From: Octopus bimaculoides
Lineage: Eukaryota
Reading direction: 5' to 3'
Length of the DNA: 64,000 bases
Assembly: GCF_001194135.2 (NCBI RefSeq)
Contig: NC_068993.1
Span: forward strand, 52,974,565-53,038,564
Part shown: positions 1 through 64,000 of the stretch, piece after piece
Numbering within the stretch: the stretch's first letter is position 1
How the letters are laid out: every line of letters starts with the position of its first letter
Made by a program: the position numbers and the translations under genes
Notes under the pieces: model-generated
What the model was told of the DNA's origin: nothing
What the model saw: the letters and a program-made list of their open reading frames with translations, nothing else
Database searches by the model: none

Positions 1-222
1 AAGACACCATTTCGAGCGTGGCCGTTTTCGTGCGGGTGACACGTAAAAGCACCCACTACACTCTCTGAGTGGTTGGCGTTAGGAAGGGCATCCAGCTGTA
101 GAAACTCTGCCAAATCAGACTGGAGCCTGGTGTTGCCATCCGGTTTCACCAGTCCTCAGTCAAATCGTCCAACCCATGCTAGCATGGAAAGCGGACGTTA
201 AACGATGATGATGATGATGATG
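1..222 (+). mobile_element. SINE family A ((GAT)n tail, RTE-like 3' end), 5' part outside the window
   Basis: ...GTCAAATCGTCCAACCCATGCTAGCATGGAAAGCGGACGTTAAACGATGATG; near-identical copies at 19404-19700(-), 52810-53110(-), 28470-28720(+), 58815-58962(+). More than 15 further decayed copies, e.g. 610-880, 7845-8000, 15225-15430, 36500-36725, 39600-39760, 48010-48250, 50545-51020, 59650-59950. Confidence 0.85.

Positions 223-282
<60 letters not shown>
203..282. repeat. Compound microsatellite (GAT)n(TA)n(CA)n
   Basis: Direct; many similar (TA)n/(CA)n/(ATT)n tracts throughout the window. Confidence 0.95.
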
Positions 283-879
283 GCATGTATGTATGTATAT
301 ATTGGAGAAAATACCACACACATATATCCATTACATATAATATATTCTCCCCAGAACTGGACTCTGATTCATCACAGGATTATTCAGTTTTGCCTGCTGA
401 GTGGACTGGAACGGTGTGAAATGAAGTCTTTCACTCAAAAACACAACACATTGCCCAGTCCAGGAATCAAAATCACAATCTTACAATCAAAAGTCCAACA
501 ACTTAACCACTAACCCATGTGCTTCCACCATCTACAGCAAAACACCTATTTTTGTCCCTCTATACCTTTAACCTTCCATCAGATGATACAAAGCCACCTC
601 ATTCAATACTACTCCTCACTTCCAGCTGAAGAATTTTTGTCTTGCAAGATACCTGGTGACCCTGTCAATGCTGGGTCATGTAAAAGACATCGGTACTGAT
701 GCTACTTAAAAAGCACTGGTGATGGTACCTCATAAAAAGTACTGGCATTAGAAAGGAAATCACGCCAAAACAGACAAGGGATCCTGGTGTGGTTCCCAGC
801 CCTATCATCTCCTGTCAAACCAACCAATCCATTCCAGCATGGAAAATGGATGTTAAATTGTGACCATGATAATGATGAC

Positions 880-1700
880 TCCAGTTTAGGAGGCGGGAGA
901 GCTTGAGGGCTGTGTTGTGTACAAAGGCACCCTTACAAGAGTTGCACTGCTGATTAGGTGCTGCCCAGTTCTTTAGGAATGGTTGAGATTCTCAAAGTAT
1001 TTTAGGGTTGCATTAAAATTTTTTTTCTTTTCTTGAACAGTTGCTGTAGAGCTGTAGGTGAACTATGTGGTGTACTGAAGACAATGCATTTTTGCAGTGT
1101 GTAGTATGATGTTGAGGTACTTAAGTTAAGGGATAGTTTCAGTTCTTGCCCAGCTATTTTTGATGAGTCAGGAGTAAAGTGTCAGTAATACCGGGAATAA
1201 TTAGCATAAAATTAGTACAGGTCCTGCTATTGACTAATTTGAAGAGTCATAGAGCCTGAGAGGAGGTAAGTACTGTTTAATATATAATTGTACGTTGTGT
1301 TATGAGGAGACAATGAAGTGCTCAGATGGCCCAGTAGGTTCAGAGACAGTTACGGTTTGGTGGAGAATAGGTTTTGAGGTTAGTGAGATCAAGAATGTTT
1401 AGGATCCCTGTGTGTTAGGTTGAAGTGGAAGCAAGTTGGTGTAAGGATGAGCACTGCAAATGATTTCAGTTGGCAGTATAAGAATGGGATGAGTGTGTGG
1501 CCCACAAATAGTTGTGAACTATACTAGTGCAGAAGAAGTCTTCAAAAAATTACTAGTGGTTGCAGATGTGCCATGAGTAACAAAAGGAGAAAATGTATTT
1601 TAGACAATGAGGTAGAGATACATTAAGCCAGAATAACTAGATGCTAATCAAGTGTAGAGAAAATTATTACACTTAACAACTGGTGTAGCAGTATTATAGT
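880..1700 (-). mobile_element. Decayed CR1/L2-like LINE reverse-transcriptase fragment
   Basis: Frame-broken RT-like residues on the minus strand; weak. Confidence 0.4.
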
Positions 1701-1749
1701 CAGTCGTTACAAGAGTAAAGGAGACACCATAGAGAGAAGTAATTACAGA

Positions 1750-2700
1750 TGTGTCAAATTACAAATGGCTGGTGAGAGCCATTCAAGCCATTTTACAGTG
1801 GTGGCTGTCAGTAAGGTGAAAGTTAGCAATAAGTGCGGCAATGAATTCAGTGTGCAGAAAGAAGTTTGCCAGGGTTTGGTTCTCAATCTCTTTAAATTTA
1901 TCATAGTCTCCTGATAAATTGCCTGTGGGAACACCTCTGTTCTGACGACTTTATACTTTTAGCTCTGAATCTGCAAAAGAATTAGGAATGAAATTCCAGG
2001 TGTCGAAGCAAACCTGGAATCAAAGGGCCTTAATGTTAAATTTAGCAAAAATCAAAGTTCTTTTAAGCAGAAAAACTGACAGGATGTTCATTTCTGCAGG
2101 ACATGTAGAAAAGGTGTTGGTAGAAATTCCATAGATATACCTAATGCAAAGATTGGACTCGTAAGAAGTGCAGTGGAAGGACAGGAAGGTTGACAAAGAA
2201 AATAGACTTTCTTGTAGAAGATGTGCAAGAACAATAAACACTACTAAGAACACATGCGAAGTAAATTTTTTCAAATGCCCAATAGGATCCTTAGAGGTAA
2301 TTGATAGTTTCTGTCACTTAGGTGATCTAAAGTTCAGTGGAAGGCAGATTGTATGATGCTTATGTGGGCCTTGATTGCAGAGGACATGCAAAGACTAAAC
2401 AGAAATGAAGCTAGTTATGCTCTGCTGAAGGAGCAACATCAGTGTGTATGTCTGACGAAGTACAGATATGTTGAGAAAAAAATCTTAGGCATAAGTGGCA
2501 TTAGATTTAGAGTGCAAGAGAGAAGACTGCTGGTGTGGTCATGTGATGCATATGGAAGAGGACATAAAGGATTACCGATTGAAGTAGATAGAACCTGTGG
2601 AAGAATGAAATCCAGGAAGACATGGGACAAAGTAGTGAACACCAACATCATGTTAAAGCCTCACAAAGATGACAAAAGGCCAAAATGATTGGCAATGCGC
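1750..2700 (+). mobile_element. Decayed RTE-clade LINE (RT C-part and 3' region)
   Basis: Fragments resembling Q-G-S-V-L-S-P, (Y)ADD (ctgacgac at 1942), LESKGLNV, LEVIDSFCHLGD, RRLxWxxxV, GRxKSRKTWDKVV. Confidence 0.75.
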
Positions 2701-4436
2701 TGTGCTTGAGAAAACTTGTCCACTTCAGCATCAATGAGGTCCTAAAAGCATATTGTTTATGTCTATTTCCCTGCACCCAGTTTGTGCCAAGCCTTTCCAA
2801 CAACTCGTCTTCCTAACACCTATCCGTCCATCACTCTTCTGACTGTGGCACTATTTACTCAACTACTGTAATCATATGAGACCAAAACTGCACTTATTTC
2901 ATTTCCATTTCGTAATCCCTCTTCTTGGAACCACTTCCTTTTGTCATCCATCCCACAATCTCTTACACCATTCTTTTTTTCTACTGAATATTCTCAGCGA
3001 TTGTTCCCCACCCCCGCCTTTATTCATCATTCACTATATCCACCCTCCACCTCGGCATAACTCTGACTTCCATCTCTGTCATTGGGCTCTCACCCTCACC
3101 ACACACTTCACATCATCTCTTTATTTCCAATCAACATTCGGTTTTATTACACTACTGCTTTCCACTTTTTTTTCTGCCACTTATCACCTTCTCCTCCCTG
3201 ACTCCTATTTCCTTCACCTCCCCCCCCCCCCCGAACTGATATTCACAATTGCCCCTGTCCACCTGAAACATGTAAAGTTTGCTTTCTCTATTAAGCTTTC
3301 TGTGATCTTTGTGACATTTCTTGTACGTCCACAGTTTACACTGGACGTACCATATGGAATTCCTATCTGCTCCTTTTCTACATATAGACCAAAGCCATTT
3401 TTTTCTGATGGAAGTGGGGTTTTGTCTTCTTTCCTACTTATTAATACCCTAGTCTCTGCTAAATTCACTTAGAGATCCCTATCAAAGGATCTTTCCTTGA
3501 TCAGCAAAAGCTTAGCAAGATACTTCTGCAGTCATCCCAATTGGAGGTGGCATCAGTAGTGCTTCTTCCTGGCACAAAATCAAACTACATAGTATTTACT
3601 GTATTTTCTGGCATACAAATCAACATAGTATGTAGTGTAAACATTCAAACATAGTCACTATCTTTCCAAATCTTGCTGCATTTCACATTAAATATTTGGT
3701 CCTCCAAGTTTGTCTTGGTATATATGTCGACCTACCTTTTTTTTGGTTGTAAATTTTAGTCTGAAAATTTTATCTTGTATACTGGAAAATACAGTACATT
3801 AATACTCTTTCTGTAACCTTCATAACTTGGTGTGACAATTTAACATTTCTGTAGTTTCCCCTCTTTACTGCATCATCTTTGCCTCTGTAGCATTTGGTAA
3901 TGACACTGCTATACCAGTTATTTGGGTATGACACCCTCATGTACTACTTGATTTACTATATAGGTGACCAGTCTACATCTCGTTCAGCCAGAGATTTTTA
4001 AGCATTTCTGGTTATACCTGGATCAAGCACCTTTCCTGTCTTCATAACTTCAATTGCTCTTTTCACAATGCTGCTATCAGCTTGGATGGCTGGTCCCATA
4101 GTTGGGCCTACTTGAAGTAGACTCGCCTTCTCCCATGCATTCTTCCCATTATCCAAAAATCTCTTGTAACAGCACTTCCATGCCTCTTTCTTTGCATTGT
4201 CTGTAAGAGCAAAAGCACTGTCACTTTTTTTTTTTAACACACTTTCCCCAATAATGTCTCAGATTTTTCTCACACCGCCTTGCAATCCAAAATACCACTC
4301 ACATTTAAGGACATTGACAGACTTTTTACTTTGAGCTTTTACTCTTAATATATATGCCCTGACAGCTTAATTCTCTACTGTTCTTTACTGTCCCTGTTTA
4401 GCCTATCTTTCTTAGCTTGTCTCTTATTTTTTATGG

Positions 4437-5410
4437 CAGCAGTCCTCAACCTTTTTTGCACCATGGCTAATTTCAAGACAATTTTTTCATTGACCTGGGG
4501 ATCACATGTATAATAAAACACAATAAAATATGTAATATATAATTTAATTACTACATATATAATGTATATATATCAGATCATTAAGAATGCAATGTCTAAT
4601 TTTGAACTGAAAGTTTATTTCATTTTATCTCAACAAAAAGCAATGCACTTAATCAAAGTATGTGCCTAAATTATCAACACAATTTTGCCATTTTATCAGT
4701 AGCTTATTTATGCTGGCAGAAAAGAATTCTGGAGAGCAAGAGGTGATTAAATCACGAAAGTTCATGTGGTACCAACTTGCCCAGATTCTTTACCTTGCTG
4801 ATTTGTTTCAGATGGTCCAATACAGTTGGAATTGAAACATCTAACTTTGCTGCTAATTCACGCATAGTTTTTTTCAAACTATGAGTTTCCACTACATTTT
4901 CCAGCTCATCATTATCCACCTTGGTCTCAGGTCTACCACAGGGTTGATTTTCAAGAGTAAAGTCACCAGACCGGAACTTCTCAAACCATTGATGTACTGT
5001 GCACTCATTTGCCACATCTTCACCAAACACCTCATTGATGTTTACAGCAGTCTGGTATGCATTGATTCCACAACAGAACTCATATTCATAAACAACACAA
5101 ACTTTTGATCTATCTATGGGTTCACAAAAATTGACTTACAAGAGAAAACTCATAATACAATTGGACACCATGAATTGCATTTTGAAAAGTGAGGATGTAA
5201 CTCTTCAATGTTGTAAAACAAAGAATTGTCAGAATAAAACATTAGAGTTAACGACTGTCAAACTTGGACATTTTATTCGCAATGACCTGATATATATTAC
5301 ATATATAAGGCAAAAACACTTTGCTGACTGATAGTTAATAAAATAGAAATAAAATTTTAAAATATATTTTTTCCAGTACTGTCTCACAGTCCAGTAGTTG
5401 GAGACCCCTG
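4437..5410. mobile_element. Non-autonomous hAT (Charlie/MER1-like) element with 8-bp TSD
   Basis: TIRs CAGCAGTCCTCAAC / GTTGGAGACCCCTG (10 of 14 match); TSD TTTTATGG (4429-4436) / CTTTATGG (5411-5418). Confidence 0.85.
4573..5290 (-). mobile_element. Internally deleted mariner (Mos1/SETMAR-like) with TIRs and TA TSD
   Basis: 29-bp TIR including TA, 23 of 29 match. ORF 4752..5030 has the mariner HTH (WFEKFRSGDFTLE...GRP...VPHEL) joined directly to the C-terminus (PEFF...INKL..KWQNCVD...YFD*). Confidence 0.9.
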
Positions 5411-6424
5411 CTTTATGGTATTGCCTACAAATTTCTTCTATCCATTTCATCTTTTTTGGCTAAGACCTTGCCCCAGCTACAGTTTAGATCTATCACCCTC
5501 AATAGGTTGAAATTCCCAATTATCCTCTATTTTCTATCTGTGCCTCAGTCTTGTCATATTAATGTTTCTAAATCTGTCACTGGTTGTTAGCTCTTTCAAT
5601 TTTCATGTCCTCCTTATCCAAGATTGTCATCTATCCTTGTGTCCATCTAGCATTTACTTTAAAGTTTTGATCCTTCTTCATTTTGTATACCATAGCCAAG
5701 TTCTCCATGAAGCATAAGGCAGCAGAACCCTCATACTTTTGACCAATATGTCCATTAAAATCACTGGTTACTATGATGAAGTTACTGTTATTTGTTTTGG
5801 AGGTTGTGACCTGCAGAAGCGTTTCATAAAAGTAGTCTCACTGTTTATCCAATAGACCTGATTGTGGTGCATAATCAGAGAGAAATGCCGCTGTTGTGTT
5901 GATGAAAAGCAGCTTAATTATTCTATCACACACCCTGACTACATCAATTATCTGAACTATCCATTTCTCTGCTTCTAAGATACATATTCCTACTCCACAC
6001 AACTACATCTATTCAATGTATCTTGTATTTAAGATAGGAAGTAATTTGAATGTGATATAACTGCTATATCTACTTATTGCTTAGATAATCTCAATAAAAT
6101 GTGTTCTGCTGAAAAGGTCAAATAAGCCTGAAATATACTTATTGTTTTAACTCATTGGTTTAAAGACCAGATTCATTTCTATCTTGTATTTTGTATATTT
6201 TCTGAAAAATTTCAACTTAGTCATTGTATTGGAAGTCTATGTCATTTGCATATTGTTAGATTTTAGATGCACTAGAGAGGTTTGACAAAAGATCTTGGCA
6301 GAATAAGTACCTGACTTAAAAAAAAAATAAGCACTGGGTCTCAGTTTGATCAACTAAATCCTTCAAGTTGGTGTCCCAGTATGGCCAGAGTCCATTGACT
6401 GAAACAAGCAAAAGAATAAAAGAA

Positions 6425-6770
6425 TAGTCATGGCTGTGCTGTAAGAAGCTTGCTTCCAAACCACATGGTTTCAGTTTCAGTCCCACTGCATAGCACTTTA
6501 GGCAAGTGTCTTCTAACCCCAAACCAAAGCAAATCCTTGTCAGTGGATTTGGCTTTATGTGTGTGTGAGTTTGTTGCTCCCCACCACCACCACTTCACAA
6601 CCTGTATTGGTTTGTGTAAATCTCATCTCTGTAACATAGTAGTTCAACTAAAATAAAGCGATAGAATAAGTATTAGGCTTTAAAATAATAAGTTGTGAAA
6701 TTGATTTGTTTGACTAAAGCTTTCTAGGTGATGTTCCAGCATGGTCACAGCCCAAAGATTGAAATAAAAG
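6425..6770 (+). mobile_element. SINE family C (tRNA-like head GGCTGTGTGGTAAGAAG...GGTTCAGTCCC)
   Basis: Recurrent head and body; copies near 11960-12090(-), 16280, 22545, 33965, 35290-35495, 38310, 39300, 41400-41830, 43915-44130(-), 49190, 58080, 59170. Confidence 0.75.
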
Positions 6771-6849
6771 ATATTTATTTACTTGTGTATTTATATGTAT
6801 ATGCATGTGTGTGTGTTTGTATTTATGTGTATTAATGTGTGTATGTATG

Positions 6850-7250
6850 TGTTTGAGTGCGAGTTTTGTCACTACTCAGCATATTACGTCTGCAGCAGTA
6901 TAAAAGCTATTTTATGGAAAGCTTTTGTCCTCAATTACGCGACTAATATTTTCATTGGTTATCTGGGTTGAGGAAGAAAGGAAGAAATTGTTGAATGATC
7001 AATGCCCTAAGGCGACCAACCTGCCAAGTAATTATGTGTGTATTTATTGTGACTGAGCTGAATTAAACTGGAAGCAAAACAGTAAAATGGCATTGAGTGT
7101 GAAAATTCCATTCCTGTTACTGTGTTTGTATTATTGTTAATCCTTGTTGTTTGACTAATGTACGGTTATATGGTAGGCCTTTAACAGACGTAATTATTTC
7201 ATTCATTCTTTTCATTGGCTCTCATATGAATGGCAGTCGCCCACCTTGCT
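6850..7250 (+). promoter_or_regulatory. Candidate promoter or first-exon region (TATAAAAG at 6899-6906, locally CpG-rich, non-repetitive)
   Basis: TATA consensus. About 8 CpG in 400 bp versus 1-3 in the neighbouring ~600-800 bp. GGAA and GATA motifs. Possible donors at 7173 (GTAGGC) and 7190 (GTAATT). Link to the VEGFR gene is inference. Confidence 0.3.
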
Positions 7251-8349
7251 GTTGCTGTTTAGCCCCAGATCAATTCTTATCTGCTACACCCATGATGAAA
7301 GGCATTTCAGCTTTGATATATATTTTTTTTTACACTTGTGTATGTCAAGAACTACATTGTCAAAAGTATTCTTTTCCATTTAAAACAATGACAGTGGTAG
7401 TGGTGGTTTAGAATTTGAGACAGAATTAGCTACTATTTCTAGCAGATAAAGGCAATGGCAGAGAAAGAGAGAGAGAGTTTCTTAATTTTTGTTCACATTG
7501 CTCAGAAGCATTTGTCTCAAGACCACCAGAGATGGAAATGGGGGTGGTCCATGAGTGTACAGGGAGACGGTGTTCTGTTATATTTCAGCACATGGTAAGG
7601 AGGAGGGCTTATAGTGTGTACACCCATCTTCCCGGCCTCAGCCTTTCAGACTTTTGCATATCCCTTGTTCCTGATATCCATTTCCATCACTGGGGAACCA
7701 TTCATTTCTGACAATGCCAAGCAATGAGCCTTTACATAATTGCTCAACATGCTGGAAATAACAGTTAAACCTGCCTCGAATTACACAGTATTTCCTTTGA
7801 AGAGGGCAACATATTTCAAATCAATATGTGTGCACAAACACACACATATGTCATCATCATCATTTAATGTCCATTTTCCATACTGGCATGGGTTGGATGG
7901 TTTTATGGTAGCTGGCAAATCAGAAGACTGTCCCAGCTCTACTGTCTGCTTTGGCACAGTATCTATGGCTGGATGCCCTCCCTAACACCAACCACTTTAC
8001 AGTATGCTAAGTGAATTTCACACGCCACTGGAACAGGTGCATGTAATGAGTGCATAGAGTACTGGAATGAATGCATTTTACATGGCACTGACACCTAATA
8101 ATAATAATAATATATGCACACACGCATGCACAGGTATTAAGGTAGATAAATGTAGTTAGGCTTAAGATATACTTACATGGAGCACAAATTACAGATAACA
8201 AAATAAAGAAAAAAGAACAAAAAAGGATTATGTAAAGTTTTATCTCAACAGCTGTTTCAAGATAGCTATAACTTACATAGTAACCACATTCATAAGTAAT
8301 ATGTGCATGATGACATAGGTGTCATTTTTGCCAAAGCATAATATTGTTA

Positions 8350-9540
8350 TATTTCGGGTCTAAGCATTGCAATGCAATTGTAAAGGAAACACAATTATGA
8401 CACTACCACATTTATTCAATATGACCACCTCTGTTTTGAATCACAGTCTAGGTGCAAATGCTTTACACACGGCATGCAACCATTCTTGCTCATTCCTGAT
8501 GCAGTTTTGCTTTCAGATCATCAAGCAGAGCATGAGTGCTCATCTCCAAAATGGACCAAACAGAAAAACTCAACAGGTTGAGATCAGGGCTTTTTGAAGA
8601 CCATACATCTTTGCCTATGAAGGACAGAATGTTATTCTGAATCCAGTGTTGTGTCTGTTTGGAGCTGTGGGATAAGTACCAAGTCCTGTTGGAGGCTCCA
8701 AAGTGTGCCTTGAAAGTGCTCATTCACCCATGGAAGCAGTTCAGCTTCCAGAATGTCATTAATGTATTGCTGGGTGTTAATTTTAACATCTGAAGGCACA
8801 AAAACGAGGGGAGACCTTCCAGTGGCTGTCACAGCTGCCCAAACCATAACTGACTCTGGATTTTGACATTGATTTATAAGTCTACCCTTGATGGAGCCAG
8901 ATACATTCCAAAGTTGGTCATTTTGGTGGTTTACTATTTGTTTGATGTCAAATTTTTTTTCATCAATGAACACCAGGTTGGGCACTGTGTCTTCAGCAAT
9001 CTGATGCAGGATAAGACGACTTCTCCCCAGTTTCATGGCCTTATAAACTTGTGTGAGCTCATGATGGCAGATCATCTTGTAAGAGTGGGTCCTGAGATCC
9101 TCTTTCAGCACTCAATACATCGATGTTCAGCTTATTTTGGCTGTGGCAGCCAGTTTTCTGACAGAACAAAGAGGATTTCACCGTATCTTTTCTCTTGTAC
9201 TCTTGATAAGCTGAAGGATCTGTACACTTCTTTTTCAGCAACGTCCAGGTCAGTCAGCGGTGGAACCAGTCTCTTGGAATTTCTTGACAATTTTCCACAA
9301 TGTTGTTTGGTTAATTTTAAGCTTTTTTGCTGTAGCTGTATTATTTTCACATCCTTTATGGAAGGTTATGATTGTATTTCAGTATATAGCCATTATCTAA
9401 TTTATAAATCTGAATTTATTTACAAACAAAAATAAGATACATTAAGCTTTTATAATGTTGTATAATTTTCATATCTTATCACATTTATTGATAGTTATTA
9501 AAACCCGAAACTTTGCTTCCCTTAATTTCAGGACACCCTA
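8350..9540 (-). mobile_element. Decayed DD37D (maT/Bmmar1-like) Tc1/mariner transposon
   Basis: VFIDEKKF, SVMVWAAV, QQD then 37 aa to the third-D position in SPDLNLLS (D replaced by S), C-terminal GGHIE*. TIR-like end GGACACCCTATA at 9531-9542. Frameshifted over three ORFs. Confidence 0.85.
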
Positions 9541-11285
9541 TATATAAATAGATAGATAGATAACATATAAATACATACATAGACAATGAGCTTGACAGTT
9601 GTTTTGATGTTTTAAGTTAAAACCTATCCTTTGTGATAGACCTATATTCCAGTGGTGAAGAATGAAGTACATATTTTCCAGAAATTTCCTATTTCTATTA
9701 ATATCATCATCACCTTAGTAAAAAAATTCAGCAAAATATTTCATACAAACCCCTCGTAACTTTTCTACTTTATTGGAAATTTCAGAAAATTTTTGCAAAT
9801 TTGTGTTCTACACACAGAAATTTATATGATTATGTAAATAGACAATTATTTATTATTATTTTTTTTAAATATTTCCCTCCACCTTCAATCCTAAAATTTC
9901 CACTCTTTTTCGAATATTTAAAAAAAATTTTGAAATACAGTTTGAATTTTTTTTTTAATCCCAGCAGTTGACTGTCATTGGGTACATCATTCCATTAAAT
10001 ATATTTATGGGAAGAAAAATATTGAAAAGCATCAATACATGTCAGAGTAGCAAAGAAACAAGGACTGTATTAGGTGGTTGTGGAATGTGCTAAAAACAAC
10101 AGCTAAATCGCACTTCATTCACACACAATGCATGAGACCCTAATATTCCTAGTTAGATAGAAACTGCAGGACCACATGGAGCAGCATCCTGTGACTCCTA
10201 TAGTATGCACAACTGAAACCCCTACAGGAGCGTCCTATGGGATGACCTAGATGAGATACGTTAACTAATGACTTCCTATTTCAGGTAAGAGGTTGTGGTA
10301 TGAGATTTGACTCTTGTTTCTAGCGAGTTAAATGACTGTGTAGTAGCTTGTGTAATGATGATAGTGTTATATAGTAGTGGTGGTGGTATGCTTTGAGGTG
10401 GTACTAATGGATCGTTTGTGTGTGTGTTAATTATCAATGAAATGTTAATTCAATAATGTAGTAAAATCTAGAAACCAAGGTAAACTGATGGTTTACCAAT
10501 TTCATTCCACCTATCTCTCTCTCTCTCTGTCTCTCTCCTTTTACTCTAAAGTAGAAGCTTGGTCTTACACACATACACAGTTAAGAAAATGACTGGCAGA
10601 TAACATTACTCACACACAGTGAGACCTTGTTCACTGCAACCACCACCACCACCACTACTCACCAATGGACTGCTAGGGTCATTATTCACCAAATTCTACT
10701 GAACGTTTGACCTCTGACAAATTAAACTATTTTAAGAAACCATTACAGCTACTTTTGATTCTCCCTACCATTACTACAAGTAAGGTGGGTGTTAGAAGCA
10801 GCCCCTGGTTCATATCATAGATCCCTTCTCCCTTCCATTAATCAATGGTTGTTATAGGGATTGCTGACCCCTACAATCTTTCTGTTTAGTTGTCAAAACA
10901 TCATCTACTGCCATAACTGTTACATTACTACCAACCACCTTAGAGAACCTCTGTGATCTCTCAAACTGCTAGAAATAGCAGCCAAATCCTTCTCAAATAT
11001 ATTACCCCATACTGTCTTAGAAAAGTCACATTGGATAGTCCAGGATACATGGTCACAGTCCAATGACTTATACAAGTAAAAGAAAAGTGCCTGGGGGAAA
11101 AAAATAACAGGATGGTCAGGATTGGAATGCCGTTGAGCATCATTCTGCTCATTCATGGCCAACTGGGGCTAAAAGAAATATCATTACTACCACAACATCA
11201 TTATTGTTGCTGCTGCTACTACCACCACGACCACAACTCCTACTACTACTACTACTGATTTTGTTACTTAATTATGATCGCTAGA

Positions 11286-11553
11286 ACAATGCTCGCAAGC
11301 TTTTTCACTTGTGGTACACTTATATTCTTCTCAAAATTCAGCAGCATACCTGAACTAAAAATATAACTAAAAGTATAGGGGGAAAATTATATTCAGATTA
11401 CACTGTGGTACGTCTCATGACACCCCAGTGTGCTGAGGCATAAGATCTTGTTAAAATTTATGCGCAATAAATTACTTCTGCGATATACAAAATTTACTAT
11501 TTTGCTTGTGTGAACCCCAAAAATCTTATATGGACCCTGGTTGAGAACCACTG
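11286..11553. mobile_element. hAT-type MITE remnant
   Basis: Right end GTTGAGAACCACTG (reverse complement of CAGTGGTTCTCAAC); left end decayed. Confidence 0.5.
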
Positions 11554-12124
11554 GTCATGTTTCTGCTCAATGATACCACTGGGTTTTATATTTTAATTCT
11601 GATAAAGATTTTTTTTTTTTGTTTTTGAAAATATGTTTAAAACATAAGTATTGTCCATCATCATCATTGCTTTTTTTAAGATCTGCTTTTTCATGCTTAT
11701 ATGGATCAGACAGAGATAAAGTATATTGGCAAAGATTTTCTTCAGCCAGATACCTTTCTTGTCATCAACCCTAATCTCTTTCCAAAATAGGCAATTCTAT
11801 TTTTTTTCCCCCATGGCTAGACAGACATGTTCTTGCAGAATATTGGAAATAAACAATGCTGCTTTTGTGACAGTGGCACTCATTTACAACTTTTGTACAA
11901 TGTCAAGACAAGGAGACATACATACACTCACCCACGCACACATACACACAACAGGCCTCTTTCCGTGACCATCAACCAAATCCACTTTGGTCAGCTTGTA
12001 GCGGATGTAGTGGAAGACACTTACACAAAATGCCATGCGGCAGGATTGAGCCTGAAATGTGGTTGGGAAGTAAATTTCTTAACCACACAGCCATGCCTGT
12101 GCTCTGGTTTAAATATTTTATTAC

Positions 12125-12134
12125 NNNNNNNNNN
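12125..12134. other. Assembly gap (10 N)
   Basis: Ns in sequence. Confidence 0.99.
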
Positions 12135-14319
12135 CAATTCCCCAAGGAGACACTATTATCCAGGTCAAAGACCACAAAGTTAAAAGTCTCTACTACAAAC
12201 TCTAGTGAGAGTTTAATGAGTTGGGATGTAGAAATCATGCAGGAGAGGTTTGTTGAGGAAGAAAGAATGCTGCTAACAAATTAGAGTAAGACAGTACAGA
12301 ACTGAACTATAAACTGTAGTTGTTGCTCATTAACCCAGGTCAGCCATGACCATCCCATCAACTTATAACACTATAGAAGTACATTATCTAATCTGTCCTT
12401 CCTTTATTTATTTTTTTTTTTATCTAGTTTCAGCCCAGGAGCTGTGGCTATGCTGGGGCACCGCCATTTATGCAAACCTTTTGTTATCATATTTCTCATG
12501 AAATGCATTACCTTTATCTCAACTTCTAAAATAATGACATATTTAGGAAAATAACTTTGTTGTTATTAAAGCTAGTGTTTGAAGCATAAGGTCACATAAA
12601 ACTGATGCAAGCTTTTCATTTAGCTCACTTTAAATAGAAAGTTTCTATCTTAGAACTAGGGACAGTCTCAAGTAGCAGGGAGAGGATTAAGATAGTAATA
12701 TGTGATCTGAGAGAGATTTCTCTAACATTTCTGGAATGAACAAATACACTCTTGTTGGCTTGTTGATAAGGTCTAGTTTTTTTCAGCTCAGGTGATTTAC
12801 ATTCAACTATGTATGTACACTACATGTTGAATTAATACATTGATTATAAGCTAACTACACATCATTACCCCATTTATCCTAGTTCATATTAGAATAAGGC
12901 AGTATCATCATCACCACCATCATCATTATTTTATATCTGCTTTTCATGCAGGCATAGTTTGAATAGTTGTCACAATCCAAAGTTTTTAAACAGAATTACT
13001 GCCTTCCTACACAGCTCAAAAGACCCCATTCACCCATATATTTCATCTTTTGGTGGCTTGGACACTCTTCTTAACTACTACCTTCTCTACATAATGTCCT
13101 GGATGCATTTTATGTCAGCACCAGCATCAGAGAGGTTGTCATTTCTTTGACAAAATTGTCCTTTCAACCATAAATTTCTCTATTCATTCACCAAAATCTA
13201 TACAGGGTGTATTGGGCATACAGACATACCTCAACTTATGTCATTTCAAATTACATCTTTTTTTTTTAAAGAAATTAATGGAATAAATAAACCTCAGCTT
13301 CGGTCAGTGTATCTGACTTTACATCAATCTCAGCAAATGTTTTTAAAAAATTTTAAAAAAGAAATCATCTAGAAACCAACACTGAAGTGGAAAATTACAT
13401 AAAATATGTACACACCATTTATTGAAACACATGAGTAATAAATTCTTTAAAATGATTTTTTGTGGTATGTAATTTTTCAAGTCACATGTCTTGGAATCAA
13501 TTACCAACATAAGGTTCTACCTTACATCTGTAATTAGTATGCCTGTATTTTTATCATGGCACCAGTGCTCATGAGATTGCCTGGTATCTCAAAAGATTAA
13601 AGAGTCCTTGCTAACTACTCTCTGGTGTGTTCATTCGCTCAAGGCAAGTGACCAAGAATGTTGATAGAAAAGTGAGCTATAGGGGAAGAACCAGGATGGG
13701 TGGGTGGAGATAGCATGAGTACAGTGGTAAAAACAGAATGATTGGGATGATAGTGGGGTGAAGATGGACTTTATTTATTTAAAATTTACTTTTTGCAGAA
13801 ATAATAATTTTTTTTTTTTTCATCTTTAGTAATTAGAATATTTATTTTTCACTTTCATCATAAAAGCTTCTTTCATTAATAAAGTTAATAACTTACATCT
13901 CAGGATTTTCTCTCCCTCCCTTACAGTATATATATTTTTTCCCTTCCACCTTACTGTCTCTTCACCCCCAACTATCTTCTAGAACTGACTGTAAGCAAAA
14001 CTGAGGAATGTGGAATTTTCCAGACAGTTCTTAATGATAGGATAAAAGCATATTTGTTAAAGTTACAGGCCAACTTCTGTTGCTGCCTGCAGCTGGTAAG
14101 ACATCTTCATTGGTGTCTTAGTTTATGGAATGTCTTCAGATCTATTAATGCCATCATCCAAATGTCATCTTCAGGCTAATTAAGAAACATCTATAAGTCA
14201 CACAGTAGATATTTGTTCTATCTTTTACAGCCAACTTTCAGTACAAAGTATTTTCATTTTACCAATGCCTTCAGTATATTTTCTTTCCTTTTATTGCATT
14301 CTCTCTTTCTGTTCTATGA

Positions 14320-14545
14320 CCCTTTTGATACCAACCCACCTGAGATTGTCCCTGGTTCTATGATATAAACTTCCTGTTTTAAAGTAAACTAAATGAAAAC
14401 CTTCCATGAAAGTTTCATGCCAATTTATGTTCCAACCACTAACTTAATAATGACAAAATTATTTTTATAAATTCTTCATTATTGTCAAAATTAATTCAAA
14501 ACAAAAGTTGTGTATTACAACAAACATATGGTAACAAAAGGAATA
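14320..14545. mobile_element. Recurrent ~220-bp MITE-like family (AACCCTTTTGATACC...AAAAGGGTT ends)
   Basis: Copies near 31190-31420, 39940-40120, 42633-42755, 43330-43520, 47220-47400, 48975-49190, 51860-52010; superfamily not determined. Confidence 0.65.
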
Positions 14546-16924
14546 ACAAGATAATGGTAGATTTCGTTCTTGAAATTCTTTTTATCGCTTTGTTGTCATC
14601 ATTTTAGTTTCGACACAAGGTCAAAACGTTTGGGGGAGGTTATAAGTCAATTACATTGACCCCAGTGCTCAACTGATGCTTATTTTGTCGATCTTGGTGG
14701 AATTTGAACTCAGAACATACAGACAAATGAAATGCTGCTAAGCATTTTGCCTGGCATGCTGATTCTACCAGTTCACCAACTTCTTTGTTATCATTATATT
14801 GCATGCACCTCTTTAACTGTTTGATTATATCAATTATAGTAGGATTGTCTTTATCATATCTTCTTGAAGTAACAATATTGCATCAGTTCCAACAAGATTT
14901 GACTTAGTTTTAAACCTCACTTGAGCTGTAGGACTCATAAGGTCAGGTTTTAACTCAGTTCCCATAGCATATAAGTGACTGAGATTACAACACTCCCTAC
15001 CCCTGGACAGGATGTCAATCCCTCACAGAGTTTTAACTTCCCAGCTAATGCTGGAACTCATTTACAGCTGAGTGGACTCTTTTTTAATCCAGTGGCTTTT
15101 CAAATCTTTTTCTCCTCTCTTTTATTTCTCTTTTACTTGTTTCAGTCATTTGACTGCGGCCATGCTGGAGCACCGCCTTACAATTTTTTTTTTTAAGGAG
15201 TTGTTATATCATTATTGTGATTACCATCATCATGTTAATATCCACTTTTCTATACTTGCATGGTTTAGACAGAACTTATTGAGGCAAATTTTCTGTGGCT
15301 GGATGTCCTGTCAATAACCCTCGCCTGTTTTACAAACAAGGTGATATTGCCCCATAGCTGGATGGATATGTTTTCCTGAAAGATTGGAAACAAATAACAC
15401 TGTTTGTGAGAAGGTTACACTTATTTACAATTACAATTTCAGCATCTAATTCCACCCTTCACTTTTCTGCCAAGTTCTGCCAGTGTTAATAAGTACCAGT
15501 TATATGCTGATGTCATTCCATTTGAGTATAACCCTTTTCTTATGACTTAGCTTACTGAAACAATAGGGTTTCTACATAGTTGCTCATTCTCCTAGAAATA
15601 ACAGTCAAAATGTCCTCAAACCACACCCTGCCATCTAAACAAAAGATATACCTAATACTGTAATTTGGGTTACAAATGCTTAAAAATTTATACCAAAGAG
15701 AACAAAAACAAGATGGTCATAAACAAAATGTGTTTGTTCACAAGATCAGGGTTGACTCGTAGCTAAAAAAACAAAAGCAAAAGATCAAAAATTATTTGCT
15801 GCCATAGTTTTTCACCCAATTCACATCCTGTTCTTGTTCCAGATGAATATTTATATATTTTCTGAAATTCAGGTGTGTTTTAGATGTCCTCTCTAATTAC
15901 CATATGAATGAGCCTAATTTCTGACACTCTTAAATATGCAGATTATATGGCATGATGATAGTGACGACGACAAAAATTACTCTTGTTTATATTTTTCCAA
16001 TGTAATGTTTAATGTTGAAGGAACAAGAAAACCAACATCCAACATAATTACATTGACACTCATGTATATATATATGTATGCATGCTAATGCATGACCCAC
16101 GTTGGGCTCCTCACTTGTATCATTATTGAGCCTGGAGCTTAACCATAGCCTATCCATCGCACTTACTTAGTGTTTACTCGTTGATCGGATCATCTGGATC
16201 CCTCGTCGTTATAACCGACAGAGTGTCACAATAGCTATAATATAGATGATAGGTGATTGAAATTGTTTGCAAGTGCTTGGTTGTGTGGTTAAGAAGGTTG
16301 CACATGGTTTCAGGTTCAGTCCCATTGTGCAGCATCTTGAGCAAGTGTCTACTAATATTACCCTGGGCTGACCAATGTCTTGTAATTGAATATGGGAAAT
16401 GAAAACCCATTTCGTGAGTGTGTGTGTGTATTTATGTCTCCTTGTCATGGCATTGCTCAATAGTTGTAAACAAGTGTCGCAACTGTACAAGTGATATTGT
16501 TCGTTTCCAGTCTTCCATGAAAATATGTCCAGCCATGGGAGAAACATTACCTTGCAAATAGGTGAAGGTCGGTAGTAAGAAGCATATCTGTGTGTGTGTG
16601 TGTGTGTGCGTGCATTCGTGTGTGTGTGTGAGTGCATGCATGTGTGTGTGTGTCTCCTTGTTTTGACATCATGTGATTGTTGTAAAGGAGGGTCACTATC
16701 ATACAAGCAGTGTTGCTCATTTGCCATATTTTGTGAGAACTCATCTGCTGATGGAGAAATATTACCTTACTTGGAAACAAGTGGAAGTTGACAATAAGGA
16801 CATTCAGTCACAGAAAGTCACCCTCATTAAACTCTGTCAAGACCCATGTAAGCATGATAAAGTGGATGGAACCCTTACCTTGCTCGACATATCTCCAAGA
16901 AACTGCTCAGAAATGTGCAAGATG

Positions 16925-17280
16925 AATACCCACCATCAGGCATCTACCATACTCTGAATGTCTTGCTTCCCTGGGCATGGTCACATTAATGTTCCAGCAT
17001 CTGGAAACTGTCTTGGTAGACAACCATAAGATTATTCACCCTCTTTCCAACAACAACCTTGGGCACTTTTTTGAATTCCATATGTCAAGCACTCATGGAC
17101 ATGCTTACAAAATAAAAAAAACAACACAGCACCCATGACTTTCAGAAACTATTTTTTTTTCATGCTCAGAATTGCTGAAGCAGGGAATAAACTACCTGCA
17201 TTAGTTGTTAGCTGTCAAGAGACTACATCCTTCAAAACTTCCATGCTTCCTGAAATTCACCAACAGTACACTTGATACCC
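16925..17280 (+). mobile_element. CR1-like LINE 3' fragment
   Basis: IRHLPYSE.LASLG...RKxFFxLRxAEAxNKLPAxVVSC; second copy at 22665-23000. Confidence 0.7.
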
Positions 17281-18300
17281 AGCCCACCACAACCCCATTC
17301 CTCGTTTTTTTTTCCTTTTTTTTTTTGACTTTTCACTGATCACTTCCTGTGCATATTCTATGTACTGTTCATAAAGTTTTGGTTACTTTTTCTAATGAGT
17401 TGTTGTGCACATGATCACTATATGCAATAAGTTCATATATTATGTTTTTTATATACAAGCTTTTTTTATATCCAATGCAAAGTTACAAATACAGAAACTC
17501 CATTGTTAATAACATTTAGTGGTTATTTATTTTTAGATTGACATTGTAGGGTAAGTGCAAGAGGCCAGATGTAGCTGGTTTGAACATAAAACAGGTAGAA
17601 TATTTGGGTCAAATACGGTCAGTTTAAATGCTAAGGGGCTATTCAGAAAAGGTTTTGGAAGAAATTTTCCAAGCATACCTTTAGCTTCTTTAGTTTCCCA
17701 AAGCTGCTCTGAGAAATGTTACATCTCTCACTGTATGGTATTTTAGAAAAAATACTATTGCACCCTAATATTCTTTAAGAAACTACACATAGTATCTATA
17801 AGAGGTTACATGTAGCTTGTGAGCCTCAGTTTAGCCACTGTTGCTATGCCCTGGTGATATAGTAAGTTAGCAACAAAATGAGACTACATTTTCATATGGA
17901 ATTATTTTTTCATCTTGTTTCACTTAGTGGATTGCAACCATGCTGGGGTATCACATGGTTCTTTTTATTTTTAAGTCTGGTACATATTCTTTCTGATACT
18001 TTTGCTAAACTGCTAAGTTACAGAGACATAGACAAACCAATACTGGTTGTTAAGTAGTACAGAGACAAACACATGCACACATATGTATGAATGACGGACT
18101 TCCGCATAGTTTTTATCTACTAAATTCACTCACAGGGCATTGGTCATCTCTTCTTAACCACAACTATTCCTGCACCTGTCAACTTCTCATCTGTTTATTA
18201 TTTACATTTTTTTTTACGCATCAAACTTTTCCTTTATGACAGCACCTTATTTTCTTCCATTCTGTAACAAATTATTGATTACTTTATTATTTCCTTTCAG

Positions 18301-18425
18301 ATTTCACCAAGCCTTCTATTACTTCATCTAAGTTGAATGACAGTGTATCAGAACTCGTGTTGGACATTGGAGAAAACCTCACTCTTACCTGTACAGGTAC
18401 CAGACCAGTAAAATGGGAAATTCCA
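18301..18425 (+). CDS. VEGFR: VEGFR exon, Ig1 N-half
   Basis: tttcctttcag|AT...CCA|gtaagt; (D)[41 protein letters not shown]; phase 1 to 0. Confidence 0.9.
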
Positions 18426-20485
18426 GTAAGTTTCCTTTATGGATTTAATTTCACCTTCTTAACTCCATCCAGGATTGTGACAATGGGCTAGCCTAAGGGT
18501 AAATGTTATCTCATTGTAGTTTTAGATCAGGCGTGGACAACCTTTTTTGTGAAGCAGGCCACATGAGATATGGCTCATCATTAGATTGGCTCCAGTACTA
18601 AAAAAAATTCAAGGTAATTTTTCATTAGGCATGCCATTCAGAAAGTCCCCAAGGTCAACTTTGCCTTTCAACCTTTCAGGATCGATTAAATAAATGCCAG
18701 TTACACACTGGGGTTGATGTAATCAACTTAATCCCTTCCCCCAAATGTGAAGCCTTGTGCTTCCAGTAGAAAGGATTATTATTATTATGTCACATTTCTT
18801 ATTTCCTCATGATATATGAACTTACTTTATTTTGCTAATTTTATAACCTTAAGACTGACTTGGGGTGTGAGGCAGGATAATTCAAAAGAAAAATTCTTAT
18901 ACAAGTTTGGTTTTTTTCTTCTAATTTTAAATTTTCTATATTTTATAGCACATTAACAGGCAGGGAACTACCATCATTATAAGTAAATCCGATGACGACC
19001 TTGAGGTTAATGCTACAATGACCAGTGCTACATATGCTGACACTGGTAAGTTTACATGCACTTACAGAAGGACGCTGTGGCTGAGAGCAGATGTTTACAT
19101 TTACTTTAGAGGTAAGTACTAAATTGGTTTGTCATTCTGTTCCTAACTAACTCATCACTCTTCGTAATGGCCTATTCCACTGAGCTGGAGTGGTACACTC
19201 ACATTGCAGTTCCTACATGTTGTATTTGGAGGAAATTATTGTATATAATATGGCTTTAACTGTTCTATTATTTTCATGAGCACACTGTTTTGGTATTGAG
19301 AAGGTGATAATGATAATGAATGAAAATGACGATGATGATGATGAATTATTTTAGCTGACAAGAGAGATAAAGGTAATGAAATTCATGATTTTCATATCTT
19401 TCCCATGGATCATCATCATCATCATCGTCGTTTAACGTCCGCTTTCCATGCTAGCATGGGTTGGACGATTTGACTGAGGACTGGTGAAACCGGATGGCAA
19501 CACCAGGCTCCAATCCAATTTGGCAGAGTTTCTACAGCTGGATGCCCTTCCTAACGCCAACCACTCAGAGAGTGTAGTGGGTGCTTTTACGTGTCACCTG
19601 CACAAAAACGGCCACGCTTGAAATGGTGTTTTTTATGTGCCACCAGCACAAGAATCGGCAACGATCTCGCTCGAAAAACCTCATGTGTCACCTGCACAAG
19701 AGCCGGCCCAGGGGCGTCTATTTTAATAGAGTTGTAATGTGTTGTATCAGCAGGTTAATTCCTCACCATCTAGCGCTTGAGAACCTTCATGTGAGTCTGT
19801 CCTGTTTTCCTTCCTTCTTCCCGCTAGTCAAGGAGGCTCTGGAAAAGAACTGAACCTGAAACCATGGGGTTAGTAGAGAATTGATAGAATGATACAAAAT
19901 ACATGTCTTGTTGTGTTAGATTACCCCCAGATAGATGGATTTTACCTCCGATAGAGTATATTGTGATTGATTCCATTAACTCTGCTCTTCCTCTGTAGAT
20001 TTCTGGCCTGGTATCAGAGAAATTGTTGTTGTTGTTGTTGTTGTTGAGGAGACGGAGCAGCTGACAGAATCATTGGCACACCGAGAAAAATGCTTGGTGG
20101 CATTCTGTCCATCACTACATTCTGAGTTCAAATTCCACTGAGGTCAACTTTGCCTTTCTTCTTTTTGGTACCCAGTTGCACAATGGGATCGATGTAATCA
20201 ACTAGCCTCTTCCTCCCCCAAAAATTCAGGCCTTGTGCTTTTTATAGGAAGGATTATTATTATTATTATTCAGGTGGCAAGCTGACAGAATCATTAACTC
20301 AATGGACAAAATGCTTAGCGGTATTTCTCCCATTGCTACATTCTGGGTTCAAATTCTGCCGAGGTCGATTTTGCCTTTCATCATTTTGGGGTCGATAAAT
20401 TAAGTACCAGTGAAACACTGGATTTGATCTAAACAACTTACCTCCCGCCCCTACAATTTTAGGCCTTGTACCTTTAGTAGAAAGG

Positions 20486-20517
<32 letters not shown>

Positions 20518-23500
20518 GGTGTCAAGCTGGCAGAATTGTTAGCACACCAGACAAAATGCTTAGCGGCATTTTGTCTGTCTTCATGTTGTAAGTTCTGATT
20601 CAGCTGAGGTTGACTTTGCCTTTCATCCTTTTGGGATTGATAAAATAAAGTACCAGTTGAGCACTGGGGGAGATATAATCAACCAGTTCCCTCTTCCAAA
20701 ATTTTTTGGCCTAGTAGAAAGGATCATTATCATCATCACCATGGTGATGGATTGACAGAATGATTAAAATGTCAGACAATATGCCTTGCAGCACTTCTGA
20801 CTCTACAATCTGAAATCAAATCCGACTGAGATCAACTTTGCCCTTTCATGCTTTCAGGGTGGATAACATAAAGTATCAGTTGATTACTGAGGTTCGTGGT
20901 ATTCACTAACTCTTCTCCTCAACATTGTTGGCCTCATGCCTAAATCAGTAATCATTAATTTTTATTTATTGTTAGTTACTCTTTTTACATGCTCTTCCAT
21001 GTAATTCTTCAGCATATCATCCTGTACTGTTCCCCATGTTTTTTATGATTAATAAAGAAAAAAAATCATCATCGTCATCATCATCATCATCATCATCAAT
21101 ATTATTATTAGGCAGTGAGCTGGCAGAATGCTTAGCAGTATTTCATCCTTTACGTTCTGAGTTCAAATTCCACCAAAGTTGACTTTGCTTTTCATCCTTC
21201 CAGGGTCAATAAAATAAGTACCAGTTGAACATTATGTTTGATGTAATTGATTTATCCCCCTCCCCTGAAACTGCTTCTCTTGTGCTAAAATTTAAAACCC
21301 CAGGACAATTTTGCCTTTCGTCCTTTCGGGGTCAATAAATTAAGTACCAGTGAAACACTGAGGTCAATTAAACCATCTGTCCCCTCCCCAAAAATTTCAG
21401 GCCTTGTGCCAACAATAGAAAGGATTATTATTATTTACCTTTCATCCTTCTGGGGTCAATAAATTAAGTACCACTGAAAAACTGGGGTCAATGTAATTGA
21501 CAAATCCCCTCCTCCAGAATAGCTGCCCTTGTGGCAAAATTTGAAACCATTATTATTATTATTCATTAGTCTTATTTTTATCACGTTCTTTCATTGCTCA
21601 ACCAAGCACAGCTCTGTGTATCTTGGGTATGTGCTGTGGTTTGCTTTGGTGTTGCTATTTCTTGCTAATTTTTAGGATGTGTGCAGTACCTAGTAGTGCC
21701 ATTTTTTGTATGTAATATATATTTGTTATATTCATAAGTCCTGGTATTTTGGTTATGTATTTGTCTGTATTTTTTTTAACCATACCTAATGCACCTGTTG
21801 TTATCGGGATTGTTTCTGTTTTTCAGCTCCACATTCAAGTTATCTCTATTTCCAAATCTTTGCATTTTGAGAATTTTTTCCTTTCCTTTTAGAGATACAT
21901 TGTCAGCTTTTGGAATGGATACATCAATTAGAAGGCTTTTTTTTCTTGATAGTCTCTGACAACTATACCCAACGTCTTAGCCTTGATCTCTCTATCTGTG
22001 TATATTGGTATATCCTAGAGTATCATTGCTTTATTATCATTATTATTATTATAAATATTATTATTTATTTATTTATATTTCAGATCCAGATAACTTCTTT
22101 GTTGAAAGTATTATATTCAGTCATGTGGTCAGCCTTAAAACAGGATACTTCAGATGCCTAGTGACAGACCCTAATATCAAAGTGAGCCTACAGAAGCATG
22201 ACAAACTTGTTGAACTTAGCAAAAACCTCCAGTATGACCCAAAAATGGGTTTTGTAATTAAAAGACCAACAGTGCTGTACACTGGCAGTTTTACATGTAT
22301 TGGGGAACTCAACAATAAAACTCAAAAAGTAGCTGTGCACAGCACTTTTCAGGGTGAGTTGGTGTTATTTGTTGACTACTTTATATATTCAGTCTCTTAG
22401 ATTTCGATCCAAATAGTATCATGCCAGCCATAAACTAGAAGTAGGATCGAAAATTCTTATTGGTAACGTTGTCAAGTGTTTTGTACAAATTCAGTATTTG
22501 TATATTTCAAGCTATGCTACAAATACAACATTATTTTCCGTAGATACTGGTATGGTTGTGTGGTTAAGAAGATTGCTCTAAAGCCATGTGGTCTTGAGTT
22601 CAGTCCTACTGCATGGCATCTTGGGGAAATGTTTTTTACTATAATATGCAACCAAGTGAACACCCTCCATCAGGCATCTACCATGCTCTGAATGCCTTGC
22701 TTCCCTGGACAAGGATCCATTGAAACTCAACGTCTGGCAACTGACGTGGTAAACACCCACAAAATTATTAACCATCGTGCCAACAAACTTGAGCACCTTT
22801 TTGAATTCCATGTGTCTAACACACATGGGCATGTTACAAAGTCAAAAAATAGTACAGTTCCCATGATTTTCTGAAACATTTTTTTCACACTCAGAGTTGC
22901 TGAAGCATGAAACAAATTATCTGCATCAGTTGTTAGCTGCTGAGACATAGCATCCTTTAAAATCTCCATGCTTCCTGAAATTCACCAACACTACACCTGA
23001 TATCCCCTCACTCCATAAGCATCCACACATGTATATCATAACTCATACACTGTTCACTTTCCTGACATTTGTACATAATTCTATGTAATGTACATGCACT
23101 TTTGATAAGTTGTAGTGCACCTGAACACTGTACACAATAATTTCTTTATTATTATTATTAACCCAAAGCCAATCCAAGCCTTGTGAGTGGATTTAGTAGG
23201 CAGAAACTGAAAGGAGTTCATTGTGTGTGTGTGTGTGTGTGTGTGTTTATTCACATCATGCTCTTGGTATAAATGAGCATCGTCATCATACAAGTGTATT
23301 CCTTCATTTCCAGTCTTCCATGAAAACTTTTCCAGTCATTGGGAAATATTACCTTACTTAGAAACAGGCAAGATACAAAATTTGCCTCAAAGAATCCTAT
23401 CTGACCCATGCAAGCATGTAAAAGTGGAGGACATTAAAACAATGATGATATATGAATAATATTCCTAGTTATATAACTAACCAAAAAGACCATTATTCAT

Positions 23501-26500
23501 TAAAATACCCAGTCGATCGAGTTAATGCATATTACTATTAGAATATTGACTCTAAACCAAATACCAGGTAAGGAATAAACTTGTTGATCACACAGGTGCA
23601 ACTACATCTGCACTGTAGGTATTACAATAAACTCCATGTCTGAACATCATAAATACCACTTCATCACTTAGTAATAAGCATTGAGTATAGAGAGAGGTAT
23701 GAAATAGGAAAATATTTTCTTCAACATATGTATTCTTAGAAAATCTAAAATAAGTTAAAAACTCATTTAAAATAATTTCTTTTTAATGGAATGAAAACAC
23801 GAGAAATGAGAAGAGTAATTCATTAAGTCTCCTGTAACCATATTTCTGTTAAAATACTCTGCATTTGTTTCAATTCATTTTGGAGAATTTGGTAAAATAT
23901 TTTATCATTATTAATCTGTGGAGCTGACAGAATCGAATAAAGTGATTAGTAGCATTTTTATGGCTCTTTACATTCTGAGTTCAAATCGCAAGGCTAACTT
24001 TGCCTTTCATCATTTTGGGTTTGATAAAATAAAGTACTAGTCAAGTACTAAAGTCAGTATAATCAAGCACCCCCTTCCTAGTTGCTGGACTTATGCCAAA
24101 ATTTGATAAAAATTATTCATTTGGTGTTTAAAGAATTGAGCTGGTGGAATCATTAGCATGTTGTCAGTCAAAATGCTTACCAGCATTTCTTCCAAACCTT
24201 TATATTTTGAATCCAAATGTGAACATCACTTTTGCCTTTCATCCTTTTGGGATTAACAAAATAAAGTACCGGTGAAGTTCTAGGGTCAATATAATCAACT
24301 CCACGCGCGCACAGCAACATATATTACTGGCCTTGTGCCAAAATTTAAAACAATATTAATTGTTGTTTGAAGGAAAGTTTTAATTAATTTAGATTTCTTT
24401 GTATCATTTGAACCAGAGGTAACCTCAGGTGGGTTTGTATCAAAACAGCTAATTGATTAATTGTGAATTTCTTCTTTTTTTTTTTTTTTTTTTCTCTCCT
24501 CTTAGATAATCAAGAATTGACTCCTGAAATTATTGTACAAAGAACCAAGTATATGGTTAATGAAACAATCGAAATGAATTGCAGAGTTGAAGTTAACAAA
24601 CAGAGTGCGATACATATGGAATGGATTTTACCAAGTAATAAAGTAAGTAGCTTAAAAAACTTATTTCTATTATTCAGTTTTTAATCTATTATTTAACATC
24701 GTCATTGTTCTTATTATTACAGGGCAAAGTCTCTTCAATGGTTTGAAAAAACGTTTCAGTTTTACTTTTAATAACTTTATATTTATTATGTTTCTTATCT
24801 TTATTTATTTTTTTCCAGATTTTGCAAAACCTAAAGCACACACAAAAGGAAGAAAAAGAAATTAGATTCTAAAAAACTGAGTAATGCTTGGAGTTCTGCC
24901 TTGCACTGGTTTTAATCCCGATGCAAGGAGCTTAATCACTCAAGCTGACTGAGTGGTTTGTAAGAGAGTCAGACAATAAAACTCATTTTTCCAGGTGTCT
25001 GGACTGAACCCAAATTACAATGGTCACAGTAAATGGATATCCAATTAAAAATATGCAACATTTTGTTTTAGAGTTATTTGGACATTTAGTATTTGAAACA
25101 TTTTCCCTCTTCTGACAAAAGTAATGTTTCCTACATGAACATGTGGCCTTCATGTTAGCCTATCAATGAGAATCAATACCAATTTTTTTTTTTGAATTAT
25201 ACCCATTCTTGTTAGTTTGCTTATTTCTTCTAGTCAGTTTATCATCCAGTTAATCTCTCATCCACAAGTTCTGAAATTCAATACAGTCTATAATCGCTAA
25301 AAATTGGACTAAAGTTTATATATTTGCTCTGTTTTTAAAGATCACATTATATTATTATTTTAGTCAAGCAAAAAATTTGCTTAACTTTAGCTTTCTTTTT
25401 TATTTCACAAAATTCTTAAACTTTCAACAGTTTATAATATTGTTATATGATATGATGGCACCTGGAGAATATGATGTCATTAGAAGGTCATTTAAATGTG
25501 GTCTGGGAAATATCTGTGCTTTAGCTCGTGGCGGGGGATAAATAATACAAGCCAACGAAAGTGTCTCTAAGTGGTTACTGAGCATGTTAGAAACAGCAGC
25601 CAGATCTCCCTCAAATCAATCAAAACTCCACTATCTTCAACAAAGTTACATTCAAATAATTTGGCTTTTGACAGTCTTAAAAAGATGAGATGATCAATGC
25701 TGGAATGTTTTTGATTATAGATTTACTCAGTCAAGATTGATTTGAATCTAAACTACAAGTACATTTTTTTTTTTTTTTTTCATTCTAAGTACAAGGCCTG
25801 AAATTTTCTGGGAAGGGGCCAGTTGATTAGATCGACCTCAGTACACAACTAATACTTAATTTATCGACCCTGAAAGGGTGAAAGGCAAAGTTATATTCCC
25901 TGTTAACCTTCCTCTGATATCCCACCATAGTTAATTTTACCTTTCATCCTTTCATCGACAAAGTAACTAGTCAAGTACTAGGGTCAGTTTTATCAACTAG
26001 CTCCTTCCTTTCAAAACTGTTGGCCTTATTCCTAGATTAGAAACAATTTTTTATTTCCAATTTTATGTCTGTCATTTAAATAACATTTATTTCATTCTTT
26101 CTTTTTCTTTTTTCTTTTTTTGTATCTTTCTCCTCTTCCTTTAGGTAATTGTGGTTTGCAAATCTGATCAGGTAAAGTGCTGTTCCTGTCAGCAGTCAAT
26201 CCTTCAAAACTGCATTTTGTCATGCTCAACTATTTATTGTCGTAGTAGGTAGCAACATGGTGCAGAGTGTAGTCACCTAACAAGCAGAGAAACACACTTC
26301 ATTCATGTTGCTATTACCCTTCACAAAGACATAAATGGTACCAAGAAAAAAAAAAAAAAATTCTCCTCTCTTATGCTTCATGTCTTTATGAGAAATTGTT
26401 ATGAGGTACAATAAATTTTCAAGTGGGTTAGGTTCTAGATACTTACTTAGTCTCTCATCACTTCATATTTATTGTGTTTTGTTCACATACTAAACTATAC

Positions 26501-29500
26501 TTGGGTAAAAATACTTCCTGTTTAATTATGAAATCATAATTAATACTTTTGAGAAGTAAATGATCAAGTGCTGAAGATTGTGGTGAAATGTTTCTCAAGA
26601 TATTTCAATATTACTAACATTTAGATTACAGTCATTGTCTTCTCAATACTTATGTGTCAGGTGTCTGGTACAGTGGGAAATTGGTGACCAGCTTTTCCTG
26701 TGTTAGAATCATTTAAGTTGCTACCAAAGTCAAAGCCTCAGAGAAAGGGATGAATGCTACAATTCTGTCTCCTTTCCTATTCTGTCTTTGGCAAGATATT
26801 TCACTCTCTTTAAGGCTAGAAGTCTAAATATTTAAAAATTTTCTGCATGAAAACTGCATGCATATTTAACTCTTAGGTGTAACAAATATATTATATATTT
26901 GTGAGTGTTATAGTGTACAGCTGGGTAGAAAGGATTTAAGATATGAGGCAGGTAGGTAGAATACAAATATATATATATAGGTTTAGTAATACAAACAGGA
27001 AAATAGAACTCAAAACACATATATTTTTTAATTTAACCAGCACAAGTTACAAACTAATTCAAGAGCTGAGAATTTCATGTATTGCCAATGCATAAAAGTT
27101 TCCATCCTTGAGTCAAGGCTCCGAAAGGGGTTTCAGAGAGTAGCATCCCTGCCTTCCTGAACAAGTTTGCCACCACATTTCTTAAAAATCATGATAGAGG
27201 CCTTGGTCTCAGGTCCACTCGTGTCTAGAAACTGAGGTGGGAGGTAAGCAAGGGCATGCTCCCCATAGAAAATCTAGCCCCCAAAAAGCCTCATGATAGC
27301 AAAGGAGAATGGTCAACAGCCAGCCCAAAAGTTGGGGTGGGCTGCATTTGCCTACCTTGGTTGCTATGGCATTGATGTAGATTTGACCACCCCTGTTAAC
27401 AGGGACAAAACCCGGATTTAAAACACTGGATGGTGATGATGTATATTGTAGCTTAAATCTGCCCTATTGGGCAGCTCTTAAGCTAGCTCCTGTGGAGGGC
27501 TCTTCATTAGGCTTTGGGCCCAACAATGAGACTTCATGCATTGAGTACATGTTAAATTTTATTAAAGTTAAACAATATTTTTCAAGCAATGAACAATTTT
27601 CATTAAAACAATGATATAATTTGTTGACTTGGAATTTATTGCAAAGCTGCATGATAAACAGCAGTACCACCACAATCACCACCACTTCTACCATACACAC
27701 ACCATTCAGCCTTTTTGTGATGGTAACAGGGTGATAGTAATAGTATGAGCTGTAGCTGTGATAGAGGCAGAGGCAGCGGTGGTGGTTGTGGTAGCTGCAG
27801 TGGTCAGAGATGATGGTGAGAGTAAGTGATGTGAAAGACAGTGGTGATGGTGATGGAGGGGAAGGCGGCCAAGTCAAAGGTATTAATGGTGGTGGCATCA
27901 GAAGTTTGAATAGTGTGTATATGGCAGATGTGGTGGCGATGGTGGTAGTACTAAGAAAATGTATATATGGGTGTTCTGTTGCATTAAAAGAATATATTAA
28001 GATATGTACAGCTGGGTAGAGAGAATATGTAATGATATATGGGTGCACAATTATGTACAAAGTTCTGTGCATTTAAGTAAAACATAAATTAACTTAGTTA
28101 TAGGGTTTGTTGTATTGTAGCTGTGTTGTCTTGACTAACTGATCTCTGTAGCTTTGCTGACAACAAGTCTGTTGTACTGCAGTCATGTTGTCATAGTTTC
28201 TATTGTGTGGCAAAATAATTGCACTATCATTATATTGTCACCTTTCTAATTGCATTGGTATAACATTTTCCATGTGTATGCATGTTAATTAGAAACTGTC
28301 CTTAGTCTATTTTCTGTTTCCACATCTACTTTCTCTTCGTTTTCACATCTATTGTCTTTTTTATTTCCACATCTATTGTCTCCTTTCATTTCCACATCTA
28401 CATGTATGTGTGTGTATATATGTATATATATATATATATATATACATACACACAAAACATTGGACTGACTCCTGTGCAGGTGGCATGTAAAAAACACCAT
28501 TTGAGCGTGGCCGTTGCCAGTAGCGCCTGACTGGCCCTCGTGCCGGTGGCATGTAAAAAACACCCACTACACTCTCGGAGTGGTTGGCGTTAGGAAGGGC
28601 ATCCAGCTATAGAAGCTCTGCCAGATCAGATTGTAGTCTGGTGTAGCCATCTGGTTCGCCAGTCCCCAGTCAAATCGTCCAACCCATGCTAGCATGAAAA
28701 GCGGACATTAAATGATGATGACACACGCGCACGCACACACACACACACACAATGCTTCTGTACAGTTTCCATCTATCAGTTTCATTGAGTGGCTGTAGTA
28801 AAACACATTAGAACTCGAAACAACATGGTTACTAAGATAATTCTCTAACCACACAGTTATGCATTGTATATCATAATTTGGATTTACTGAGCTACTTCAC
28901 TAATACTTTCAGTAAATCATGCATATAAAATCTAAATGTGTGGATTGTATTATGTATATGTGTAATAATTTATATAATTACACATGTATAAATATGTTTG
29001 TCACAGACACAGAGACACTATACTCAAGTTTTATTGTAGTCTCTCTGTCATGTACTGATGGTTTCTACTTTTGTAATCTTATTGTCCTTACATTATTTTC
29101 ATCCTTGATCCTATAAATTGAGTAATAATCTTTTAAATCAAACACACTGACACTTTAATCCTGTGAACCCTTTATATGGTTTTTTTCCTGGCCATTTAAC
29201 TGTTTGTTGCACTGTCATTCAAATCTATATAATGCAATAACATTTTCACTATTTCACTTCATTTGCTTTCTTGTGTCACACTTTCAATCTCATTTTCTGA
29301 ATTTCAACATCTTTTTAAGCCTTCTATTTTCATTTCTTCTATTCTTAATTAGTACTTGATTTTTTTGCATTTTAATTTACTCACAAAATAATACTAAATT
29401 CTGCATGTTTGTTCACAACATGGCTACTGAATTAATATGTGGTGGTGATGATGATGGTGTTGTTTTTGTTTAAGACTTTAATTTAAAGTGAGATGTTAGT

Positions 29501-32500
29501 GTTATATGTTATATATCACAGGATTGCTCTCTAAATTACTTTGTTCTAGAATTAGAAATAAAGCCTATTATTACCTCCTTGATTGATATAATTTATTGGG
29601 TACATTGATAAATGTCTTGTTATTTATATCTCTCCATTTATGTTTCCAAAGGCTCCATCAGGGTATGACATAAACTCAACCTCGAAATTACTAGATTTTG
29701 TTCTTTAAGCTGATATGTCACTGATTTACTCTTGAGCACTTTGGAACTGAAATAGAACAAATACAAGGCTGTATAAGCTATAAACTTTTTAAATGTATCA
29801 AATCGGTTAATGAAAAATAAATATTCACTGAACATCGTAAATTTAAAGGCATCTTCTTTCGTTATCATCAACAAAAGCACTTTTCACTTGATTCAATCCC
29901 TCATTTCAAATTTAGTAATTTAATGGTAACATTAGAATATGATGATCAGTTTATCTTGTTTTGATGATAGATGAATATACTCTTTATTTTGGTCATTTAG
30001 GTAAGGCCCTTACAGTTTGCTGCTGTTTTGAGGGAAAATAGATCTTGTGCATTATTGCAAAATCTGTACCAATTTCATTCATGGATAGGTAGTGTGAGTA
30101 TTACTTTGGAGCAACTAGAAGACATTTAACACTTAATGTATCCAGTGACAATGACGAAAAAAAAAAGCAAGGGCACTGAAGTGTCACCTTGAAGTATTTC
30201 TACAATTACATCTTTGTTTCATTGACAGGGGTCAGTGGATTTTGTGTTTGTGTAAAGTACTTTTAATGATATCAATTACCTGTTGAATTATGCCATACAG
30301 CTATAGTATCTTATTGCTACCTCAGTCATACCTATGTCTATAAACATATATAGAGAGAAAAAGAGATAGACAGACAGACACACATGCACACACACACATA
30401 CATACATACATACGAAAGAAAAGACCATAGTAACCTCAGACAATGGAATGCAAAAGTTCGTTAGAGTAAAGTACTCTCTTTCTCTTTGGTTCATAGGATT
30501 ACGCTCAAGGTAGCTCTGTCATTCACATGTGCCAGCCTTGCTACATTCACCCATCTTTTCATGAAACATTCATTAGACAAACCTTCCCTCTCTACTCTCA
30601 CTTTCATTTTCAAGTGATACTTGAAAAAGTTGATGAGTGATTGACCAGAGAGGAAAGTGTTTGTTTCTAGGCCTTTCAAATGCATCCACCATACACATTC
30701 TTTCGCTATAGCCACTAGTACAATGAAAACAGCTCTTCCTTCCCATTTGAAGGAAGGAGGCAGAGCAATATTAATGATAAACCAACTCGTGCCACACATG
30801 ACAACAGTTGTTCAACAGAAGCCCACAAGTAGGAAATGGTTTGACACTGTAGAATGGTTTCGTCACTCTGACCACATCTCAGGCAGGTTGGCCCAGTTTT
30901 CTAGAGCCATACCTGTAGAACTTATCACAAACGGGTAGTACTTTTTGATAGCACTGCCAGGCCAGGGATCTCTGGCAGTTGTCCATAGGTCTCAGCCCGA
31001 AAGTTGTCCTGAAAAGGTAGGTCAGGTATTGCAATGAATCGTCAAATTATTAATAACTGTAGTCACTTTCTAAAATTATTTACTGTGGCAGTACCAACAA
31101 CAGGTTTAGGAGCAGGAAAATAATAACATAAACTTACTGTAAAAAAAAACAATACTTCTTAAATTTTTCCATCAAATTATGAATAATAAAAATCATAAAA
31201 TATGGAATTGTAAATGTTGCATGTAACCCCCTGGTTCCATGATGCAAATTTCCTCTTTTAAAGGCTATAAGTCGAAACCTTCCATCAAAATTTTATGTTG
31301 ATTTATATTTGAAATATCACTTAGCAGTGACAGTTATTTTACTAAATTCTTCAATATTTTTAAAATTAATTGGAACAAAGGTAGTTTATTTCAAGAGAAA
31401 TATGATAACAATAGGGTTAAAATATTTTTTTAAATATTCATTTTAATACCTCCACTAATTTCAGACTTGGCCTTTTGTCACGAACTTTCAACCACATATA
31501 TTTTGTTGATCTTTTCTATAATGAAAAAATCATTCAAATATTATTACTAGAATAGCCATGAGTTTTATTGTGTTATCGCATTGAGAGAAGATGGTGAGCT
31601 GGCAGAGTCATTAGCACAGTGGACAAAATGCTTATTGGTATCTCTTCTGACTTTACATTTCAAATTCCACCAGGGTCAACTTCGTCTTTCATTCCTTTTG
31701 TGGTCCATAAAATAAGTGCTAGTTGAGCACTTGTATCAATGTAATTAACTAATCCCTTCTCCCTAAAAAAAATTTCAAGTTTTGTGCTTATAGCAGAAAG
31801 AATTATTATTATATTGAGAGCTTATGTATGGAAGCCATATTATCTTGTAAAATATATGCATTTGATGTGAAGATCTTAGAACTAATGACTAAAAAACAAA
31901 GGATCAAATTTTTGTTTTTGTTGTTCCTTCCTATTTTAGTAACCCAATGCTTTGTTTTCTTCCATTCTAGGTTTGTTTACCCGAAGATGATAATGATGTA
32001 AATATTGGAATCTTAGATTTTAGTACATTGCTTCTACAGCTTTCTTCACTTCTTTTTTAATTTTAATTTTCATATTTTTCACTAACTTTTGTTTTTGTTT
32101 TTTTTTTTGTTCTTAACCTAATTTCTTTTCTTTTTGCTTTCTTTTCTGTTTATCATGCTAATTTTTCTGAAATTATCATTTCTTTATGTAAATCCCCAAC
32201 CACAACCATATATATATATATATACAGGAAAATGAAGAATAACACAGAATGCCAAACTGGAAGCATATTTTAATAAAGATTTCTAACTGGCTTTCATTGC
32301 GAAGCAAATTTTCAAGAAGGAGAATGAAAATGTTTTTTACAAAGAAGTACAAAATGAAGAAAATAATATATAAAAAAATAAATATACCAATACATTATAT
32401 TGTCTTTGAGCTTTTGAAGTTCAATGGTAATTCATGTATATAATGGTTGGAAAAATAAGGATGCATGAGAATTGAGAGTTGTGTTAGGTTTTAAAAAAGG

Positions 32501-35500
32501 GTTAANNNNNNNNNNNNNNNNNNNNNNNNNNNNNNNNNNNNNNNNNNNNNNNNNNNNNNNNNNNNNNNNNNNNNNNNNNNNNNNNNNNNNNNNNNNNNNN
32601 NNNNNNNNNNNNNNNNNNNNNNNNNNNNNNNNNNNNNNNNNNNNNNNNNNNNNNNNNNNNNNNNNNNNNNNNNNNNNNNNNNNNNNNNNNNNNNNNNNNN
32701 NNNNNNNNNGTTGAAAAAGAGTTCATAACTCCAACTAAAAACATTTGTCTCCCCTTACACACACTTCCTGTTTTGACACCACACTTCCTGCTTAACACAA
32801 ACTTTTAACCCTTTTTTAAAACCTAACACAACTCTCAATTCTCATGCATCCTTATTTTTCCAACCATTATATACATGAACTACCATTGAACTTCAAAAGC
32901 TCAAAGACAATATAATGTATTGGTATATTTATTTTTTTATATATTATTTTCTTCATTTTGTACTTCTTTGTAAAAAACATTTTCATTCTCCTTCTTGAAA
33001 ATTTGCTTCGCAATGAAAGCCAGTTAGAAATCTTTATTAAAATATGCTTCCAGTTTAGCATTCTGCCTTATTCTTCATTTTCCTATTATTTCTTCACGTG
33101 CGGTTAATTCAACCCCACTATTTACTGACATATATATATATATATATATATTGCACATTTTCTAAATGGATATTTTACATTCAACAAAATCTCTTCACTC
33201 TCACAGAGGTATCAAGCCCATGGTTTGATACCTCTCTCTCTTTCTCTCTCTCTCTGCCTCTCTCCTTTTTTCCTTGTATGTGTATGATATATATGTGTGT
33301 GTATTTAATTATAGGATTCAATAGAATCTAGTCACATCAACGCATGATACCAGAAGTGGCTAGGTACAATTTATATATTTGCATATGTATGTATATGCGC
33401 ATTTATGTATGTATAAGTGGACCTAATATAAATGAAAATATATTGCCAAATATCTTCTTTGGCCTCAAGCTGACCAATGAATTACAAGAGGAATTTTCAG
33501 AGGGAAAATTATGTAGATGTTGGCATTTTATGGTGTCACTTGTCACTCTCTGAACAAAATGCGATGTTTACACTCCTCGTTAACATCACAACCTATATCG
33601 CTCTCTATTTTCAAAGACCAAGTAGTAATTAAAAAAAAAAATTAGTCAGTCAGTCACAAGTTTAAATGTTACTGCAGCTCTGGCCCCAGAACAAGACACT
33701 TCATTCTGATTGCCCAAAATATGCCACTGATAAAGTTAGGTTCAATTGCTGTTTTTCACTTGTGTAGTAAGTTGGTAGTATGAAGAGCATTTAGCATTAA
33801 AAACAATTGCTCCAACAACAAAACCACCCCACTTATATCATTCTGGAGAAATTAATGTATGTCATTTTTGAACTTACTGTTGAGAATGTTTCTAATCAAT
33901 TGACATTAATTTGAACTTGTCACAACAGTATAGTATGAACACAGTGTGACAGTCAGTGATAAATGCAGGTATGACCGTGTGGTTAAGAAGTTCACTTATG
34001 AACCACACAACTTAGGGTTTGTTCTAAGGCTGGTGTTTTCTATTATGGCCTCAGGGTCACCAATACTCTATGAGTGGAAGGCTTAGAGTATTCTTACACT
34101 TGAATATTTTTGTTTTGGCTTTGAGCCTACTAATAACACTTTTTCTCCAAATGCTGGGGATTTTTCCCACCTTGTATTTGATAAAGGGAAGCTTTCCCAA
34201 ATATAAAAGAAATATTAAACAACCTATGTGGTTTGATAGAATATCTTGTCTTTGTCTTTATTTCTTGGCATCATCTAACATCTTTTGCCTAATTTCTCAC
34301 CATCATTGCTTAAAGGTCTTCTTAAGAAATATTCATATCAATCTTTTGTTGTATTTTTCTCTCTTTTATAGTAATTTCTATTTAACAATATTAATTCTGT
34401 TTATTAATCTTTTATCTATTTCAACCTCTTAATCTGCCTAATTATTTCTGCTTGCTATCTTTCGGCAATATTAATCCTTTAACATTTAAACCAGTCATAT
34501 AATGCTCAAATATTTTATTAGTTCAAACTTGTGAGATCCAGCTTCTCATACCTACCAGACAAGGTTATTCTAAAAATAAACAATCATATCATAAAAATTT
34601 CAAAGCTGTGAGATAATGCATGATTAATTCAAAACAATGCAAATAAATAAGCATTATATTAAGCTGGATAATCTGAATGTTAAAGGGTTGAAGAATATTT
34701 CTGAATTCATATCTTTGATGCCTACCAAATATAGATTGATTTTTAAATGAAAAGAAAATCAAGTAATTTATTATGTAATTGTCTAACAGTTTATGCATTT
34801 ATATTGTTAAATTATTCATGTGTATATTTTTCAACTTTTTTTCTTTTTGCATGACACTAATATTTTCATTTTCTTGTCATAATCTTTCCCAAAGTTCAAC
34901 TTCATATGAAGTTCTTTGCATTCTTTTTCTATCAATTTCAATGTCTAACTGAGCACTGCAGTTTCTATCTTATCTCACTTCTCATAGAATTCTCTAATCT
35001 GTTTCAAATAATCTTCGCATTTCAGCTTCATTCATTCACATACACAGCAATGTTAAGTTAATCTAATTCACAGAATACTAACTAATTTGTAAATGAAAGT
35101 TTGAATGTGTGTGTGTGTGTGTACATACATACATATATATATATTTTTATATAGGCATTGATTTATTTGCTTGTATTATCAGCTTTAATTACCCATCTTC
35201 CATGATGATATGGGTTGGACAGTTTGACAAGAATCTAGTAGGCCCAAGGTCTGCATCATGCTGCAATGTTGTGTGTGTGTGTGTGTGTGTGTGTCTCCCC
35301 CCCCCCCCACACACACACAGCATCACTTCACAACCAATGGTAGTATCTTTAGTCCCTGTAACCTAGCGGTTTTGCAAAGGGGACTCATAGAATGAGTACT
35401 AGGCTTACAAAAAATAAGACCTGGGGCTGATTTGCTCGACTAAAGGCAGTACTCCAGCATGGCTGCAGTCAAATGACTGAAACAGATAAAAGAATGTGTG

Positions 35501-35509
35501 TATAAATAA

Positions 35510-35544
<35 letters not shown>

Positions 35545-38500
35545 GATGAGAATGTGTGTCTGTCTGTCTATATGAACCCATAAAACTTGAGAACTACACA
35601 AGAGGAACCAAGTGTAAAGCTAATACATATTGGATGAAAAGGGTTGACAGTAACTTCAAAGGCATTGTCAACCTCTTTTTCCTTGAAAAGTATTAAAAAA
35701 CATGTACTCTACTAAAATGTCTTATGTAATCCTTCAGTTTAATGTTAAATTGTTTTTATGTATAAGCTTAATATCTGTATTGATTTAAAAGATTGTTTAT
35801 ATTAATGCAGACATAGAAGTAATTTATTTATTATAAAATATAATAAAATAGATTATCTTTGCATGTTTCAAGTTATAAAACAATTGTTGTGGTATGAATT
35901 TTCAAATGCTTAAATAAATTTTTATCATACTATTCTCTTGTCATTTATAACTTTATATATATATATGTATATAGTCAAATACTTTTGGCATTAAATGAGG
36001 TGAGGTACTTTCATTAGTGTTCCTTATACATGGGCAATGAAAAAAAAGAAATGTTCTTAGTTCTGTTTCTTTTGTATTATTTAAATTTTTCGTCATAACT
36101 GAAATGTATTAGTCTCTTTTGCAGACATCCCATCGGGTTCGTGTATCAACACCTAAACGAGAACACCGCAGAGGTATCGATGTATTTTATGCCAAAATTT
36201 ACATTCGAAGAGCTAATCTGAATGACAGTGGTATATATGTATGTAACGTCAGCAGTTCTAGCTCTATGAGTACTGATGTACACATTTCAGTCTACGGTAT
36301 GTATACAACAAAACTTGCAATTTGATTGGATGTTGATGTTTTGACATTGTTGATCTGAATAGGAATTAATCATCATTTCACAAATTTAATGTATGGAAGA
36401 GTGAAATGCTAATTAAAGAATGATATTGATTTTATGTTTATCTTCTGATAAAGGACAGCTATAAGGTTAAGAAGTTCATATATTGTGTTTGCGTGTACCA
36501 TTGTCTTGACATGTGATGGTTGTATACAAGCATGAATGTCATACAAGCGATGTTGTTTGTTTCTAGCCTTCAACGAAAAATATGTCTGGCCATGGAGACA
36601 TATTTCCTTCCTTGGGAACAGGTAAAGTTTGATGACAGGAAAGGAATCCAGCCAAAGAAAATCTGCCTCAACAAATTCCATCTGACTCATACAGGCATGG
36701 AAAGGTGGATGTAAAATGACAATGATGAATTTAAATTGTAGATCATTGTGAAGGCATGTTGCCAAATTGTTAGGATGATTTCAATTCCCAGGTGGTGCAG
36801 TGGATAGCATTCTTGAGTAAATTCCTTCATTTTAAGTTGCTTCAGTCTACTTAACTGTGAATTCCAGTAATAGCTGAAAAGTTAGCCCTTCTCAGGTGTC
36901 CACTTCGTGAGGGGAGTGTTGTAATCTCAACCACTAATAATGTGGTTTGTGACATACCTAAGTTGGTGTCCCCAACCTGTACATTGGCTGCTGGTTTCAG
37001 TGGTCAGGTGTTTGGTTGTGCTCCTGACCATGCTCACGAATGTGCTCAGTTCTGTGCTTCTGCTCTTGCTCATTCTTGCCCTCTCTTTGGCCGACAATAG
37101 TGCTGCTTTCCGTATTGTGCCTGGCACCAATAGCTGAGCAGAACTGTGCCATGACTGGTGGGTTGGGCACAGTGGAATTACTACACTGATAGGGACCATT
37201 GCACCCAAGTGGGATCCAGACTTACTACATAGGATCTTGTTGATCAGCTGAGGTTTGTGTGAAAGGGTGGTTTTCATTCTCTTCTGCTTTGCAATTATCA
37301 CTGTAGGTTCATGCCTCTTGACCCTACATGACCAGTAAATTCTCAATATACTGCCACTGTCACCTCATCCATTTGCATATGTGTATCCTTGCCTCAGATA
37401 AAATGAAAATTAAATAAAATTTCATATTTTCATTTGTAGAAAAAGAATTTGTATATTTAAACAACTCTGAAAAATTGGTTCGAGTGAGTGAAGATAAAGA
37501 CAGGGTGTATCTGACAGCTAACTATGTCTCCTTTCGTAAACCTAATATAACATGGTTCAAAAATAGTGAGATAATCATGGAGGGTATAAAATATGAAATC
37601 CGGTGAGTGAATTTTTTAATTTTTTTTTGCTAATATATAACATGTCTGTCAACTTAATTATTAATGTGAACTTTGTTTTTACATCAATTTCTCATTTAGG
37701 CACAAAATCAGATTTATATGACTTAAGGAATAAAGAATTTGGGTGATAGAGACCTTGAATAAGGTTACAGGCATTGACATTGTATTCTAAGTCATGTAAA
37801 AAATTATGGATATCAACCTAGTGAATCTCTCATCAATACCAAGGTTAATGGGATGAAGTCTATGCTTCACTGAGGAGGTCTAATAAGACTGAAATATGCC
37901 AATAGTCATCCCTTTTATTTGTGAAAAATTATTAAATATAATTCTAATTCCAGTTTCCTTTTCCCTAACCCTTTTGTTTTTAATAGTCACCTTTCTAATA
38001 TATTGTTTTTATATTGCTGCTTGTCTTAAGTATCAGGTTTTAAAAAAAAGTAGTGAGGTCAAGGCAGTGCTCCAGTATGGCAGTAGTCCAGTAACTGAAA
38101 CAAGAGAAAGATAAAATAATTCAGCAAAGCATAATGACTTAAAGAATCCACTTTAATGCTTTGTTGTTATTTTTTCTCCTTTTGATCATCAGAATTTGTC
38201 CATCCTGTTGCTAGACTCTTACTTTGTCATTTTAGATAGATTAACTGAACTGAAAATGATACTTCTGAAAATATTTTCTTTTATTTCTGTTTTGATAAAT
38301 ATTTTTACGGGCACATGCATGGCTATGTGTATGGTTTTGGAGCCCATCAGCTTAGTTATCACTAAGTTGTCTTAGTTATTAACTTAGTTGTCTTGAGTTC
38401 TATTTCATTGTGTGACATCTTGGGCAAATTTCTGTTGTGGCCTTGACTGATAAATGCCTTGTGAGTGAAACTAGTTGGCCAAAATTGTATGAAAGCCTGC

Positions 38501-39565
38501 TGTGTATGTGTGTATACACATGCAAGTCTTTTTGAATGTTATATGTCATATACTCACATGCAAAGTAGTTAGTTAAAAAAACAAACTGTGTACATTCGAA
38601 GATAAGAGGAATAAAAAAATTAATACTTGAAAAATTGGTAAGGTTAGTTACAGGAATGGTACCCGTATGCAAAATACTGCCCTAAAGAAGCATCTATGTA
38701 AGATGTGCCAGGAAAATGGACATAATACAAATGAAGGAATTTTACTTCTTGTTGATATCAAGCAGTTTGTTATTTTCTTTATCTCAAACCACAATAAGTA
38801 TTTCATTAAAATTTAATTAAAGGTTTACTTCTTTAACAGCATAATCGATACAGTACTGGATCTGGTGATTTACAATCCTAAGTATGAAGATAGTGGTAAT
38901 TATACAGTGTTTGCTGTAACAAAAGATATGAACAGTACCTTGAGCCTTATGCTTGTAGTTATTGGTAAGTCAACACTTAGACTCTCTTTAACCCTTTTGT
39001 GCTCATATTTCAGATGAAACACCTTACTTATATATCAATTAACCTTGAAAGTAACTTAGTTTTGTTCATTGATTGATGTATTAACCTGGTATTCAGAATG
39101 CAACAACAAAAAATTTCTTGTATAGTTTGGTGTTAAGTACATCCAACTGTAAAATACTTGCCAAAGGAGACAGTGGAACTTGGAACAGTCCTCGGTATTA
39201 CCAGCTCCTGTCAAATCATCCAGTCCATGCCAGCATGGTAGACAGACATTAAATAATGATGAATTATAATGGAAGGTTTTAATTTAAATATTCATGGTTG
39301 TGTGGTGTGGTTGTAAAGTTCCTGTCCCAACCACATTGTTTCAGGTTCAGCCCCCATGTGCAGCAACTTGGGCAAATGTCTTTTACTTTAGCCCTGAGTG
39401 ACCAAAGTCTTATGAGTATATCTGGTAGAAGGAAACTGAAAGACCCTCTTTTTGTATATGTATGTGTGTGTGTGTGAGTGTATATGCATGCATGTGTGTA
39501 TGTCTTTGTTTACTTTTACTTTTGTGTTCACTTTACAAATGTAACAAGCTGCAAGTATTGATATA

Positions 39566-39597
<32 letters not shown>

Positions 39598-42500
39598 GTC
39601 ATCATCTTGATCATCATTTAATGTCTGTTTTTCATGCTAGCATGGATTGGACAGTTTGACAGGAAATGGTAAGCTAGAAGACTGTGTAGCTTCACTGTCT
39701 GCTTTGGCATGGTTTTTATGGCTAGGTACCCTTCCTAACACTAACCACTTTACATAGTGACACCAGCACCCACAAGGTCTATTTTAGCATGATTTTTACT
39801 ACTGGGTGCTGCTCATGTTTTCAGATAGTCCATATAAAAATGTCACATTCCTTTTGGGGTTCAATATTCTTATGACGGAACCTGCAGCTATGACATCAGA
39901 TCCTCCACTACATTACCAAATTTTTTTTTTTTTTTCTTGCTCAGATTCTACAATATAGACTTCCTATTGCAAAGAGATCTGAATTAAAACTTTCCATCAA
40001 AATTTTATTTTAATTCATGTTCCAAACACCAGATTAATAATGATAAAGTTATTTTACTAAAGTTTTCATTATCTTCAAAATTAATTGAATCAGAGGGAAT
40101 GTTTTAATAGAAATTTGATTATGAACATGTTAAAAATCCTAATTTTTCTGGATGTTTGTTTTGCATTGTTATATCAATGTTCCTATAGATAGTAAGATTA
40201 GTGAGGTAATAGTATAAAATACTATTTTTCTCTTACAGGTAAACCAATAATTCAACTAGATACTATACCAGCAAAGGATTTTTTCATGGTTGATCGTAAA
40301 GTAACATTGATTTGTAATGTGTCATCAAACCTTGATGATGAAATGGTATGGATGTGGCAGGCATGTGATCCATTTCACTGTTCTTCAAACCCAGCAGCAT
40401 GGTCAGTAGTCAACAAAACTACAATAGAAAATGGACTAACTACACAGAGTGAGTAAAGACAATAGCTGAATTTCTATAATGCACATTTGTACACAGATAG
40501 AGGCATATCACTGTGGTCTCAACCACATGGCTTTAGGTGCAGTCTAACAGCACATCACCTTGGACAACTTACTTCTGTAATGACCATTTCTCTCACCCAG
40601 CTAAAGAGTGGGTGGGCTATCACAGAAGAGACTTGCCATGAACCACTTTACCCACCCATGTATAACATGGGGTTGCACTACTCCTTCTACTCAACCTGCC
40701 CCTCTGATTCTCTCACTAACCACAACCACCACCTCTGACGCTACTTCTCACTTGCTTCATATTATCCTCTTCTCTAACAGTGTCACTACATTTTCTCAAA
40801 AATAAACCTGTGCAACTAAAAATAAGCATATGCAACTCCAATGAGGACTGCCTTCGACCCTAACAAACCAAAAGTTAAGAGTACTGTAATTTTGCCATAA
40901 CAAACTGAGATAATTTGCTGTAACAACAATTTATCCAAATACTTTGATTCCTTTACATTTATTTGAAAAGGGAAATTATTCCCAAAATATTATAGGAATA
41001 ATAAATAGATAAATAAATAAAACAGCCCAAGTAAAATAATATATCTTTATTTTTGACATTGATTCATTGATATTACCTTACATATTTTTGATTAACTCCT
41101 CACCCACAACTTTGTTCAAATGTTTTTACAAACATTTATCTCAAACTAATATAAATAATTATTGTTTATTTTAGATAATCCAGAGATTGTTACATTCAAA
41201 AAATACACTGTGCTGAATGTAACAGCTTTAGTTGGAGGTCAATATAAATGTCAAGCAACCAATAGACAAGGAATAAGTGAAAAAATAGTAAATTTCTCCC
41301 TTAGTGGTAAGTGTCTATATATGTATTGTCTGTTTACTATCTCCTACTAAACCATAGATAAACAGCTATTCTGAAACTGGTAGCTCACAATGAAAAGCCT
41401 TGGCGATATGATTAAGGAGTTCACTTTCCAACAATATTGTTTCAATTTCAGCAGTACAAACAGCACTTGATCAAGTGTTTTCTATGATATCCCCAGGCTG
41501 ACCGATGCTTTGTGAGTGAATTTGAGAGATGGAGACTCCTTAGAAACCTGCTGCACACACCTGCATGTGTGGTGTGTGCATCTTTCTGTTTGTCTCTCAC
41601 TACCTGACAACTGATGTTGGTTTGTTCACATCCCCATAGTGTAGTGATTCAGCAAAATGAGACTAATAGAATAAGAGCCAGGTTTAAAAATCTCAAAATA
41701 ATTACTATGGTCTTCCTAACCACATGGTTTCAGATTCAGTTCCACTGTGTGCCATCTTGGGCTCCATGTTTTCAACTATAGCCCCAGGCCAACCGAAGCT
41801 TTGTAAGTGGATTTGGTAAATGGAAATAGAAAAAGCCTGTTGTATATGTGTGTGAATGTGTGCATACAAATATGTTTCTGACACCTTGTTTTGACATTGC
41901 ATCATATTTGTAAACAAGTGTTAGTGCTGCTCATTTCTAATATTCTACGGAATCATGTCTAGCCACAGGGAAATATTACCTTGTTTGAAAAAAAGGTGAG
42001 TGTTGGCAACAGGAAGGCATCCAGCTGTAGAAAAATCTACCTCTCTAAACTTAATCTGACCCATGGAGAAGTTGACGTTAAGAAGATGATGATGATGATG
42101 CTACAGCAGCAAAATCACTTTGGTTCAGTCAAATAAAACAATAGACAAGAAAAGTTAACCTTTTTTGAAATGTTATAATTGTTGAGACAGATTTGTATTA
42201 ATATTGTATTTCTGTTTCAGACATTGAAAATGGCTTTATGTTTACAACAAGTGTAAAGTCACCAGTTGAAGGCGATGAAATTTTCTTGACATGCAGTGCT
42301 AATTTGTGGAAATATTCTGACCTCACATTGATGTTTGAAAGATTATGGGATACTGATGTCTATTCTAAGTTCCCATCAGTCAATAGATCATATGGGCGAT
42401 ATAACATATCTCAGTAAGTTATTGTAATGTTGCTTATAGAAAAAAAAGGATTAAAGAAATTTTAAATAAATAAATTGTCCCCACTTATAAAACATTATTC

Positions 42501-45500
42501 TTTTTAAGACTAATCATTGCAAAACAGTTATTGTTTTTTACCCATTATTATTACTCTTGTTTTAAAACACATTTATTTAAACCTTTTGCCACTGGAGATA
42601 GTAAAAAACTTTTATTTTAAATTGTTCCATATTTAACCCTTTTGATACCAACTTGCTTAAGACCGCCTTTGATTTTAGGATACAAACTTCATGTTTTAAA
42701 GTGATCTAAACTAAAATTTATCTTCAAAATTTTATGTTAATTTTGGTCCAAACACTTTAACAGTGCATTTGTATTTGTACCACATACATAATTCAATCTA
42801 ATTTGATCTTTTTTATCCTTATTATTGCAGAAATGGAAACCTCCAAGCAGAATTAAAAGTGTAAGTAATTTTATCATTGATTTATTATTATGATTGTTTA
42901 TATTGTTTATCTAACAGTTTGCATGTGAAATTTTGTAGTAACCAGACTTCATGCTGTTTATAGCAATATAGTTAAGTTTGTGGAGCCGGTCATGTCTTTA
43001 TACCTTTTATGGAAATATATACGGAAAAACCTTTATACCTTTTATGGAAATTTATACGGAAAAACTAAGCATTATACCATCCAGTATAAATAAAAGGCAA
43101 TTTCATTATGCATATTTAAGCCATTATTTTTACTGTAAAAACTTATTCTGACATTAAATGAGTCAACTTTCAGTACGAATGTTTACGTTTTGTACGTCTT
43201 TTTCAAACAAAAAAATTTCAAAACAAATTCTGGAAACAATCTACTCATGTAATTTATGCACCCACTAAAGTTTATTTGTACTTTTGCGAAAAAAATGTAT
43301 AAATTACATGGGTTTTTACAGTAAATTATCAAAAAATTTGGAAGGATTTACTAAAATAACAGTGATTGTTAAGCTTGTGTTTGAAACATAACAATAGGTT
43401 CTTATATAACATTATGATGGGGGTGGTTAGCTTAAATATGGAACAATTTAAAATAAAAGGTTTTGGTTTCTAACTCCAGCGTATTGGTATCAAAAGGCTT
43501 ACATAAAAGTGTTTTAAAACAAAATACACAAGAGCATTTACGATATTAAACTTTGAATGTTTGATTGGTATTTTTTTCAGAACAAACTACTCTAATATCC
43601 TTACCAAGAAATTCAATTCAATTCGGTTGTCTGATTCTGGAATCTACCGATGTAGAGTGAACAATTCCATAAAATTTGATAAAATTATCTCTCTCGATGT
43701 TGAAAGTGAGTAAATTTTTTCTCCCCTCTTCTCTTCCAATCTTTTTGGCAACTTTGTTACATCCACTCTGTTTCTTACATTTCTCAATCTTCTCCACTCC
43801 TTCCTTTCTCTTCTATTAACCTCTGTTCTTTTAACCCTTTTCATATCAACCTGCCTGAGACTACCCTTTGTTCTATGATACAAACTTCATACTGAACTGT
43901 TAAATTACAGGGATGTGAACACCCCAAACTGGTTGTTAAGCAGTGGTGAGGAACAAACACACACACACTCAAATATATACAACTGGCTTCTTTTCAGTTT
44001 TCATTTAGTAAATCCACTCACAAGGTTTTAGTCAGCCCAAGACACTTGCCCAAGGTTCCATGCATTGGAACTGAACCCAGAACCATGTGATTCTGGATTG
44101 GGGAGCAATTTTCTTACCACACAGCCATACCTGTGCCTATTACTATTTCCCATTTATTCGTGTGAGCTGTGAGGATTGTGAGACAAAGTCCTCCAGAAGG
44201 TCTTATCGGAAGCAACCATTCCTAAATGCTCCAGCAAGGTCAAAGAAACCTATGAGAATTATTTGACCATCTTGCTCATAGTTTACCTCTAAATTGCCCT
44301 CCAGTTGATCTTGCCTGTAAACTCTGTATTGTGATTCTTTCCTCAGACATTCTAGCCATATTCCCATAGTACCAAAGTTTTCATTTTGTTTCAGAGATGA
44401 TACCTCCAATGCTTGGTCGTACCATTGAATCAACCCTTCATGCTAGCCTGAACATGTCCCTGCCACTCTCTTGTGAAGTAATTGGTGGCAAACCTTCTCC
44501 AACAATGCATTGGTTTTTCAACAACGACCAAATTTTTGAGAACAACACTTTGGGATTACATATAGAAGATGGAGGCAGAATGTAAGTATTTATCCTTTCG
44601 TTACATTTTATTTTGATATTAAGCACACTATCAAGGTGGTGAGCTGGCAGAATCATTAGAAAATCAAACAAAATGCTTAGCAGCATTTCATCAATCTCTA
44701 CGATCATCAGCACAGAATAATTGTTCAGTTAGAGGTGGCGCTGCCAAATTCCTGTTCGAAATATATAGTTTTCAAAGTGACAACTAGTCTTGAGGTAAAA
44801 TGAATTTCCTTGAACTAAAATATAATACCCTGTAATATATTTAATACCTGTCACCTTTTGGAGAATTTACCCATACCTCAGTTTCTGCAGCCATCTTCAC
44901 TTAATTTTCAATGTCTAAAAATGTAAAGTATTTTCTGTAAAAAATTTAGTCAACTACAAGTTGAACCTCACTAATTTGAGACCAGTCTGGTGTTAGAGTA
45001 GTGGATTTTTTTAACCAGTGGAGCTTAGGGGTAAAAATTGGCTAAGTAACACATATATTATACTGTATGGTGCAATGTACCTCCAACATTTTCTGCACAC
45101 AAGTCTTTTACTGATGTAGCACTATATTCTGATACCTTTTGTAGTAATTAATGTTACAGGTTTATGTTCTACAGTGTTACCTCTACTTTCAGTATTGGCT
45201 GCTCACTGAGGAGGTATATTTAAGGGTGAAATATTAGTAAAAATAGCTAATATCTGTACTTCTATTGCAACATCAACCCCTGTTAAGTCAACTGTGGTGG
45301 GTATAAACAATACGGGGTGCCACAGCTGGCCAAACTGCCATTATACAAACTAATGACCACCAAATTCAAATCATTGAAACCAATGGATTAGAAAATCCCA
45401 GATCAGCTTGGTTTAACCTGTATTGTATTCAAACTTTCTTAAAATTTTATGGGTGATCTTTTTCATTTATTAATTTAATTTAACCCATAATGGTTAAGGC

Positions 45501-48500
45501 CATACTGGAAACACTGATTATATATATTTTATTTCTTAGGCTTGTTATACAAAGAACAACCATTGACCATTCTGGAGTTTATACTTGCTTCATAAAAAAT
45601 CGTGCTGGTTCTGTGTATGCAAATGCAACTGTACTTGTTGGAGGTAAATATGTATTGCTTTATTTTGAAATGTGTTCCATTGTTTCACAGCTGTGTTCAC
45701 TTAAGGGTCAAAGCAGATGTCACAGATTAGCATCTGCTCTGACTTGGGCACTCTTGTTATCCCTCTTGTCAGTTAAAGGTTCAGGGCAGATGTCACTGAT
45801 TCCTTACTCAGAAATAAACTGAGAAGCTGTCTCTTTAAGGTCAGGTGGGTCTCATACATACATCTCTTTGATGGCATACTATTGCCTGACCATAGTTCCT
45901 TGTCTCAGGAAATACCTCACCAGAGAGAATGCATGCTCTTTCACTTCTTGTGGTTAGGAGATCCATTTGATGTCCTTGGTCTAGAGTACTAGTGAGGAAC
46001 ATTAATCGTATGAGACATGCTTTATAATATGGAAGTACCACTAGCCAAACCTGTCAGAGATACATGCAAGACAACCAAACCACCGTGCACATATTCATTC
46101 AGAGTCCATGCAATGAAAAATTGTTGGTAACAACTACTATCACATGTAGAGCAGAGATGGCTCTCAGTTGAATTTGTTGTGAAGATTGACCTGCTACCCT
46201 CTTTTGGCAAAGACGAGCAGCTAGTCTTTCTCTGCCTTGTGGTTATGGCAAGTGAAGTTGTGTGGTAGGTATGGTCAGAAGGTTTAAGGCTAAGGATTTT
46301 CTTCTCTGACCAAGCCGTCAACTTCTTCAAATCCCACTCAGAAAGGAGAGTGAAGGTGGAGAAAGCAGTGCTTACCAGATAAGTACTTTAGTCAACTATC
46401 CCCATCCCTAGCTGATCTTAAAAACATTTACTACTACTCCTACTAGTAACAGTATATTTCCAGATGTTATTATTGCTGTTGTTGATCTTAAAACCCTTCA
46501 TTTTTACAGAAAATTATAGTGCTGCTGGAATGAGTAAAATAGAAATTATTGTCATAGTTTGTGTATCATTGGCTGTTCTTATTATCAGTTTAGCTGTCAT
46601 CTGTTTCATCATCAAGAAGGTCAAGATCAAACATGTAAGTTACTGTCAATAAGGACACACACACATGCACTATATATATATATATATATACACACACATA
46701 TATATCATTGATTTTTATTTTTCTAAATTAATCTAACTAGTTAACCATTTTACTGCACAAAATGCAAACTAAATCTACTTTGACTTTAAGATTCCATTCA
46801 GTGAACATGTGAGAGCAGTTTCTCCCATTAAACTCAATCTATTTATTCACTTATCACCTCTGTCATATTACCGTTGTATTACAGTCTCCGGAGTACTGAG
46901 ATGCTACAATATAATGACTACAATTAAGAGCTCTCTATATAGTATCTTAAGAAGTGTCAGTATGTAGTATCAGAAGTTTATCCTATTCTGCTGACACTAC
47001 ATACAACATAGCTTTTAGGAGATAAATTCTCTGAGGAATGTATGATATAATGTAATGCCTGCAAGTGTAATGGAATATCTGCAGTAAATATGAGCCCTGA
47101 ACTAGTAGCACAACACTTCATCTACTAATTCTCATCTACACAGGTTATATATTAACCATGGGAATCTGAATATGGTTCTGTCCTTTGACCCTTTCATTAC
47201 CAAATTTCTGAGGAAATCTTTGTTACAATTAATTGTGAAAATAATGACATGACATATTTAGTAAAATAATTTTGTCATTATAAAGCTGGTGTTAGAACAT
47301 GTAGTTTTGATGGAAGATTTTAATTAAAAACCCTTCAAAACATGAAATCTATATCATATATCTAGGGTAGTCTCAGGCAGGTTGGTATCAAAAGGTTTAA
47401 ATTTCCCTTTTGACACCAACCAAGATATCTTGCCATCTTGAAAAGGAAAGGGACACATTGGATAATATAGTCTCAGACATGCAGTGGCTGAGACAAACAC
47501 TGGAATGTCTTTGATTACAAGTCTATTTAGAATTATTTTGGCATTAAACTACAATGGCAACGAGAACAAAGATAATATTGGAAGATATAAAAAATCCTAA
47601 ACTCTTTCTTTATGACAAAGATCTCCATGAGTTATATGTTCTTCACTTCCTTTTTTTATAGGACTTTGATGATCTTGAAAAACAACTTGTTGTGCCTAAA
47701 GGTGATTACAACCCAGATATTCCTATTGGAGAACAAACTGGATGCCTACCTTATGATTCACGGTGGGAATTTCCAAAGGAACGACTTCGATTAGGTAAGA
47801 ATTACATTTTTGTCATCTCTCTCTCTCTCTCTCAACCTTTTGGTTTCCAATTCAGTCCTTCTGCAGGCCACCTTTGGTAAGTGTTTTCTACCATAGTCCT
47901 GGCTGGTCTCTGCCTTGTGAACAAATTTGGTAGACAGAAACTGTATGTAAGCTACCATACATATATATAGGGGTAGGTGAATGTTCTTGTCTTCACATTG
48001 TGCACTAACTGTAAATGAATATCACCATCATACAAGCAGTGTCATTCTTTTGAAACCTTCCGTCAAAAAAAGTATCTGTCCACTGAGCTGTTTGTGTTGA
48101 GAGGACCAGGAGAAATATTGCTTTGCTTGAAAATAGGAGAAGGCTGATGTCAAGAACAGCATATAACTGTACAAAACCTGCCTCAACAAAAACATCATCT
48201 GATCCATGCAAGCATGTAAAAGTAGACATTGAAAGCAATGATTATGATAATAAGGTCTAAACCAGCTTAAGTAGAACTAAAGATAATGCTTCTTTGTTTC
48301 AGGAATGATACTTGGTCAAGGTGCATTTGGAAGGGTCATCAAAGCAGAGGCAATAGGGATTGAAGATGGAATTGATGTTACAACAGTAGCTGTTAAAATG
48401 GTTAAAGGTAAGAGAATTTACAAAGGGAATATTTTAAAGAAATTTTTCTTTTCACATAACTAGATTTGTCTGTTTCATATTTCTCTAATGATAATGAGAT

Positions 48501-51500
48501 CTTCCTTTAACTATTTTTTTTTTCATCTCAGTAATAATTCAGTCTATATAACAGTTATATATAAGCATGTGTGTTTATGTACGTGTATGATTTTCTGTGT
48601 ATGTGTGTGTCTTGATGTGAGCTTACCTGACTATGTTAACACAAAGCCCAGTTAAACGCGTAACAAGTGTGGGCATGTCTGTCTAATTAAAGTAGGTGTT
48701 AGAAGTCATCAAAGAAGTCACAAACACAGGATTGTTGTTAAGTACACATTATATGACATCCCTACTTGCAAGGAGCATGGAAAAGAATGTGTGTCAGGAT
48801 AAAAACTGAAATGTTCACCAAAATAATATTGTAGCATCAACTTCATGAGGTGCCCATCATTACCACATCTGTGCAAAGGAGTGTTGGTTTCTGGCAGGAG
48901 GGAATTGCTACATCTGTGCTTCTCGAGTTTGAAAAAAACAATCAAGTGATGGCATTACTCAAAATCAAGTTGTTGCCATATTTCTGTTGAGATACTCTGT
49001 GTTTCTTTCAACTAATTTTAAATATAACAAAGAATTTAGTAAAATAACTTAGTTATCATTAAGCTGATGTTAGGAACATAAATTGTGACTAAGGTTTAGT
49101 GGAAGATTTTAATTCAGAACTTTTGAAAACAAGACATTTGTACTCAGAGCCAGAGGCAGTTTCAGGTAGGTTGGTATCAAAAGGGTTGAGGTGCAGGTAT
49201 AACTGTGTGGTAAGAAGTCTGCTTCCTAACCACGTGGTGGTTCAGTTCCAGTGTATTCTATAGCCCCAGGTTGACCAGAGTGTTATGGAGAGGGAAACTG
49301 AAAGAAGCCTCTGTGTGTTATTGTCTCCTTCCTTTGACTTCATGTGATAGTTGTAAACGAGTGTCATTGTCATGCAAGCAGTGTCCTTTGTTTTACTCTT
49401 TGGTGGAAACGTCTAGCCATGAGGAAACATTATTTTGCCTGGAAACAGGTGAGGGTTGACAAAAGGAAGGGCACTTGATCATAAAAAATGCACCTCAGTA
49501 AAATTTCATCTGACTCATGCAAGCATGATAATGTGGACATTAAACCTATGGTGATGATTAACTTTACTCTTTTACAGATTGTACAGACCGTGAACAAATG
49601 GAAGCATTGTTGTCAGAATTAAAGATTCTTATTCATCTTGGTCCTCACTTAAATATTGTTAATTTACTTGGCGCTGTCACTAAGAACATTCGATATGGTG
49701 AGTGTTTGGTTTCTGGTCCTAATTTTACCAAAATATTCACAATGAGTTAAAGATGAAATAATGGGGTTTCTTATTAGGCTTACAAACTCTCTTTTAACCA
49801 GAATATTTCTGTATTTGTTTCTCCACTTACTACCTCTCTCTTCCTCCTTCCCAGCCCTTCTTCCTCTCTCTCTCCCCCACTCCCTTTGTTTTGCTATCTC
49901 CCACATTTCCCTCCCTTCTCCCTTCTCTCCTACCATCATTATATTTCTAATTCTCTCATTTCTTTTGATTATATACTTTCTTCTTTCACTTCCATCTTTG
50001 CCTTTTTTCTCCTTACTGCTTCTTCTTTTCTCTCTCTCCTCACTTTTCTTCTTTCCTACCTTATTACTGTATTGCAACTTTCATTATTATATTTCTCATC
50101 ATTATTCCTTTTGAATCTATTTTCTTTTCCTTCTGTTTCCTCTTTGTTGCTTCCTCACTCTCACTCTCTCTTTTCTCCCCCCCACCCCCACCCCTCTCAT
50201 TTTTTGTCTTTCAAATAATTTTGCTTCGATTTTTCTCTTTGCATTGCAACTTCAGGTGAACTGTATGTCATGGTTGAATATTGTCATTTTGGGAACCTAC
50301 GCAACTTCCTTTTGAAGCACAAAGATAGTTTTGTGGACACAATGGAGGACATTATGATGGACGAAAAAAAATTCCTGTTGGATGAAGCCTCGAAGCCACA
50401 CTACATCAATCATGCAGACACGGATAACAATGAACACCTGAATCGACCTCTGACTACAAAAACTATCATTTGTTATGCTTACCAAGTGGCAAGAGGGATG
50501 GAATATTTAGCTTCTAAAAAAGTGAGTCACTGTTCATCCTTCTGCTCATCATCATTGTTTTAATGTCTATTTTTCCATACTGGCATCGGTCCGACGAGAG
50601 TGTGTTGTTGCAGAGTTTTCTACAGTTGAATGCCCTTTCTTGTCACCAAATTCCATTCATTTCTAGGTGGGGTAATGATCTCCAAGTATGTCTGGGCATG
50701 TTTTATGCAGCGAAGTTGAACACTGGTGTCAATACAATTGGCACATGCTCTCCCCTGACACACACATATGCACATGCACACATATATGCATGCACACACA
50801 TGCATACATATGGGTGTGTGTGTCTGGGTCTCCTTGTCTTGACATTGTATGGTAATGAGCAGTGTCCTTCATTCCCAATCTTCCATTGAAACATGTCCAG
50901 CTATGAAGAAATATTATAATACTTGTAAACAGGGTGAATGTTGGCATCAGGAGGGGCATCCAGCTATAGAAAATCTGCTTTGAAGTCCATCTGGCCATGC
51001 AAGCATGGAAAAGTGGACATTAAATCTAACCCAGTATGTTTCCACCCCACATTTTGTGATATTTGATTTTTCCTAAATAATACTTAAGAGAACTACATAG
51101 GCTATTTTTCATAGATTTATCTGTCCATTTTTTTTTTGTGTGTATAAGTAGTTCCATATCACTATCATCATCATCGTCTTTTATGCCATTTTATTTTCTC
51201 TTTCATTTTCACATTAATAATTTCTGTTATGTCTGATAAAAGTATATCCACAGAGATCTAGCTGCTCGTAACATCCTGTTGGCTGCTAATGAGGTTGTCA
51301 AGATCTGTGATTTTGGCCTTGCCAAGAACTGCTACAAATCAGCTGAATACCACAAGAAAGGAGACGTAAGTTACATTCATATTGCTAAGCCTCATCGTTT
51401 ATCTTATTTGAGATAGTCACATATTAGTAACGGGATGACCTTACGTGGCAGTAGTGTCGCATGATAGTAACAGAAAAGCTTTATATGGAGGTAGTGTCAC

Positions 51501-54500
51501 ATGGCATTCACTGAATAGCCTCATATGAAAATAATGAGATATGGGAGTTACAGAATGTCTTATATGGCAGTTATAGTAACATGGTGTGATTACTGAATGA
51601 TCTTGTATTGTGATATTGTCACACAGCAGTTACAGAATAACCATATGTAGCAATATTGTCACATGGCAGTTACAGAATGACCTTATATGGTCATATTGTC
51701 ACACAATAGTTACTGAATAACCTTACATGGCTGCATTATCACATGGTAGCTGCTGCTGATTTTATATGGCCATATTGTTACACGATAGTTACTGAATGAC
51801 CTTATATGGCAGTACTCCTGAGCTTACTCCTGGTCCTATCAATTTATTTTCTATTTTAAAATGATGTAAATTAAAACTTCTTGTTAAAATTTCATGCAAA
51901 TTTATGTTTTAATCATCTGTTTAATAATAATGAAGTTATTTTACTATATTCGTTATTTTTTAAATTAATTGAAAGAAACTGTATAACAGAAATATGGTAG
52001 CAAAAGGTTTAAAATTTATGTAACTGACTTTTATAAGAATGTTTGTTGATTATTGATGTGTTTGTGTTGCAGACACCTGTTCCCATCAAATGGATGGCCA
52101 TTGAATCTCTGACACACAGAATCTACACAACGAAAAGTGATGTGTGAGTTTCTGTTCTATTATTCTAACACACTTGCTTTATATACACCAATACAAACAA
52201 CATACATGTACATAATATATATGTACAGTACATTATATATATGTGTGTGTGTGTTTGGCAGTCACCATGATAGATTACTAGCCACTAAACGTTTTTTATT
52301 TTCTTTCTGTGTTCCTTTCTGTCAAAGAGCGTAGGCTCAAAACATAAAAGACTTTCTCACTTCCCGAGCGTAAACAACAGTTAGAAAGTCTTTTACGTTT
52401 CAAGCCTACGCTCTTTGACAGAAAGGGACACAAAAATAAACGGAGAGAAAATAAAAAAATGTTTAGTGGCTAGCGATCTATCATGGTGAATGCCAAACAC
52501 ACACACACAGATATATATATATGTATATATATATCAACAATGGAAGCAGCCTTTGTAACAAATATTGTTTTGCACATCCAAATTAAGCTGCAGCAATCAT
52601 CCTAAGAAATCACCTTATGTAGACTATAGACATTAAGTGCTAAAAAGGCACAGATTATATTGGCAGATGAAATTTTATCAGCACCAGTGGATGGGACTGT
52701 TGTATCGTGTGGTTTTAGCATAATTTACGTTTCATCATCAACATGATTTCTTAGGATGATTACTGAAGCCTTCAAAGAAGCACATTTGGATGCACCAGTA
52801 TATATTATATCATCATCATCATCATCATCGTTTAACGTCCGCTTTCCATGCTAGCATGGGTTGGACGATTTGACTGAGGACTGGTGAAACCGGATGGCAA
52901 CACCAGGCTCCAGTCTAATTTGGCAGAGTTTCTACAGCTGGATGCCCTTCCTAACGCCAACCACTCAGAGAGTGTAGTGGGTGCTTTTACGTGTCACCCG
53001 CACGAAAACGGCCACGCTCGAAAATCCTACGGGAGCCAGTCAGGCGGTACTGGCAACGGCCACGCTCAAAATGGTGCATCTCATGTGCCACCCGCACAAG
53101 AACCAGTCCAGGGGCACTGGCAACGATCTTACTTGGCTTTCCGGGTCTTCTCACGCACAGCACATTTCCAAAGGTCTCGGTCAGTAGTCATATGTATATA
53201 TATATATTTATATAATACCAACATTAAAGGATGATGATGATGAATTTGTATTATGTATCTGTATTTGTAGTACTGTAGAAATTTTATTTGAATTCTTATG
53301 TCTTTCAATTGCAGATGGTCTTATGGAGTTTTTATTTGGGAATTATTTTGTCTTGGTAAGTTCCTCTGTTTATGTATTATTTTAGCTTTTGAACAGAGAA
53401 GGAGTGCTATAAAAACAATACCTTAATACTCCTGTAGCCTATGCAACCTAAACTTCTTTAGATTCATAAATCAACTTCAATATAGCTGATGAGGTCTAAA
53501 CAAGACCCAAAAGAGGAGTGATTCTTGTTTTTGGGTGATGCAGGCCTTAATTCATCACTCAGTTTAACACTGCCCTCTGGTCCTTATATGCTTTTAGCAA
53601 AATCCACATGTTGCCAGTGCTTCAGTGTGGACTTCAACCTGAAGCTAACCTCTTTGCACCAGCATTTTTTCAACATTCTAATTATTTTGCCAATATGACT
53701 GTTTTTGAATGTATTTTTTTTATTCATTTTCCCTATGCTCTTGAGATACAAGGCCAACAATTTTTGAGATAAGCAGGTTAGTTCATACTGTTAATCAACC
53801 CCAGTACTTGATTGGTACTTTATTTTATCAACCTGGAAAGGTTGAAAGGCAAAGTTGACCTCATCAACATTTGAACTCTAAGCATAAAGAGTTGAAATAC
53901 TGCAAAATATTTCTTCCAACACTAACACTTCTGTTAACTTGTCACCATACATATCATCATCGTCTTCATCATTTAACATTCATATTTCCATGCTTGCATG
54001 AGTTGGACATTTTGACAGGATCCATGCATTGTGCCCCAATCTCTGTTTTGGCACGGTTTTATGGCTGGATGCCCTTTCTAATGCCAACTACTTTTTAACC
54101 TGTACCGAGTGCTTTTTTTCACACCAATAACATGAGTGAGGACAGCACTCCGCTTGTAAGACTGCATATAATTTTTTTGATAACAACAAAAATTTACTTT
54201 ACATTTGACTAATCTTTGCAATCTTTGTCTTCCTTCAAAAGGTGGTAATCCGTACCCCAGCGTCAAAATAAATGAGAAATTCATTGATTTATTGAAATCT
54301 GGATACAGAATGGATAAACCTCAGTATGCAACTGATGAGATGTAAGAAGTGTTTTGTTTGTTTTTATGTTTTTTGTTATATTTTTTTATATCTTTGTAAT
54401 GAAAGTGTTAGATTAAATGTCAGAATGAATGTCGGATTAAATATGGTATGGCAGTTGAGTGTGTTTGTGATTGTGGGTGAATGCTAATATTTTGTTTGTC

Positions 54501-54710
54501 ATCATTTGAGTGAAATAATGATATATACATTACAACCAGTTGCTCTTTACTTTCAAAGACCTGTAGAGTAAAAAAAAAAATCCTTTACTTGAGAAAACAG
54601 GCAACAGTGGATGACAGGAAAAGCATCCGTAGATAAAATCTTTCCTCAAAACTATTCCCATTCAAGCTATACTAGCATGGAAAAGCATACATTTAACAAA
54701 TGACCAAAAG

Positions 54711-54743
<33 letters not shown>

Positions 54744-56301
54744 AGCCAACAAGGAAGCTGATAAGCAGTTGCTCAATCTACTTGAAATAGCAGTCAAATC
54801 TCCTTTAAATCATACGTGACTGTCTTAAAAGTAAGAAAGACATCAGATTATGAAAAGACAGGATGGTCCATACTGGAATGCCTCTAGCTATTTGATTGCT
54901 TGTTGGGGGTTGACCCAAGGCTAAAAATGACATATACCAAAACTAATATACTGTTGTTCTTGTAATTGGTGGTAGGGGTGATAGTTGTGGTGGTAATGAT
55001 GATGATGATGATGGTTGTCTTGTTTTAATTTACAGATACAAAGTTATGTGTGATTGTTGGAAGGTTGAACCAGGACAAAGACCTACATTTTCTCGACTTG
55101 CAGATACAATGGGCAGTTTTCTAGAAGCTGGAGTCAAGCAAGTATGTTTGCATTTCAACCACTTACAATTTGTCATATTCTAGCTACTGTAATACTTATT
55201 TGTGATACTAACCAAGCTACAACTGCGTTTCTTATGAAGTAGAAAAACTATTTAATTGATTTATTTCATTACTATATTTGCTTGATATGCTTATATACCA
55301 ATTCTAAAATAGGTATTCCATTTTTGTGCTTGGTTCTCTTACTCATAACATTGTATGTAATTAGTTAGAACGCTGACTGCACACTTACTTCATTTTACAC
55401 TTTCCATACTTCAGGTACAGATCTAATAAGTGTATATCATTTCTATCACATTGTTTATATAAATAAGCAAACATTAAATAAAACAATGATAATAATGGTT
55501 TATTCAATAATCAAGACAGTCAATCTTCTTCATTTTATGTATACAATCTTTTAACTTTGCATGACATCATTATAGACATCTCAGGTCTAACTAAAGTGAT
55601 ATTTACAATAAAAATTATCACAAAAAAAAAAAAAACTTTGATAACTGACCAACCAAATTATTATGGACCAAAAGCAAAATATAGATTTTTGATGATGATT
55701 GCTATCTGTTTTCTTTTCTGTGACTCATTTATTTATATATATACATTTTTTTTTTAATGCTTTTTCTTTTTCGTAGTACTACTTAGATCTGAGCCAAACG
55801 TATGTGGACTTACCTACAGAAAATTGTCAAGATGGCTATCTGAAAATGGATGGTACTGAGTATACCAAGATGTCTCCTCAAGTGCCTGATATCGACGCGG
55901 ACACCCTGTCAAGCCACTCCAGCCAAGCAGCAGCTATGCAAGAATATATGAACCCACGTTGGGCTAATGAAGAAGCTGAAAAGTATGAACTGGAAGCTAT
56001 GCTTCTTTCTAATGGTTCTTGTCTGCAGCCACAGGATGCAAATTCTAAACATACTAAAGCCCAAGTACACCATCAGGAAGATAGTGACAGTGGGCATTCA
56101 AGTGCCTATGCTCCTGGGACATCTCCAAATATCAATAACGATGAATATTTATTACCTCAGAGCATCGCATGCAAGAAACAAGCTGACGATTTGTTAACTG
56201 GTGACAATTTGGATTCCTTTGGTTCTCCATATCCTTATAATGATGTGGCACCTCCAGACTACAGTGCTGTGATGGAAGATGTTGGAGAAAAAGCCTTATG
56301 A
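18301..56301 (+). CDS. VEGFR: VEGFR/PVR-family receptor tyrosine kinase, multi-exon gene (7 Ig-like domains, TM, split kinase); 5' signal-peptide exon not located
   Basis: 25 exons (including the 30-nt microexon) join in frame with GT-AG sites and matching phases. Seven Ig folds, TM helix, [17 protein letters not shown] juxtamembrane, [31 protein letters not shown]. Stop TGA at 56299-56301. Family assignment is from established VEGFR/Pvr architecture; symbol is family-level only. Confidence 0.95.
18949..19111 (+). CDS. VEGFR: VEGFR exon, Ig1 C-half
   Basis: ttttatag|CAC...AGAG|gtaagt; HINRQG...[26 protein letters not shown]; DxGxF/YxC motif; phase 0 to 1. Confidence 0.9.
19404..19700 (-). 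mobile_element. SINE family A, young copy
   Basis: Reverse complement of 1-222 with few mismatches; (CAT)n tail at the left end. Confidence 0.85.
20045..21560 (+). mobile_element. Head-to-tail array of about 7 SINE family B copies ((ATT)n tails)
   Basis: Repeated GAGCTGGCAGAATC...GAGTTCAAATTCC...AAGTACCAG...AGAAAGGATTATTATT. Other copies at 14625-14775, 18620-18790, 23910-24355 (x2), 25790-26050, 31590-31812, 53760-53920(-). Confidence 0.85.
22084..22353 (+). CDS. VEGFR: VEGFR exon, Ig2 (ligand-binding domain in characterised VEGFRs)
   Basis: tttcag|AT...CAGG|gtgagt; [14 protein letters not shown]...YDPKMGF...YTGSFTC resembles VEGFR D2 (PCRxTxP, YDxxxGF); phase 1 to 1. Confidence 0.93.
22665..23000 (+). 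mobile_element. CR1-like LINE 3' fragment (second copy)
   Basis: Colinear with 16925-17280 over about 340 bp. Confidence 0.7.
24506..24642 (+). CDS. VEGFR: VEGFR exon, Ig3 N-half
   Basis: long polyY tract, cttag|AT...AAA|gtaagt; NQELTPEII...IEMNCRVEV...MEWILPSNK; phase 1 to 0. Confidence 0.92.
28470..28720 (+). mobile_element. SINE family A copy
   Basis: Same body and (GAT)n tail, followed by (CA)n. Confidence 0.85.
30440..30790 (-). mobile_element. L1/Tx1-like LINE 3' end
   Basis: ORF 30491..30799 [15 protein letters not shown]...[24 protein letters not shown]; homologous to 46200-46380. Confidence 0.6.
32226..33084. repeat. 280-bp inverted repeat flanking a 204-N gap
   Basis: 32226-32505 is the reverse complement of 32805-33084, with about 4 mismatches seen; Ns at 32506-32709. 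Confidence 0.9.
32506..32709. other. Assembly gap (204 N)
   Basis: Ns in sequence. Confidence 0.99.
36125..36296 (+). CDS. VEGFR: VEGFR exon, Ig3 C-half
   Basis: tttgcag|ACA...TACG|gtatgt; ...[16 protein letters not shown]...; phase 0 to 1. Confidence 0.92.
37440..37602 (+). CDS. VEGFR: VEGFR exon, Ig4 N-half (Cys-less)
   Basis: tttgtag|AA...CG|gtgagt; KEFVYLN...[18 protein letters not shown]...; phase 1 to 2. Confidence 0.9.
38840..38964 (+). CDS. VEGFR: VEGFR exon, Ig4 C-half
   Basis: ttaacag|C...ATTG|gtaagt; [18 protein letters not shown]; phase 2 to 1. Confidence 0.9.
40239..40448 (+). CDS. VEGFR: VEGFR exon, Ig5 N-half
   Basis: tcttacag|GT...CAGA|gtgagt; KPII...VTLICNV...[13 protein letters not shown]...; phase 1 to 1. 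Confidence 0.9.
41175..41306 (+). CDS. VEGFR: VEGFR exon, Ig5 C-half
   Basis: attttag|AT...AGTG|gtaagt; ...[13 protein letters not shown]...; phase 1 to 1. Confidence 0.92.
42221..42413 (+). CDS. VEGFR: VEGFR exon, Ig6 N-half
   Basis: gtttcag|AC...CA|gtaagt; [21 protein letters not shown]; phase 1 to 2. Confidence 0.92.
42831..42860 (+). CDS. VEGFR: 30-nt in-frame microexon in Ig6 ([10 protein letters not shown])
   Basis: ttttttatccttattattgcag|AAATGG...AAAAGT|gtaagt; phase 2 to 2, no stop, skippable in frame. Confidence 0.75.
43128..43326. mobile_element. Small palindromic MITE
   Basis: TTTACTGTAAAAAC ... GTTTTTACAGTAAA ends; internal CATGTAATTTAT / ATAAATTACATG. Confidence 0.55.
43581..43705 (+). 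CDS. VEGFR: VEGFR exon, Ig6 C-half
   Basis: tttttttcag|A...GAAA|gtgagt; TNYSNIL...[13 protein letters not shown]; phase 2 to 1; absent from the ORF track. Confidence 0.92.
44395..44581 (+). CDS. VEGFR: VEGFR exon, Ig7 N-half
   Basis: gtttcag|AG...AT|gtaagt; [19 protein letters not shown]; phase 1 to 2. Confidence 0.93.
45540..45643 (+). CDS. VEGFR: VEGFR exon, Ig7 C-half
   Basis: ttcttag|G...GGAG|gtaaat; [25 protein letters not shown]; phase 2 to 1. Confidence 0.93.
45780..46380 (+). mobile_element. L1/Tx1-like LINE 3' fragment with decayed zf-RVT-like motif
   Basis: TCQR..[12 protein letters not shown] and [14 protein letters not shown]...[14 protein letters not shown]; same family as 30440-30790. 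Confidence 0.6.
46510..46634 (+). CDS. VEGFR: VEGFR exon, transmembrane helix
   Basis: ttttacag|AA...CAT|gtaagt; [23 protein letters not shown] followed by KKVKIKH; phase 1 to 0. Confidence 0.93.
47662..47794 (+). CDS. VEGFR: VEGFR exon, juxtamembrane
   Basis: ttttatag|GAC...TTAG|gtaaga; [30 protein letters not shown]; phase 0 to 1. Confidence 0.95.
48303..48407 (+). CDS. VEGFR: VEGFR exon, kinase Gly-rich loop and VAVK
   Basis: gtttcag|GA...AAAG|gtaaga; [15 protein letters not shown]...VAVKMVK; phase 1 to 1. Confidence 0.97.
49578..49697 (+). CDS. VEGFR: VEGFR exon, kinase alphaC
   Basis: tttacag|AT...TATG|gtgagt; [27 protein letters not shown]; phase 1 to 1. Confidence 0.97.
49840..50210. 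repeat. CT-rich low-complexity tract
   Basis: Pyrimidine-dominated; produces spurious ORFs 49664..50218. Confidence 0.9.
50256..50521 (+). CDS. VEGFR: VEGFR exon, hinge plus kinase insert
   Basis: cttcag|GT...AAA|gtgagt; [18 protein letters not shown]...[16 protein letters not shown]; phase 1 to 0. Confidence 0.97.
51243..51365 (+). CDS. VEGFR: VEGFR exon, catalytic loop and activation loop
   Basis: ataaaag|TAT...GAC|gtaagt; [13 protein letters not shown]...[22 protein letters not shown]; phase 0 to 0. Confidence 0.97.
51433..51815. repeat. ~40-bp minisatellite, about 9.5 diverged units
   Basis: Consensus approx. TGACCTTATATGGCAGTATTGTCACATGGCAGTTACTGAA. Confidence 0.85.
52073..52143 (+). 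CDS. VEGFR: VEGFR exon, P+1 loop
   Basis: gttgcag|ACA...GT|gtgagt; [24 protein letters not shown]; phase 0 to 2. Confidence 0.96.
52244..52509. mobile_element. Foldback MITE / long hairpin
   Basis: Arms 52254-52357 and 52383-52497, about 90% complementary apart from one ~10-nt bulge; flanking (TG)n/(CA)n extend the stem. Confidence 0.9.
52572..52795. mobile_element. MITE with ~45-bp imperfect TIRs
   Basis: Perfect 18-bp inverted pair AATCATCCTAAGAAATCA (52595-52612) / 52744-52761, plus outer CATCCAAAT / ATTTGGATG. Confidence 0.65.
52810..53110 (-). mobile_element. SINE family A, young copy with internal repeats
   Basis: I see 1 mismatch to 17-215 over about 190 bp. Confidence 0.85.
53315..53355 (+). 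CDS. VEGFR: VEGFR exon, kinase alphaF (41 nt)
   Basis: attgcag|A...CTTG|gtaagt; [13 protein letters not shown]; phase 2 to 1. Confidence 0.95.
54242..54341 (+). CDS. VEGFR: VEGFR exon, kinase C-lobe
   Basis: ttcaaaag|GT...AT|gtaaga; [33 protein letters not shown]; phase 1 to 2. Confidence 0.95.
55036..55141 (+). CDS. VEGFR: VEGFR exon, end of kinase
   Basis: tttacag|A...CAA|gtatgt; [21 protein letters not shown]; phase 2 to 0. Confidence 0.96.
55777..56301 (+). CDS. VEGFR: VEGFR terminal coding exon, C-terminal tail
   Basis: tttttcgtag|TAC TAC TTA GAT...; same frame as ORF 55804..56301; ends VGEKAL*. Confidence 0.92.
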   Translation, partial: YYLDLSQTYVDLPTENCQDGYLKMDGTEYTKMSPQVPDIDADTLSSHSSQAAAMQEYMNPRWANEEAEKYELEAMLLSNGSCLQPQDANSKHTKAQVHHQEDSDSGHSSAYAPGTSPNINNDEYLLPQSIACKKQADDLLTGDNLDSFGSPYPYNDVAPPDYSAVMEDVGEKAL

Positions 56302-56437
56302 AAGTGTTCATTTGTTTCTTTTAAATGAAATTAATGATAGACTAAAGCTGTTCCTATGCAGTTTCCTGCTAATCACTGACAAGGTGATACTGGATTGTTT
56401 TTTTTTTTTAGGTGTGTGTGCATGTTCTGGAAATATA

Positions 56438-56443
56438 AATAAA
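56438..56443 (+). other. Candidate polyadenylation signal (first AATAAA after the stop; another at 56946)
   Basis: AATAAA hexamer only. The sequence is AT-rich, so the true 3' end cannot be fixed. Confidence 0.2.
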
Positions 56444-59400
56444 TATATTCTAGGATTATTTAATATATCCAGAGATAGCAGATATGCAACATCAAATCTA
56501 AGATTCAAGCAGAATTGATGCTTGGTCAAGCAAAACTGAACAAAGTAATCAAAAAAACTAATGGCTCCACTGGGGTTACTTTTGTACATAAACTACACTG
56601 AAGTACATAAACTATACATTTTTCTACAGAAATCAAATTCTTGATAGAAAAATCAGTTTTTTTTTTTTTATGTATTAAAAAAGAACATTCTCTTTCTTTT
56701 CACACTATTTTAAATATATTTTTATTATTATTCCATAATTGTTTATATTTTTAAATTCCATTCATCATCCTTCAGTTTTACCTTTAAAAAACTATAGTTC
56801 ACACCACTCTTATATCATTTCATTTCATCTGGATTTGGGGTGGGGGTCATAGTATTTAGGGTTGGCTAACATATCAAGGAAGAACTTAGTTAAGATTACT
56901 TGGAAATTTATTCCATACTCTGAAATCTGTTTGGATTGTTTCTTTAATAAAATGTTACAACACATTATGAGGATGAACTTGTACAGAAAGCATCTGTGGT
57001 TGTTTCTTTTAGCAATGGTTCATGAACAAACTGGGGTTTGCTACCATAATATTTTCACATGTGTCTATATCTGTGTGTGATGTGATCAGCACTTGAAAAC
57101 ATTCTGTGGAAAGCCAGCTAGATATTAACTTTGAAGTTCCAATCATCTGTGCATGTAGTGATTCTCATCTCATTCAACTAAATTCTTTAACTTTCTAAAC
57201 TTTTGGACCTAAGTTTGTTTTCGTTTTTTAGTTTACTTTTAGGATGGAATTTAGTTAGTTTTTCTGCCTATGATGGATTTTCACCTATCCTAAATTTCTT
57301 CAACACCTCATATAAAATATAAATTAAAATTTAACATCTTCAAATTACCCAAATTTAATATGTTGTTCTGTAGCAATTGGGTTTCATGTTATTGCAAATT
57401 AAGATATTTACATAAAATTCTTTGGCAGATATTTTAGCCGGTTGCTGCCCTTTTTAAAATCAAAACTCTGATAAAGTCAGAATGATACTTTGATTTCTCC
57501 TCACTAAACTGAAATAAGCAGAGGTGTGCATCTTGTCCCAGAACAGCTTACACCTACATTTTTGAGTTGTTAAATCACTGTTGAGTTCAGTAATATTTTT
57601 TTATTTTAAGACCATCAATGAATGAAAAAAAAAATCAAAGTCATGATGATGATGATGATGATGACCAAATTAAAAATCTAAAAGTAAAACATTTTGTCAT
57701 GAAATTAATGACCATATTCATGTTCATTTATATTTGGTCAATCTAAAACCATTACTTGTTCACTACTAAAAGTCTGTTGCAGGAATCCATGAAAGAATAA
57801 AATCTTCTTCATGATATTCTACAAATACATTAATTCATTTTACCACACATGTAATGTACAGCTTCAATGTACATTACACCACTCAAATCAGTAGTTCTCA
57901 ATAGCAACAGTCTTTCATCCTCAGTGCCTTCATCAAACAAATTCTTCCATTATTTTCAGTAGCCAAACTGTAAGACCCTGCTACATTTGTTACCAATAGA
58001 GTATAATATTTATTTTATACGGCCATTACTCAACGATGTCATCAATTTTAACTAAATAATTTCCTTCTCTTATACATATATGGCTGTGTGATTAAGAACT
58101 TTGTTTCACAACTGTGTGGTCTTGGTTTCAATTCCACTGCACGACATGTTGTCTTCTAATCATAGCCTTTATTCAACCAAAACTTTTTGGGTAAAATTTC
58201 AGAGATGAACTGTTGCTGTTGTTTGGTTGATAGGTTTAATCCAAGACCAGAAGAGTCTGGTCTGTTGCAAGTATGTAGGCCGAGTCAGATCTGTGGTCTG
58301 AAGATAACTCCCTCCTTTTCTCCTATCAGTCTTGGAGGCCCTAATAAAAGTGATGCATATTGCTCCTACTTCTGAAAAATACACAAAAGAAAATTATTGG
58401 TTTATATATCTTGACCAAAGAATGGATTTAGCATTATTTCATATCCTCTGAAAACCTGTGTGTGTGTGTGAACGTGAAAAAGAGAGAGAGATGCAGTGGT
58501 CAGTCACCTTTGCACCATGTTATCTTACCATATGGCAACTGGAGGTGAACTCTTATTAAGTTGATATTATGAAACGGTTTCAGTTCTAGATTAGAACCAT
58601 TTCAAAATATGATCAACATCACAAAATCCCCTTTTTCTGTAGACTATAATCAAAAGAAATCAGAGTTTATTCATCTGCTCTGAAATTTTAACATACAGAC
58701 ACCAGTTGGTGATTAATTAAACAGTTAATAGTTGCAGATTTTTTTGGAGAAATGAATAAAATCTTCTGTTGTTAGTATATTTTTAACCAGTTTAAAATCT
58801 TTGATTTATACAGTGGTTGGCGTTAGGAAGGGCATCCAGCTGTAGAAACTCTGCCAAATTAGATTGGAGCATGGTGTAGCCATCCGGTTGCACCAGTCCT
58901 CAGTCAAATCGTCCAACCCATGCTAGCATGGAAAGCAGATGTTAAACGATGATGATGATGATTGTGCATCAGTCATAATTTCCTGTATTCAGTCACCAAA
59001 AGATTAGTTGCTGCAATTTTCTTTTTTTCGAAGTGAAATTTTTTTCGCAAGTTGTTTAAATGTTAAATATGCAGCTTCACATTTATCCTATATGTCATAT
59101 GCCAAACAAACCAATTCAGTTACACAAAACGCAAAATATGATAGGGATATACACATACAAATGCATAGCAAATTTGGTTGTTTGGTTAAGAAGTTTATAA
59201 ATGGCACTTTAGGCAAGTGTCACCTGGTATGGCCTTGAGTTGAGCAATAGTTTGTAGGTGAAAATTGGTAGACAGAAATTGTACAGAAGTGTGTCTTGTA
59301 CATATATATATGTATAAACATATGTATGTGTATATCGGCAAGAAATTACTGATAAATTGATTAGTAAGATGGAAATGTCTTTAGGTAATTGTTCCATCTG

Positions 59401-62400
59401 AATTGTACAGACAATTCCTTGTCATAGATACAGTGAATCATCGATTGATCTGTTGGAAACCTATAGCCAATGACATGATATATACATATATATAAAGAAA
59501 GAAAACAAATTTTTGGTTTTTGTTGAAGAAATTTTTTGGTTTATAAAATTGATTGTTCTTCCTACTAGCATGAGCAGGTAAAGTTATGTACCTGGCTCAT
59601 AGACAACACTATGGATGAAATAAGATTTGAACTCATGATTGTATGATGATCACCATCATCGTTTGACATCCATCTTTCCATGCATGCATGGGTGGGACAG
59701 TTGACAGGAGTAGGCCAGGTAGAAAACTACCCTGGGCTACTATGTCTGTTTTGGCAGGATTTTTATGACTGGATGCCCTTCCTAACATCAACCACTCTAC
59801 AGAGTGGTCTCAAGTGCTTTTTACGTGGTGCTAACACAGGCGAGGTTAGTTTTGGCATAATTTTTACAGCTGGATGCCCTTCCAAATGCCAACCACTTTA
59901 CAGTGTGGACTGGATGCTTTTTACATGGCACCAGCACTGGCAGTGTCACCAAGTAACTCGCAAGACAAGGAATTTTGAGAGGGGCAGGGGCATTTGAGGA
60001 GGGGCACTTGTGTCAGAGGATGAAAGATTAGAGTGTGATAGAGAGGCAGAAACAGGTGTCTTGCTATAATCAGTTGTTAATCTTCCTGGACTTCAGAGCC
60101 ATTATGCCTCATATATAACCATATATAATCAAATGATTATATATGAACAGCCATATCTCATATACAATCATTCCCTACCCCCTGCTACCCTTGTTTATCA
60201 TTGTTGCATCTTCTGAAGTTATTCAGTAAACCCGAATAGTAAAAATTATTTATTTATTTATTTATCACTAGCAAACTCATGTATACCCAAAATCTTGTTC
60301 TGCCTTACTGAAAGAGAGAAATCAGTTTGATGATGATGATTAAAATGATGTACTCTTACAGATTGTTATATATGCTCTTTAACTTAGAAAACTCTTTACA
60401 GCTAATTCTAATCACTAAATAAAATATGGGATCAAATAGATAGACATAAGTCATAGGAATATTTTAATATACACACTTTCCTCCGAAATTCTCATTAACA
60501 TTCCATTCTGCTGCTGACCACAGGCTAGTAATTAACAACACAGACCTTATGTGTGTGTGTACATATATATCCATCCAACAAACATCCTTGCACCCATGTA
60601 TCCAATCTGTGTGTGAATGTGAGCTACATTTCTCGTAGATTAAAATGTGTGTGTGTATATGTATGCATTATGTGTGTGTGTGTATGTATATATATATATA
60701 CATATATATATATATGTATGTATGTATTATGTATATATACATTTACACACATACAAACACAAATTGTATATGACTGAGAAAGAAAGAAACAAACTTGTAA
60801 AGACAAAACAAGTTGAAAGTAACATCCAAGTATTTACCTTCTTCCTTATATCTGCTCAATGTGGTCCCATTTAATATTTTAAAAAATAAAAAGGTAACTG
60901 AAATTCATTTACCTGTTTATGTCCACTCTTTTATGTGCCCATGTAATACATACACTTACATCTTATTTAAAAGGAAGATTGTACTTTAGTACTGTGCATT
61001 TTCTAATCCTGTGTCTATTGTTTAAATTATTACCTTAAACTTTAGACATTAGCAGACACTATTCTTATAGAAACTCAAAGGAAATATTCCAGTACATTAA
61101 CATAAAATCAAAACCACCCACTCATCAGCTATATTAAAAAATGTTGTGAAGAATAATTAGCATTCATTTATCTGTCATATCATATGATGAACATTTAACA
61201 TACCTATACATTCACACATATAAATGTGTGCAAAAACATGCATAGTCTAAAGAAAATTCTAGTCAAAAATTCTTTGCATTTAAGAATTTTGAAACTTTTT
61301 TTTTTTAATATAATTTTAAAAATTGAATGTATTTTATACAGTTTACCTCCTAACTGTCATCTTCACTCTGACGGTCTTCATTTGTGGTCCAGTGAACATA
61401 AATGCTAAGCAAACTTGATTAAAATGTTCTGAAATGGTCATTTGATAAAATGTTTGCTATTCACATTCTATCAGATATTACTTGCAGCCCTCCATCTTGA
61501 AATGATGTGCCTTATGTGAGCCCTGTATCCTTTATATTTACACTTTTACTCTAAATTCATTTATGTTCTCATCCATTGAATGTCAGAAAAAAAAAATTTA
61601 AATAAAGTTTTCAAAAAGAGAAAAAATTGTTGTTATTGATTATTATCTTACCCATAAAATATGAGACTAAGAAGTAAAGCTGTTTCAAATAAAACTTGAG
61701 TACTGAAATGGATTCTATTACCAAAGAACTTCTTCATGCAGCACATCTTAAAAACGTGTTGTAGTGAAAATGTTACACCCCTTCCCACATGATAAAGTCA
61801 GTAGGAAATCAATAGTAGAGTTGTATGAATTCTCAGTTGGAGTCAGTACCAGTTACATGATATTACAAGTTCCAGTTACCATCAAGGTAGATGTTACAAA
61901 GTTGTTTTGCCTTCAGCAAGATTGGAAAAGTTCTCTCAAAACTTGTATTGTTTATGCTCAACTCACAAACCACTTTACAGAGTGTACTCAGTGTTTTTAA
62001 CATGGCACTAGTAGTAGTGACATCATTGTGTACATTTATTATAATTATATGTGTTCTCTGAAGTTAACACATACATTGAATTAGTATAATACAATGAGTA
62101 ATGATCTGTTAAAGAGACAGCATTGCAACATTTTGGTTGAGTCATGTAGTAGTTTGCTGATCTTCATACATCTATTCTATTGATCCACTTACAGTTCAGT
62201 TTGCTGGTAGAAGAGGAATTTATGAAAATATTCTCTGAGAGCATCAATTAATAAAGTGTTCAAGAAGGATAGAAATCTAGGATACAATATAATACTATGT
62301 TACATAACAAAACAAATCTGCTCAGACCAGAAATATAAAAGATACTTGCTCAAGGTACCATGCAGTGCCTCGAGCAAATATCATCAAATTTCAAGTTCAT

Positions 62401-63199
62401 TCCCACTAGTGAATTATTGTATGAACTGCATTAACTTACATCTTTTTCTACTATAAGCTGTAGTGGACACAAAGTTGAATGCCTGAGTATCACCTTATAG
62501 CATCATTGGAGCTTCAAACATGAAGGTGATACTCAGGCACTCAACTGAGTATCATATAGCAGAAACAGCTGTAAGCTAATGCAGTTCACAAGATAAGTGT
62601 TTCTTCCTTAGACATCTCAATTTCTGATACACACACATATATGTAAACACACACACACAACACGTCACTCGGCTGAGGGATCTTGCATGGCACTTAGTGA
62701 TCTCATTGGTGTCATCTGTGATGTATTTAGTATTAGGAAGGACATTGAGTTGTAGAAACCATACCAAAGTCGACATTGCAGCTTGGTATAGTTCACTGGC
62801 TCATCAGTTTCTGTGAAATTGTCCAACCCCTGCCAGCATGGAAAACAAACGTTAAATGATATGTACAGATTAAACTTCAAATTTGGAAATGTAAAGTGAA
62901 GAACAAGGTTTATGTGATATATAAAGAATGATTAGATAGAAGTACAACTTTAACCCTTTCGTATTCAAACCAGCCATATCTGACCAAAATATTCTGCCTG
63001 TTTTATGCCAGATTTTGCTCCTCATACATACTCTCCAATATCATTCAAAAATGAACAGTTATATCTTAAAAATCTGAAAGCTATAATATAATGCTTAATT
63101 CAAAACAATATGAATAAATAAGTATTACATTTTCTAGAATAATCTGAATGCTAAAGAGTGAATAATATGTACAGCACTCTCTACTCTGCATTGCAAACA

Positions 63200-63860
63200 C
63201 AAAACTTACAAACTTCATATATATATATATATATATAATGAAATCGTAGTTGTGGTCGATGCCAGTGCCGTCTGACTGGCACCCATGCTGGTGGTACATA
63301 AAAAACACCATTCATGGAGGCAGTAATGTCAAGTAGAGTGTGATCGTAATTATGGCCAATGCCAGTGTCACATAACTGGCCCATTAAAAGCACTCTTCAA
63401 TCGATGGGTGATATGCTGTACTTGTGAAGACCTGTTGAACCATGTGAAATTGTAGTCGTAGCCGATGCCAGTGCTGTGTGACTGGCACCCGTGCCAGTGG
63501 CATGTAAAAAGCTGTGCTGGTAGAACATAAAAAGCACCATGTGAGCACTGGGTCTCATGGAAGCAGTGACAGGTGACCAACACCCTTGGTGATATACCTT
63601 GCTTGTATTGATCCATCAAGCCAAATGAGACTATAGTCACAGCCGATGCCAGTGTCAGGTTAATGGCACCTATGCCGCTGGCATGTAAAAAGCATAGACT
63701 ACACTTTTGGAGGTGTTGGTGTTAGAAAGGGCATCCAGCTGCGAAAGCCTTGCCAAATCAGATTGGAACCTGGTGCAGCCTCCCGGCTTAACAGTTTCCA
63801 GTCAAACCGGCCAACCCATGCCAGAATGAAAAGCGACGTTAAATGAGGATGATGATGATG
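63200..63860 (+). mobile_element. SINE family A copy with about 4 internal repeats (GCCGATGCCAGTG...GGCATGTAAAAAGCA)
   Basis: Repeated internal module, then the standard 3' end and (GAT)n. Confidence 0.75.
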
Positions 63861-64000
63861 ATATACAAAGTAGCACACGAAAAAGTAGCCCAGATTCCAT
63901 AGCATAGTGTAAATAGAGAAATTCTTTTCCACACACGAAAAAGCAGCCAGCTTTCATTTGCAAGTGTCATTGCATTATTCCAACCACTTGTAATCTGCTG

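Follow-up and report, generated by a model that had tools for sequence, protein, structure and literature searches.

The stretch of DNA analysed here, a window of 64,000 nucleotides from Octopus bimaculoides, raises the question of whether two 27-nt segments in a long intron of a receptor gene are genuine alternative exons and, if so, what they do to the extracellular domain into which they would be spliced. An exon model of the locus yields seven immunoglobulin domains (Ig1-Ig7), a transmembrane segment and a tyrosine kinase split by a kinase insert. Pfam searches with the predicted protein returned PK_Tyr_Ser-Thr (1.4e-87) together with Ig families and the VEGFR-1-like Ig family PF21339 (34.4 bits, cut-off 27), while the best PDB matches in a profile search with D2-D4 were VEGFR-1 (5T89, 2e-58) and VEGFR-2 (3V2A, 8e-56). 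The gene is a VEGFR-type (class V) receptor tyrosine kinase, named 'vascular endothelial growth factor receptor 1' in RefSeq, and domain content, Pfam and the D2-D4 profile all agree with the cephalopod VEGFR proposed in the first-pass annotation. The 24-exon model built from sequence equals XP_014782186.1 apart from one 30-nt exon. Published work places vegfr in the endothelial cells of octopus, and vegf in its hemocytes (PMC9712504).

The third Ig domain (Ig3, or D3) is encoded by two constitutive exons, and the intron between them contains both candidate microexons, here called A and B. The features of this region, in window coordinates, are:

24506-24642, + strand: constitutive exon for the first half of Ig3, 137 nt, strands A to C, identical in the RefSeq isoforms
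24643-36124, + strand: intron splitting Ig3, 11,482 nt, phase 0, containing both microexons
26090-26144, + strand: polypyrimidine tract and 3' splice site of microexon A, 55 nt with 5 purines, ending TTTAG
26145-26171, + strand: microexon A, alternative cassette, 27 nt, VIVVCKSDQ, annotated solely together with B
26172-26235, + strand: weak donor of A (GTAAAG, no G at +5) and downstream intron, with elements common to Argonauta
31945-31970, + strand: upstream intron flank and 3' splice site of B, CAATGCTTTGTTTTCTTCCATTCTAG, conserved
31971-31997, + strand: microexon B, alternative cassette, 27 nt, VCLPEDDND, annotated alone or with A
31998-32040, + strand: weak donor of B (GAT/GTAAAT, no G at -1 or +5) and conserved flank, GTAAATAT...ATTTTA..ACA.TGCTTCT
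36113-36124, + strand: SLLQ extension from an alternative 3' splice site, 12 nt, ttag/TCTCTTTTGCAG, preceding TSHRV
36125-36296, + strand: constitutive exon for the second half of Ig3, 172 nt, strands C' to G, TSHRVRVS...DSGIYVC...HISVY

The first-half exon closes with ...WILPSNK in phase 0 at the donor AAA/GTAAGT, and the second-half exon ends at 36296, not 36297. Both A (...cctttag/GTAATTGTGGTTTGCAAATCTGATCAG/gtaaag) and B (...ccattctag/GTTTGTTTACCCGAAGATGATAATGAT/gtaaat) have the make-up of microexons, being no longer than about 30 nt, a multiple of three, stop-free and bounded by AG and GT. The first-pass annotation, made by a model from the letters alone, had located both, and its coordinates, peptides and splice sites prove exact to the base, as do the phase-0 intron that it described and the long pyrimidine run that it saw before A. 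As to the UGC motif close upstream of the 3' splice site that marks SRRM4/eMIC-type neural microexons, A has none within 47 nt; B has one at -23 in Octopus, where the aligned Argonauta position reads TGT, with a TGC further upstream. The intron also holds SINE-like repeat copies, which lie 90-160 nt 5' of each microexon, and a 204-N assembly gap.

Both exons are present in existing annotation. In O. bimaculoides (XP_014782180, -182, -183, -184, -185 and -186) and in O. sinensis (XP_029643820 to -824 and XP_036364285) alike, RefSeq isoforms X1-X6 carry A+B+SLLQ, A+B, B+SLLQ, B, SLLQ or no insert, adding 22, 18, 13, 9, 4 or 0 residues to D3. Inclusion and skip products are thus both annotated, as six isoforms in each of two species; these XP_ records are automated model proteins, and the evidence for inclusion and skipping is at annotation level. 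The A+B product foreseen in the first-pass annotation corresponds exactly to isoform X2 (XP_014782182.1). Three of the four states of its combinatorial switch (none, B, A+B) are annotated, while the fourth, A alone, is absent from the RefSeq models of either species; the SLLQ acceptor, which it had overlooked, doubles each state. Only the skip form appears in the O. vulgaris annotation and in four Logan transcript assemblies from a decapodiform-like cephalopod. A literature search found no paper describing or testing isoforms X1-X6. A and B are real, conserved alternative microexons that are already in RefSeq.

In light of these data, it is very likely that the two 27-nt cassettes, together with the 12-nt alternative acceptor, lengthen the C-C' loop of VEGFR D3 in six variants. 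In the annotated models splicing delivers no insert, B, or A and B, each with or without SLLQ, and the inserts are placed between strand C and strand C' (TSHRVRVS), extending the hairpin loop that joins them. To judge from the annotated models, inclusion would be hierarchical, with A used only where B is also included. AlphaFold 2 models of Ig3 retain the Ig fold with B and with A+B: mean pLDDT is 87.9 with A+B and 90.1 with B only, no canonical strand is lost, and comparison of folds with the PDB ranks VEGFR-2 D2-3 (2X1W, 2X1X) and VEGFR-1 D1-6 highest. Within these models the insert (pLDDT about 67-72) is predicted to be a lower-confidence loop on a preserved Ig fold. The flanking strands C and C' carry VEGF-contact residues in human VEGFR-1, and the insert itself would sit at the tip of the D3 C-C' hairpin, adjoining these residues but outside them. 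The output would most likely be an altered D3 surface or geometry, either near the ligand-binding C and C' strands or towards D4; this is the least certain step of the mechanism, and any part in tuning ligand binding, forming disulfides or dimerising the receptor covalently is conjectural.

Each microexon of Octopus encodes one cysteine, and joining A to B spaces the two as C-x5-C. On this basis the switch had been pictured as a free one (none, A, B, A+B), in which the A+B loop is closed by a disulfide and inclusion of a single exon leads to covalent dimers that tune VEGF binding. Several observations lend themselves to this picture, among them the annotation of both A+B and B-only isoforms, the status of D2-D3 as the ligand-binding unit, and the VEGF contacts borne by strands C and C' in human VEGFR-1. 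Unpaired cysteines in FGFR Ig loops give rise to covalent, ligand-independent dimers, which may serve as a precedent by analogy. Moreover, the cysteines are either both present (O. bimaculoides and O. sinensis) or both absent (Argonauta), a distribution that fits a pair as far as two lineages go and that makes the pair, from the sequences compared, apparently specific to Octopus. Against the free switch stand the lack of an annotated A-only form in either Octopus species and, by Ig topology, the probable position of the insert at the hairpin tip, off the contact residues. Since Argonauta retains the microexons without cysteines, the pair is not the conserved reason for the exons' existence, and this absence, together with the lone cysteine of the annotated B-only isoform, means that the disulfide is not obligatory. 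The W-QA-C-x4-C loop of Ig5, which the first-pass annotation had invoked as a mirror of the Ig3 loop, is constitutive; Argonauta and the decapodiform-like cephalopod have it too, as does the consensus of the wider alignment, and it is uninformative about Ig3 specifically. We consider the free switch with its cysteine chemistry unlikely as a whole. Within the preferred scheme of hierarchical inclusion, the cysteines of A and B would probably bond locally in the A+B form of Octopus, and the B-only form would expose an unpaired extracellular cysteine.

A bolder proposal, to which we assign a rather low probability, is that the mid-D3 intron is an old or recurrent site of alternative cassette exons in molluscan VEGFRs, to judge from octopods and a scallop, and that in Octopus the cysteine pair staples the A+B loop while the thiol of the B-only form makes covalent, possibly ligand-independent dimers. 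If this were true, splicing would set the activation state of a receptor in an invertebrate whose closed circulation is lined by endothelium.

The exons might instead be real but functionally neutral splicing noise, produced at a low level from a long intron and caught by gene-model pipelines. O. sinensis has A as VIVVCKADQ (L001 59427-59453) and B as VCLPEDDND (L001 66968-66994), with a near-identical acceptor tract before A; the two Octopus introns are, however, about 92% identical throughout, so that this comparison cannot discriminate. The more distant Argonauta hians keeps the 137/27/27/172-nt exon layout in the same phase, with homologues of A (L002 26074-26100, 27 nt, EVKVGHHDQ) and B (L002 30214-30240, 27 nt, VITNGLPND). 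The peptides have diverged fast, with 4/9 residues of A and 3/9 of B identical between Octopus and Argonauta, as would be expected of noise, which would also account for the lower-confidence loop in the AlphaFold 2 models and for annotations and transcript assemblies that hold the skip form only. Yet the 27+27 lengths, phase, open frame and splice sites have been kept across two families of incirrate octopods, and the 67-70% identity that Octopus and Argonauta show in the intron on either side of B exceeds the figures of about 61% for the constitutive Ig3 exons and 54-57% for constitutive splice-site flanks. The B region is the sole collinear BLAST match in the intron against Argonauta and ranks among the top local-alignment windows. 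The conserved islands that the first-pass annotation proposed to look for were found around B but not around A, whose flanks do not exceed intron background against Argonauta (93rd percentile); what A has in common with Argonauta is limited to its splice sites and some short motifs, including GTAAA-TGCTG... and ...AACTGCAT on its 3' side. The suboptimal donors are themselves conserved, lacking G at +5 at both microexons in three octopod species. This base is missing at 2/2 microexons against 1/24 constitutive donors in Octopus (Fisher p=0.009) and against 4/25 in Argonauta (p=0.043). Both microexons also have strong polypyrimidine acceptors, and this profile is typical of exons whose use is regulated, as opposed to constitutive ones. 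Furthermore, a scallop has two cassette exons in the homologous intron. Taken together, these observations make neutral noise improbable.

Could A and B be recursive-splicing intermediates (RS-exons) that serve the stepwise removal of the 11.5-kb intron? Microexon A begins AG/GTAATT and would restore a 5' splice site once joined to the upstream exon, and in Octopus the rebuilt AAA/GTAATT scores 5.2 bits on a crude position weight matrix against 2.8 for A's own donor, a difference that could contribute to A being used less than B. Both microexons are found in annotated mature coding sequences, however, Argonauta A starts GAAGTT and has no GT, and the GT of B belongs to a Val codon followed by a poor 5' splice site (3.3-4.4 bits); the constitutive exon at 40239 likewise starts AG/GTAAAC. 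RS-exons are defined by a conserved AG/GTRAGT and absence from mRNA, and the microexons, annotated as coding and with weak rebuilt sites, fall outside this class. A recursive role is very improbable.

There is hardly any likelihood that A and B are chance pseudo-exons of an AT-rich intron, never spliced in, even though the sequence by itself separates them from chance only weakly. The intron contains 325 candidates of the form AG-(3n, 9-60 nt, stop-free)-GT, and A and B are the sole passers at thresholds set at their own scores, which makes this uniqueness circular. Applied to the + strand of the whole 64-kb window, the same thresholds give 11 matches, five of which fall on genuine exons or their splice sites (A and B themselves, the 30-nt exon at 42831-42860, and two true acceptors), and the remainder imply about one false candidate per 11.5 kb. 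The donors of A and B, at 2.8 and 5.7 bits, fall below every constitutive donor of the gene (minimum 6.3 among 23), and the SINE-like repeats upstream of each exon could likewise be read in favour of chance. What decides the matter lies outside the window, in the isoform annotation and in conservation between species: RefSeq isoforms of O. bimaculoides contain both peptides letter for letter, those of O. sinensis hold VIVVCKADQ and VCLPEDDND, and the Argonauta gene model includes the positional homologues at exactly 27 nt in the same phase. As far as annotation goes, chance is refuted. A mutually exclusive pair in the style of FGFR IIIb/IIIc, to which the equal 27-nt lengths had seemed to point, has practically no probability left, because X1 and X2 contain A and B together, a skip form is annotated and the two exons are not similar in sequence.

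Alternative microexons that lengthen a D3 loop have partial counterparts elsewhere. FGFR1-3 IIIb and IIIc are homologous exons, each about 145 nt long and used in a mutually exclusive manner, that swap half of a domain. They resemble the octopus case in that a receptor tyrosine kinase has its ligand-binding domain altered by splicing inside Ig domain 3, and differ in that half a domain is replaced, whereas in Octopus a loop gains 27-nt cassettes unrelated to each other. We know of no splicing variation in the D3 ligand-binding domain of vertebrate VEGFRs. The NCAM VASE exon, of 30 bp between exons 7 and 8 in Ig domain 4, is closer in form, being a microexon of at most 30 nt in an Ig-splitting intron that changes a domain loop, and is developmentally regulated (PMC2116347). 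It is a single exon of an adhesion molecule rather than a receptor tyrosine kinase and has no cysteine, and its regulation and effect on neurite outgrowth were shown by experiment, whereas the octopus exons are known from sequence and annotation. The meA and meB inserts of type IIa RPTPs (PTPdelta, PTPsigma and LAR) are, like those of Octopus, small, in-frame, associated with Ig loops and used in several combinations, and they determine which ligands the ectodomain binds (PMC4423211, PMC4437028). They belong to a neuronal phosphatase, lie in Ig2 and the Ig2-Ig3 linker and contact ligand directly in structures, whereas the octopus insert would adjoin known contact residues without being among them.

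The closed, endothelium-lined circulation of cephalopods evolved independently of that of vertebrates, and vegfr marks its endothelial cells (PMC9712504). An octopod receptor in six D3 variants would give a new way into the question of how a convergent circulation tunes its VEGF signalling, although the practical value today is modest given that the exons are already in RefSeq. That a model recovered them by reading raw sequence alone indicates that real microexons can be found in this way. New here are the anatomy as compared across species, with its 27+27 layout and its conservation of weak donors and of the flanks of B; the order of inclusion, in which B is used either by itself or along with A; the cysteine pair particular to Octopus; and the scallop parallel. 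In Argopecten irradians, the VEGFR1-like gene (XP_069130205 to -209) has UMP1/POMP as its upstream neighbour, as in octopus, and carries two in-frame cassettes in the same phase-0 Ig3 intron, after W-x-Y-x-S-K-E. The scallop cassettes differ in length (57 and 36 nt), are unrelated in sequence and have no cysteine, the first containing an N-S-T sequon, and their annotated states are none, first, and first plus second.

The gene model built here comprises 24 exons on the + strand (18301-56301) and encodes seven immunoglobulin domains (Ig1-Ig7), a transmembrane segment and a split tyrosine kinase. When 822 aa of the model were used in a protein search, the matches were 'vascular endothelial growth factor receptor 1' of Octopus sinensis, O. 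vulgaris and Argonauta hians, and O. bimaculoides proteins are among the cluster members. Pfam domains, a PDB profile search (VEGFR-1 5T89, E=2e-58; VEGFR-2 3V2A, 8e-56) and a Foldseek search with the AlphaFold model of Ig3, whose best matches were the VEGFR-2 D2-3 structures 2X1W and 2X1X, together place the protein and its D3 (Ig3) with the VEGFRs. The model equals O. bimaculoides isoform X6 (XP_014782186.1), save one constitutive 30-nt exon. As the first-pass annotation had numbered it, Ig3 is the domain interrupted by a phase-0 intron of 11,482 nt, and the sequences it described for the two 27-nt candidate microexons within that intron, A and B, match the window exactly. In O. vulgaris the gene extends over more than 100 kb. 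The upstream neighbour of the VEGFR gene, in head-to-head orientation, is a UMP1/POMP-family gene in O. sinensis (locus L001, 1-1218), Argonauta (L002, 1-1191), the scallop Argopecten irradians (L003, 1-983) and O. vulgaris; such conserved microsynteny is evidence that the VEGFR genes of these molluscs are orthologous.

Features of the gene discussed here
24506-24642, + strand: upstream Ig3 exon, ending in phase 0
26145-26171, + strand: microexon A, GTAATTGTGGTTTGCAAATCTGATCAG (VIVVCKSDQ), then GTAAAG
31971-31997, + strand: microexon B, preceded by ...CCATTCTAG; exon GTTTGTTTACCCGAAGATGATAATGAT (VCLPEDDND), then GTAAAT
36113-36124, + strand: alternative 3' splice site, ttag/TCTCTTTTGCAG, 12 nt upstream of 36125, encoding SLLQ; used in X1, X3 and X5 of both Octopus species
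36125-36296, + strand: downstream Ig3 exon (Ig3b), starting with TSHRV
42831-42860, + strand: constitutive 30-nt exon at a phase-2 intron inside Ig6; the Argonauta counterpart (L002 38790-38819) is also 30 nt

In RefSeq, O. bimaculoides and O. sinensis each have six isoforms that vary at the Ig3 site; these are XP_ model proteins, and the isoforms are known at annotation level. Both 27-mers are present letter for letter in the O. bimaculoides isoform peptides, which validates their de novo prediction, and the SLLQ acceptor, overlooked in that prediction, doubles the count of D3 variants.

Composition of the annotated isoforms at the Ig3 site
X1: 1345 aa; A+B+SLLQ
X2: 1341 aa; A+B
X3: 1336 aa; B+SLLQ
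X4: 1332 aa; B
X5: 1327 aa; SLLQ
X6: 1323 aa; none

The first-pass annotation had proposed a combinatorial switch (0, A, B, A+B), with mutually exclusive use as an alternative. Since no A-only isoform is found among the RefSeq isoforms of O. bimaculoides or O. sinensis, and since A and B are co-included in X1 and X2, the switch is neither freely combinatorial nor mutually exclusive; the latter is effectively excluded and is the least probable reading that we weighed. It is instead highly likely that A and B are conserved, regulated cassette microexons, with B used alone or with A, which together with the alternative acceptor yield graded lengths of the C-C' loop in D3. Each of the six Octopus isoforms has an N-x-T/S sequon across its junction into Ig3b, reading NKT (no insert), NKS (SLLQ), NDT (B or A+B) or NDS (B or A+B with SLLQ); the joins concerned are those of 24640-24642 with 26145, 31971, 36113 or 36125, and of 31992-31997 with 36113 or 36125. 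Argonauta has no sequon at this junction.

The nearest known system is the RefSeq annotation of the same O. bimaculoides gene, and because its exons are annotated there, A and B are already known. In mechanism, A and B are similar to the VASE exon of NCAM (PMC2116347) and to the mini-exons meA and meB of PTPdelta (PMC4423211, PMC4437028), and unlike FGFR IIIb/IIIc. Literature searches turned up no publication on VEGFR isoforms or microexons of cephalopods. A and B are not a new kind of system, and their function is one that we infer; it is their evolutionary details that merit attention.

A profile alignment to human VEGFR-1 sets the insertion point near K272/N273, which lie in the C-C' loop. 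In the VEGFR-1/VEGF-A structure, D3 contacts the ligand through N259 and R261-M264 (strand C), V278 and R280 (strand C'), and Q284, N290 and F292 (bioRxiv 10.1101/102822), so that two ligand-contacting strands flank the insert. Ig topology would place the insert at the tip of the hairpin, on the side facing D4 and away from D2. In AlphaFold models of Ig3 the fold is retained with A+B (mean pLDDT 87.9, insert about 67-72, with the V-V-C residues of exon A forming a short strand) and with B only (mean pLDDT 90.1, insert about 69). The D3 loop-length variants would, we infer, have functional consequences.

A different reading, proposed in the first-pass annotation, is that the two microexons build a disulfide-bonded C-x5-C loop and that single inclusion permits covalent dimerisation. 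Each Octopus microexon carries one Cys, both are retained in O. sinensis, and the corresponding Argonauta positions are Gly and Ile; that both are present or both absent is the pattern expected of a disulfide pair, in a comparison of two lineages only. C30 and C108 in the modelled fragment, which form the canonical pair of D3, are otherwise engaged, and the annotated B-only isoform has one unpaired Cys. The supposed mirror of the loop, the W-x-W-Q-A-C-x4-C motif of Ig5 (40239-40448), is constitutive and occurs as WQACEPYNC in Argonauta, as WQACTPGNC in a decapodiform-like cephalopod and likewise in the family consensus; on sequence comparison, it is an ancestral feature and no parallel to the microexons. 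Overall, we consider the disulfide and covalent-dimer model doubtful.

The reading of A and B as regulated cassettes draws on their conservation among octopods. O. sinensis has both (A, L001 59427-59453, VIVVCKADQ; B, L001 66968-66994, VCLPEDDND) with flanks nearly identical to those in the window; as the aligned intron is about 92% identical throughout, equal to the exons, this species pair cannot discriminate. Argonauta belongs to a different incirrate octopod family and is hence informative. Its protein maps to L002 in 28 exons, of which those in the Ig3 region measure 137, 27, 27 and 172 nt, with lengths and phases as in Octopus and with microexon peptides EVKVGHHDQ (A) and VITNGLPND (B). 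The intron is mostly unalignable between Octopus and Argonauta, and the sole collinear BLAST match is B with its flanks, which are 67-70% identical, compared with about 61% for the constitutive Ig3 exons and 54-57% for constitutive splice-site flanks. An unmasked local-alignment scan was swamped by microsatellites; once simple repeats were masked for ranking, B windows ranked 3rd-5th of 491 and A 34th. A shares ...GAYCAG/GTAAA-TGCTG and a downstream AACTGCAT with Argonauta. A degenerate B-exon pattern had no match among metagenome contigs.

In O. bimaculoides, O. sinensis and Argonauta alike, +5G is missing from the donors of A (GTAAAG in the two Octopus, GTAAAC in Argonauta) and of B (GTAAAT throughout). 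Of the constitutive donors, 1 of 24 is without it in Octopus (p=0.009), as are 4 of 25 in Argonauta (p=0.043). In each of these species, UGCU/CUG-type motifs lie directly downstream of A and B, with (CUG)4 following A in Argonauta; the sequence 3' of A is GTAAAGTGCTGTTCCTG in Octopus (26172-26190) and GTAAAC(TGC)3TG followed by a T-run in Argonauta (L002 26101-26120). Motifs of this type are bound by Muscleblind/CELF proteins, and it is only a guess that these could be regulator binding sites. Were A and B neutral splicing noise, neither the conserved architecture nor the conserved weak donors and B flanks would be expected, and we regard this as quite improbable. Recursive splice sites are more improbable still and effectively excluded, given that Argonauta A begins with GA and that a constitutive exon of the same gene also begins AG/GTAAAC.

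We also weighed A and B against chance expectation, using a splice-site PWM derived from the gene's own sites, in which 22 of 23 constitutive donors carry +5G. Their acceptors were mid-range (that of A closes a 55-nt tract with only 5 purines, which ends in TTTAG at 26144), and their donors scored 2.8 bits (A) and 5.7 bits (B), below every constitutive donor (minimum 6.3). The 11,482-nt intron has 325 AG...GT candidates 9-60 nt long that are in frame and free of stops, of which A and B alone passed thresholds that are their own scores, making the result circular. Over the whole window, the same thresholds gave 11 matches on the + strand and 3 on the - strand; real exons were involved in 5 of the 11, the top score going to the real 30-nt exon at 42831-42860, and the remaining + strand matches amount to a false candidate in about every 11.5 kb. 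The sequence by itself thus makes a suggestive case, not a decisive one; the decisive evidence is the annotated isoforms. With the two exons validated by these RefSeq models, chance pseudo-exons are effectively excluded, with a probability close to nil.

SINE-like repeat copies lie upstream of A and B (25787-26056 and 31585-31812), with further copies at about 18642-18785, 20046-20701, 21124-21511 and 23995-24300. An origin of the exons from transposable elements was ruled out, as the repeat copies stop 90-160 nt short of A and B and overlap neither exon. The intron between B and Ig3b contains a 204-N gap (32506-32709) with a 172-nt inverted duplicate, 98% identical, on either side (32226-32397 and 32913-33084), which is probably an assembly artefact.

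Beyond octopods, the segment that begins at the Trp of strand C and runs into the region of strand C' measures 20-32 residues across 34 VEGFR-like proteins, bar the octopods (+18), Mya arenaria (+10) and Argopecten irradians (+31). RefSeq isoforms of the scallop vary at exactly the octopod insert site (skip, +19 aa and +19+12 aa), through two in-frame cassettes that a VEGFR1-like gene carries in the homologous phase-0 Ig3 intron (region L003 13026-20116), at the locus that shares the UMP1/POMP neighbour with octopods.

Scallop cassette exons
L003 14923-14979: cassette exon 1, 57 nt, containing an N-S-T glycosylation sequon
L003 16463-16498: cassette exon 2, 36 nt

The isoform sets of Mya, Tubulanus, Branchiostoma, Aplysia, Patella and Ornithodoros show no variation at the Ig3 insert site. 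Taken together, these isoform comparisons indicate that cassette-exon use of this Ig3 intron is recurrent or old in molluscs, not general. An exhaustive representative search returned chiefly giant Ig proteins, the nearest VEGFR being P0035, a decapodiform-like Logan transcript. The decapodiform-like VEGFR, represented by four Logan transcript assemblies, is 38% identical over Ig2-5 and has the skip form in all four. The decapodiform-like Logan transcript assemblies P0035, P0183 and P0185 vary by 6 aa just before the transmembrane segment (VIVG-K-MGRNE versus VIVG-SSYAGAE-MGRNE), a difference that suggests another small alternative splice event in VEGFRs of cephalopods.
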